DNA of 64,000 nucleotides from Chlorokybus atmophyticus. Lineage: Eukaryota; Plantae; Mesostigma and Chlorokybus algae. Positions 1-64,000 of this stretch are shown here, one piece after another (position 1 is the first letter of the stretch; every line of letters begins with the position of its first letter). The translations under genes were made by a program, and so were the position numbers. The notes beneath the pieces were generated by a model. The model was not told the origin of the DNA and searched no databases. It saw only the letters and a program-made list of their open reading frames with translations. The stretch spans positions 183,128-247,127 of the forward strand of contig RHPI01003491.1 of the NCBI GenBank assembly GCA_009103225.1, written 5' to 3'.

Positions 1-1900
1 CTCTTGGGTACATGCGTAGCGGAAACTGTGCATGTTGATGCTGAGTGCCGTAGGCTTTAAAGTGCGCCATGTCTGTCCACTAGGCACCATGCTTCGCTAC
101 CCATGAGCAAATCGTACCCCGCCTTGATCACCGAGCATTGTGTGCATATGGCAATGCGATCAGCGCGTTGTGTCCCCACCAAGATGATTGTCAACTTTTG
201 CTTCGTCCATCCTTGCACAAAGTCACGTGCGCCTGTGGCAATGGTGATGACGTATGGACAAGGCTTGAGCCCGTTGGCGGTAAGGCCTAAGCCTCTACTG
301 CGTGCCGCCCCAAAATTGTGGGCTAGCCCCTGTGTTAAACATGTTCTGAGGCAAATCCGTCCACCAGTACGTGTGCGGTGGTGTTGTCTACCATAGCAGT
401 TTTGGGAATAAGACTTTCAGCTCCCGCCGCCGTGTGTCGTGTTGTAAACCCACCGCTACATCCTTACCTTTTCTGCCAGCCACTCGACGCTGTTCCCCTT
501 GTTGGGTGTTGCGGCATACTTCTGCGGCGGTGGCGCGTACAAATGCTTCCCTCCACTCGTGCAGTTTGCATTCTTCTGCTGGCGTGTGTGGCCCGGGTTG
601 TCTTGCTATTGCCTGCAGGTCCTCTATCTCTTGATCCATGGTTTGATGAAGGTCGCCAGCATCTCTAGCTCCGTGGGTCGCATGGTGCCCAGGCCTTGCC
701 GTATCTTTCTGGCAAATTCCCCTTCATCCACAGCGCGATATAGTTCCATTCACGTCAACACCTCCGTCGGTGGAGGTTGGTCCGGCCGCCGCGCCATCTC
801 TGCTTGCCGCACGTGCAGCGCTGTTGGTCATACTGTCTATCGTCTCTATCGCTGCAGCTCACCTCTATCCTCCCAAAAGCATTCGTCAGGCCAATTCACG
901 ATGGCTGATATCATGAACCTCGCTGGACATACACTGCATTGCGTCGGTCTTTGCCCAAAGAATTTGCCAGAATGTGTGCATACCGTCCATTCCTCAGCTC
1001 GCTTACTTTTAAGTTCCGCTGCGTGAATGCTGCTGGTGAGTTGGGCAGCGCATACATTGGGTAAGGGTCTGGTGTCCGCAACCCTGAGGGTGTGTCATGA
1101 TTAGGGTTAGCTGCATAGAATTCTCGTGCATACGTGCGCGTTGTGGCCTGCCGTAACAACCACGCGCGCCACAATGGCACTCCGAATAATCGAATCCGAT
1201 GGGTGGCAAGGACTTCACCACAAAAGGCCATGGTCAGCGTATGTGCGCTCATGTATGGTTCCACCCCTAGCTCCACTTTCAATAGTGCCATGACTGGTAC
1301 CACGGGTTTATGGAGGAAGGCTGTGTCCGTGCCGGTGTAATCCTGCAACTGCTGCAACAATGACGCATGTTCTTCACGCTCAGGATCTTCTTCTCCTTGT
1401 TGCAGCCGTGCATCTTGCAAGTCCACCATCACATTAATAGGGAACATCTCGATCCATGACGGTCGTCTTATAGGTGCTGGTATCTGCTGGCGTATTTGCA
1501 TCTGGTATTGACGCAAAGTGAACGGGGCCTGCAGCATCCGATAGCATGGGATGACACGTGGTGCAAAGGGTGGGCTAAGCTCTAGCAGCTGCGTGTATGT
1601 GTCTTTTGCATGTTTGCCACCTGTATGGCTGCTTCCCGTACCAACATAGCCTCATATGAAGCGTGTTACTGGAGGTGCCCCTTCAGCTTGTGCATGTTTT
1701 TGGTAGGTGGTGAGCGGTGCCATGGGTGTCCTTATCATCCCTTCCAACACCCTATGTCGTTGTGCCGTAGTCACCGCTCCATCACTGAACAGACAGTACC
1801 TCATCAGCTGGTCGTAGTCGCGCGTGAATTGCACCTGTCGTATAGCTATGGCGCATGGTTCTTCCAACTGTGTTATTTGTAGGTGAAGTGCTCCTTCCTC
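1..1900 (-). mobile_element. Degenerate retroelement remnant (gag-like region plus retropepsin-like protease at ~57-410)
   Basis: Minus strand 410->57 reads, across small frameshifts, ...VLVDG..[N]TGA(Q)PTILGRHAVE.LGL...KAGYDLLMG. This resembles a retropepsin DTG motif (D->N) with its closing hydrophobic-G motif. The region upstream is broken ORFs with many stops. Ends not found. Confidence 0.4.
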
Positions 1901-2969
1901 ATTTAGCGGCGCTCATGCCACCTCTCTAAAGTCCTGTCGGCTGTCTGCTAGCTGCTCTTGCAGCTTTGGTACTATGGTGGTGAAAGAGTCCCTTCTTGTG
2001 GTAGTGGAGCATGAACTCCCCTGCCCGTAGCAAGAACCTGACCTCTAGTATTGACATTCACCCTGCAGGTTTAGCTACGACACAAGCGTTTTTTCTCCAG
2101 CAGTGAGACAGCAAGTCAACAGGCTGAATGCAATTTAAACGGCTGTACCAATCAAACTGCCAGCTTGTGAACTTGCACAAGAGAGACAATGGCATGCGCA
2201 CACCGAAGGATGAGAAATAACAACTCATGCAGCAAAGGGATTAAAGGCACAGCGCAAGCATCAAGCACAAGTACATATAGTACTAGTGCGCATGTGCGTA
2301 AATACACTCAAGCAAAGCAACAAGCATAAGCAAGTACAGAAAGGATTAGACCCATGGAATGGCAGAAAACGGGGTTACTCCGGTTCCACTTGAACACTTG
2401 CTGTCTTACTAAGGAACTGTACAGCTGCACATAGTACATATATCCGAGGTAGCAACTGGCAGTTACACTAGCAACCATTAGGCTAAGGATCTGTACGCCA
2501 CGGCCGTCCTTCTTCAAGCCTCCCGCACTTCCTTGCGCTTGTTCAGCTGCTTGCCGAGTTTCTCGCCATAATGTCCGCGGTCTTGTGCTTTTGTCAGTCC
2601 GCCATGTCGGCGGCGCTTGGCCTTCCTCCGTCTGCCATGTTGTGCTACTAATGCAGTTCCTGGGGATCGGCTACTGCGGTCAATATATGCTTCTGACTTA
2701 TCTGTGCATACTGCCTGTAAGAATAAGTCGAGATCATTTGTTATTGAGGGTCCCTCGCATGACATGTGTGCATACACTCTCGCACACACACACGCGCGCG
2801 CGCAGAGTAACACCATGCGTGCGTGCATTGTTATACCAAAGTTGTCGATTGAAATGCCAAAAAGGTTTTTGATTTTGGACACTTACAAGCGTGATGCGCA
2901 TTGTATATCATATAAGGATTACAACGGGCGTTCTGAAAAGCATACCGCATTTACTCGTATACTTGCCCC

Positions 2970-3275
2970 NNNNNNNNNNNNNNNNNNNNNNNNNNNNNNN
3001 NNNNNNNNNNNNNNNNNNNNNNNNNNNNNNNNNNNNNNNNNNNNNNNNNNNNNNNNNNNNNNNNNNNNNNNNNNNNNNNNNNNNNNNNNNNNNNNNNNNN
3101 NNNNNNNNNNNNNNNNNNNNNNNNNNNNNNNNNNNNNNNNNNNNNNNNNNNNNNNNNNNNNNNNNNNNNNNNNNNNNNNNNNNNNNNNNNNNNNNNNNNN
3201 NNNNNNNNNNNNNNNNNNNNNNNNNNNNNNNNNNNNNNNNNNNNNNNNNNNNNNNNNNNNNNNNNNNNNNNNNNN
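2970..3275. other. Assembly gap (N run)
   Basis: Run of N. Confidence 0.99.
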
Positions 3276-3815
3276 CCTCCCACGGGCATACAAGTCCCCT
3301 GGCAAAGTGCTTTTGAACATGATGGGGCCTATATTAACGCCATTTTACGGGAGCACAAATAGGCTTGATACATGGCCTCCTCAAGAAAATAGGGTGAGGG
3401 GCTTATATTTATAGTTGAGGTTTCTGTTCAAGTAAATACGGTACTCATTTGTGAATGGCTACCTGCGTTGCATGAACCACACTTATTATCCAGCATAACA
3501 CCGTGGGCGAACAATGGTGGCGGCTTTGATATTGACGTGTTGGGTCAACGCTGTGAACCAAGGGCCACGAGTCATGGCCCATGACGGTTTTCTATGCCCC
3601 ATGCTGCATGCACGACACTGTGCGTTGCTGACATGGTACATGCCGAGCCCGATGATCACTTTCATCAGTGTTGATTCAGTCTGATGAACGTTCCAGAATG
3701 CACTGCATAGCCAGGACGGTGCTATGAGCGTCGGCCGTCGGCGGCAGTGGAGGTGGCGGGCTGCGGAGTCAGTTAAAGGCGGAGGAGGAGAAGGAGGAGC
3801 AGAATCTGCTGTACG

Positions 3816-5588
3816 ATGAGCAAGAAGGAGCTGTCTTACAGGTCATTTGCTGCCATACTCTTGTCCTGCATTGCTGCAGAAGAGCTATGACGCCACACGT
3901 GGTTGCAAGCACTGCATGCTCGATTACGACTAGCTGCTGCTGCTATTTGGCAGCGCGAATGCATGTGCTCTATACCACTTGACACAATACACATATGCAC
4001 ATGCGTAAAGTTTGTCTCAACAGGTACTGGACGAGCGACGCCGCCAGCAGCGAACAAGCAGCAGCGAAACCGCCGGCGCCGAAGCAGCTGAGTCAGGAGG
4101 AGGCTGCGCAGCTCAACCGCACCGATTCAGCTGGATCTATCTGGAACCAGGTTTGGGATGCTGTTATCGCTGTCAATGTGTTTGCATTGTGTGTAGCTCA
4201 GTTCACAAAGCATGGCCCTGCGGGTTGGTTGTTCTACTATTGACTGGGCTTGCTCGTGGGAGTCATCCTGCGGAGGAGGCCAGTACGAATTGAACAGGCA
4301 GATATGTCAACCTTTCAATTCATAAGTGTATCCGCTTTGGGAGTTTATCACTGTGAAGTGTACAGAGCAGTGCTAATTTGCTGAGTCATGTAGGTGCACT
4401 CGTAGTTTGTACACTGGGTTTGTAGTAGTTTATACATTGCTTGTGTACACAGTTCAAACACTGGCATGTAGCTTACAGCTTATACCAGATTGTGGGCGCG
4501 TACATGCGCGAATGCGTGCGTATCTGTAAATGTGCGGGCGTATTCGCGTGCATGCGATCAAAGTAGTAGTAAGCAGAAAGCAGATGCTGCATGTCTAGGT
4601 TTCACTATGATAGCTATCATGGGACAGGCTGGCACATGGGAGGAAAAGAATGTGACGGAGTGGGCTCGCAGCCGGCTCAAGGTAATAGCTGACTCTGTGT
4701 ACTTGGTATGTATCCATATTCTTTACTTTTTGAGGTTGTGCATTCCGACCCTGTATGCAGTACGTATGCATAAGTCTGCGCACTTAAAGGCCAATGCACA
4801 GTCGATAGAGCATAGACGTCGTTGTGCTTGCATACACCACATGCATTCCCATGTGACTCCCTGCCATTAGCAACTAAACTGAGGCCATGCATGGCTTCAG
4901 ACACTGCTTGTGGGTTTGGAAGCTTCTACAAGCAACTGCAGCTTGCAGACGACACAAGTGAACAAGTGCGAAGGCGACGTAAGTACAACGCATTGTGCAA
5001 CTTGACAAATTGTTGTTGTGGATGAGCATGCGTGACAAAGGCAACTCCCTGTTGCTGTCCTGTAGGCCATTCTATTTGTTGTGCGAGGCCAGCAGCGATT
5101 CAACTTTGACTTTGATGTCACGACTGAATGGGCCGGTGAGTGCTAATGTTCACAACGTGTTGGCAACGTACGTGTATGAACCGCGTGCACTGCTCGTTAA
5201 GGTAGGCTTACATTTTACATGTTGCAGGGACTGTGACAGATGATGATAACACGGTTGATGTTGTGGGAACATTCAGACTACCTGACCTGACTCCAGATGA
5301 GCTGGACAGTATGGAGGTAAGGGCCTATAGAATTGCAATTCCAATTGCAATATCCTGTTGTTTAACTTGTCCAAACTGTGATAAACGCAACAACTGCACT
5401 GTGATGCAAGAACATGACTCTGCATGTTTGTTTGTGGTTGTGTTTAGGATCAGTTGGACTTGAGCGTGCGCAGTTCAAGCGAAGCAGCCAAGCGATTGGC
5501 GCTCGCCACAGCGAAGCACCTGGTTGGTCCGCTTGAAAAACGCTTGCGCGAGTTTGAGAAAGAGTTGAAACAGATGTGCGGGCAATAA
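3816..5588 (+). CDS. Activator of Hsp90 ATPase N-terminal (Aha1_N) domain protein, ~6 exons
   Basis: Spliced peptide MSKKELSY|RYWTSDAA..KQLSQEEAAQL..GSIWNQ|AGTWEEKNVTEWARSRLK|TLLVG..NKCEGD|AILFVVRGQQRFNFDFDVTTEW|..GTFRLPDLTPDELDSME|..REFEKELKQMCGQ*. GT-AG junctions are in phase. WN-AGTWEEK is typical of the plant Aha1_N-only family. Confidence 0.88.
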
Positions 5589-5678
5589 TAATGTTACAAG
5601 TGTTACAGCCGGTCCTGTGTCATGAGTGTGGGCGTGACCACTATTCTGCAACTTTGTTATGCTAGCAATTATCAAAAA

Positions 5679-7379
5679 TCATGGGGTGCGAGGCGTCCCG
5701 CACTCGGAGCAAAACTTTGAGGTCTCGCGCACGAACGCGCAACCGCACTCATCGCAAAACTTGGGTGCTGATGCTGCTGAGCCTGCAGCATTCCCACTTG
5801 AGGCCTGCATTGAGTTGGTTTGTGTCAATGGACAAGCAAAGCTCTTAGCATGCGTTTTAGAAGATGTCGAATAGGGTTCCACACTTGTGCAGCTGAGGTA
5901 TGTGCACAACACGCCCACATTCACCCAGGACTCGCCTTTGTGCTGTTTTGGCTGCGGGGTTGAGCCCGTTCAGCCGCACTTGCGCCGTTTGTGATGTCAC
6001 TAAGTTGAGGTTGCCCGCTGGCACCAACGGTCTTTGCTAGCTCGTGGCTCTTGCGCATGGGTGGCTGGGCAGCTTGCTTGGCGGCCTTGTGCGCTGAATG
6101 ATAGAAGTGGGAAAGGAAGGTAAGGTGAGCGAATGATGGTACTAAGGTGAGCACAGAAGGTAGCGCTGCTTTGAGGCAGGCACATTTGGTAATGAACTAC
6201 ACCAAATGTCCTTGTGCATGCGCGCGCACACACCCTCACACATTCAGCTGCATCCTCTCTTTACCGTATGCAGGCACTCGTGGGGCACACACACGTACAC
6301 ACACACTTACTGGCGCATAGACATGTTTGTGCACAACAAACCTGTAGGTGTAGTGGGCGCGCTGTGCGTGTTACTGCTCGTTGAGGGCCGCTCAACCTTT
6401 GAGGCAAATTAGTAAGTTCTTTGGAGAATACAACAACCACACCAGCGCATGCAGTTACAAGCAGCACTTGGAAACAAACAGACGTAAGTCTTACCTTTGC
6501 CTGCAGCGCAGGCTGTTTAGCCTGTACTGGCTTATTCGACAGGGAAGCAGATGTCAACGCCGTTCCTGTAGACAACAAAGGCACATGAGGTGAGCGTCCA
6601 TAAGTGGTTTAATACCAGATAACACAACACTATAGTAGTCACATAGTCGCACCAGCAGGCTTGGCAGGGTTCTCCGGCGTGCACGACTTATGGTGCCTCG
6701 CGAGCGCCTCCGGCCGGAATGTCCGCCCGCAGTTGGCACAAGACTCGAGGGTCCGCTTCTCCCATTGCTCATACATCCTTCACACGCACAAGCCAACACA
6801 TCAGTTATTATGTTGGCTTTTGCGCAGTACACTCAGTGAACACCCCTCCTCTTCCAACACACACACGCGCGTGTATGTTGGGGGAAGAAGGGTGCACACG
6901 CGCGTGTGCTTCCTGTATGTATGTGTATGCGTGCGTGTGCCGTGCACTTCCCCCAACACACGCATGCACATGCAGACACACACATACGCACGTGTGTGCG
7001 CACACACATCATCAGCAGACCCAACACATATGACCACACTCCCCCCTCATACTTGTCATTGAACTCCTGCGTGGCCTTGGCGTCCATCCCCTCCTTCGGC
7101 ATCGCGTCCAGCCCCTCTGGCGGCTGCGGCAGCGGCCTGCGCTCGCGGGGGGGCTTCTGGGACTCCTGGGTCAGCCACGCCTTCTTGCACTGGTCTTGGT
7201 GGATGGGGAGACTGCCCGGGGGAGGGGGAGGGGGGAGGGGTTGGATGTGGGAGATGCGGGTGCGTGGGGGTGGATGGGAGTGGGGGTGGATGGGAGTGCA
7301 AATGCGTGAGTGTGGGGGTGTGGGGGTATGGGTGTGAGGGGCGGGGGGAGTGTGGGTATGTATGTGTGAACGGGTGCGC

Positions 7380-7430
<51 letters not shown>

Positions 7431-7795
7431 NNNNNNNNNNNNNNNNNNNNNNNNNNNNNNNNNNNNNNNNNNNNNNNNNNNNNNNNNNNNNNNNNNNNNN
7501 NNNNNNNNNNNNNNNNNNNNNNNNNNNNNNNNNNNNNNNNNNNNNNNNNNNNNNNNNNNNNNNNNNNNNNNNNNNNNNNNNNNNNNNNNNNNNNNNNNNN
7601 NNNNNNNNNNNNNNNNNNNNNNNNNNNNNNNNNNNNNNNNNNNNNNNNNNNNNNNNNNNNNNNNNNNNNNNNNNNNNNNNNNNNNNNNNNNNNNNNNNNN
7701 NNNNNNNNNNNNNNNNNNNNNNNNNNNNNNNNNNNNNNNNNNNNNNNNNNNNNNNNNNNNNNNNNNNNNNNNNNNNNNNNNNNNNNNNNNNNNNN

Positions 7796-7874
<79 letters not shown>

Positions 7875-8109
7875 GAGGTTCCACTATGCTGTCAAGAAGG
7901 GAGACATACAAAGTACATGCTGATTTTCAGTACAGTAGTGTAAGCTTATGATCAAAACCATACTAGTATTGACTTGGTGCAATCAGCTGTTTGCAGAATG
8001 CACGCAGCGATGCTGTGACCCACCTCTTCGTGCCATACTCTCTGCCGCACAGGTAGCACATCAGCATGCGTGGCCTTGACGCCGGGTTGCTGCTGTACGC
8101 GATATCCAT
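5679..8109 (-). CDS. C2HC-type zinc-finger protein (zf-C2HC_2, ZNF474/ZC2HC1-like) with C-terminal double zinc ribbon
   Basis: Exons MDIAYSSNPASRPRMLMCYLCGREYGTK|SLPIHQDQCKKAW..QEFNDK|MYEQWEKRTLESCANCGRTFRPEALARHHKSC..; last exon KFCDECGCAFVRETSKFCSECGTPRTP*. Middle exons (6100-6420) only partly resolved; one intron contains the GA repeat and a gap. Confidence 0.8.
7382..7868. repeat. (GA)n microsatellite interrupted by an assembly gap (7431-7795)
   Basis: Perfect AG dinucleotide runs on both sides of the N run. Confidence 0.95.
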
Positions 8110-8588
8110 CTTGTCTGGCACTGGCGCCTCCACCGCCTCCAGTAGCCTCAAGCCTGGCCTGGCCCGATCTACCGCGATCAAGGCTCGGCCTGGTACGGTC
8201 CGGCCTGGTCTGGTCTGGTCAAAAGTTGAGTTGACGGCAAACGGCCTGGCCGAATGGTTATTTACAGTTGGTTAATAAGCGTGTCTGCTCGTGGTTAACA
8301 GGACGGTGAAGTAAAGTAGCCTCAAATCTTGCTGTTTGCCGTTAGCCATAATCCAGACGGCGCTATGCTTGGCGTCAGTGGCGGCATGGTCGGTGGCATT
8401 GTCGGCGGTAGGGTTGGGCGGCGCACCATGCTTGAGAAGCAGTAAGAATTCTTGCGGGGGATTAAGTAAGTTACTTCTCAGGCATTGATCGAGTTTGTTT
8501 AGGGTAGCAATGGAGGACATGAGCGACAAGCGGGGCGCCTGGACGGAAGGGGATGGGGAGGGAGAAGGAGAGGCAGCGTCTGAAAGGT

Positions 8589-8596
8589 TAGGGTTT
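8589..8596 (-). promoter_or_regulatory. Telo-box (AAACCCTA) in the divergent zinc-finger/SET intergenic region
   Basis: TAGGGTTT on +; short motif, so a chance occurrence is possible. Confidence 0.3.
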
Positions 8597-9381
8597 GAGA
8601 TGTTGTCCTGTAATTAATTTTCTACTAGTTGTATTACCTGTACTCTCAAGCAAGCCTGTTTGGAATGTGAGAAGAATCACACTGGGAGTAAACTGCAGAC
8701 CGGAATGCAAGGCCATGCGACACAATCACAGGCATCTTGGGCAATGCACACCGTGAACACAAGCACGCATGCATGCGTCACGGTGTGCATTCCATACTAT
8801 GCATGCGAAGCATGTTTGTTCCGAGAATCTCTGGGGTAGTTTAGTTTGAGACTTTGGTAATCTTTATCCCGTGCCATTTTCACGTCTTGTAAGCCAAGTG
8901 TACAGCAGCTTACATGACGCGTGTTACGTTGCGTTGAAACACGCAATGCGGTGCAATGCAGGCATTGCATTGCATCACATTGCCTTGTAATGCCTTGCAA
9001 TGCATGGGAAGGCAGGGCAGCGTTAAGGCACTCATTGCAGTCGGTTGGTGTCTCCCACAATCTAACGCTTACCACCTTACATCATAAGGTTGTGTGCAGT
9101 ATTGTAGTCTAATACACTGCCTTGCAAATGTCACATGCATGTTTCTTGTGGATCGGAAGCTTTTAGGTTGGTGTCTGTGTCTGTGTTTAACCTTCTCCAG
9201 AGTCAGCCAATGTCCACTTTGCAACCATTTGATCAAGAATAGCCAGTTGATTTTGAGATGACTCAACTGTGAGCTTACCCTGTGTGCTGTCAACTCGCAG
9301 GGCAGTCTCGTGACCAGCCTAGTCAGCAGCCACAAAGCACCATCGGCCGCGACAGTTTGATAACTCTAGGTAACAGCGTTG

Positions 9382-12300
9382 ATGGCTGAAGCGAATGAGG
9401 CGCCAGAATGGCAGTGCCACGCATGCACGTGCTCGAACCCTGAGAGCTTCCTCTTGTGCGCAACATGCCAGACCCAAAGAGCGCCATGCACCGGAGGTAC
9501 AGCGCGTGCATGCGTTCACGTCTGCATTCGCATGCATGTGGGAATTATATATGCGCGTGCCTGCGTATATGTATTGGTGGGCGCGTGCACGTATGCGCGT
9601 GCTTGTGCGCGCGCACACGTGCGTGTGTGCGCTTGTATGAAGTGCATGTTTGAGGCTGATGCTCTGTGCCACAGATTGGCAATGCCCGCGATGCAAATAC
9701 GTCAACAAAAAGCCCAAGAAGGGCAAGAAGCCAGCATGCTACTGGTGCACGAAGCTCGTAAAAAACACAGGCTCGTTTACCAAAGAAGAAGATGAAGCAC
9801 CCTCAGAGCAGATCGACAACAACAACAACAACACCAATAACAACAACAACAACAACAACAACAGCATTGCTGATGACAAAGAACAGGCAGGCCCTTCTGC
9901 AGCCCAAACCGCAACCCAACCCGCAGCCATTACTGCACCCACTCCTGCAGCCGCTCCTTCAGCAAGCCCCTGCAAGCCGAGCTTCGCCAATCAAGGCAGA
10001 GTTTCGCCTGCGATAGTGGTGGCGAAGCCGCCTGCTGCGAGGCCGCGTACGCCTGCGGATGATCCAATCAGGGAGAGTGCGGTGGCGCTCGGCAGACGCG
10101 CTGCGAACAACAACAATGGCAAGAGTGTGATGAGACTGGACAGCGGCAAGAAGGAGCAGCTGCAGGCAAGTTGAAATGTAGTTGTAAACGTGTTTGTACG
10201 CGAATGATGGCTGTTGGGATGCCAATGTGTTGCATACATCGTACATTCACTCTATGGTATGTTGCACAATGTCACAGAGTGCCAGATTGATGTGTTTGTT
10301 ACAAGAGTCTGACTCATTCTCTTCCTCAGTCGGCTCCCAAGCCTCAGACTAGTCTGGGTAGAAGCAATGGTCCCTACGCGGTATGTGTAGCATAAAGCTC
10401 CCGCGTTTTACTTTTTTCGTTTTCTCAGCTTCGTTAGGCCGTTTCAGTTTAGCAGGCTGATAGATTATGCACAGGCAAGTGTCCCTCCAGCTGCGGAAGG
10501 CTCGTGCCCGGTCAGGACGCGGCCGCTTCACCGAGATCTGACCGGGTTGAGCTCGCTGCCAAATGAAGAGCAGGCCAAGCAGAAGCGCATGAAGATGGCA
10601 GAGAACAACGACTTGGACAACAAGGCAGAGTGCAGCAATGCCCGACAGGCTAATGGCAACGACAACATCAACAACAGGAGTAACAGCAACGGCAACCACC
10701 ACCATGACGACGATGACAACCACCACCACAACAGGAGCAACAACAACGACAACAACGTCATCAACCATAATAGCAGCGGCGGCGCCAACAGTGATGGCCA
10801 TTCTCTTCGCGACAAACATAGTAAGCTCTCTGTCAGTAATAGCCTTGTCGCCGGAGTATGTCTCCTTATCATTTCATGTATTGTGTACACATTGACATAC
10901 AGAAACATGTGCATGCATCCGAATGCACACGCACGCGCAGAGCGAAGTTGGGCTCAAGTCCCACACACACTGGCACACACAAACACATACTTCCCTTCCC
11001 TCCTTCAGAAGTCATCAAAGAGGACATCTCCAACGGCCGTGAGCGGCACGCCATCCCCGCCGTCAACGATGCAGACGACGTGCTGTTGCCCTTTGTGAAC
11101 GCCCGCAGCGGTGAGGACAACGAGGAGGAGGAGCAGGGTGAGAGCAAAGTGTTTCGCTACGTCGCGCAGAGCGTGTCGGCGGACGGCATGCATGGCCTCC
11201 CCGCAAGCCAGCGCCTCACGGGGTGTGATTGCAATGGGGGAAACTGCCTCGACAACCCGGCAGCCTGCAAATGCACCGGCGTGAGTTGGATGTGTGTTGC
11301 GTGTGTATGCGTAAGCAGACTAGTGTGTAATTGACACACACACATGCGCATAGAACTATACGCACACGATCACAAAGGCACACGCGTCCGTACAGATGGG
11401 TGCACGCAACAATGGAAGACATGTGTGCGCGCGCACACACAGCAGACACATGCTTCATTGTCGCATGCATCTGTTCTCTCTTTCTTCATTGAGTGAACAA
11501 AACCACATACTCACAAGTTGATTGTTCGATGCCCAATGTGGCAATATCAATAACACGTGATGCTCCACTTTGTTTCAGGAGGCCAGGGGCGATTTCTGCT
11601 ACGAGAAGGACGGCCGGCTAAAAAGCCGCTTCGCGATGGACTACAGGAGCTGCGAGGGAGGCGGGAAAGGCGCCTACGTGTACGAGTGCAACATGCTGTG
11701 CGCATGCCATGCCAGGAACTGCGGCAACCGTGTCGTGCAAAAAGGCATCGCGCAGAAACTGCAGGTGTGTCATTGAGCAGCAACATGTCTCGCAACTTTG
11801 TGCACGTCTGTACGGGGGGCTACGTCTGGCGTGCTGATCAATGGCATGTGTGTATGTGTGTTGGCATGTGCACGTGCATGTGCATGTGCATGTGCATGTG
11901 CGTGTGAATGTGTGTATGCAAACATGGCAGTGGTGTGCACATCTTTTATTGTTGTTTCTTGCGCTGTGGGTTCGCAACATCTAGTATGCCCTCTACACAG
12001 GTGTTCAGAACGAAAGGCAAAGGGTGGGGAGTGCAGGCGCTGGAACGGATCTGCGCACGGGCCTTTGTGTTCGCGTACGCGGGGGAGATACTCACCAACG
12101 CGCAAGCCACGGAGCGCCTTGAGAAGTGAGGACACAGCATGTTGCTTTGCTAGTATGCGCTGTTTACCTTCACAGCTTAATTTACATCATGCATGCTGCC
12201 TTGTATGAACGGGTAAGGTTGTTTTGCTGAGACGTGGATGCGATGTGTCCAACTTTCTACCCAACAGTGTGCCGATGGCGCGGCGGTGCCACACAATGGA

Positions 12301-13034
12301 ACTGGACGCGGACAGGTTTCTAGAGTACGAGTACGGTCCCGATCGCGGGGGCCTCGGCGACACTGAACTCCTGACCATCGATGCCAACCGCATCGGCAAT
12401 GTCGCCAGCTTCCTCAATCATAGGTGGGATTGTGTTGTCTGAAGCTGAGTGTGTCGTTCTTCAACCTTGCAAGCGATACATTCCACTCCTGCTGGCACAC
12501 CACACGCATGTGCATGCATGCACGAACAAACGTAGATGAACGCGCACCCGCACACCCGCTTCCTAGTTGAAGTGCATGTGTGTGCGCGCGTGCACAACAA
12601 CACATCTATGCGCAGTTGTGACCCGAATTTGTTCTATCGACCTGTGCTTGTGGACGTGCACGACACGCACTGCTACACGCCCTCGTTCTTTGCGCTTCGT
12701 GACATTGAGCCCATGGAGGAGCTCACCTGGGACTACGGCAAGTATGACGCACCGGATATTGAGTACATACCTGTGAGTGAGTCTTTGTCAAGCATTATGC
12801 GAACTTGTGCTGTGCCATTCATAAGCCTTGTCATCATTGACTGTTACGTCTCGGTTTCTGTGTGGTATCTTCTTCCCTTCTGTGCACTTCCGTTAGCTGT
12901 AGCTGAAATCACTCTGCGTGTGCGTGTGTGTTTGCGTGTTGCTCGAGCAGTCGTTCAAGTGCCTGTGCGGTTCTGCCAAGTGTCGCGATAAACGACCTCC
13001 CTCTCGCAACGGCAATGGCGCTCGCAACAGATGA
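9382..13034 (+). CDS. SU(VAR)3-9-like histone lysine methyltransferase (pre-SET/SET/post-SET) with two N-terminal RanBP2-type zinc fingers
   Basis: Zinc fingers WQCHACTCSNPESFLLCATC and WQCPRCKYVN..CYWC; N-rich linker; pre-SET DISNGRE..GCDC..C..CKC..YECNMLCACHARNCGNRVVQKG; SET VFRTKGKGWGV..YAGEI, DANRIGNVASFLNH|SCDPNL, FFALRDIEPMEELTWDYG; post-SET CLCGSAKCR. Confidence 0.9.
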
Positions 13035-13787
13035 CCCATACACAAAGCACACGAGATTGTGTGTATAGGGTAAAACAGAGGGTGTGTCTCGCTGTGAGTA
13101 TGTAAGCAACACAGAGGTGCGCAACTGCTGTATAACCAATAGTTTGTGGCAGCCTTCTTCTTTCCTTCCTTTTAGGCCAACTGAAGTTGACCGTTGAGCA
13201 ACCAGCTGTCTTCAATAAGCTGTGAAAATACTTGATGTTAGTGTTAGCAGTCATAGTTAAGCTTTGAATTGTCTCTTGGCCATCGATAACATTCTGACTT
13301 TACAGTCCAAATCTAGCGTGTCCACATTGGCTGTGACCAATTTGTGACAACAGCCACAAGCACACATGCATGGCAAAATCCTTCATTGCATTTCTCTATA
13401 CAACAAGGGCGTGAAAGTCCAGTGTGATGGTAGTGGTCTGTGGATCTCTTGGTTGAGGTACAGTCATCAATTGGATTGCATTATCAGTTGCTGCTTGGCT
13501 GAGACAACGTGCTCCTTGCACATGATGATGTATAAATAGGACAGATTGAAGCACAATACATGGGCGGTCTCCGCACAGCACAACAGCAAACACAGACAGA
13601 AGAGTTATGTGTTTTTTCTTGTCACTCAACTGACAATCACACGTCGATCCCTTAACGCGAGCTGTGATGAAGTGCTGTCAACACAAGCGCTGAAGATCAT
13701 TGCAATGTACACTATATACAAGCAGTCCGGGACACAACAATTTCATGCAAGAGTGCGCTGCTTGGTACACAACATCTTCTTCCTCGC

Positions 13788-15909
13788 TCACCCCTCCTGC
13801 GCCACTCTCTTGATGGTCTTGTTATCCAGAATCTCTTGAACCTGCTTTGCATCGCTAGCGAGACCCTCCAAACCCTTCAGCGCCTTGCTCGCTCTCAACC
13901 TCATCGCTCTCGCCACTGGGTAGGCAGGCAACGTGTGCACGCTTGCATGTATACAACCAATGCGGACTGCCAACGCCATTGCGTAGCTGTACGTGCGCTA
14001 GCACCCACGTGCATGCATGTATGTGTTTGCGCAAATGAGACACAGCATGTGTGCGTACACGGATGCATGCGCACGCGTACTCGCACACAAACGTGCATGA
14101 ATCCGTATGCTATATGCGTTTGTGCACTCGCGCTTGCACATATGTGCACACACACCCCAAACCCACCCATCCCCATCTTCCTCACCCGTGGCCACCGTCA
14201 CGGACGGCAGTCTCAGCACGAGCCCGATCCTCTCCCCGAACCGCATGTCCCCCCCGCGGTCCAGCACGCCCGGTCTGAACACGGCAGCGTTGGTGAAGTT
14301 GAGAGCGAGGACGGCGGCCTCGGCCTGGCCCTTGGTGCGGGGGTAGAGGAGCCAGCTGGAGGCGGAGGCGCCCACGGAAGACACCAGAGAAAAGTGCCTG
14401 TTTCGAAGATCGATTGTTGGGACGTAAAGTGGTTGCGTGACCGTCAAGCGAACGCACTCACACATGCAACTGCGCAACACCGGCTTGGCTTGCTTGATGG
14501 TCATTGTCTGCGTGTGCGTGCGTATGCTGAACGCACACGCACACGCACATAGCATGCATGTGTTTGCGCTCGCGCGTGCGCATGAGTGCACGCGTGTGTG
14601 TCTGTGCGTGCACGTCAATGTGTCATCCGCTTAACAATCTGCTTTGGATGTTTGCGCTTGTGCGTGCGTGCACATGGACACGTATACCGCACACGTACAC
14701 GCATAGCACTCGTGCGCGCGCTTACTCCGATTTCACTCGCGTACTTACTTTGCTCCTGCGGCTTTGGCGACCTCAGCGAACTTCACGACATACTCCAGGT
14801 CGATCTTCTTGAACGCCGCCTTACACGACACACCAATCTCATATCAAACCCACCCACCCACCCACGCAACAACACATCCTCTCTCTCTCTCTCTCTCTCT
14901 TACCGCGGATCCGGCCTGCGCGCGCGTGGTGCCCAGGCAGCAGAACGCCGCGTCGACGGAGCCGGGACGGAGGGCGGCGGCCACGTCGGGAGAGGAGGAG
15001 GAGAGGGTGTCGGCATCGGCGAGGACCTGTGAGAGTGTGTGTGTGGGTGTGTGTGGGTGTCTGCGTGCATAAGTGCATGTGCACGTGCGTGCGTATACAT
15101 GCGTAGGCGCTTGCATCCGTGCGGGTGCACGTGCGCATGCGTGTGTACGTGCATGAACATGTGTAAGCACTTGTATGTGTAGTAAGTGACCGTGTGCACT
15201 GGGACGGGACGGGTGTAGCAAGCAGCCGGCACTCTCCCTCCAGCTTGCACGCATGCTCTGTTGCAACGCGTGTAATGCGTGTGCGAGACGTCATCGCTGA
15301 TACTTGCATGCGTGCACGCCTTCGGCACAACAAGCCTCACAACTACTATGCACCCACACGACTTTGAATTGCGTTACACAGCAGTTGGCATCGAACGCAA
15401 CGCAAAGAGCATCATCATCGCCCTCCCCTCATGCACACGCACATACGTGCATCACAACCCAATGGATGTCGGAGAACGTGTTGAACACAACAGCCACCCA
15501 ATCTGCTGATGGTGTGCTATGCAAGTGTGCAATGCATTACCATGCAAGGTCCTTTGTGTGTGTCCCACCTCAATCAGCCGGCCGCTAGCCTTCTCGCTGG
15601 CGACATCCACCGCATACGACTCCGGCACCTCCACAGCTCTCCTGCAAGGTAAGGTGATTGTGACATACATGTTTTCACACCGATTATGTGTTGAACCGGA
15701 ACCAAACTTGCATGAAAGCGTTGTTATTAGAGTGTCGTCAGCAGAGACAATGTGGCTGGCACTACACGTGTGCCATCGCGTTGTGATACGTGCGTGCCGC
15801 ACCGTGTGATGCACGTGACGCTGGCCCAGGAGGCCTTGTCCGCCAGCAGCTCCCCCACCACGCACCGCCCAACCGCCCCGGTACCGCCCGCCACCACCGC
15901 CCGCCACAT
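13788..15909 (-). CDS. HTATIP2/TIP30-like NAD(P)-binding oxidoreductase, 6 exons
   Basis: MWRAVVAGGTGAVG (Rossmann fold), DAAFCCLGTTRAQAGSA|AAFKKIDLEYV, HFSLVSSVGASASSWLLYPRTKGQAE, FRPGVLDRG; introns in phase. Confidence 0.88.
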
Positions 15910-16416
15910 CTCTCCCAGACACCACCACCACCTCCTCCTCGTTATTCTCCTCCTCCGCCTCCGCCTCCGCCGCCGCCGCCGCTGCCGTACATACATGTAC
16001 CGTAACGTACATGGACATGTACGTTATGGTACGTCACGTTGTCGTTCAGCACAGTACGGCACTCGTGACGTTAGTGAGTGACGTAACGAATGTCGGCGGG
16101 CACGCTGCGCTGTCACTGACAACATCACGTTATGGTTGGAGTTTAACCCCCAACTATATATATTCATGTGTAATGATATCTAATAAACAGCCGCCAACAC
16201 TGTCGACATCGCCCGTGGACTTTATCTTGTCCGTTGTGCCTCCTTGCGAGTCGTCATCTACACAGTTGTGAGCACAACCACTCTAGTTGTAGGCCTACAA
16301 CCGGAGTGTTGTGGGGCGTACGGTGGTTGTGCTCATCGCTGTGTGCCCACATTACCACATTGTGTGAACATCACCACACGCCCCCAACCCATTGTACCTG
16401 CATCTCTGCTGTGTGT

Positions 16417-16462
<46 letters not shown>

Positions 16463-16735
16463 NNNNNNNNNNNNNNNNNNNNNNNNNNNNNNNNNNNNNN
16501 NNNNNNNNNNNNNNNNNNNNNNNNNNNNNNNNNNNNNNNNNNNNNNNNNNNNNNNNNNNNNNNNNNNNNNNNNNNNNNNNNNNNNNNNNNNNNNNNNNNN
16601 NNNNNNNNNNNNNNNNNNNNNNNNNNNNNNNNNNNNNNNNNNNNNNNNNNNNNNNNNNNNNNNNNNNNNNNNNNNNNNNNNNNNNNNNNNNNNNNNNNNN
16701 NNNNNNNNNNNNNNNNNNNNNNNNNNNNNNNNNNN
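16463..16735. other. Assembly gap flanked by poly-G
   Basis: N run with G homopolymers on both sides. Confidence 0.99.
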
Positions 16736-16936
16736 GGGGGGGTTGTCTTGGAGCCGATCGTCTTGGTGGTTTGATTAGCAGCACACAGGTTGTGTCGCCA
16801 TCATAAAGAATGTACACACACACACACACACAACTATAAAGCATCGGCAGTGGTGTTTGCATCAGTATCAGTACCATAGCATCGTATTGTATCAGCGTTG
16901 TCTCAGCGCAGATCGATCAGAACACTTGTTGAAATC

Positions 16937-19900
16937 ATGGCTGGGGTTACCGCTGCCATGTTGGGTGTGGGTGTGGGTGTGGGTAATCTCTCTGCTGTGG
17001 GTAGTGTGGGTCTAGGGTGCAGGGCCAGAGCCAGATTGACGCAGAAAAGGGTAGTGGCCACAAAGGGCAGAGGCTTTGCATTCCGTGTGCAAGCCAACAG
17101 CAACGACAACGACAACAACAACAACAACAACAACAACGGTATCAATGGCATTGATGGGACGAAGGACGTGTATGCGTGGAGCAGGGCGGCCGCCGCGGCT
17201 GAGGAGGCCCAGACCCTCGGTGACAACAACCACAACAACCATGCTACGAATTCCAGCAACTGGCCAGGGTGAGGCACCGTCGGTTGACAGTTATGCGCGG
17301 GTGCTCGCGTGCGTGGGTATTCCTCTGTGTGCACGCACAGAGACCGAGCGCGTGCGTGCGTGCGTGCGCGTGCATGAACGTATGCGCGTGCGCGTGTTGT
17401 GTTGCGCTCGCACTCGCCCAGACACACCCACACCCACAACACACACACACTCCTCCTCCAGTATCTTGCCCGAAGTCCGCGGCCGCGTGGCCCTCGTCCT
17501 CCCCGACCCCTCCCTGGCCGCGTCCGACTTCGCGCTGCTGTGGACCGAACAGGACAGGAGGGACTTCTCGGAGGTGGCGCAGGCCGTGGGAAGACTCGAG
17601 GGAGTGGAGGAGGTAATATGGTTATCATCTTGGTGCGGACGTTGTTGTTGTTGCTTGTTTGTACCGAAACATGTATCTCTCAGGTTGTGGAGCTTGATAA
17701 CCATGCGATCCTGGTGCAAGAGTTACTCGACAACCCTCCCGTCCTCGCATTCAACTGCCTCCAAGTGAGTTGCTGTGGTTGTTGTGGTGTATGCCCACAC
17801 AACAACAACAACCAACAATCACACGCACACACACACACACTTCCCTAGGAGGGTTGGCGTAACCGCGAGTCGATGGAGCTCCACGTCCCCGCTCTGCTAG
17901 ATACGTTGGCCGTGCCGTACACGGGCAGCGGGGCCGACAGCATCGTCATCACGCAGAACAAGGGACTGGCCAGGGGAGCACTGGAACAGGTGTGTGTGTG
18001 TGTGTGCGCGCGCGAGTCACAACATGTCAGATTGTTTAAACTCACCAGCCACATGGCACACGTACGCAGGTTGGTGTGCCGGTGCCATTTGAGATCTACA
18101 TTGCTCCTGGCGAGGACATTGACGACGCCATCCCGCGGGTGAGTGTTGTAATACAATTCTCTCCCCACTATGTGTTTCTTATGTGTTGACCAACCAGCAA
18201 TGACACGTGCAACCCGACAACAACAACCACCCAACAATAACACCTCAACAGAGTGGAATTCCCTATCCGGCGTTTGCCAAGTACAGCAATGCGAGCAACA
18301 GCCTCGGCATCAGCGAAGCCAACATCGCAGGTGGAGCACGTTAGGCCATGTTGTTGTGTTAGTAGTGTGTCGGCACAACATCAACGACAGGTGGTGTGTG
18401 CAGTTGACCGCCACGCTGCTATCGCTGTGCTGAAGCAACTGCGCGAGCGCGAGCCCAACCGGCCCCTTTTGTTGCAAGTGAGTGCATGGTGCACACAACA
18501 CGACAACTACAGCACTCTCACCATGTGTGGTACATGGACGTGTGTGTTGATGTGCACAATCTGCAGGAGTATCTGACTGGGAGGGAAGTGACTGTGGCAT
18601 TCATAGGCAACGAGTCCACTGGCAACTTCAGGTACAAACGATGACAGCAACATTTGTGGCAACATGTGTGTGAAGTAGTAAAGCACATGCATACGCGTAC
18701 ACACACGCACGCGCACATACACGTAAGAGCGTGTGCGTGCGTGCGCGCCCCACGCTCTTACGCACTCACTATCACACACAAGCACACATACACCAACACA
18801 CACGTACACACACGTACACACGCGCAGGATGTTGCCTCCCCTCGAGTTGGACTTCTCGGCGCTCGACTCCTCGTGGGGTCCGCTCCAGCTTGAGAGAGTC
18901 AAGAACAGACCCGAGCTGTCCTTCTGGGAACAGGCATGTGTTGTTGTTGTTGTTGTTGTGTACAACCTGATACACGTGTCACACACCCACACGTTCTTAT
19001 CAGTTGAATGCTTATGTGTATTGTTTATATGTGTGCAGACCAAAGAAGTGCCGGCTGCCATGAGCGCGGAGGAGATGGAAGAGCTTGAGAGCATGATGAA
19101 ACGCATCGTTGCAAGGCAAGTGTTAGTATTGTTGTTGCTGTTGCTGTTGTGGCGGTGGTTGTTGTTGTTGTTGTTGTTGGTGGTGGTGGTTGTGACACTT
19201 CATTCACTTCAAACAGGTGTAACCTGAAGGATTATGCGAGGATTGACTTCCGTGCGGACAGCACAGGCAGGCTCAAGGTGCAGTGTTGTGCGTTTGTAAT
19301 TGGATTGAGAAGGAAACCGACATCCGATTGTGACGCATCGCGTGTGTGCATATACGTTGTTGTGTATGGCAAGTGCGCATGTGTTTGTGCGCGCAAGCGT
19401 ACAGGTGTACACACGCGCGCGCAAGCACCCACGCGCATACACATTCTTATTCAGGTGATGGACGTCAATGCTAACTGCTGGCTGGGCGGCAAGTTCCGCA
19501 AGATGGCCGAGTGGGGAGGCCTATCCTGGGAACAGGTGCACATACACACCTTATACAACACTAACACTATCCCTCATATATTGCAAACTTGTGTGTGTTT
19601 CTCCTGCATTTGCACTAACTGTTGTTGGTATTGCCACACATGCAGGCGCTCGACACCATTGCGCGCAGTGCACTCGCCCGCGCCAACCTTGACAGCTCTT
19701 TCCAGGTAAGCAGCAGTAACTATCATAGCTGTTGTCATGTTGTGATGTGGTGTTATGGTAGTGATAGTGATGCAAGCATCTGTGTGTGTGTTGGTCACAC
19801 AGAGGAGGGAAGATGGCAAGAAGCTTGCTGAGCTGTCGGCAAAGAGGCGTCTGGCCATGACTGCCATCATCGAAGAACGCGAGGTGAGACTCCTTTTGGT

Positions 19901-20295
19901 AACACCTTTTGCATCTTTTGGTACGCATGAGATACATCATAACACAACACCCACACATGCAATGTCGTGTGTGTGTGCAGAAACGAGAGGGTGCCAAGAA
20001 AAAGGCGGAGATGGTAGCGAGGCGCCGCGTGGCCGTGGCGGCGCTGTTCGAGGCGCGCAAACACAACAAGGACGTGACCGAGTTGCCGATACCATTGGAT
20101 GAGAGCAAGCAGCCACCAACACCCCAACAACAACCACCCCAACAACAACATGTGGAAGAGATCACCCAAAGTACACCCGCAACCACGCCCACACAGAAGA
20201 AGTACAAGGACGATGCCGAGCTCGTGGCGGCGAGGCGCATCGCCACCACGAAAATAATCATGGAGATGAGGCAGCAAGCGGCACAGAAGAAATGA
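16937..20295 (+). CDS. D-Ala-D-Ala-ligase-like ATP-grasp protein, transit-peptide-like N-terminus, repeated helical C-terminus (~14 exons)
   Basis: FNCLQ|EGWRNRESMELHVPALLDTLAVPYTGSG..QNKGLAR, YPAFAKYSNASNSLGI, LLQ|EYLTGREVTVAFIGN, CNLKDYARIDFRADSTG..|VMDVNAN match ATP-grasp/Ddl-like motifs. The N-terminus is Ala/Gly/Arg-rich and lacks acidic residues up to FRVQA. Confidence 0.75.
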
Positions 20296-21541
20296 ACTGT
20301 CGTGTGACACTGGTTTGTTGTAGCATGTGTGAATTGTTGCGGCATGCGTAGTGCTCTACACGTCACACGAAAGTTGCATAAAGTAAGCTAAGGGCAAAAC
20401 GTGTGTGCAAGTATGCCAGAAGGCCTTAAGCGCACTCACAAGCGCACTCACAAGTTCAACATACGCAAGACTGTGGCAAGACTCGCCAAGCCACAAACTG
20501 TCAATCTGACAATCATAACCACACCTACAGTAACAGGATACAGTAGCTCAAAGTAAGCCAAAAGGTTGAGACTACTGGTAGGGATATTGAGTGTGGTGGT
20601 CAGTCTAACTCAGTGTTAGCGCAAAGCAAGCAAACACAAGAGCAGTAGCAGTGTGTGACTTGTTGTTATATGCGCATCTCCAAGCTGCTTGCCTACTTCC
20701 AATCCGCCCTCGGCGGTCCCTTCATCAAGCGTTGCCGCAACTAAGTAAATCAAGCCGGGGTGTTGGTGCAATGCAGTGCTTGAACCATTTAAGCTAAGCC
20801 ACCAACGCTAGACTCTAGGACTCTAGGACCCCTCAAGCAGCACGTAACAACGAGGTAGAACAGGGGTAGGCAGCAGATGACCACAAAGGGTGACAACCTG
20901 CAAGTATCGGTGTGGTGGCTGGTTGCTTACTTTGCCATCAGGCAGCTTCTGTGATGATAGCAACAATGGAGATAAGATCAGATGCCAAGGCTATGTTGTT
21001 GTGTGACGAGCGAGACGCTTCTTGTCAACGACTGCTGTCTGCTGCAGACGGGGGCACCGGCGTGGGAGGCGGATGCTGGTTAGTTGTTGTGTGCGTGGAG
21101 TTGTGGCGTGCAGCAGTTCGATAGCGTGGGCAGTGCTGGTGCTAGGCATGGTCAGACTGTTTGCGAACCCTTGCGTGCCATTATACCGTAAGTGTTGAAG
21201 CTGCAGCAGCGGCATATGGCATTGAGATGACGCTCAAAGTTCACCACTTACTGTGTAAGAGCATATATCTGTCAATGTGCATGGGTGCGGCTGCGAGTGC
21301 ATTGAGGGAACGAGATGAGAAATATAGAGGCCAGAACACTATGGCGTGCCCACAGCTGGTTGGCCTAGTGCATGTGCATGTTTGTGTGTGCATGCACTAA
21401 ATGCAAGAGTGTATACCAACACAATGGCATGCACCTATAACTGCATGGTGGGACACAAGCAAACAAACAATGAGTGCTGAGAAACCAAAATTTGACCGCA
21501 ACTGCAATGTGCGTTACCACTGCTGTATCGCAACACTGCCG

Positions 21542-24500
21542 TCACAACCGATTGTCAAGATCATTGACCTTGTAGATCCGGACAATCCAGTTCCCCGTCG
21601 TGTAAGCCTCCTCTAAGTACTCCAACTCAAAATCCTTGAGACCAATGTCCGTTTGCCGCACACGATCATACCTGCTACATCGACAACAATGAGTCTGTGT
21701 TTAACTCAGTGCTATTTGTTGACTGCATAGTGACTTATAACTGCATGCGCATAAACCAGAACTTGCGATGTCACTTGTTCAGTAGGTTACCCTTGGGGCT
21801 TGCTATACTCTGTCATCACATTCCCAAAACGGTAGTAGCATAGTTTGTACCTGCAGCAACAACCAGGAGGAGATCAATCAACCAATTTGATTCCGATGCG
21901 TGAAAGCAGAACATGTGCAACCGGCTGTGTAGAGCGCGTGCGTCTGGAGGGCACTTACATGAGTGAATTCAGCAATGCTGGAGCGGCCTGCGCGTCTACC
22001 CGATAGTCGCCTTCATTGAGATAGTCCTCCTCTTTGATCACGGGGAACACACCTCCACCAATGCGCACCATCCATAAGAACCTGACCACATAAATTGCAT
22101 CAACTCTCTGATGCTTGAAAGCAAGGATACACGTGTGCGCACAAAGCTAGCTGTTAGGAGAACAAGCATATGTGTGCACACATGCATACCTGCGTGCACA
22201 CACATGTGCCCATGCGCATACGCGCACTTGTGAACAAGCACGTGCGCACACACGTGTGCTTTTGTAATACCGCTTGTCTACATGGACGTGTGAAAAGCAG
22301 GCCCATTGCATGCTTACATCAAGACACCAGCGCTCACTTATTGATGTCATCCGATGCATAGCCCGTTAGCCCGCCGAAGATGACCAGCACATAGTCCACG
22401 TCGAGCTTCCTCATGATTTGGTACGCGTCCTTCTCCGAGGACGCCATAGCACGTCCGACGGTGGCGATGTGGGTGTTGTTCCAGGTGTTGTTATCGACGA
22501 GGACGGTGCGGTTGGCCATGGCGGTGATCTGGTAGCCGTAGTCCCACCACGACATCACGCGCGCGTCCGGAGGGGTGTTGCTGCGAAGCCAACTGTACGC
22601 CTCGCGGAAGTCGTCGAAGATGATGCGGCTACCATCAGACTGCTTCGCCGCGAGCACGATCGAAGGAGAAGAGTACGCCTCCGACGTCACCCACGTGCAG
22701 TGCCCCGCGAAGAATATCAGAAGGATGCAGCAACCTGTCATCAGGAGACCAGTAAGCACTCCCTTTCATTATCTTCATGCATGAGCAATATTGAATCAAA
22801 ACAACATCATTAGCATGAACGTATCAACAATAATTCAACAAGCATGCGCACACCAACACAACACAAGCGCAAGCGCAAGCGCAAGCGCAAGCGCAAACGC
22901 CTAACTGTGTCCAAGTGCAAGCGCTATGCGTGCACGTAAACACACATATACACGTGCGCGCGCATGTGCATGCTTGGAGACACACGTGCATGTACACCCA
23001 CATACGTACGCATAATCATTCTTGTTACACACTGAAAGACGTTGGCCAAGAACCATTTTCCAGAGTACTCACTGGCGAGGGCGAAGAATGAGACCTCCTT
23101 ATTGTAAGGCAGACCCTTCTGGTCCGCAGCAGCCTTTTTGGAAGAGACCTTTTCAGCCTTCTCCGCAGCAGGCTTCTCGGGCTTCTCTCTCAGTTGCGTG
23201 GCGTACGATTTGAGAGTGGAGGACATGCCTATGGCCGACAACAAGCACGCCGCGGGTGCCGCCACGAGCATGAGCCTCACCATCACGCCCGCAAAGTACA
23301 CGCTGGTCATGCCGTACATCACGACGAATATGTTGGCGTCAGTGAGCTTCTTGAAGCAGAAGTACAGTCCAGCTGGCATGAGAAAGGCAAGAATGTGGAG
23401 GTCGAAGAAAAAGGATGCCCATGTGGTGGGCTGATGCTCGGAGACCGACGCAATGATGGGGATGTGGAGCTTCGCGTATGTTGGGTCCAACAGCGAGTAG
23501 AACCGGCCAGTCCATGGAGAGATGTAACCCGTGGCGAGACCCAACACCACAGCCGCGGCTGCCACCGCCCCCGCTGCTGTGAAGATCAGCCTGAAGAAAG
23601 TCTTGAACAGCTTCGGGTCCACCAGCTTGGACTTGATGTACAACACCAAATAGTACACCTGTTCACAAGAAAACGAGGGCCTTGTTGGTTACACACACAT
23701 GAGACCTGTCTTGTGTACAAAGCTGTGCAGAGAGCACACGCACAGTGTGCACGTGCGCTTGCAGATGTGTTTGCATACATGTTCATGTGCATGTGTGCAT
23801 GCTTGTGTGTGACATGTCATGGGTACAACCAGCGTATACACACCTGCAAGAGGGCAAACACTCCCATAGCAGCCATGTGTTCCCCAGACTGGACGTGTTG
23901 GAAGCCCACGAAGCGGATCTGCATGGCGAGCAGCGTGCCAAGGATGTACACAGTGCTGTAGGCAATGTACAGCCGCATGGAGTACCGCCCGGAGATGAGC
24001 AGCACCAGCACATACAGCGGAAGGAGGTTGATGATGAAAATGTACCCGCCCCACGCCGACACCATGTAGAAGTAGGCAAATGAGGCCGCAAGAGACCAGG
24101 CTAGAGAGCCCGTGTTAACAGCCTGCAATGGTAATGTACCGGTCAACGCTATTCAGCAATGCTACTCATTGATTGCTACCCATACTTATATGCCGCACAA
24201 ACCCACAGTGACATACCAGTGTGACAGACACATGGTTCATGTGTCTGTCACGCTCGTCTCCTGAGAATGATGTGTGAAGCAAAGCGACACATTTGCACCA
24301 TGCTTTGTGATGATCACACACTAGTGATGCAAGTAATGAACTTGATGCTGAGATGATACACGCACACATGCGCGCACGCACACGCGCATGCGAACGCATG
24401 CACACATACACTTTCACGTTCACACTCTGCAATATTGCCACTTGCCTTGACAAACAGGTAGAAGGTCAACAACAGGGCAAAGATGGCCACACCCTCGTTG

Positions 24501-25306
24501 TCAAAAGAGCCCGCAACAGAGCGTGAAATGTAGCCCGGCACGATGGCTATGAAGGCGGCGGCGAGCAACCCCGTGCTGGAGTCTTTCACCTCTTTGCCAA
24601 AAAAGTACGTGACCATCGCCGTGTTGGACGCGAAGAATGGTGCAGTGAGCACGCAAACCTCGCGGATGTGCACCGGCAAGGACAGCGCTCGCAGGATCCA
24701 ATAAATGATTGCCGAAGTCCACATCAACCCTGCAGTTAACAAAGTGAGCGCAGGTGCAGGAATTGATACATTACAATGTTACATGCTTAAATACGCTGTG
24801 CAGAGGGCTTGTCTTTATGTTATGACATGACGATTGGTGTGGTGCTTGCATCAATGTGTTTACACCAACCACCACTCATAAGCAATAACTCGCAACGCAC
24901 AACACTGACACCAACAGCTGCATGCCACTGTTCCAAGATGATGTATGCATACGTTGATGTATCATAGATACTGTGACACTGGTGCATGCATGTGTGTGCA
25001 TGCACACCTACACAACGCAAACATACCTGGGTAAATGGTAAAGCCGATGATGCGTCCGAGGGGGTACCACGACTCATAGTCGAACCAGTTCCAGAATTCA
25101 TAGAACCCTTTCTCCACCAGCTGGATGGTGCTGCGATAGTTGAAGTACGGGTCGAACTCGTGAATGACAGACTCAAATCGAAGCACGCTGAAGAGGCGGA
25201 TCGCGAAGGCCAACACGTATATGCAACACAGCGCGGCGATGCGAACGAGCATCTCCTGCTGCCGCGTGCCCATCTTAAAGGACATCAAGCTCTCTTTAAT
25301 ACCCAT
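21542..25306 (-). CDS. STT3B: Oligosaccharyltransferase catalytic subunit STT3 (plant STT3B type), ~10 exons
   Basis: [77 protein letters not shown]|[41 protein letters not shown]. Confidence 0.97.
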
Positions 25307-26056
25307 TTTGTGTGTGTCAAAGATGGCTCCTTCAGGCAAGAAGTACTCTCAACAACAAGAACTACAACAATAGCAGCACGTGTTGCTAATCTGCTGCTGC
25401 TGTAGGGTCAACAACAAACCATGGCTACGCCTGCCATAAGCTTCAAGCTCAAGGCTTGCGTGACCTGGGAATAAAAAGAGACATATGTCAGCTGACTGAG
25501 AAGATACGCAACGTGACTGACAGTTGCTTGTAGAGCAAGTGCAACTAGCTATTGAAGCTGAGACCACGAAGATGTCTTTGTTACGTTAGGCTTCTGTTTG
25601 TTGATGTGTATGCATGTGGAAAGCACAAGCACGTCATTGTCAATGCTGTACTATGCTTGGATGGCTGCTTAATACACTCCAGCAAGCGATCGCATTGTTC
25701 GCTGGAGTGGGGTTGGGAGTAGTCTGCCGCATGTAACTGGCATGCAGCCGACAAGCTGCATTATAAAGCTGCAAGCTGAACCATGTACAATGCGCATGGC
25801 AGCTACAACCGCTTGCAGGCCGTTGAAACTAGCAGCATTACCTCGACGAGCACCACAGCATCGACCTGCTCAACCACAATGCATGCAAATCCACAAACGC
25901 AGAACAGGTGACAGCGACCCGCCAGACAAACCTGAAAAAAAAGCTTCCGCCTTCGCTGTCTCCACGGTCTGCTCCGGCTCCTCCTCCTCCTCCTCCGTCG
26001 CCGCCGCTGCCGCCGCGGCGAACTGCGACGCTGAGCAAAACCGTTACAAGCAGAAG

Positions 26057-26064
26057 AAACCCTA
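26057..26064 (+). promoter_or_regulatory. Telo-box in the STT3B/methyltransferase divergent region
   Basis: Exact AAACCCTA; short motif. Confidence 0.3.
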
Positions 26065-26205
26065 GAAGCGGAAAGTTAGCGACTCTCAACAGCACCTCCC
26101 ACGCAAAGAACGGTCGCTAACGATCGCTAATGATCGCTAGTGAATTTGACTTCTGCGGTAACCCAGCAGAAGCGGCAAGCTACTGTTGCATGCATGTTGT
26201 CAGCC

Positions 26206-27582
26206 ATGCAGGCGGCAGCGGCGGCGGTGGTGGCGTGGCCGTTGGCGGCGCCCTCCAGGCCGAGGTGCTTGCGACTGAGGCATACACGAAGGCGTGGAGC
26301 TCCCGCTCTGACGCGCAGCGCGGTCGTTGCGGCCGCCGCACAGGAAGGTGGCACCATCGTTAGGGAGGTAAGCAGGAGATGAGCGGGCCGCAGCTGTTTT
26401 TGTTGTATTGCGTTCATGCTATAACTTGCGTGCCATCTGATGTATTGCGTTTTAAACATGGAGTGTACTGTGTAAAAACATGCTCACATGCTGCAGTCCT
26501 GATGTTTCGAACAGTATGACCGCAGCATGTCTTTGCAGGAAGTCCTTAGATGTCAGGATAAGTCAGGCAGTGCTCATTATGCATGCAAGTAATGTACGTG
26601 CATGAACATGCATACGCTTCTTGGGTCTGGCATGACATAGACTGCAACAACCCCTTCCCGCGCACTCAAAGCAGCAGTGTGCGCTGCTTTGAGGGCGCGT
26701 GAGTGTTGAAGGCATTCTTTGTGCACGCATTGCCGCAGGTCGTTTGTAAGTTGAGGTGACATCTACTCGTGTAAGCTTTACTCAATTACTTTTATGTGCT
26801 TTAGGTGTTGACGAGAGAGCAGCGCCAAAAGCTCAACACTCTCAGCGACAGAGACTTCTACGGCTCCCCACGTATTGTAAGCCTTATGCTCAACGCAGGG
26901 TCTGTTTCCTGTATACCACCAGCCTGTTTCAACATCTCACATGCAACACTCGTGTTAGGTCACACACGTGGACGATGCTTTCATCGCAAACCTCACCGAG
27001 CTGTACCGGCGGAGAGTGCCCGCCGGAGGGCGTGTATTTGACATGATGAGCAGTTGGGTGAGTCATCTACCTCCCGAAGTGGAGTATGCAGAAGTCATCG
27101 GCCATGGGATGAACGCCTCAGAGCTAACAAAAAACCAACGTTTGGATAAATGGTTCGTGCGGGACCTCAACGCAGACCCTGGTTTTGAGTTGGCGGACCA
27201 GAGTGTAAATGCCGTGTTGTGCGCCGTGAGCGTGCAGTACTTGCAGCAGCCTGAGAAGGTGTTTGCGGAGATATACCGCGTGCTGAAGCCGGGAGGCGTG
27301 TGCATCATGTCGTTCAGCAACAGGATGTTCTACGATAAGGCCATCGCGGCATGGCGGGAAGGCACGGGGTACTCACGTGTGCAACTGGTGAAGAGTTATT
27401 TCCTATCAGTCAGGGGGTTCACGCAGCCTGAAGTGATTACAGAGTTGGAAAACCCACCTGCGCAGAGGCGGGACTTCATCTCTACTCTGGTGAAGCTCTT
27501 TCAGCGCTCTTCTAGTGACCCGTTCTATGCTGTAGTCAGTTATCGCAATTTTAAACCTGAAGATGCCGGAGAAACCATGTAG
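26206..27582 (+). CDS. Class I SAM-dependent methyltransferase (Methyltransf_11, cyanobacterial type) with transit-peptide-like N-terminus, 3 exons
   Basis: MQAAAAAVVAW..GTIVRE|VLTREQRQKLNTLSDRDFYGSPRI|VTHVDDAFI..FDMMSSWVSHLP..GHGMNASEL..VSVQYLQQPEKVFAEIYRVLKPGG..SFSNRMFYDKAI. Confidence 0.9.
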
Positions 27583-28671
27583 TGTAGTTGTTGCTCTTTC
27601 GTTGGGAAGAGTTGTATGATACATACAGTGTATAGTTCGCGAGCTTAGGTTAGTGTTGTAGTGATTGTAAACCAAGCAAACCAGCTACCATCGCAGATTC
27701 CGAGGGTTTGCCAGCATGCAGCAGCTATGTTATGCCATACCTATTGCCACAGGCAAGTAGCTCCAACAAACTTGCATACCAAGTATCAAGAAGGCAATCA
27801 ACCATAGTAACACAATTTGCACATTTGCACTACGCATTGTGACAATGGCGATCTACGACAACTGCGTGTGCACATTGCATGATCTAACACTGTCATTCCC
27901 TGCTATGTTGGTGTGCGCATATCGCCACAGTGCGCGGGGCGGAGCCACGGCGCCTGGAGGGCTTCATCCGCATCTGCCGTCAGCGTGTGGCATGCACCTT
28001 GCAGGGGCGCAGGCGATAGCGATCTTGGAGCAAGGAGCCGCGGCGGTGGCCGCAGTGCCGGGATGGGGTCCTGTACCGCAAGGCCCTTCAACTACCAAGG
28101 CAGGTGCCGCGCTTGCTTGGGATGACAGCGTGTACATCTTTGGTTGTGTGTTGAGTGTGTATTGTTGAGCAGGTAGGTATGGTGGCAGCACTGACATTGG
28201 ACGCTTGTACGTCAATGATAATAGAGGTTGTGGCATTCACGCCGTCCCCGCCATGCCCTTGCACTTGCCCTTGCTGTTGTGACCGCTGGTGCAAATGGGC
28301 CACTAACCAGATGGCGCTGCAGGTAACCACGACTGCAACGTGTGCATGCATGACTATCAAGGGGGCGTAGATGTAGGTGTAGGAGTAGAGTAGGTAGCCT
28401 GGTGGTCATGTATATAGCAACGAGGTGAGTATGTTTTGCAGTGTTGCATGCGTGGTGTGGTCTGAATGGGCATACCCGTCTCGCTTTTCTGTACATAGGC
28501 ACCAGCCCCCAGCGTAGCTTGGCCCTTGAGCTTGGGTGGTAAGAATGTATGTGTACAAAGAATGCAATGCGGTGATAGTGATAGTGACATGTAGGCAACC
28601 GCCATGCATGCATAAGACAAGTGTGCAACGTGTGTTGTGTAGGTCCTTGTTTCTCTATCTCTCTGTACAGA

Positions 28672-28723
28672 GAATACAAGCAAACGCGACACAATACATA
28701 TTGTGTCGCGTTTGCTTGTATTC
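28672..28723. repeat. Perfect 24-bp inverted repeat with 4-nt loop
   Basis: GAATACAAGCAAACGCGACACAAT-acat-ATTGTGTCGCGTTTGCTTGTATTC. Confidence 0.95.
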
Positions 28724-29219
28724 CGGACACCTCTACTACCATATATATGTTTGGTCTGTCATTGTTTTTCTCTGTCTCTCATGTATTACTGTTATGTCTG
28801 CTTGCATTTGGGGCCCCTCTTATCCACACTTTTGCATACTACTGGTTTTTGGTCGCAAGGAGTTGCCAGAACTACCCACCAGGCTAGCCTAGGAGCACAT
28901 TGCACCTTCTGGCTAGTCAAATCAAGGCAGATGCAGAGCGGACGCAGTCCGTCCTAGCGTGGTTGTTAACATTATGGAAGCGTCATTTGTGACTGCCATG
29001 CTGGTTTGTAGCCTGCATGGTTTCTCACCCACTTAGCTAGCAGTGCGTGACAGGGCTCGCAGTGAGCAGCCCTGCCAAGCACAGCACTCTGCTTGTACTT
29101 GCCATACTGTCCAGAGTTGCATACCAGGGAAACTTGTATTCCACACAATCACGGTAGTGTCCACAATGTCCCCGACCAGTCTGGCAATCTAAGCACTAAC
29201 CAGTGACTCGCAAGCAGGC

Positions 29220-32390
<3,171 letters not shown>

Positions 32391-33067
32391 TGTTGCAGGC
32401 AACAGAAGCACGAAGACAAGCGCAACGTGAGGCGCAAAGCTGTAGCCTGCTTCACACTGACAATGCAGACAACCCCGCCGACGGCCTCGTCAACAACCTC
32501 CGCCAAACAGCAAAATGCCAAGTAAACCCTAATGCAGAATTTGTCCATTAGCACCTTAACAGCGCCCGTACGTTATATTACGCATGCAGCGTTGTGACGC
32601 CATGTGATCAGCGCTTCTTGAAGCTCAGAACGTTACTTAAGTCAAGGTACGCAGTATAGCGTTCCGATTTGATAGAGTTAAGAGAATGCTGCGCATGCAG
32701 TATCTTAACTGTGCTGCTGGTCAAATGCGAGCTCAACAAGCAGCTTGCTGACGACACTGAGCTCGCCGCCGGTGGCGGCGACAATTCCACAACTGCCACA
32801 ACTGATGTGTACTGAACTCGCATTGTTGAGGAGTCGAGAATGACTGTGCACGCCAAGCGTTTGCATGTGAGGCAGCTGTGCTTTGAGGCATTGCCGACAT
32901 GGGATGTAATGACCACTTCTTTGTCGTAGTGTTAGCAAGGAGTCTGCATTGTTGAACACGTTTGTCATGCAGAACGTCTTCAGGCATCCTCAGGGTGCTC
33001 AGCAGTGAGTGGTTAAGCTGCAGGCTGTACAGCCTTTTAACTGGCCAGTCTGAACCAGGCCAAGAGG

Positions 33068-36000
33068 ATGGCTTGGCTGAGGCACGAGCTGCGGGTTGGT
33101 CTCATGACAATGCTGGTTTTCATGCCAGCCGCCATCATGGTGTGGAGGACGGGCCGGCTGGCTAGGGATGAGACCGTCATGCGCGAAGCTGGCAGCGGCG
33201 TCAAGCTCAACAACACTGCTTATCTGCCCAGTGGCACGCCTATTGCAGCCTTTGCATGCCCTGCTGATGATGGCAACGACAATGAGCTTTGGCAATGGCA
33301 AACAGCAGGTGCGCTTGTGCTTGCAATTGAACTTGGCAGCATCACAGGACACCTGGTGCATGCAAGCAACCCATTCCATGCATTGTGACTTGCACACCTA
33401 TGCAAATGCTTGTTGCCATCATGCATGTGCTGTATGCTGCATACAAGCAGACGCTGTTTTGTTTTCAGCTCAGTGGTTTGGCATGTGTTACAACTTGTTA
33501 CTTACTGAACTGACGGATAATCCCCGTAACCAAGCAAATTGTAGATACCGATGGGCTGATATGCTTCCCGACGCTCAACAGGCATGGGACCAATAGTGCT
33601 TTCATCTGCTCGCAACCTGTGTGTCGGTGTTGATCCACTGAGCAGTGTTTCAACTGACGGCGTCAAGGCTTTCGTTGCACTCGTTGATTGCAGAGTCGCT
33701 CTCCAGTTCGTGCATGATCCACGAACAGGTAAGTGACATGACACATAGGTTGAGACGCAGTGCATGATTGAGAGCATCCACCAACTGCTTGCTGGTGATT
33801 CAGGACAGGTACGAGCGCGCTGGGGTCATGCCAGGCAGGGCATGCTTTGTTTAGATGTCACTCCACCAGATGTTGCCAACCAGGTGCCATGGGGGTTCAC
33901 CACGGTTGGCATAACCTCTCTATTACCTTGTGATGTTGATTGTGCCTTTGCTGTCGTCCAGGGCATGCGTGCCGTGTTGACCGAATGCGACACGTCTGCT
34001 GCATCCCAAACCTGGACGGTGCACTCGCAGCAATTGCAGACAACAATCGCACCAACACAGCTTCCTGCCGTCCGCCTTGGTAGGCAGGGTGGTGCTGGCC
34101 GCGCCAATTGCTGCCCTACTGTCACTGTTGTCAGCATGCATGCAACTAGTCAACAGCCCAAGAATGAGCACTCCTCAAATGAAGTATTCTACAGGCACTC
34201 CAGCCACAAGATGTCTCGCTCCAAGTTTGGGACCATGCGGTCCTGACATGTTTTGCTTGAGCAACACTCTCGGAAGCAACATGGTGCTGCAGGTACCTGT
34301 TTGCGAAGTTTCCATGTAATCAACGCACTTCACACACTGATTGTCATACTGGCCAGTCTACTGACATAACGTCAACCAGCGCTCCCAAAAAGCGGTCATC
34401 TGGGGCTTCAGCACACCAGGTGATGTGGTGACTGTTACGCTTGGTGGTGATGACACGGACGTGCAGGTGGCAACGTCAACAGATACAGGTGAAGGCAGTA
34501 AAGCGACTTTTACACAAGCCATTGCAGACCGCTTCGGTCCTTCTAACCAATAGCAGCATAATGTCCAGCAAGTCCTGCCTTGTTGTGACTGTCACCACAA
34601 CCAGATATAGGTTCTTGGCAGGTGTCACTGAATGCACGGCCAGCTGACCACATCCCAAGGAAACTCGTGGCACAGTCTAGGGACACTGGCAGACAGGAAG
34701 TGCTTGAGAACATCATTTTTGGAGATGTGTTCCTGTGTGGCGGCCAGGTGCGTAGATTGCTTCACTTTCTGAATGTCTCAAAGCATTCCCAACGGCTCCG
34801 CTGTGCAGAGCAACATGGGCATGACTGTAGGACAAGCCTTCGGTGCAGATGAGGAAGCGGCAGCGTCTGAGCGTTACCCAGACATTCGGCTGTTCTCCGT
34901 TGGTCAGGTGCTTGGGGTTGAAGGGTTTGTTTGTGGATTCAAGTCACAATTGAGGACAGTGTCGACACAGTTTTGTACTGCTGCATGCGTAACAAGTGCC
35001 ATACATGCACGGTTACTCATGATGATTAACTGCCGTCCCCTGTGATAGCATGTGTTGATTTACACCCTCTGTCTTCTGGTATAGGGAACAGGCTTTCCAG
35101 GGACTACAGAAGAGCTTTCAATGCTGGGCACCATTGACTTGCCTTGGCAACTGCCGACCAAAGAGGCACTCACTGCGCCAGAGTGGTCCCACTTTTCCGC
35201 TGTTTGCTGGGTCAGTGCAGCAGCCCATACATGCCAGTCGCCATGAGCTTGCATGAGGTCAACTTCAGTGGCTGTGTGCTGCAATCATTTGCGCGGTATG
35301 CGAGCTAACTTGTACCACACTGCAGACCTTTGGCCGGCACCTGTACGACAACTTGAAGGTTCCTATTGGGCTTGTCAGCAGCAACTGGGGCGGTACATGC
35401 ATAGAGCACTGGATGCCCGACAGTTTGAGCGACAGCTGCCGCAGCAACTCCAGTGCCAAGCCGGATACAGCGAGCAGAGTGACTGCTGTTGACAATGAAG
35501 GTGTACTTTTCAGAGCCATGATCGCGCCCTTTCTCCGCATGCGCCTGTCCGGAGTACTGTGGTACCAAGGAGAAGCAAATGGTATGGAAGCCTTGAGTGC
35601 GTGTCATAACAGACATGTACCCATCTTGTATCTTTGTCCCGCAACCCCAATGTGCCGCTTCATCTGCAATGGCATGCACTTAACCCTTTTTTTCGTGCAG
35701 TTGGCTCTGAAACAGCACATTCCTGCCCTTTGCACGGCCCCTACATGTACCGCTGCTTGCTTCCAACCCTCATAAACAGGCGAGTTGAGTACTTTGTTTA
35801 AGTTAAGATGGAATGTTTGTTCGTTGATCAAGGGTGAGAAGGAATAGTGACGTCCCACTTCTTGCAGTTGGCGCCGGCGCTTTGAGGTGCAAGATCTGTT
35901 CTTCGGGTTTGTGCAGCTCGCTCCTTACACCAAGTATTTGCCAGATCTAAACAATCTCACAATGCTCGCTGACATCCGAGATGCACAGGCAATGCTTCAT

Positions 36001-36694
36001 TTTGTGTGCCGCATGCATGTGGCATATGGCACGCAGGTGCTGAGTGCACCTGCATCTACCCACAGGGTTATGTAGCGAGGAACAGTGATGCACGAATAGT
36101 CATGGTTACTGCGGTGGACTTGGGTGACGCTGATTCGCCATGGACGGATATACACCCTCGACCAAAGGCGCCGATCGGGCAACGGCTTGCAAGGGCTGCA
36201 TTGGTAAGCCTTTTGTGCAGTGAGGCAACAATCACTTGTCACGTATTGAACAACTTGCTGAACCGCGCATGTGTGCACAGGCACGTGTGTACAACTGGTC
36301 TATCATACATGAAGGCCCCATCTTTAAGTCAGCATCTGCTGCACCCAACGCCGCGTTTGATGAAGAAACTATCACCATGGAGGTGAAGTTTGTCCCTAGC
36401 AGCATCGGCTCTGGCCTACAGCTGCGTTCAGCCGCCTGCCCGCAGCGCGACAATCCCCCAGGACTGTTTCCAAAGCATTGTGCGGGTTGGGAGATACAGT
36501 CGCAGGATTGTGGGTGGCACGCTGCAAGTGTTCAAGTCACCAATAACACGGCGCAGGTCTCGACCGTCATTACTAGTGACTTCACTCTGCCTGCTGTTGC
36601 TGTGCGTCATCTCTGGGGCGATTGGCCTGTGGTGTCAGTCTTCAACAAAGAGGGCTACCCTTGCTTGCCATTCAGCGCTGCAATTAGCACTTAA
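33068..36694 (+). CDS. Sialate O-acetylesterase-like SGNH hydrolase with N-terminal membrane anchor and ricin-B-like lectin segment, ~12 exons
   Basis: SNTLGSNMVLQ|RSQKAVIWG, FGDVFLCGGQ|SNM, HFSAVCW|TFGRHL..PIGLVSSNWGGTCIEHW, GVLWYQGEAN, FVQLAPY, AVDLGD..DIHP, VRHLWGDWP. Upstream exons contain NELWQW, LCVG, LCLDV and ECDTSAASQTW. Confidence 0.88.
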
Positions 36695-37845
36695 GGAGGT
36701 CATGCGCCCAGCATAAACTGCCAAGTTGGCAGTGCCAGTATCGATGGTACTCGGTTGAATAAAGCATAGATAGCGGATGGTTCTTCCAACTTTGCTTAAT
36801 GTATACTTCGCAAGTTTCCAGCCAGGTTGTCAGCTTAATTGTAGTCCCATGTGGAGTATACGATTGGATACGCCATGTAGTTTGAAATGAACATACGAGG
36901 GTGTAGGGGAGGGAGGGGGAATAACTGCAACTGCGATGCATGCAAGTCTAACAGGGGGGCAGTAGTGATAAAGGTAGGGGTAGTAGGTAGATAGCGCGCA
37001 AGCGCATGCCTGAGCCCGGTGGTCAAGTTGGTGAGTGCGAATTATGTGATAGTGGCATGGCGTGTGCACGTAGATTTGCATCTACGAGTCGTACTTTGCA
37101 TCTTTTGTATACTGGACAGCAACCAACACTGAGCAAGTGACCCAACAGCGATTGTTAGATCTGATAGGTGCATGTGGTTCGGCGAGTGCAGGGCGGTGAA
37201 TGACTACCTGGTGCGCGTGCGCACGTGCCTGCATGTGTGGGTGTAGGTGTGAGAGGATGCCTGTGTGCGAGGGTGTGCGTGAATGACAGCCTGTGTTGGT
37301 GGCAGTGTGTGCGTGCGTGTAGCAATGTGACCAGCTTGATAGAACTGGAAACTTTATACATGTCCATTGGTACATACAGAAGTGATTTCACTGTTATATT
37401 GTGTTCACTAACTGTTGACAACGCACGCAGTAGTGCGGTACTGACCAATAGCTGGATATACAATCGTGTCCTTACCTCAATCATCAAGCACATTAGAAAC
37501 AACAAAGTTTGTAGAATTAAGCATGAGGGCTTTTGCTCATCAGGCACCCCATCACGAGCAAGCTAGCCAGACTGGGTGCACCAATGTCTTATGACAAAGC
37601 AATCAATGATCTTTTGACAGTCAGCAACTGTTCAGACCATCTCGAGCTAACTACACGCGTGCAACTGCACCAAGACATAAGTCCGATGGTTTGTAGGGTC
37701 TATATTATTACTCATCAACCTCACATGTGCTTACAGTGTTTGTCCAGTGGCACTAGCACTACACCACCTCGTTACAAAAATGCAAAACGAGGCTGCCTAT
37801 GTGCAACAACTGATCCTAAGCAACGGTGTATTTCTGCGCTGTCTT

Positions 37846-39510
37846 TTAGGCGTGGCTGAAAGCGTACTTGGGGGAGAAGTTCCTCTGCACCGGGCGCGCG
37901 TTGTTGTTGTGAATGTTCTTAAACCACAGGATCTGCTCGGCTGTGGCGCTGTAAGGCTTGTTCTTCTGCACATGCCTGTTGGATATAATGCCACAAAAAT
38001 GAGTTCTGTGCTCTAGCAACAGAGTAGACAACCATCGCTCAACCACCAACCCACACTGATGTACCCCACATTACACCCCCTGCCCTGGTGCATGCTAAAC
38101 TCTGCAACCTGCATTGATGTGTAAGCACCCATACTAATGCTCACCACGTGACGTATTCGCAGCAGGGAGGAGTGGTGAGCGAGCCCTTGTAAGTGAAGTA
38201 CTCAGTTGGGACGGGGATGAGCGACAGGTCAACGCCTTCACCATTCTTCACAATGAACTCCTACACAGTGCAAACATTCATGGAGTCAGGTACACAGAAC
38301 CACCACTGTGACCATTACCACTACCACTGACATTCACCGCTCATCATTTCTACAGGCAAATCTATCAATACTAGTCAACAAGTTGGTTGCTATTGCAAGT
38401 TCAGGTGGCCTGTTGTGAGATGTAACGTACAGGACATGGTGGTTATGTGCATGCATGACAGTGTATACCTTCAGGAAGGGGTTCTCCGTGTAGCCAAGTT
38501 TGAAGAAGACTGCTATGACGGAGAGTGAGGCGGGGTCCTTTGAGGTGACCTGTGGGAGAAATGCATGCGAAGTGTGAGTGGCAGGTGAAGGCGAGAGTTA
38601 TCTGGGTTCGAAGGGCAAGAGGACTCTTGCAATGGGCTTACTGTGTGCATCTCCAGGTCGGCAGCTTCTGCGCACTTGGGACCAACGATGTGCTCTGACA
38701 CACGCAGTTCAAGATCAGTTCTATTGACAACAACTTACACGACATATATGGGCACACAGCACACATGTACACACAGCTACGTACCTGCTGGGCTGTGGAA
38801 GTGGGTCTGTGCGATGTTATAGACATCCGTGCCCAAAGAACCGCCGGTGAAGGTACCCCCTGACAAGTTGCACATCCGCATGTCAGTTTAACAAAGTCGG
38901 AGACGATCACAACCACATCCATGGCAACCACATCCATCGTTCATGGCAAAAAGGGATTGCTGCGGGCACACATACCAACAAAGATCTCGACGGTTTTTCC
39001 TGGCGGAGCCAAGTGCGTGATGCCCTGGTACTGCACATTCAGGGGCTTGAGGCCCAAGCGGCGGGGAGCCTCCTTCACTTTGTCCGTGAGGCGCACAGGA
39101 CTCTGCCAGACAGCCATCGAGTTAGCATGAGCACACTTGCAACACACACACACATTGGTGTGACTCCCATGCAAAGGCACTGCTGCTCACCTGGAAGTAG
39201 CCTCCGCACTGGGTGGGAGGCTGCAGGTTCTTCCACTCCGAGGGCCCAGGGACTGCCATGCAACAGGTTGATGTTAGTAGTTGCAAGCATCAAGCAACGT
39301 TGCATGTTGTTGTACCACTTGGAGCACACAATGCACCTCACCTCCATCACCGTTGTCTGTCCAGTCCCACGTGTACACAATGGACGCATTGACGCCGTTG
39401 TTGCAGCCGCCAACCTCGCATGCAGCGACAGCGAGCTGCAGCACGAGGAGGAGGGAGACACCAACCAGAAGCAGTGGGCGGATGGCGGACGACGACGAGG
39501 ATGACGCCAT
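37846..39510 (-). CDS. Secreted alpha-type carbonic anhydrase, ~8 exons
   Basis: Signal peptide MASSSSSSAIRPLLLVGVSLLLVLQLAVAA; W..QCGGYFQ|SPV; zinc ligands QTHFHSPA|EH..DLEMH; YFTYKGSLTTPPCCEYVTW; NNARPVQ. The conserved disulfide Cys pair is present. Confidence 0.92.
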
Positions 39511-40590
39511 GGAGATGGATGGCAATGACACCACCAACAACAACACACACAACAACAACCTTTGCACAAACACACACTTGCAGTGCAACTTCCAGTGATG
39601 ATGCACAGTAGCTGCCGACATGTTATATATACCAGCACCGGTGCCCGGTTAGTTTTGCCGCAGATGGATGGCCGTCGGTTAACCAAGCAGCCGGTGGCGG
39701 AAAGGATACATGCATCGGTGTGACCGAGTTGCACACCGAGTCATATCGTAGTGATCAGTACATGTGCCGGTCAAATGCCGGTATTTTGTACAATAGCTTT
39801 CCGCGTTGACGCGTACGTACAGTGTGATGACAGCAAAGGATAAAGGTCAGGCTGCGCAAGTTTTGCGCGTCATCGCACCGTACATCCTCCTCCTGGCCTT
39901 ATCTCAGGTCCGCGCAAAAACACAAACTCGAATCAATTCGTTCCCTTGTACTTTTGCGCGTACGACAGGCACTGCAGCCGTAGATCGCAGCAGAAGAATG
40001 GAATCGACGGAGCGTAGGACGTTCGTACACCGATGTACAGTTTTGGACGGATACGAGCCACAAGTCGCGCATAACATACCAATAGGGTTTATACATTTTT
40101 GTCGCGAAGGCTGGAGACTGTCCCTACCAGCCGCACTGTACTACGGACGAAGGGACAAGTAGGGGATGGAGGCCTGCTTCACGTTACGGAGTTCGTATCG
40201 AAAGCGATCGCGGAGTCAGCCTCTGAGACCGACCGACCAGCTGCGACAGCTCGGATGTAGGTGGATATAGGCCTAGCCCTGCCTCAGGCAAAGAGCAGGC
40301 TGCCTATTGCTGCGCAGCTACCTCACGTTGAGGCCCTATCTCATCCAGACTTGTTTGAGCCTCAAGTATGGTCAAGTCTGGCACTTCTGGACCTAGAACT
40401 TGTTGCCAATCAGTAGTAGGTGGCCTAGCGCTGGCAGTACGGAGCATGGCGGCGTCAAGTTTCCGCTGTAGAAAATGCACTTTGAACTATGCACAAAGCC
40501 TATTTTTAATGAAAACTAAACCTATTCGATGACTTATGTGGTGCATGTGGTGCATGATGTGAGCCCCGACAGCGCGGGGAGCAGGGGCGG

Positions 40591-40695
40591 NNNNNNNNNN
40601 NNNNNNNNNNNNNNNNNNNNNNNNNNNNNNNNNNNNNNNNNNNNNNNNNNNNNNNNNNNNNNNNNNNNNNNNNNNNNNNNNNNNNNNNNNNNNNN
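40591..40695. other. Assembly gap
   Basis: N run followed by poly-G. Confidence 0.99.
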
Positions 40696-40739
40696 GGGGG
40701 GGGGGGGGGGGGGGGCGCCTGCTGATAAACATTACCTTA

Positions 40740-41511
40740 CGAGCAAACAGAGGTGAAGACGCAATACAAATACCACAACTTGCAATACTTTATCTTAAAA
40801 TTTATTTATTCACATATATAATTTAAGATGCTTAATCGAACTTTGCGCAAACTTATTGTTACGCTATCAAAAGTTTCGTGACCGTTGCGATCAAGCATGT
40901 TGAAGCCTGGAATATTGCTTTATGTAACGGCTTTTGTCAAGTATTTACGAGTTATATACATTTTGCTTTATAAACATCATCAATGATGACTCATTGGATG
41001 GTCTAACGAAGCAATGTTTTGCATTGTGCTTGGCAAGTTGTAGTATAATGTACATAATTTGCTTTCGCACAACACAACACGTATATATATATATATATAT
41101 ATATATATTACATATATGTACATATATGTATATATGTACATATATGTATGATTAGCCATATACGAACATACACCTCATTGCATACTTTGTATACATGAGC
41201 AAAAGTCCCACAAATGTAACATATTACGTTATATAGTACGAGATGGGGCATACAAGCTATGTTGCTCCTTTTATGGCACCGATTTTTGCTGTCATACCCG
41301 AGGCCTAGTGGTTGGAGTGCCGTGTCCCAACATCTGTGTCCATATGGTTTAAACACATTTGTGCGGGTTCATCGGTGAGTGCGTGCGTGAGTGGATGTAT
41401 GGTTAAGTGATGTGCAATTGCAAACGTAATACTGATCGCCGCGCTTGGGGGTCAATATAAAGTGCTTCCGAAGTGCTGGCCAAAAACCGAATATATATAT
41501 ATATGTGTGTG

Positions 41512-41556
<45 letters not shown>

Positions 41557-44200
41557 TATGTCACATAATTTATTTGCATATCATACGTACCCATTACATA
41601 TTACGTATTGTTCTGTGAGAACTTCTCGTACGTCATATACCAAAATGACAGGAACTGTTCATGCCATGGCCCGTTGTGGCATTTAATTTTTTCCATGCGC
41701 TTGACGCCACAATGCAATGTGGTCGACGCTATCCAATAATTGTAAGGCAATTTACGTTCATAATAATTTATTATGTTTAATTTTAACCTGTTGTATTATC
41801 AAGTTTGACACGAACAGTTTGTAATATGGTATATTACACCATGTACATTTCGTCCAAAAACTAATAACGAAAAGCCTCGGAACCAAAGTTCAACCATACT
41901 TCCAATGCCATTTTTTCTGCAAAATCAATCCATTGGCTTATAACCCGAAACATGAAAAAATGAAGTGGAAAGTAACTCTCAGGCAAGTGCTTTGGGCGAA
42001 ATGTGTGTGTTTGCACAAAATAAAATACATATAGCAATAACTTGTACATGTATAACATTGATAACATCGTCAAATATTAACGATATGATGCATACGGTAT
42101 GGCAATATAATTTGTAAGTTAAGTTAACTGTATGCATTCAGTAATATAACAAAATATGGGGTACATGGCAGGTTTCACAGTTTCAAGTTTACAGTGTTAC
42201 GTGCATAATACATGTACCAAAGAGTTTGGACCGAAGCAACAACAAGTTATCACTAAAACAACACTTTACAATACTCGCAGTGTACGCGGCGCAACCTTAA
42301 GGGCTCTGTCGACTAGTGCTGTGCTCTTGGTGCATATAGCGAAAGCTGGCAAAACCCTGGCGAAAATTTTACAATGTTTTACATACACAAAAGTTGCAGC
42401 CAGCAGCTTGCACATTATTTGCGTTGCAATGCAGCCCTTGTAAAGCAATTATAAACTCACACTTTTTATGGACATACATTATAAGTCCAGATAAGGGTAA
42501 ATGACATATGTTTTCATTAAACGAATAATAGCATAGTATTTCATTTAATTATGCCATTTACCCCCCACATTTCACGCGTATAGAGTTTATTCGGCTGTTG
42601 ACCATGTTTGATGACGCAGTAACTATAGCGTGTAATCAATTAGCGTTACATGGTAAAGTGGATTAGTTAGAACGAGGGTGAGTAGTGGCGGCATGTCTTT
42701 GGGGCCTGCCCCGACCTCGTACCCCTAAAAACGCGGCCGTTTTGACCACTAACTGTGCTGCAATTGCATCAAATCGCTAGCAATTTTGGGTCACCGTTAG
42801 CTAGCAGTTGCCGCCGAGATGGTTTTCAGTATCTTTTATGCATCTCTGCAATGATTGGCCAATTTTCTGCATTTTTGAGCAACGGCTGTTGTCACCGTTG
42901 CGATCCCATTTGATCAAATTCATGTGTGACCAAATGGTGGCCTAACGATGCAATTTTTCGTTTAGTTGAAACTTAACGTTAAGGTAATTTAGGTTAGCAT
43001 TTTTTTAATGATTGTAACCTTAACATTACTCACTGAAATCCTTAGCATACCGTGGCATAAACGTTACGATTACTATTATGCTTTTTAACGCTTAATTGCA
43101 GGTTGCTAGCCATCTTGCAACAGATGTGCTTCATTTTGCAACACATCAGCAATATCACCATGTATCATTGTATCTCCATACTTATCAATACACATAAACA
43201 TGATCAATATGCAGCAGCAAGCGGCCACGTATGCAGTATTGTGCTTAATTTTAAAATTTCTTCTCTCTCTTCTCTGGCATGCGTTTAAACAATTGAATGT
43301 GCTTTGGACGGCCAGGATCGTTTAGGCAGATCGAACGGTGTAACGCCTGTACTCGCCGCCTAGCCAATGAGAAGCCGGGCCGCACATACTGCCGCGCAGC
43401 CCGGCAGTCGCGGGTGCCGTGTAATGGCCCGATCAACAGCCGCACCATTTCATCTCCGCACGTCACGTGGCAGAAACGTTAATACTTAATGTATTGTCTT
43501 GATACATGTGGGACATGTTCAGATCATATAAGCCATGTGAAACTATGAATGTATCATGTATAAACGATTGCATGTATCGAACATATCATGCATACATGCC
43601 TATATACATAATATGCTATGATTATAGTATTATACGCATATAATGTGTTTATTGCTATGCATTGCTATAATACATGTGCATATCTTGTCAATTATATATA
43701 GTGTAATATATTATATGTATAATATAAAAATACTCATATATAAGTGCGTATATATCATGTATAGTTTGCACTTATGATACATATACACATTTAGATTATT
43801 ATTCATTACAATGCATAATACTATATGTAGTCACAATTGCATATAGCTATTAAGATCATCATATAAAGTATATATCATTCGCATACATTGTGAGCAGTTG
43901 CAAGAAATGGGGACGAGCTCTGGACGGTCGAGACTTGTTTTGATAGATCGGCCGATAGCTAATTATTGCCGCCTAGGCAATGAGAGGCAGGCGGGCCGCG
44001 CAGCCCGGCAGTCGCGGGTGCCGTTTGTCACACGGCCGTCGTGCGTGGTGCGCGTGTGATGTGTCTTGCCCTAATGCCGGCCGGCCCAATCACACGCCCA
44101 ATCAGCCGCACCGCTAGTTGGTATGTGAGTATATTTAAATATATCATATTGTATTACGTCGGTATGTCTGCATGTATGAAAGGCCGCGCACATGAACATG
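40740..44200. other. AT-rich, ORF-poor block with (TA)n/(TG)n tracts; probable non-autonomous TE relic
   Basis: Visibly more AT-rich than the flanks; TA-type tracts at ~41083-41150 and 41490-41556; no recognisable protein; termini not found. Confidence 0.5.
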
Positions 44201-44547
44201 TTTAATGTGCTTACATGCGTGAGATTACCGCTAGAAGCTGCACTTTATAACGCGGTTTTGGCGGGAAAGGCGGGGTTTCGCCAACCACCAGCATCGGGGG
44301 CCTCTGGTGCAACATGGCGAAACCGCAATGCTGCACCGCGTACACTGAGTACACCTCACAACCCACAGCCCGTTGGTATAAGCGTACAGTCTACCCCCGC
44401 TAAGAGCATACTGTTTATCCTCAGCCATCTTATGCTCTTGGCGGGGTTATTCTCTAAGCGTTGAAGAGCATAATATGCTATTGACTGCCAAGAGCATAAA
44501 TATGCTACTAGCGGGGTTTTGTGTATAATACCTTTTATGCTCACTGC

Positions 44548-45600
44548 CAGTTTCATTTCGCAGTTGTTTGCGCCGCGTGATGCACGTGATGCGTAGTATG
44601 CCGCCGTGTATAGTAGAACGCGTGGCACGTGATTTGAATTTCGCGCTATGATTGTCGTGTATGTACTGATCGCCGCGGCGTAGCACGCGGCGAAGCACCC
44701 TATCTTAACGCCCGCGAACTTAAGCATAGATGCACAGCTTGAGTGTATAATCGGACGCCCCCCAAAAAATCAACGGAGTTAGCGGAGCGCACGTGGCATC
44801 GTTCAATATATGTTTACCGTTGGATGTTATTTAGGTATTAAACACGCGTGACTTGGTGTCTGATACCGTTACTCGTCACGATTTGTGGTACGTGATTTTT
44901 ATTCTATGACCGCTCGTGTATGTATTGATTGCCGCCGTCAAGCACCCTATCTTAACGCCCGCAAACTTCAGCATATATGCACAGGTTGGGTGTATTGTCG
45001 GACGCCCCCCAAAATATCTACGTCGTCAGCGGAGAGCACGTGGCGTCGTTTTGTATATGTGGGCCGTTGGATGTTATTTAGTCATTAAACACGCGTGACT
45101 TGGTGTCGGATACCGTCACGCGTCACGATTAGGGGAGTGGTGCAGTCGATTTCGCAGCCGATTTCTGCAGCCTAATCGCCTCGACGTTTTGGACACGCAT
45201 ATCGTCTCAGCATGCGGCGTGTTGTCGTTTCCGAAACGTTGGACGCAACGCAATTATGAAGAGCGCGTGACTTTGTGTCGGATACCGTTACGCGTCACGA
45301 TTGGGCGAGGTGTGCAATCGATTTCGCAGCCGATTTCTGCAGCCTAATCGCTTCGACGTTTCGGATACGCATATCGTCTCAGCATGCCTTGTGCGGCGTG
45401 TCATCGTTTCTGAAACGTTGGACGCAACGCAGTTATGAAGCGCGCGTGACTTTGTGTTGGATACCGTTACGCGTCACGATTGGGCGAGTTGTACAGTCGA
45501 TTTCACAGCCGATGTCGCAGCCTAATCTGCTTCGACGTTTTGAAAATGTATATGGCCTCAGCATGCCTTGTGCGGCGTGTTGTTGTTTTCGAAACGTGCA
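44548..45600. repeat. Nested tandem repeats (2 units of ~245 bp, then ~3 units of ~175 bp), with palindromic hairpins at unit junctions
   Basis: CGCGTGAC-TT(G/T)GTGT(C/T)(G/T)GATACC-GT(C/T)AC(G/T)CGTCACG starts at 44845, 45092, 45264 and 45443. Confidence 0.9.
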
Positions 45601-45693
45601 TCTGGCGGCGGACGTTAGTGTGGTGGTGGCGTGGTGTCGCTTAGTTGCACTGCTATATTTGCGGTGGTTGTGAGTAGGCCTGTTCTTGTAATA

Positions 45694-47961
45694 ATGTCAA
45701 GTGTTGATGGAAGCGCAAGTGCTGTGGGGGATGTCGGGGTTCCTGTTGAGCGTTGGTGGACACGCGATGAAGTGAACCATTACCTCAAGGTAAATTACAT
45801 TGTGTGGGTATTCAATGCATAGTGATAATGCATGACAATTGGTCATTATGACATGTTCGATAGGTGGACGGTACGTTGTTCCCCTTTATGCCACCTGCTG
45901 ACGTTTTGCAAGCTGCCAACGCTGTGAATGCGGAAAGCGCTTATGGTGATCACCCTGCGGCGAAACATTCAGTTTCATTTCGCAGTTTTCCGCGCCGCGT
46001 GATGCACGTGATGCGTAGTACGCCGCCGTGTACAGTAAAACGCGTGGCACGTGATTTGTATTTCGCGCTATGATTGTCGTGTATGTACTGATCGCTGCGG
46101 CGTAGCACGCGGCGAAGCACCCTATACTAACGCCCGCGAACTTAAGCATAGATGCACAGCTTGAGTGTATAATCGGACGCCCCCCAAAAAATCAATGGAG
46201 TTAGCGGAGCGCACGTGGCATCGTTCAATATATGTTTATCGTTGGATGTTATTTAGGTATTAAACACGCGTGACTTGGTGTCTGATACCGTTACTCGTCA
46301 CAATTTGTGGTACGTGGAATTTTATTCTATGACCGCTCGTGTATGTATTGATTGCCGCCGTCAAGCACCCTATCTTAACGCCCGCGAACTTCAGCATAGA
46401 TGCACAGGTTGGGTGTATTGTCGGACGCCCCCCAAACTATCAACGTCGTTAGCGGAGAGCACATGGCGTCATTTAGTATATGTGGGCCGTTGGATGTTAT
46501 TTAGTCATTAAACACGCGTGAATTGGTGGCGGTCGCGTTGCCCGGCAGCCATGGAGCCATTAATCGGGCAATGGGACAGTTTCACCGACGACGACACAGC
46601 ATCACCATGTCAGCTGATTGAGCATTGTGGGCATCGTCACGATGAATGTTCAATTTATATATTTTGTCTGATCGCAGCACAAGCGCCGGAGATGTTTTTA
46701 ATTGCCATTTCGGTGTTTTTTCGCGAAAGCGATCAGCGTCTATTTGTGCGTTTAGAGGATGCTGCTTGTGTGGTGGGCATGAAGAAGAAACCTTGACTCA
46801 GTGCACTTTTTGACATGGACGCAGAAGGTGTGGATGTCACCGAAGACATACACGATGAGACTAGCATGTGGGACGTGGCTGAAGGTATGCAGTTTGTGTA
46901 CGGTAGACATTGTTGCAGCATGCTGAAGCAGGCATAATTGCTGTCAGTAATGTTTTGCATGTAGGTCGCCAACGCGCTGGTCTTTCAGTGTCAGTGTATA
47001 CCTCAAATGTCGCTATGTCCTTGGCGCCGACAGCACCACCTTGCGCCCCTCCTGACCCTGGCTCCGACACAGAAGAAAATTTTTTTCATGACGAAAGCAA
47101 TCAGTCCGACCAAGAAGACGAAGCTGCTCCCCAGCGAGCCGAAGTCCCGGGCGATGACGACTTGCACGCCCCCCTTCAGCAAGGATCTGAAGATGTAATG
47201 TTGATCGTTAATTCCAGTTATTCGAGGCTCAACAAGTGGCGTTGGTGGGTAGTTTGGGTCTGGAGTATGGCTGCACAAGACTGCCGCGTCAGTCGGTTGC
47301 AACAGGAGACCGAGGTATTCATTAATCGTGGTCACTTCTTGTATTGCCATGGCAACACCGGCAACTACGGCACTACTATGCGGTTGCCAGACATTCAGGC
47401 CATCATGCAAGCGAGCTTCGCTACAGCCCAAGCACATGCAGCTGCCCTGGCCGCCCCTACAAACCTCACATTGGAGGCACCGCCGGTCACGCTAACGTTG
47501 CCCGCTACATCCAGAGCACATGCAGCTGCCCTGGCCCTGCCCGCGCCTACAGACGTCACATTGGAGGCACGGTCGGTTTCGCTGGCGTTGCCCACTCCTC
47601 GACCACATATCACTCCTGCTGAAAGCAGCCGCAAAAGACCTAGGTTGCCCTCGCCTTCACTCAAATGTATTTGTAATGGAACGTGTGTGTGCGTTACTGC
47701 TTTTGGCAGTCATTGCCGGTTTGTTTTAGACTACACAATGTACACATCACAGTGGTAACTGGGCCAAGCGCATGCAAGACAGAGGAAGGTGGACCGAGCT
47801 CACGGCCTATGAAGCGCGATGACACCGCTGAAGATCTCATCAACGCGCAGGTGGCTTCCTTTGTGTTAGACTACACTAAAACTTTCAGCGAAGAAGAGTT
47901 TATTAACATTGTGCGGCGTGTGTATCGCAAAGGTTATTGGAATGTAGTGATGACTGATTAG
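45694..47961 (+). pseudogene. Intron-containing cargo gene of unknown function, interrupted by the repeat copy
   Basis: MSSVDG..RDEVNHYLK|VDGTLFPF.. joined by a GT-AG intron; later exons FRESDQRLFVRLEDAACVVGMKKKP*, an acidic stretch and an ~84-bp duplication (AHAAALA..TLEA). In-frame stop; model uncertain. Confidence 0.45.
45970..46520 (+). repeat. Second copy (~550 bp) of 44548-45100
   Basis: Both begin CAGTTTCATTTCGCAGTT.. and run co-linearly with scattered substitutions to ..TTAGTCATTAAACACGCGTGA. Confidence 0.92.
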
Positions 47962-48457
47962 GGGTCTAGTAACGTTTCGAAATGTACTAGTGGCCTTATA
48001 TTACGCGCACAAGCAGGCTGCTCTTCCGAAACGTCCGTGTTAACTGTAAACGACGAAATTCAGCAGTCTTAGCCATCAATGTATTCACCGTTTGCCGTTG
48101 ACCCCATGTACGACTGTACTCCCATATGATGGTACTGTGCCTTGAACGGCAACAAACTCAACCAGGATGCATTTACCGTTTGCCGTGTACGTGATGTACG
48201 ACTATATTCCAGTACAATGGCCCCGTCCCGTTAATGGCTGACGGTATCGCTAATGCCTTGCCGATTGTTGTTTACCGTATAGGGAACACGTGATGCGTCA
48301 TAAATCGAGTCTGGACGTGACGCGCGTATAGGTAGCCGCGTGGCGGCCCCACAGTCGTAGATTAATAAAAACTATCGCACTACATCTAACGACGGTACAG
48401 AACAGCAATATATACCAGTAGACATCGCTGTCAGCCGTTGATTTGATTGCCTAACCC

Positions 48458-51400
48458 TTGTGCGCCTGGCGCGGATTGGGCGCGGCGGTGGCGCAGACGA
48501 TTCGGAAGCTGTATGGCACCTGGGAGAGGAACTTGAAGGCCCTGTATCGTCCGAAACGACGGTGTTTCTTGCACGTCAGAACTATGAGTACGTTATTGTT
48601 GCAGTGTATGGCAACTGTATCACATACGTTGTTTTCCATGCAACTAGAGTCGTGGACGGCCGTTTGTAACCAAACTTTCGTGTTGATGTTGTGTTGCTGT
48701 TGTTGCGGGCGTGTGCAAATCAGCAATGATGGCACGCACACCAAGGTGCGACCGTTTGCCAACCTTGCACACCCTCCGTATTCATTAGTCAATCTGTATA
48801 TGGATAGATATATACGGCAAAACACGAAGTGGGCCATATGTTTTTTGTGTCGACGTATACATGATTGCAAAACAGAGTTTTTAAGCGCACTTACGCCCCG
48901 ACATATCAAACGCCTGTTAATTTCAAAGCCCTTGCACATCATGATGTTATCTTTACTAAACACGAGATTAAGTCTGCAAAAACAATACCACAATTATGGT
49001 ACCACGCATGGTGGCATTGACGTTGAATCCGTCTTTACTGGTCCGTTAATACAATGGTCAGATAATAGTTTGCTATTAGATGGGCATGCCACAGTTTTGC
49101 AAGATATCTTATGCGAAATGCTAGCGCAGAATGTGTATGTTAAACACTATCGCACAATGATGGAACAGCCACGACGTAATCTCGGAGTGGTTGTGTAGAC
49201 TGTAGATGTGATCGCAAGCTTAGTAAGTCATCATATTGCGCGTAACCCCAATGCTGTTGATCTTGAAACCGAAGTGCATCGTGCAATATCTACATGCGTA
49301 CCCGTTGAAGCGGGTAGCATGCCAAAATCGCGCAATACGCTGATATACAATGGAAAGCCTTTTGCTGGAAATTTGATGCAACGCAATTCGCAAGAAGAAG
49401 TTGAGCTCTTCGTTTCTCCCATGACCACACGCAGCGCTAACATGTCCGTAGAAATGGCGTTATTCCCGTTCTTATATCCATCTGGCAGGCATGACTTCAG
49501 CGGTACGTGCAACATTGGAACATATTTGTCATATCGTCTCTCTTGTTTATTTTTGGTGTACACATTGTACAAGCCATACTTGTTATTGATGTATCAAGTT
49601 TGGCAAGCATGCCGCGTTATGAGTACGCACTATACAGTATGTATTGAGAAAGAGTTTAACAAATACAAAAAAAAACATCCCTTCAGTACAGATGACATGG
49701 CGTACCAAAATATTATCAAATATCATATACCCAGTACAGTGCCACAGTCGCCATTATGGCACAAGAATCAATTGATCGATGTGTTGACGTTAGTCGATCA
49801 TTGGGGTCTACCTTCATTATTCCTGACTTTGACGGCTGACGAGGTGTCGTCGCCACGCTGCGCAGAGTTGATCATCTCGAAAATGTTGTGCAATCGATCA
49901 ATTTGAACATGACATGGCGTGATTGTCCCGTAGAAGGAGCGATACTATTTCGGGAAAGATGCACAAAGTTTTTAAAGCAATTCATATTGGGCAAAGGTAT
50001 TTTGGGCGAAGTGCAGCATCACGTGTTGCGTTATGAGGTACAGCACCGCTGATCTGTACATGCACATATTATGCTGTGGGTCGCTCCACAAGATGTCGAC
50101 CGCGTAAGCAACGAGATTACAGCAGTGGTTCCTGCAGATGTAGACTCAGCAACAAACAGATTCATACGTCCGCAAGATCTGATACAACAAAAGTTGTTTG
50201 ACCATATCATAACAAAACATATGCATACATGTCGCGAAGATGGTTGTCCGAAACAAGGGCCATGCCAATATGGATTTCCATTTGCTGTACACAACGACAC
50301 TTGTAAGTACGATGCGCATTAACGTCGCTATTTATATTATCGTCCCCGCCATTGCGATCGCAATGTAGTACCATGCCACCCCGCGATCGCGTTATTATGG
50401 GGCGCGCACGTCAATTTACAACGCATATGCAATGAGGCATGGTCATATTATGTGTTAAAATACGCAATTAAGTCCGAACCATTTGGTAAACTTAATCTCA
50501 ATCCTGATGCTGCACGGTGTTTGGGTTTAAAAGGAATGACCGACGCCGAACTGCGCGTTACGTCAGCGCTGTACATGTCGAAACCTGTGAGCCCTGCGGA
50601 AGCAGCTTTGGTATTGCTCAATATACCAATAGTGCATATGTCATCATCTGTTGAATACTTGGATTAAAGACCCAGACAATTCCGCGTGATAAACATAGGT
50701 CGTGGCGCCAATCTACATAACGTTGACAAGTATTGCGCACGGCCAGCCTCACTTAAAAACGTTACGTTTTATGATTAGTTTCGAGAATACGTTTGTGTCG
50801 ACAGCAAAACGCATGCTACGATTCAATCTGACCATTCTACAAACAAGTACATTGACTTCATGGGTGTCACCATACACACCACCACGAAATATGTGTATCG
50901 CTTATGCCAGCCCAAAATAATCAGATTTACCGATTCAATAAGTTATCATCCAACACATCACATGCAAGCGTATTTTTACAATGTGCTATTGCAAAAGGTG
51001 CCATTTCGAACAGAGAATCAAATACAACCATCTGAAGACGCTGATTGTTTACAAGAATGCATTACTCGAGGAATAGTGGATGTCGACAACATTGATGAGC
51101 ACTTGCATCAGTATACACAAAGGCATCTGCAAAAAGAGGTCGATGGCGAATTGTTGTCGAACATCATGCAACAAAGAATGCACAACATGCATATGACACC
51201 TATACCATCTTCGATTGACGTAATCACAAATGCCGATGATACAAACATGTTTAAACGTGACTTCAATATGAACACTGCCGACAACTTAATGGGCTCACAA
51301 CGGTCAATATTCAACGACATAATCAATAGTGGTGAAGGATTGTATGTTCTTAGCGGCACTCCAGGTAGTGGCAAAACACGTATGATTAAGACACTCGCAT

Positions 51401-52677
51401 CACATTATGCACGCCACGGAAAACATGTGCTCCTGACCGCTAGCACCGGAGCTGCAGCCAAAAGAATACATCCTGCAGCCACCACAATTCATAGCGCCTT
51501 TAAATTGCCTTTTCGCGATGATGGCTTTATGAGCACATTGTACCCGACCGATGCAGCGTACTTGGGCATTGCAACTATGGACGTGCTGATTATTGACGAA
51601 TTTTCAATGCTCACAAGCAGTACGTTTAAGAGTCTGATTATGCATCGCATGCAAACCGTGCATGCATTGATGACTATACTGGAAGTGGTCACAGTGATTC
51701 TAGTCGGTGACATGCACCAGCTGCCAGCCGTATGCCATCATCGAGTTACACCATGCCTACAATGTCAAATCACGACCAGTCACTGGTGGACTGATGCAAA
51801 AGTTATGCATCCGACAAGTTCTATCCGACAAGAACAGGATCCGCACTTCGCGCAATTTCTTTCGTAAATCCGGCACGCTATTCCTTCGAGCGAACAAATA
51901 AGAGAAGTCTTAGCATCGTGCGTCTGTGATTTCCAAACCGTCTTACGAACTCCAGGAGAAATCACGGTCATTTGTTCCCATGTTGTCGACACAATGGTAT
52001 ACAACCATCTCATATTGCAGAAATTATTCCCTGATGCGGTCATTACAAAAGTTAACATCAAACACAACTGCCCTACCAACACAATAGACACAAGAATTCT
52101 GCAGTTTTTGGAAGAACCTAACTTTCACCGCATGCAATCGGTGTGCATTGGTGCACGTGTACTGTTCATGAAATCAGATACCCGTCGGGGCATCACGAAC
52201 GGCTCCACCGGTACTGCCACCGCCATTGAACTAGATCCAGATTCGTTGCTAGCTGACATGAAGGCAATCCACGTGCAATTGCATGACATTGATCGCATAG
52301 TCCGGGTCACCCGCAGCGACCGAAAATACTGCTATGACACAAGGCAAACGTACTTCAAATGTACATTCCCTATGCAACTGGCCTATGCTGTCACCGCCCA
52401 CAAATGTCAAGGAATGACCATTGCACATACCGCATTCGTCGACATTCAACACGCTTTCTGCTCTGGCATGTGGTATGTAGCGCTGTCAAGGGTGACGCAC
52501 AGATCCTACCTCAAGTTGAAAGAATTGCCCGCACCGCAAATTTTTAAAACCGACATAGACGTTTCAGAGCAACGAACGAGTCTAACACGTTGCAAGATGC
52601 ACGTGGCCTGCTGCAAAACGTCCATACATGTAAATATGCCAATATGCATATACGCAGAAAGATCGAAAAACGTATGA
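48458..52677 (+). pseudogene. Helitron-type Rep/helicase (HUH endonuclease + PIF1-family helicase), broken by stops and frameshifts
   Basis: Rep motifs LPSLFLTLTADE, YEVQHR*SVHAHIMLW (HUH), YYVLKYAIKSEP, KPVSPAEAALVLL. Helicase motifs LSGTPGSGKT, LIIDEFSML, LVGDMHQLPAV, SIRQEQDPHFAQFL, FPMQLAYAVTAHKCQGMT, YVALSRV. Confidence 0.92.
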
Positions 52678-52980
52678 ATAACGCTAACTACATGACCTAA
52701 TGTTATGCGTAACGCCATGAATGGATAAGGCCATCGACCTATCACACCGTTGTAATAGGCCGCGGATTGGCGCAGCGGCGCGGACAATCGCATAAAGCAA
52801 TCGACCACTCCAGTCGCAGCAATTGTGGTAGGCCGCGGCTTTGGCGGCGGCGGCGGCGGCAGCGAAACCACCACCATTTCAGAATAGACAGGCCAGGCAG
52901 CGGCGCCGGCGAGAAGCAGTAAGTGTTTTGAAACGTCGCGTGCCATTTGTGGCAGAGCATTAACTTCCTGTGCGACACAG

Positions 52981-54173
52981 ATGGCTGACCTCTTCAGCGC
53001 TGCGTTCGAGGCTGCGGTCAAGCAGCTCGACGACCCTGATCCAGCAACGGACACTCCGTTGAGGGACGAGCCGCTACCTTTTACTGTCAACCAGCGGCGG
53101 TTGCTGAACAGTCTTGGGTACTTACCGGAGGAATACTATGATCGCTACGACATTTCCTACACCGACATCGACCACATGATCACAAAAGCAAGACAGAACG
53201 AAAAGGATTGGAAGCGCAAAAATCAGCAGGAAGTCGGCGCACCTACAGGTAATAAACCACACGTTCATACCAAGTGTGTAATAACTGCAAAGTTGCAAAT
53301 TGCTACTGTTCTTGGTAACACCCCAGTGATGATCTAACAAGGTTGTGCATTAGGGTCCGCCAAATACTTCTTCGCCAAGTTTGGCAAGCAATTCGGCCAC
53401 AACATGAATAGGTACGACGCGTTCAAGGCGCTCAGCGAGATCATGAACCGGGAACTCGAACGCGACGGAAAGACAAGGGTCATCTAGACAGTGCAGCTGT
53501 TGGAAATTATCTTTGAGTACAAAGCGGCAACGTGGGAAAAGTGCAAGCATTTGACTCAAGAAGAGGCAGCCAAGATCATTGACGCACTGGAGAAAGTCGC
53601 TGAAAAGGAAGGATCAACGCTGACACCACAACGTCAGAGACAAAAGAGGACTTATCTCCAGGATTGCTGCGACATTGCTTCGCCATCCACCGTCCCAACG
53701 CAATCAAGCATGTCCACGGTAACACCAACTACCGCAGAGCCCGCCACACAAAAAAACAAAAAAACACCAAATCCAGCGTTGGAGCCAGCAGTACCACCTT
53801 TACAAACTGACGCTTACACGAACAGGTACAATACGCATGTGCAACTTGAACATACCCTGCTACAACACAAACAATAATCACGAATTGTCAGGTGGTGTGT
53901 ACGTGGGGCAATCCGTTCATCCCCACCAACGGTTCACCCAACACGCACGTAAACCGCCCAAAATGAAAGATGTGTTGAAAGATGCCCCGTTTAAAGAACA
54001 AGTCACCATGGAGGTGATGGGTTCCTACGACTTGCAAGCAGAAAATGACGCGGCGGAAACCACGCTGACACTGAAGCTGCGTCGTCAAGGAGTGCAACTT
54101 GAATACCTTGGTAGGAGCACCATTGAAGACTCGCCAAGGGTGGATGTTCAAGCAAAACGACATCATGAAGTAA
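52981..54173 (+). pseudogene. Spliced cargo gene ending in a GIY-YIG endonuclease domain
   Basis: Exons MADLFSAAFE..GAPT|GSAKYFFAKFG..RVI*TVQLL..LTQEEAAKIIDALEK. Then, in a shifted frame, QYHLYKLTLTRT|GGVYVGQSVHPHQRFTQH..AAE..NLNTLVGAP*. One in-frame stop and two apparent frameshifts. Confidence 0.72.
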
Positions 54174-54467
54174 ATGTCGCCTCCTCATTAGACAACGCAT
54201 TGCATTTGCTGTATTAGTGGCAACTAGGTTCCCCAGCATCAACCCGGATAGGTGTATGATTCATGCATGTTTTACAAATAAAAGCGCATTTGTTAAAAGC
54301 GCCTGCCCAACACAAAGCCAAAAATATAGTAACAATATGTGCGACATATAACATTTAAAAGCCAAAAACGTTTCCAGTAATCACAACTGCCGCACAACTA
54401 CACGACTACAACTAATAACAATTAAAATCAACAGTAATCTCTGAAGTAATCTAAAGTAACCGCGCTA

Positions 54468-55629
54468 CTAAGGCGGAGGACTACTCTCCTCCAACTGCTC
54501 CTCGTGCTCCGGCTCCGAAGGGTCTACCTCCGCATCCGGCGGATCCACCTCCTCCAGGATCTCCTCTATCTCTTCCTGCCGCCGCTGCACTCCTCGTCGC
54601 CTATGACGCCATGCTGCTTCATCGTCCTCCAATGAAGGCGGAGACTTAGAAGTCGCTACTTCTTCGGGGGGCTCTTGGCCGCGGTCAAGCGCCCGCTGCC
54701 GGCGACGTGCTTTCGCAACACGCTGACGCTCTTTGCGGATGCGGCGCTTGTCCTTGAGCTTCGCCTTCATGATGCGACGGCGGTTGACGATAGTGTTGGT
54801 GTACCGCGGGTCATGGGCTTGCCGCTCGTGAAAGTCGACGGTGCCGGGGTTTCGGGCATCCCCGCGGAAGACCTTGCTCAGGTCACTGTCCTTCTTCATG
54901 GGCTTGCCGCTCGTGAAAGTCGACGGTGCCGGGGTTCAGGGCATCCCCGCGGAAGACCTTGCTCAGGTCACTGTCCTTCTTCATGATTGTGACCCGACGA
55001 CCATGAAGGGCAAGCAGGTTCCTGCATCATAACGGATTATCATTGACAAAACATGTCAAACATCAATCATCAAAAGCCTGCCACCATGAACAAGCACACA
55101 ACGCAACTTACATGTCCTGCATGTATTCGGTGACAAACATCTCCCCAGCTTCCTGAAGTGCACTCAGAGCTTTAGCCCTCCAGCGAAAGGTGGGTGTGTG
55201 AAACACGTCAGCTGCAACACCGCTTCAGTATATATGCAATATAAGCAATTCAATTACAAATTGCATACCGTATTTCTCGTCAGCGAGAAGAGCGTTAACA
55301 CATCCGCGCACAACTTTGCAAAAAGACAACTTGGGGATGATCGGAGCGGTGCTCTTCTGCATCCACCAAATTTCGCGCAGGGGTTGCGTAACGCGTGGCT
55401 TGCATGAACACCCAGATTACCAACAAGTATATATCAAGACATATGCTAGGACAACTCCTTACTTGCGGCGAGGACGTGCGGGGGGCGCAGCCGGCAAGGC
55501 TTGCTCATGTGCAACAATTGCACCTTCGCCAGCAGGTGCAGCGGCGCCAACAACAAACCGCCCACCAGGACCCCGAGGACGCGGGTAAGCACCATCGACG
55601 CGACGACTGCACTGCTTTGTGCGGGCCAT
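54468..55629 (-). pseudogene. Divergent histone H3 / CENH3-like gene with long C-terminal extension, 4 exons (55629-55463, 55399-55269, 55211-55112, 55021-54468)
   Basis: Hand splice: MARTKQCSRRVDGAYPRPRG..PARPRRK|PRVTQPLREIWWMQKSTAPIIPKLSFCKVVRGCVNALLADEKY|ADVFHTPTFRWRAKALSALQEAGEMFVTEYMQDM|NLLALHGRRVTIMKKDSDLSKVFRGD.. It aligns to H3 throughout (LREI..QKST, ALQEA.E, H..RVTIM.KD). The intron-1 acceptor reads CAA instead of CAG, and an 85-bp duplication shifts the frame. Confidence 0.88.
54811..54985. repeat. 85-bp tandem duplication in the last exon of the H3-like gene
   Basis: TCATGGGCTTGCCGCTCGTGAAAGTCGACGG..GGTCACTGTCCTTCT occurs at 54811 and 54896 with 2 mismatches. Confidence 0.95.
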
Positions 55630-56240
55630 CGCCAACACCTACCCCAAACCTACCCCAAACTACACTCAAGCACGATAATACACAACACCAGCGAGGCAAC
55701 AACAACCAAGGAGCACAAAGACGTTTCAGAAATACGAATGCGCCACACGACCCAAAACAGACACATATGAGCCGCCGAAACGTCGAGGCACTTTCGCCTA
55801 CGCAATCAGCTGCCAATTGGCCTACGAAACAGCCTGTGGAGCCGTCACCACCCTAACCCTAAAAGTGTCATTTATCAACAAGAATATGCCGATAACCGTA
55901 CCAACTAAACGCGATCGATGCTAATGTGCATGACCGCGGTTAACAAACACATGTACAGGCGGGCAGTGAGCATCACCGCTGGTTCGCTTTAGCATGGTGA
56001 GCAATGAAGCTCAACAATGCTCATGTTGCTACATTCTTGCTTGAATACCATACAATTGCGTTGCTATAGTCAGATGAATCCCAACAACATTCTTGCCATT
56101 TGTGTGACATGCAGCCAAGATGCTGCGGTTGTAATGCATTGTTTAATGTACATCTGCTAAGCCTGTCAATGGGCTTGAAATGTGTTTCAGTGTGTTGACG
56201 TTTGTGTATGATGCAAAGCATGCACACTTGCATGCATGTC

Positions 56241-58460
56241 TCATGCCTTGAACATAATGAAAGTTCGCATGTACATCAAACATCTCAGCCACTGGTCATC
56301 AACTACAAGAGGGTCTTCGGCCGTTGCACTGGTGGTGGCTGCGTGTGATGTTGATGCCTCATTGCTCGAGGCATGAAAGAACTCGTGCAAGCGTGTCTGG
56401 TGCGAGGAGCCAAATAGCTGATGACGAATCACCACATTGCGGATGTGCCGCAGCGCCAACTGTAGATGCTCAGGCATAAAGAACTCACTGCCAGCCACGA
56501 AGGCCTCAATACTGTCCAAGTGCTGAGGACACCCGAATGTCGTCACAACCGGCGGTGCGCACTCATCATCATCTGCAATGTGTTATGTGAAAATCATGAG
56601 AAGGAAAGCTACATACGGTGTGCATGCACGCGTACACACCTTCCGCGTCGGGATCGGCGGTGTCGTCCGTCGGTGGAGTCAGTGCCCCAACACTCATAAA
56701 AATGTCCTCGTCACATTGGCTAGCCTCAGTAGGAAGATGATCATCCGCCTCAACGAACTCGTTAGCGGAGAGCATGTCAGCACGTGGAATGGGCAAACGC
56801 TGCATCATCTCACCCATGTCGTGTATCACCGCGTGAATGATGCGCTCGGTGTCGGCGGGAGTGGCCTCATACCATTCCGCGGGGGTAATGCCAGTCTTCC
56901 TCCAGCAGTTGGCAATGGTTGTGGCAGTCAGCTCGTCCCACGCCTCGTGATTCCACATGATGGCTTCACGCATCTGCACCTTCACTTTACTCAAGTCGAG
57001 GGTGGGGTCTGCACCATATTGCTGGAGAAGATGCTGCACAAGCTTCCTTTTGTACCCGCACATGAAGACCATCAACAACATGATATACACCACAATAAAC
57101 TCTGACAAACAAGGGGGGTTTGGGGGGCCGGGGAACCAAAAAATTCTGATATCTTGATAGAAATAAAGGCTCTGTTTGTTCATAACACGGCATGTATTGT
57201 GACTTACCTGGCCTTGTATGCAGCGATGATGCCAGCATCCAAAGGTTGGACTCTGGATGTAGTGTTGGCCGGAAGAAACAGACACTTTATGTGATTAGTG
57301 ACAGCGTTCGGAAGCCTTCTTCCAAGCCCTGTTCCGCATACACGCAGGCATGCGTTGAGGAGTTGTCCATCAGCAGCAAGATGTGGCGGTTCTGTAGCTT
57401 CATATCTAGATTGAAGGCACACAACCACCGGCTGAAGACCTGTTGCAAGCATCACAACAGTAAGTGACATGCACAATCAATGCATGTGCAGCTGCAAATG
57501 AAGTTGCATATGCACATGCACTCACCCCGGAGTTCATCCAAGCCTTCTTGTTGTAGTCGTAGTCAACGCCAATGCGGATTGGCGTCCAAGTGCTGCCAAA
57601 GGACTTCGGACGCTTGTAGGTGCCAATGATGAGGACTGGTCGCTTTTTAGAACCGTCAGCGTTGACACACAAAACTGCCGTGATTCTGTCCTTCTCTCGC
57701 TTGCCCCCTCTAGCTTCCTCCGATGCAACTACTAATGTACGACGCGGACGTGCTCTATAGAACACTCCGCTCTCATCCATGTTCCATACATCAATGATGC
57801 GATAGTTTGCTAAGATCAAAGGCAATCTACTACGAGCTGCATCCACACCCTCCGCATCTGCATCAGCTGCTTCGCTATGCAGAGTTTTCGCAGCAATTGA
57901 ATGACGCTTTTTGAAACGGTGCACCCAACCTTGCGAAGCGTTGAACCCTTCTATTCCTAACCGGTTGGCAAAATCTGATGCTTTCTCCATCAACAATGCA
58001 TCAGTGATCAACGCATTGCGTGCTCTGGCCTGTGCAAACCACTCATACAATCCATCTTCTAACTTGGGATGAGCCCCAATCCGCATCCTTTTGTTTTTGG
58101 CCGCATGCTTGCCACCCACAGCCAACGCATCGGCTATTTGCTGTCGCTGTTTATTGAGAAGTTTGGAGAGCGAACTCTGCTTGATAGTGAACTTCAACTC
58201 AGATTTAATAATAGCAATCAAGTCCGCTTGCTTAAGACCTTCATTGGCGTCACACAACTCAAGTTATCACGCTTGATTTGTGCGGCCATGCTGACCTACA
58301 ACAACAATCACACACTACATTACTGTTTGTGCATACACAATCACACACTGCATGTACGTGCATGCACTGCATGTGCGTTGCAAACCCTTACTTGTTGTGC
58401 GCCGCCAGCAGCGGCGCTGCAACAGCCGTGACCAGCTAGCCGCCCTACAAGTTGAGCGGC
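56241..58460 (-). pseudogene. pogo/Tigger transposase (CENP-B-type HTHs + DDE_1), intron-containing, frameshifted
   Basis: HPKLEDGLYEWF, FNASQGWVHRFKKRH, WNMDESG, KDRITAVLCVNADG, KKAWMNSG|VFSRWL..LLMDNSSTH, (shift ~57295) FLPANTTSRVQPLDAGII, TIANCWRKTG, C-terminal QTRLHEFF. Start exon uncertain. Confidence 0.92.
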
Positions 58461-58995
58461 ATGCCCATCAACTATACACCGCCCGCCACCGCTGCCCCAG
58501 CCTGCGTCTCCTCACCGCCGTCGCTGCCGTCCGAAGTGGCGGCGATGATGCTTTGCAACGCTAAGTTACATTAAGATACAGTGAATCACATGCATCACGC
58601 CCATCATGCTCATCACGCTGCGTGCCGTATGCATCACACTTGCACCCCCCGATACAAGCATATCCTCACTTAAACTTACGATTTTTTCAAGGAAAAAAGA
58701 TATGCTCTTCGCGGTTAGTCATATTCTCTTGAGACGCGTAATTTGCCTGTAGAACGTTTGGTAATCTCATTTTTTATGATACTAACGGGGTTATTCTCTT
58801 GAAATGAATTCTCTTGGCGGGGGTAGACTGTACAACGTTCATCACACCACACTTGGGAACACTGTACACTTTCTCGTGTTCTGATCGAAACACGTCCGTG
58901 TGAGAAGTGAAGGCCCCTACACCAGCAGGAGAGCGAGCAACAGCGGTGCCGGCGGCCGCAGCGTGGCTCCGCAAGTTGTCGTCAGCGTCCCTTCT

Positions 58996-61188
58996 ATGGC
59001 TTACTCCATAAACAGCAAGCGGTAAGCAACAATGGCAGTGGCAGCAAGCAGCTGCACGCTTCCGCAAGCTGCATGTGTTTTCAGAGAACAGGCATGATGG
59101 TGGTCTTGTTGTTGTCGTGTGTTAGCTTTGAGGGCAAGGTGTTCCTGGTGACTGGCGCCAGCAGCGGCATTGGCGCCGTCACCGCGGAGCACCTCGCCGC
59201 CCAGGGCGCCCACGTTTGGGTCACTGCTCGCCGCAAGGACCTCCTGGAGGAGCTTGAGCGGAAAATTGTGGGCGAAAGCGGCAAAGGTAGGGTTTCGAGT
59301 GTATGCACCATGCAAGTACGTGGGTTTGCTGTGTTCACTCTTGCGTGAAGCGCATGTGTGCTGAGCCTGGTTAGCAGCATATCTTGGGTACACAAAAGAG
59401 ACAATTATGGCGGTTTCGGCTTTCTGTCGTGCATTACGTCCATAGCAGCAGTTCAATTGGAAGCTGGAAGTCTGCCAGCACGCTTATCACCAGAGAACAC
59501 CAACGTGAGAGTTGTTCGTCCGTTAGCTTCAGCATTGCTTTAGCGTTATACTGCCACAACAATCACTGTTGTGGCAGTATAAGACCAATGCACTCTGCCA
59601 CCACAACAGTGCCTGCTGTGGCGGCTGTTGTGGCAGTGAGTGGTAGCAGGTTGAGACATCAATCGAAGCAGCTTACACAATGTGTCACGCATTTACCATG
59701 TGAGTGTGAGTTATGTCCACCAACATGAACGCAGGTTCTATCACGGAGAGAATACGATGTGTACATAAAAGTGTTTGTTATGTCAACCAACATGAACGTG
59801 GGTCTATTATGGAGAGAAAACAATGTGTACATAACAGCTTGCTTGCCAGTCGCTTCTGTGACCCCTTTTCGCATGCACCTTTAGCTTGTTAAATCAAACA
59901 GTCTTGCAGCGTCATGTTGTCGTTGTCCAGTGTTGCAACCATTGTTTCCAAACTCTCTTTTTCTCACAACACCAACAGTGGCTTTCTCCCCATGCGACAG
60001 CAACTGCCGCTGTGTTGGACGTGACAGACACAGCGCAAGTTGAGCAGGTCAAAAGGGGTGTGCATGGTTGTGTCACGTGGTGTGGTGCATAGCAGCTCCA
60101 TCGCTGACTGTTGGTGTGTGTGCTGTTGGAGTTAGGTAGTAGCGGACATCGTGGCAGCGCATGGAAAGCTTGACGGGGCCTTCAATAATGCAGGTGTGCA
60201 GTCTCGCCTTGCTGCTCATACAAATACAGAGTTTGACACAACTCTCTGTCATGTCAAAATTGTCTCTGTCAAGAATTGCGCTGGCATCAAGTAGATACTG
60301 TGCATTTTTTGCATGCCCACCCATACGCGCACATACGCACACACGCCCAACTTGCATGGGTGGTTTAACTGGCAAGCACACGCAATGTTGCTGTGGTTGC
60401 AGGCTACAACCCACCAGCAAGCCTCGTTGTCAACAACAGCATGGACGATTTGGACAAGACGCTGGCCATCAATGTTAGAGGCCAAGCAGCCTGTATGAAG
60501 GTAAACTTGTCTGCTGTTTTCCCAGCGCATGCTCTCTCACAGTGATGCAGGTGATGCCAGTGTTGTATTATGCGAGCCGTTGCTGATTTGCTGTGTCGTT
60601 GGGTTCTCTCAGGCGTTGTGCATTTACTCGGTCTTGTTTATTTGACTCTGTATCACCATTCTGTATGTTTACTCAACCGCAGGCAGAGCTGCGACAGATG
60701 CTCGCGCAAGGTCATGGCTCAGTTGTGAACAACACAAGCATCGCTGGCCACAAGTACACGCCGCTCAGCAGCAGCTATTGCGCCAGCAAGGCTGCGCTTA
60801 ACAGCTTCACTATCTCTGCAGCAGTGGAGGTAAACATCAAGTTAACCAGCAATGAATATACAGACACATGCGTGTGTGTGCGCGTGCGTGCGTCAGCATT
60901 GGGAGCAACCATGCTCATGTTGTTGTGCAGGTTGCGCAGAGTGGGGTGCGCGTGAACGCGATTGCTCCCGGTTTTACTCTCCCGTCAGAAATGTTCTCGG
61001 CAATGGTGAACGGCCCTTCCTATTCGCTGGACTCTATTCTCAATCTCATTCCAAGCAAGAAAGTTGTTGACAGCGAAGAAGTTGCTGCTATGGTGGCAGT
61101 TCTACTTGATGACAGGCTGTCAAAGTCTGTGACAGGGCAAGTCATCAGCATTGATGGGGGTGCTGGTATCAACCACTACAATTTGTAG
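58996..61188 (+). CDS. Classical short-chain dehydrogenase/reductase, ~7 exons
   Basis: MAYSINSKR|FEGKVFLVTGASSGIG, LDVTD, GKLDGAFNNAG, NTSIAG, SYCASKAA, VRVNAIAPG, VTGQVISIDGG. Confidence 0.93.
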
Positions 61189-61647
61189 TATGAGCCGTGT
61201 TGATATGATATATATTGGGGATTTGTCTCCTTGTGTCCATCTAGTATGCGAGTAGTGATGTGTTGTAGGATGCGATAAGCAACCACAGCGACATGTTGGG
61301 CTTTACGTGGCCCGTGTGCATAACCTATTGGTGGCTTGGCTCGTCAACACCTCCTCAGTAACCTATTGCGTGTACTGACCAATTAGCGCACAACCTGCAG
61401 GCGCCCCGACTTGAGCGCTAAGGAGGAGCACAGGTTGGCTTACTGCCTTTGCCAGTCGGTGAGACCTTTTCTGGACAGTCACTGTCTAGCAATGAACTCG
61501 CAGCTCACCCCTTGAATCACACGTCGGGTGTTCAGCAAGTACAAGTGATGACTGAATGCTTGTGCTGTCTTGTGTGCCAGTCACTGCATGTTGCATAAAC
61601 ACGCATACCCCGCTACACTTTTTTGTACGCTTGCTTGTGTGCTCCCC

Positions 61648-61927
61648 NNNNNNNNNNNNNNNNNNNNNNNNNNNNNNNNNNNNNNNNNNNNNNNNNNNNN
61701 NNNNNNNNNNNNNNNNNNNNNNNNNNNNNNNNNNNNNNNNNNNNNNNNNNNNNNNNNNNNNNNNNNNNNNNNNNNNNNNNNNNNNNNNNNNNNNNNNNNN
61801 NNNNNNNNNNNNNNNNNNNNNNNNNNNNNNNNNNNNNNNNNNNNNNNNNNNNNNNNNNNNNNNNNNNNNNNNNNNNNNNNNNNNNNNNNNNNNNNNNNNN
61901 NNNNNNNNNNNNNNNNNNNNNNNNNNN
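61648..61927. other. Assembly gap
   Basis: N run. Confidence 0.99.
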
Positions 61928-62450
61928 GGTGTTAAACAACCCCCCCCACCCCAACCGACCCACACACACACTCCAGTAAGCGCCTGGTAGGTTGGTGCTG
62001 CTCTCGACAGCCAAGAGTAGGACGTGTAGAAGCGGGTAAAGGATGGACGATCACAGCGCGTGCGCGGGGGGAAGGGCAGCTCCTAAACAGAGCGCAACAC
62101 CCTGCCAACAATGACTTGGAAAAGGCTACGCTATGAATGCATCATATCACTGGCTCCTGGCGGGTAAATCGAGACAGCATTGGGCACGGTTCGTACAACA
62201 AGCCATGCAACCTGTGCGCAACAACCCTCACAACATCGAACGCGCATCTCGAAGTGTGCTGCGCAACATGTTATGCAGCTTTTCTTCGTTCAAACAAGCG
62301 TGCCTGGTGAGCTACGAGATCACCAGATCAAAGTCTCTATAATACTACTGTTGCTCTTATCAAAGAGCATTATTGGTCATCCAAAGGTTGCGTACTCTCT
62401 AATAACAAAACCCGTATTTACACCATACCAATCGCTTGAGATTGGTGTCT

Positions 62451-63930
62451 TCAAGTGAGAGTAATGTGGCACGAAGAGGCATCGTTCTGGTTGTCGCCAT
62501 AGTACCAATCCCAGTTCTGCTGAATGAGGAAGCGCTTGCCTTTGATGTACGTGTTGTACCGCTTGCCGGCATACGAGTACTGGGTGCCATACCTGCAAAG
62601 TATCACACAGATGTTGGTTGTGATGAAGTTTGCTGCGGCCAAGTGATGACATGTATGCATATTGGGGGCACTTACGTGTAAGCACACTTGTCGGCATTCT
62701 CGTTGCCCTGCTTATCATGGTATGCGTTGAGTTTCGGGTCCGAGTGGGCCTCCATCAGCTGTAGTGACCAGAATTAGGATCGAGTTTTGACAAAGTAAAC
62801 ACACGTTTGCGCGTGCACCAACCCATCCCCCTCTTCCCCACCCACCCACCCACCCAAACACCCAAACACACATCCACGCACAACAGCCTATGCGTGCGTG
62901 CACATGCGTGTGCCAAAGACACGCATGCTCATACGCACACGTACCCCACACAGGGTGTGCGCGTACACACACAGGTGCGCGTACACGCACATACGTAGAG
63001 ACACACACATACACACCCACTCACCTCATGTGCCAGAACGCTGGCCATCATGTCACCAGCCCAGTCATTGGGTGCGCTGGACGGGTTAATCGACAGCGGG
63101 CCCCCACAATTTCTGGAGCAGCGCGTGGCCGCATTACCAATGAACGCATATTTCATGTCATACTTGTCGTACGTGTGCCAACCGCAGTGCTTCCTGCAAC
63201 CCAACAACCCAACATGAGCGGGTGGGGAGTTGAACCTCATAACATACAATCAGAGTTGAGGCTTACGTGCAGAAGCCAGGTATGGTGACCGTGTTGTCGG
63301 TGATGACAAAATATACGCCATTCGGGTCAACCTTCTTGCCGAAATATGGGCTCAGCGCAGCGTTGCGGGCGAGAATTTGCACTTGATTGTTGGTAAGTCT
63401 GCACGCACATTCATAAGTACATAACCATCAGTACACAGAAGAGTTGTATTCAGGTGCAAAGCAGCTGTGCAATGCAAGCTCAAATCCAACATGTTGATAG
63501 CTATAGCCACTCACGTGTGCCCAAAGTGGTAGCCGTTGTAGAGTACACTTCCCTTGAACACAACGGGGGAGTGGCCGAGGCTAAAGTCCGTCGTGTAACG
63601 TGACTCGATGTTCTTCCACCACCAAGTATTACCAATACCCTACGTCCACAGGTATGATAAGTGTGTTGTGTCGCACGAAAGTAACGTGCACAACATCATG
63701 TGCACAAGCGGTCAACAGACTCTCAGGGGGTTGACTGACTCAGTCAGTAGATTGAGTCAGTCAATTCACTCACCTGTGCAAGAGTTGTAAGTGTTGCGCC
63801 CGTTTTGCTGTTGGAATATGGCAGTCTGCCCCAGTTGCCATAAAAGGCGTAGTACACGTTGACAGGCCTGCCCTGGCCCATTACAGGACCTTTCCAGTAA
63901 AAGATGGGTGAGTTGATACCTGTGCAAGCG
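62451..63930 (-). CDS. PHI-1/EXORDIUM-like protein (5' part extends beyond the window or is unresolved)
   Basis: IFYWKGPVM..VNVYYAFYGNW, GIGNTWWW, DPNGVYFVIT..GFCT|KHCGWH..YAFIGNA, PNDWAGDMMASVLAHE|LMEAHSDP..ENADKC, RFLIQQNW. Confidence 0.85.
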
Positions 63931-64000
63931 GCATAATAACTTTAGCAAACATGTTGGGGATCAGAGGAGTGCTTCAGACATGTGTGTGCGCCCGTGCAAG

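Follow-up and report, generated by a model that had tools for sequence, protein, structure and literature searches.

A putative CenH3-like histone H3 variant gene inside a Helitron-like insert nested in a pogo-type element

Gene content and architecture of the locus

Within the window, i.e. the whole 64-kb stretch of DNA analysed here, a Helitron-like insert is nested in a pogo-type element, and it carries on its minus strand a gene of four exons that resembles histone H3. The coordinates of all features are listed in Table 1.

Table 1. Features of the nested elements and of the H3-like gene in the window.
Feature	Position	Strand	Remark
TA target-site duplication, pogo left	44385-44386		
Pogo left end	44387-44548	+	TIR from CAGTCTACCCCCGC, then five GAGCAT/ATGCTC subterminal motifs
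Tandem arrays	44548-46532		at the insert's 5' side, with units of about 247 and 179 bp
RepHel/GIY-YIG Helitron-like insert	44549-55961	+	11,413 bp, in pogo element; flanked by ATGCTCACTGCC and its reverse complement
RepHel gene remnant	46910-52677	+	
Helitron_like_N	49208-49906	+	in RepHel remnant
PIF1 helicase	50860-51867	+	in RepHel remnant
Small ORF	52981-53490	+	intron-containing, between RepHel and GIY-YIG
Putative GIY-YIG nuclease ORF	53837-54217	+	
Putative CenH3-like histone H3 variant gene	54468-55629	-	4 exons; includes C-terminal extension ORF
Exon 1	55629-55463	-	begins MARTKQ
Defective intron-1 acceptor	55399-55401	-	CATGCAA/G; local consensus TGCAG/G
Exon 2	55399/55398-55269	-	
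Exon 3	55211-55112	-	
Exon 4	55021-54468	-	
Tandem duplication, 85 bp	54811-54985		2.1 copies, 2 mismatches; frameshift in exon 4
C-terminal extension	54468-54842	-	125 codons; basic helices and acidic tail
Motif TCTGAAACGT	55721-55730	-	92 bp upstream of the H3-like ATG
CCAAT	55820-55816	-	upstream of the H3-like gene
TTAGGGTTAGGG	55862-55851	-	upstream of the H3-like gene
Pogo right part	55962-58830	-	GAGCAT motifs at 55968 and 56017; right TIR
Pogo transposase ORFs	56241-58257	-	HTH_Tnp_Tc5 and DDE_1
TA target-site duplication, pogo right	58831-58832		

The limits of the outer element emerged from a self-comparison of the window, where an inverted match between 44.38 and 58.83 kb scored 38.2 bits (blastn-short), compared with at most 32.2 bits in seven control segments. 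Both ends read TA followed by CAGTCTACCCCCGC[T/C]AAGAG, and the window contains exactly two copies of this 22-mer TIR, inverted relative to each other, against 0 expected. The matching 22-nt TIRs with TA duplications are typical Tc1/pogo termini, and one pogo-type element therefore spans 44387-58830. TIRs starting with CAGT, the TA duplication, a transposase with HTH_Tnp_Tc5 and DDE_1 domains and the subterminal motifs are all shared with pogo or Fot1-type Tc1-mariner elements; unlike these, the outer element has grown from about 3.0 kb to 14.4 kb by a nested insertion.

The GAGCAT/ATGCTC motif is found five times in 150 bp at the left pogo end (background, 0.3 per 500 bp), and this series ends at 44548 and restarts at 55968 and 56017, just past the insert. 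Furthermore, the only reverse-complement copy in the window of the exact 12-mer ATGCTCACTGCC (44537-44548) is located at 55962-55973. Based on the TIR pair, the GAGCAT series and the 12-mer pair, the segment 44549-55961 is therefore interpreted as an insertion into a pogo element of about 3.0 kb. It holds the tandem arrays, of which the 179-bp units contain the palindromic motif GTTTCNGAAACGT, the RepHel remnant, a small gene, the GIY-YIG ORF and the H3-like gene together with 330 bp of its upstream region. An HUH Rep domain (Helitron_like_N) followed by a PIF1-type helicase, the combination by which Helitron-like elements are recognised, is present in RepHel. The GIY-YIG ORF scores 17.2 bits in Pfam (E = 0.0064), the cut-off being 22.6, and shares 36-43% identity with the GIY-YIG ORFs of three related metagenomic elements (L007, L008/L009 and L010). 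The YVGQS...R..QH motifs are conserved in these ORFs, and P0007 and P0008, two database proteins found with the window ORF, carry a precomputed PF01541 match.

The H3-like gene is oriented tail-to-tail with the GIY-YIG ORF across a gap of 250 bp. An earlier note on this DNA had placed the gene in this orientation within a RepHel/GIY-YIG block, and both statements are confirmed, with the block now delimited as the 11.4-kb insert that splits the pogo element. Judged from this architecture, the gene is transposon-borne and does not lie at a native host locus. Elsewhere in the window, the enolase gene is without the insertion present in alveolate and plant enolases, and no rRNA, tRNA or Rfam match was found in the 64 kb.

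Canonical Helitrons (HLE1) start with a 5' TC, end with a 3' hairpin and CTRR, and insert between A and T. The presumed junctions of the insert, ...ACTGCC/AGTTTC... and ...ACAGGCG/GGCAGT..., have neither CTRR nor an A/T site. Elements of the HLE2 group (Helentron/Helitron2) possess terminal inverted repeats of 12-16 nt, a stem-loop past the right repeat, T/T insertion and DUF6570 (PMC11417382). At the junctions of the insert, a weak 17-nt palindrome (76%) is located 16 nt past the right copy of the 12-nt inverted pair, and a T precedes the left copy. This pair fits the HLE2 layout (PMC11417382) and the subterminal GAGCAT series of the pogo element alike; the two readings differ by at most 75 bp, and the H3-like gene is inside the insert under both. 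The stem-loop at the right junction folds no better than shuffled sequences (z = 0.56), and no inverted repeat was found between the two ends of the insert. DUF6570 was not detected in the window or in the relatives, no terminal motif is common to the insert and the relatives, and the termini of the L007 element could not be distinguished from chance repeats.

The H3-like gene, its upstream region and its lesions

The tail encoded by exon 1 of the H3-like gene is 56 residues long and has many Arg, Pro and Ala residues. Introns 2 and 3, of 57 and 90 nt, respectively, are both canonical GT..AG introns with a TGCAG acceptor; those of the host genes in the window, 70-175 nt long, are likewise canonical GT..AG and end with TGCAG. 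The exons were compared with the chains of the structural database and with Pfam one by one, and not as a spliced protein. Exon 2 corresponds to H3 residues 45-82, with 73 PDB matches that are nearly all H3 (E values of 0.035-0.8). Exon 3 aligns with residues 83-108 of CENP-A among the PDB chains (E = 0.008; residues 84-110 over the H3, CENP-A and Cse4 matches) and with positions 73-97 of the Pfam Histone domain (PF00125, E = 0.022). Exon 4 matches Cse4 at residues 112-137 or 202-227, depending on the construct (E = 3e-4), H3 at residues 108-133 (PDB chains, E = 3e-3), and positions 99-114 of PF00125; over the Cse4 and H3 α3 matches, E ranges from 3e-4 to 5e-3. The single-exon Pfam Histone scores are 15.5 and 13.6 bits, each under the cut-off of 26.4. 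Since the three exon matches are colinear, chance is excluded as the source of the H3 match, and three independent matches in the proper order, combined with the ARTKQ start, leave no doubt that the predicted product of the gene has the histone H3 fold. The earlier description of a four-exon minus-strand H3 gene running from MARTKQ through the fold is thus supported by exon-by-exon colinear matches to H3, CENP-A and Cse4. The same applies to the retention of the H3-H3 interface, as the equivalents of H113, R116, D123, L126 and R131 are all kept (5/5) in the alignment of exon 4 to Cse4 and H3.

The best structural-database matches of exons 3 and 4 are centromeric H3s. A longer loop 1 and changes at Q68, F84 and T107 are classical hallmarks of CenH3, and the criteria attributed to Malik and Henikoff reportedly are the absence of Q68, the replacement of F84 by W and the replacement of T107. 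In the H3-like gene, the residues read from the alignments at these positions are C for Q68, W for F84 and M for T107. Loop 1, as delimited by the alignment ends, has 12 residues in place of the one of H3 (R83), i.e. 11 additional residues, and these also appear as an 11-residue gap relative to the distant H3 variant of a metagenomic locus (L011). The gene thereby resembles CENP-A, Cse4 and CenH3 in its longer loop 1 and in the state of Q68 (replaced), F84 (W) and T107 (replaced), in the conserved α3 and H3-H3 interface, and in a divergent N-terminal tail that retains only ARTKQ. It differs from them in its 125-residue C-terminal extension and the unusually long loop-1 insertion (+11), as well as in its position inside a transposon and its broken state in the window copy. 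By these sequence features, the gene is classified as a divergent, centromere-type (CenH3-like) H3 variant.

The reading frame of the extension is open for 125 codons, a length reached by 1.9% of composition-matched shuffles. In a single-sequence AlphaFold model, the extension is predicted to form two long helices, one with a pLDDT of more than 90, and its acidic tail to be disordered. For the 143-aa last-exon ORF, no match was found in a word-index search of 5.8 billion proteins or in viral contigs, and a phmmer search of 1.84 billion proteins returned one junk match only (E = 7.5e-4). As the frame of the extension is still open, coding constraint appears to have been present until recently.

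Upstream of the gene, the CCAAT motif and TTAGGGTTAGGG mentioned in the earlier note are indeed present; TTAGGGTTAGGG, a telomere-like dodecamer, is a single site, and the same is obtained in 5% of shuffles. Histone genes of fission yeast have a TTAGGG-type motif upstream. All six copies of TCNGAAACGT in the window lie within the insert (45.2-55.7 kb), where 0.32 would be expected, and one of them is situated 92 bp before the H3-like ATG. In addition, a 24-nt match with 83% identity connects the end of RepHel (52553-52576) with the region upstream of the H3-like gene (55715-55738). The TCNGAAACGT copies and this match tie the upstream region of the gene to the insert.

Two lesions affect the H3-like gene. 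The donor GT of intron 1 is found at 55462-55461, and splicing in frame would require a GT..AA intron. The sole nearby AG lies one base further on and shifts the frame, which leads to a 114-aa product without the histone fold. Because all other mapped introns end with TGCAG, the simplest reading is that the acceptor was lost by a G-to-A change. Non-canonical splicing of the dinoflagellate type was considered for this intron and rejected, given that all mapped host introns are canonical. The second lesion is the tandem duplication in exon 4, which shifts the reading frame, as its length of 85 bp is not divisible by three. As a result, the protein would end at about 178 aa, just past α3, with the extension out of frame; when one copy of the duplication is taken out, the frame is open and encodes a 288-aa protein including the 125-residue extension. 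An 85-nt GT..AG intron that would restore the frame is unlikely, as its ends (AAG/GTCTTC and GCAAG/G) are unlike those of the introns of this genome.

The lesions of the histone gene fit the condition of its carrier. RepHel of the window is colinear with the uninterrupted RepHel ORF of L007 (E = 6e-84), and its in-frame stops at about 50320, 50665 and 50776 all fall within this alignment. As far as can be read from the DNA, the H3-like gene in the window is dead on account of the acceptor lesion and the frameshifting duplication, and so, by its stops, is the whole Helitron-like copy. The earlier note proposed that the histone alters chromatin of the element or the host; any current function is not supported for this copy, given its two disabling lesions and the three in-frame stops of RepHel.

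Related elements and origin of the histone gene

The relatives available for comparison, L007, L008/L009 and L010, come from metagenomes and are distant (32-48% protein identity). In the protein collection searched, the helicase ORF has only distant relatives (32-39% identity) and the window's own ORFs are absent, and a metagenome scan with the GIY-YIG alignment found nothing. In L007, L008/L009 and L010, too, a GIY-YIG gene follows RepHel in the same orientation, and since the pairing is seen in four divergent loci, it is regarded as a lineage feature. Homology to the relatives was not found beyond the GIY-YIG gene, and no H3-like sequence was detected in them (tBLASTn, E up to 10). The tail-to-tail slot of L007 and L010 is occupied by an unrelated minus-strand gene shared by these two elements (35% identity, E = 2e-23, no Pfam domain), which was not found in the window. 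With the H3-like gene at this place in one element and the unrelated gene in two others, the slot after GIY-YIG holds cargo that varies with the lineage.

These comparisons do not support the idea that the element family encodes a dedicated H3, because three related RepHel + GIY-YIG elements are without the H3-like gene and, in two of them, L007 and L010, its slot is taken by an unrelated conserved gene. A second copy of the H3-like gene was not found in the 64-kb window. In the data reachable, the copy looks degraded and no other family member appears to carry the gene, and these are two parts of the outcome that the earlier note had itself set against its proposal. It is possible that the H3-like gene is confined to the window's own element sublineage.

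The exons of the H3-like gene have a GC content of 0.60-0.62 and a GC3 of 0.62, compared with 0.43-0.44 and 0.44-0.47 for RepHel and with 0.52-0.60 and 0.52-0.72 for the exons of the host enolase and STT3 genes, although the high value of the H3-like exons could partly stem from their Arg/Ala/Pro-rich composition. The retained introns point to capture at the DNA level, and together with the host-like composition they suggest that the captured DNA was host genomic DNA. Helitrons are known for capturing such DNA. On balance, we lean towards the explanation that a host CenH3-like gene was captured by one Helitron-like lineage and subsequently decayed neutrally. A CenH3-like host gene with three short introns would have been taken up at the DNA level by this lineage and carried at the 3' edge of the 11.4-kb RepHel + GIY-YIG element, which is itself inserted into a pogo-type DNA transposon of roughly 3 kb. 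The window copy would have decayed neutrally through the loss of the intron-1 acceptor, the 85-bp frameshifting duplication and the three nonsense codons of RepHel. The H3 fold, the CenH3 hallmarks, the nesting, the lesions and the absence of the gene from three relatives are directly shown by the data, whereas we infer that the gene was captured from the host, that there was one insertion event and that function is lacking; a single insertion is assumed because the ends of the insert match neither the HLE1 nor clearly the HLE2 rules. Against capture, the element-specific upstream motif fits a longer residence better than a fresh capture with a host promoter, and the 125-codon extension frame is still open. 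The earlier note had considered the gene too divergent for a recent capture. This argument is not supported: the divergence is of the CenH3 kind and gives no clue to how long the gene has resided in the element, a host CenH3 captured only recently would show the same divergence, and the exon GC is host-like.

The H3-like segment (about 54.3-55.96 kb) may instead have entered the pogo element or the edge of the Helitron independently of RepHel and GIY-YIG and with no functional tie to them, and an unrecognised non-autonomous element or filler DNA in double-strand-break repair could have been the route. Such a separate event, which we regard as unlikely, would agree with the sharp rise in GC from 0.44 on the GIY-YIG side to 0.62 in the H3-like exons, with the homology to the relatives that stops at the GIY-YIG gene, and with insert termini that fit no Helitron rule. 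However, the upstream region of the gene is linked to other parts of the insert by TCNGAAACGT and the 24-nt match, the H3-like segment by itself shows no flanking termini, TIRs or duplications, and two insertions are less parsimonious than one.

It is quite unlikely that the lineage keeps a functional CenH3-like gene, dedicated to shaping chromatin at the element, of which the window copy is merely a dead example. The gene was once complete and lies with its own 5' region inside the element, the element-specific motif precedes its ATG by 92 bp, the H3-H3 interface residues are retained, and the extension frame is open and predicted to be helical, all of which would suit a maintained histone. 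Moreover, the conserved minus-strand gene of L007 and L010 indicates that the slot does hold maintained cargo, and soil metagenomes contain another H3 variant with a long C-terminal extension, located tail-to-tail with a hAT transposase. These points are opposed by the missing second copy in the window, by three related elements without the H3-like gene, by a C-terminal half without homologs in 5.8 billion (word index) and 1.84 billion (phmmer) proteins, by the two breaks in the window copy and by its host-like exon GC. The most far-reaching form of this proposal appears improbable: the lineage would maintain its own CenH3-type variant with a coiled, charged C-terminal extension that marks or protects insertions or seeds chromatin of the CenH3 type, other sites of the genome would harbour intact and expressed copies, and extended H3s near DNA transposons (L011/L013/L014) would be a recurrent and hitherto undescribed cargo.

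Finally, the gene could be a native CenH3/H3-variant gene of the organism, or its segmental duplicate, at the original place, around which transposons happened to land. This reading would match the CenH3 hallmarks, the host-like GC, the introns with host-style TGCAG acceptors and the TTAGGG-type motif upstream of fission yeast histone genes. It is nevertheless very improbable, as the two parts of a single pogo element with matching TIRs and TA duplications flank the gene together with its 330 bp of upstream DNA, and as an essential single-copy CenH3 could not tolerate two lesions.

Comparison with known systems

Passenger histone sequences and additional nuclease genes have both been described in Helitron-like elements. 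Helentron-Cq-32A of Culex quinquefasciatus carries fragments of histone H4 and H1 genes (PMC4067079). Like the window element, it is a RepHel element with host-derived histone passenger DNA, and its copies contain stops and frameshifts; unlike its fragments, the window element holds a whole intron-containing H3-variant gene with its 5' region, in opposite orientation. Moreover, the window variant is CenH3-like and not a canonical core histone, and it was seen as one copy in the window. HelenSM92, an HLE2 family of Sphagnum magellanicum, has a GIY-YIG domain (PMC11417382), and a Phytophthora proto-Helentron has a SET domain (PMC4067079); the window element shares with these a RepHel with a GIY-YIG or chromatin-related gene as extra coding capacity. 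In contrast to these, RepHel followed by GIY-YIG is seen in four divergent loci (the window, L007, L008/L009 and L010) and thus looks like a lineage trait and not like a one-off capture. Compared with this HLE2 family, the window element also has ambiguous termini, and DUF6570 was found neither in it nor in its relatives.

Histones of large DNA viruses and polydnaviruses have been reviewed (PMC9145170), and surveys cover chromatin readers and writers fused to transposons as well as histones in viruses (bioRxiv 10.1101/2021.11.30.470311; PMC9145170). As in these viruses, a mobile or parasitic entity of the window encodes a nucleosome component; in contrast to the intact, expressed histones of viral genomes, the carrier here is a DNA transposon and the gene is defective. 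The earlier note knew of no description of a RepHel + GIY-YIG + H3 module, a statement that has to be narrowed, since GIY-YIG in HLE2 elements (PMC11417382) and histone fragments in a Culex Helentron (PMC4067079) have been published. Among the papers searched in full text, none was found to describe a Helitron-like element with a complete H3-variant gene, and none contains the phrase 'transposon-encoded histone'.

Under the preferred explanation, the locus would represent ordinary Helitron gene capture, unusual only in that a whole histone-variant gene was taken, and a captured, decaying histone gene would extend the list of Helitron-like captures without adding a new principle. CenH3 defines centromeres epigenetically. 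If any copy were active, a mobile, multi-copy source of a CenH3-like protein could upset the identity of centromeres or redirect it. Apart from the histone, the occurrence of RepHel followed by GIY-YIG in four divergent loci suggests that these Helitron-like elements form a lineage equipped with a second nuclease, and that the rules for its termini and its mode of insertion appear to differ from those of the described groups.

A search of metagenomes with a degenerate HGRRVTIMKKD (α3) pattern returned one locus, L011, which encodes a distant H3 variant. Its linkage to a hAT transposase may be a coincidence, as L011, L013 and L014 represent one locus in three samples. This H3 variant from soil metagenomes contains introns, is likewise extended far beyond the fold at its C-terminus, and faces the C-terminus of the hAT transposase in a tail-to-tail arrangement.

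Cargo in the tail-to-tail slot of RepHel elements

In the window, the minus-strand position that follows the plus-strand GIY-YIG gene is occupied by the H3-like gene, whereas two related RepHel elements from metagenomes (L007 and L010) carry a different conserved gene in this slot. The slot genes of these two loci are 35% identical to each other and have the motif VGVGPLxWHQHID in common; no Pfam domain was found in them. In L008, another metagenome locus with a RepHel/GIY-YIG element, this element is adjoined on the same contig by an LTR-type retrotransposon; the latter includes, in the same orientation, an ORF for a cytosine DNA methyltransferase.

Coordinates of features in the window and in metagenome loci
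Feature	Location	Strand	Remarks
Conserved gene after GIY-YIG	L007 15090-15581; L010 5509-6174	minus (both)	VGVGPLxWHQHID
LTR-type retrotransposon	L008 8281-13381	minus	RT, RNase H, integrase with PHD
H3-variant gene	L011 541-1396	minus	intron-containing; same gene in L013 and L014
Nested tandem arrays	window 44548-46532		units ~247 and ~179 bp; upstream of RepHel
Two short internal tandem duplications	window 47425-47596, 48079-48238		units ~90 and ~88 bp
Near-palindromic motif GTTTCNGAAACGT / TCNGAAACGT	window 45227-45597, 48025-48034, 52559-52568, 55721-55730
AT-rich block	window 40001-44000		directly left of pogo element
STT3	window 22924-23658		host gene flanking island
Methyltransferase	window 26968-27582		host gene flanking island
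Enolase	window 29386-31634		host gene flanking island; intron-rich
Short-chain dehydrogenase	window 60593-60955		host gene flanking island

An H3 variant beside a hAT transposase

A further H3 variant is encoded at one locus in three soil-type metagenome samples (L011, L013 and L014), and a single exon of the L011 gene gave a Pfam Histone match (E 1.6e-16). Across the fold, its product and the window protein have 41% identity, and both contain 'MQKS' in alphaN and HGRRVTIMKKD in alpha3; the variant also bears a C-terminal extension of ~90 residues. Tail-to-tail with this gene, at a distance of ~150 bp, lies the C-terminus of a hAT transposase, with Dimer_Tnp_hAT matches of E 2.5e-7 and 2.3e-10.

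Repeats in the RepHel insert and surroundings of the island

The nested tandem arrays, together with a 1422-bp higher-order repeat (95.6% identity), take up the insert's initial 2 kb, upstream of RepHel. The two short duplications (72-77% identity) are situated upstream of the Rep domain, within an ORF without a Pfam match. All six window copies of the near-palindromic motif fall within the insert, while 0.32 would be expected in the window; this motif could be bound by one of the element's proteins, or could act as a common promoter element.

The AT-rich block, with a GC content of 0.32-0.40 compared with about 0.50 elsewhere, contains a 30-nt exact direct repeat (at 43391 and 43995, 604 bp apart) and may represent another degraded repeat. 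Since ordinary host genes are present on its flanks, the transposon island is an insertion cluster within a gene-bearing region.

Follow-up and report, generated by a model that had tools for sequence, protein, structure and literature searches.

A divergent histone H3-like gene inside a composite DNA transposon unit of Chlorokybus atmophyticus

Some mobile genetic entities, namely giant viruses and bracoviruses, are known to carry histones, and the centromere protein CENP-B derives from the pogo-type transposase family. Marseilleviridae, medusavirus and clandestinovirus, together with the bracoviruses and their H4, are mobile entities with divergent histones of their own. Among cellular histones, the centromeric variants of H3 (CenH3) are recognised by the loss of Q68, F84 and T107 and by a longer loop 1 (PMC7598501). 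In trees, CenH3s and divergent H3 variants are not cleanly separated into clades (PMC2939574), and viral H3-like histones, that of Clandestinovirus among them, likewise have a longer loop 1 (PMC9145170). Canonical H3.1 genes of plants are intronless, H3.3 and CENH3 genes contain introns, and the CENH3 proteins of cereals measure 159–172 aa (PMC8603533). Helitrons acquire host DNA on the 3' side, and full-length capture by them is reported to be exceptionally rare (PMC6431247).

Here we describe an H3-like gene of C. atmophyticus. It lies in a 64,000-nucleotide stretch of DNA, called the window below. Searches of the literature found no Helitron, pogo-type or other transposon histone, no histone capture and no paper on a Chlorokybus CENH3.

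Structure and H3 identity of the gene

The region flagged by the initial annotation as a CENH3-like histone fold comprises two exons and one intron of a minus-strand H3-like gene, whose predicted layout is as follows.

54468..55629, minus strand: H3-like gene, consisting of a MARTKQ tail exon, three histone-fold exons and a K/R/E-rich C-terminal extension
55462..55629, minus strand: N-terminal tail ORF of 56 codons, starting MARTKQ, its remainder unlike H3 and including RPRGPGGRF
54943..55398, minus strand: histone-fold domain, with alpha-N and alpha-1 in exon 2, the long loop 1 and alpha-2 in exon 3, and L2 and alpha-3 at the start of exon 4
55398-55269, minus strand: exon 2, translation PRVTQPLREIWWMQKSTAPIIPKLSFCKVVRGCVNALLADEKY
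55268-55212, minus strand: intron 2, 57 nt, GT..AG, phase 1
55211-55112, minus strand: exon 3, translation (A)DVFHTPTFRWRAKALSALQEAGEMFVTEYMQD
55111-55022, minus strand: intron 3, 90 nt, GTAAGT donor and CAG acceptor, phase 2
from 55021, minus strand: exon 4, translation beginning NLLALHGRRVTIMKKD...

Under this predicted GT-AG model the reading frame of the fold is free of interruptions. Intron 2 falls within loop 1 and is straddled by the string VRGCVNALLADEKYADVFHTPTFRW, and intron 3 interrupts the ATG codon that encodes the M of QDM. Host introns elsewhere in the window have the form GTAAGC...TAG and measure ~80 and ~440 nt. Translation of the tail ORF yields the N-terminal ARTKQ of the histone H3 family, a string established as the start of H3 and too short for a tool-based test. 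Where the tail exon joins the first fold exon, the simplest reading is out of frame; a proven break at this point was dropped, since 4 of 79 canonical GT..AG pairs stay in frame. The last exon contains one short frame-changing tandem duplication, with a length that is not a multiple of three, outside the fold. As read, the frame closes ~19 codons past the fold, giving a predicted product of ~178 residues, and a 143-codon K/R/E-rich continuation sits in a different frame after the duplication.

H3 numbering was derived from exon-wise phmmer alignments to PDB chains. Residues 4–41 of exon 2 align with residues 45–82 of H3.2, which places C at position 68, and residues 7–31 of exon 3 align with residues 81–105 of H3.3, which places W at position 84. 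When the exon 3 alignment is continued, the split-codon M falls at position 107, and residue 1 of exon 4 pairs with H3 residue 108. The exons accordingly match H3 45–82, 81–106 and 108–133, colinear from alpha-N to alpha-3. Taken singly, the exons give weak histone matches (Pfam Histone E = 0.022 and 0.085; PDB E = 0.035, 0.008 and 1.8e-5), and the Pfam Histone family (PF00125) scores 15.5 and 13.6 bits for single exons, with a gathering score of 26.4. What places the match to H3 far beyond chance is its order: one after another, three adjoining exons of the same strand correspond to successive H3 segments, downstream of the MARTKQ ORF. Identity to the best chain of each exon is 17/38, 13/26 and 16/26, or ~51% overall. 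Structural residues are retained (ALQEA, LALH, RRVT and the D of KKD), and WW stands in place of the RR of H3 in alpha-N. The gene is a real, strongly divergent variant of histone H3, with splicing as predicted by the GT-AG model.

Two further observations concern the tail exon and the region upstream of it. Tail residues 17–25, RPRGPGGRF, are identical to the C-terminal DNA-anchor motif of NF-YA/HapB, a protein that binds a histone-fold dimer; the matches are weak (PDB E 0.33; Pfam CBFB_NFYA 0.18) and may be due to chance in a G/P/R-rich stretch. At 55851-55864, ~225 nt upstream of the MARTKQ start codon, two telomere-type units (CCCTAACCCTAAAA) occur, which may represent a telo-box-like promoter element or a chance match.

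CENH3-like features

The substitutions named in the initial annotation, Q68 to C, F84 to W and T107 to M, were borne out by the exon-wise alignments to solved H3 structures, with the corresponding strings on the minus strand, so that Q68, F84 and T107 are all absent in alignment coordinates. W84 is shared with human CENP-A. The annotated TIMKKD is present in exon 4 and is an exact match to yeast Cse4. The ~11 additional loop 1 residues likewise hold under the predicted GT-AG intron 2: from C68 to W84 there are 27 residues versus 16 in H3, which makes loop 1 longer by 11 residues with the predicted donor. This donor is supported by the H3 alignment, which stops no more than two residues short of the last residue of exon 2. 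Reading these losses and the longer loop 1 as diagnostics of CENH3 agrees with the published criteria (PMC7598501). The accompanying caution that other fast-evolving H3s can display them is consistent with the lack of clean clades (PMC2939574) and with the longer loop 1 of viral H3-like histones (PMC9145170).

Similarity scores differ among the exons. For exon 3, human CENP-A scores 19.1 bits versus 16.0 bits for H3.3, 22 of the 25 matches are CENP-A, Cse4 or Cnp1, and the start of helix alpha-2 carries a W-x-A-x-A-L-x-ALQEA pattern in common with human CENP-A. For exon 4, Cse4 scores 23.5 bits versus 20.9 bits for H3, and a Cse4-Scm3-H4 fusion chain reaches 27.4. The 60 matches listed for exon 2 are all H3 (13.5–17.8 bits), with no CENP-A or Cse4 among them. 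As the margins of CENP-A and Cse4 over canonical H3 in exons 3 and 4 are only ~3 bits, and exon 2 favours canonical H3, the summed similarity expresses no net preference for CENH3 or H3.

The gene thus resembles CENH3, CENP-A and Cse4 in the three lost residues, in the alpha-2 start (CENP-A), in TIMKKD (Cse4) and in the longer loop 1, as well as in a tail that diverges past its first residues and in the presence of introns. It differs from them in the extent of the loop 1 insertion, in the WW of alpha-N, in its long C-terminal continuation and in a first fold exon closer to canonical H3. It differs also in location, since the gene lies inside a transposon and not at a stable host locus outside mobile DNA: matched inverted repeats with TA flanks enclose it, and two transposase genes stand beside it. 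The host CENH3 would be a plausible source of the gene.

The composite unit and its genomic setting

The H3-like gene is located within a 14.4-kb unit, the parts of which are listed below in the order of the window.

44386-58831: composite unit, 14.4 kb, bounded by pogo-type inverted repeats
44386..44409, plus strand: left terminal inverted repeat, CAGTCTACCCCCGC..., preceded by TA
44548..46600, no strand assigned: repeat block adjoining the left inverted repeat, a ~1.4 kb unit present twice, with sub-repeats of ~247 bp
48458..52677, plus strand: Helitron-type Rep/helicase (Helitron_like_N and PIF1-like helicase), in at least 7 ORF pieces and three frames
52981..54217, plus strand: three small ORFs that separate the helicase from the H3-like gene, with a weak GIY-YIG match in the last one (53837-54217)
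56569..58257, minus strand: pogo/Tc5-type transposase (HTH_Tnp_Tc5 and DDE_1), with DDE_1 spread over three ORFs
58808..58831, minus strand: right terminal inverted repeat, followed by TA

The 22-nt end sequence (TA-CAGTCTACCCCCGC...) occurs exactly twice, in inverted orientation, at 44385 and 58832, with 0 occurrences expected by chance. TA is found at both outer sides of the unit, and sub-terminal motifs are common to the two ends. The unit has the terminal inverted repeats, the TA target duplication and the DDE_1 transposase with a Tc5 HTH that characterise pogo and Tc1-mariner elements. A second left end near 56 kb was sought and none was found, which ruled out a second pogo copy as the source of one of the repeats. 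The Helitron-type segment combines a Rep (HUH/Y) and a PIF1-type helicase on one strand, with Helitron_like_N in two ORFs (E = 9e-5 and 3e-5) and PIF1 and AAA_30 at E = 1e-20 to 1e-21. The splits in the Rep/helicase and in the pogo transposase represent either introns or frame breaks. The best homologues of the helicase ORF are only 35% identical and offer no route to sister elements.

A scan of 52.6-56.7 kb for a Helitron 3' end, marked by a hairpin and a following CTRR-T, recovered nothing usable, and the Helitron accordingly has no defined ends in this interval. Since these ends were not found, the H3-like gene could have been carried by the pogo-type unit or by some other insertion. The description of the gene as the element's histone, given in the initial annotation, stands as far as its position inside mobile DNA is concerned, between matched inverted repeats with TA flanks; its carrier may be either the pogo-type element or the Helitron.

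Several additional features of the unit were recorded. In the repeat block at 44548-46600 the ~1.4 kb copies are 96% identical over 300 nt, and the ~247 bp internal repeats are rich in CACGTG. Upstream of the Rep domain, a 282-codon ORF (46910-47758, plus strand) has no family match; it contains two 82-bp repeat copies 90 bp apart (47425-47596), which encode A/P/T/L-rich units. The GIY-YIG match of the ORF at 53837-54217 (Pfam E = 0.0064) is below the cut-off, and comparison of this ORF with solved structures gave no match.

Outside the unit, the window contains genes for STT3, a methyltransferase, enolase, a SASA esterase and a short-chain dehydrogenase. The esterase, enolase and methyltransferase genes lie on one side of the unit and the dehydrogenase gene on the other, and the host methyltransferase ORF is 100% identical to jgi/Chlat1 Chrsp41S05697. 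Within 58832-61188, the short-chain dehydrogenase gene starts ~250 bp past the right inverted repeat, so the unit occupies its upstream region. To the left of the unit, the sequence at 40600-44200 is AT-rich (GC 0.29-0.43) and contains runs of (TA)n and (TG)n. Several N gaps fall within (GA)n or G-runs (7.3-7.8, 16.4-16.7 and 61.6-61.9 kb), as signs of a short-read scaffold. Rfam and tRNA scans of the window returned nothing.

The examined copy is set among housekeeping genes, in surroundings that are not centromere-like. Flanked by ordinary genes, this single copy shows no centromere association, and the proposal of the initial annotation that the histone steers the element to centromeres or seeds neocentromeres is unsupported. 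It is very improbable that a transposon lineage would keep a CENH3-type histone of its own to enter, mimic or seed centromeric chromatin. The transposase of the unit shares HTH_Tnp_Tc5 and DDE_1 with CENP-B and its pogo relatives; this likeness of domains is generic to pogo elements and does not tie the transposase to the histone.

Origin of the gene and competing explanations

A search with exon 2 against 1.84 billion representative proteins, clustered at 50% identity from a parent collection that includes the Chlat1 proteins, returned only two tandem-repeat proteins, which were judged spurious. As no relative of exon 2 appeared in a collection containing Chlat1, no annotated Chlorokybus protein closely resembles this exon, and the gene is unannotated in a form that includes it. 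A very recent capture from an annotated parent is weakened by this result, to the extent that clustering at 50% identity allows. The exon 2 open frame had no match among metagenome contigs, and searches with the C-terminal extension ORF (143 aa) in proteins, in IMG/VR and in JGI metagenome contigs gave no homologue. Of ten ORFs of the window, none has an exact counterpart in the protein collection, and tblastn of the exons against the window recovered no paralogue.

The codon composition of the gene resembles that of the host and not that of the Rep/helicase: GC3 is 0.62 in the fold exons and 0.69 in the extension ORF, compared with 0.54-0.72 in host exons and 0.48 in the Rep/helicase. In a drift simulation limited to substitutions, ~10% of runs kept the three fold pieces open at 51% identity, and indels would lower this fraction further. 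Given this low frequency, a fold that has fallen to ~51% identity with its frame and two GT-AG introns intact indicates that most of the divergence arose under constraint. This constraint may have acted before capture, in a host variant such as CENH3, or later, within the element. Simple decay would account for neither the degree of divergence nor the integrity of the fold, which probably evolved as a working H3 variant.

The reading that we favour, with roughly even odds of being correct, is that the H3-variant gene is a Helitron-captured host gene, carried as cargo in a composite DNA transposon with pogo-type repeats outside and a Helitron Rep/helicase inside. We infer that read-through capture downstream of the helicase brought a host H3-variant gene with introns into a Helitron, and the prime candidate for the parent would be the host CENH3. 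The predicted protein would have an ordinary histone fold through which it joins H4, and it would become part of nucleosomes, to which it may bring altered DNA-end contacts (RR to WW in alpha-N), a longer loop 1, a CENP-A-like alpha-2 start and a non-H3 tail. This reading is supported by the known uptake of DNA at the 3' side of Helitrons, by the host-like codon composition, by introns such as H3.3 and CENH3 genes of plants have, and by the placing of the gene in mobile DNA, with the Rep/helicase upstream of it and the pogo transposase next to the right end. It is weakened by the lack of a parent in the searches, an extension ORF with no homologue, the missing Helitron ends, the reported rarity of whole-gene capture and the single copy examined. 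As with Helitron-captured host genes of maize, Pleurotus and others, which are known on either strand, the H3-like gene lies downstream of a helicase and keeps its introns and a host-like composition. Known captures are nearly always fragments, whereas here the whole fold and a start codon are present; moreover, the literature searched describes no histone among them, and the Helitron ends are undefined at this locus.

The intact fold is also open to other explanations. In one, the transposon family has long had the histone as a working gene, which selection preserves because it helps the element; the histone might then label the chromatin of the element itself, weaken silencing, or imitate CENH3 and so gain access to centromeric chromatin. 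In favour of this are an intact fold beside two split transposase genes, a divergence beyond what neutral decay would allow, the lack of a close host parent in the collection with the Chlat1 proteins, and the likeness of the alpha-2 start and TIMKKD to CENP-A and Cse4. Against this stand the host-like codon composition, unlike that of the Rep/helicase, the failure to find a second copy or relative, and the position of the examined copy among housekeeping genes. At ~1.4 interruptions per kb in the Rep/helicase, moreover, an intact fold of ~100 codons is unsurprising by chance, and the extension was lost through one frame-changing duplication; we consider long-term maintenance by the element unlikely. 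Another account, in which a canonical H3 or H3.3 copy decays and acquires the CENH3 hallmarks by drift, would draw on the same duplication and on the decayed element around the gene, and at ~50% identity a change at all three given positions is not rare. It is nevertheless improbable, given how seldom the substitution-only simulation left the fold open, a proportion that indels would reduce, and given the GT-AG retained at both fold introns, the conserved structural residues (ALQEA, LALH, RRVT and the D of KKD) and the two base changes that F to W takes.

Two further accounts place the source of the gene elsewhere. It could be the host's own H3 variant, possibly a true CENH3, at a native locus amid transposon remnants, as its host-like GC3, its GT-AG introns of host-like size and a ~178-residue product of typical CENH3 size (159–172 aa in cereals; PMC8603533) might indicate. 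The matched inverted repeats with TA flanks around the gene, with no second left end near 56 kb, speak against a native locus, as do the absence of exon 2 from the proteins of the collection with Chlat1, the recent frame-changing duplication and the one ambiguous exon junction, and we assign this account a correspondingly small likelihood. Acquisition from a foreign source, such as a giant virus or another eukaryote, would agree with the lack of a relative in the host-containing protein set, with the longer loop 1 of the Clandestinovirus H3-like histone (PMC9145170) and with the divergence of viral H3-like histones, which are ~43% identical to host H3. Three predicted spliceosomal introns, a host-like GC3, an extension ORF without a match in IMG/VR contigs and the absence of viral genes nearby make an outside source very doubtful. 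The likeness to viral histones consists in a mobile entity with a divergent histone of its own, extended in the case of clandestinovirus by the longer loop 1; in contrast to them, the Chlorokybus gene has spliceosomal introns and host-like codon use, and it encodes a singlet H3 and has no partner histone in its vicinity, in an element that is a transposon.

What the gene means depends on which of these histories applies. A single decaying copy would be a mere curiosity. If capture by the composite transposon is real, the locus would represent a rare full-length gene capture of a chromatin protein, and if selection keeps the histone, a transposon would here be manipulating the identity of nucleosomes. 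Should a transposon lineage in this early-diverging streptophyte alga keep a CENH3-type histone, it would be the first transposon-encoded centromeric-type histone. A further outcome of the analysis is an unannotated H3 variant in a lineage, Chlorokybus, that is key to the evolution of plant chromatin.
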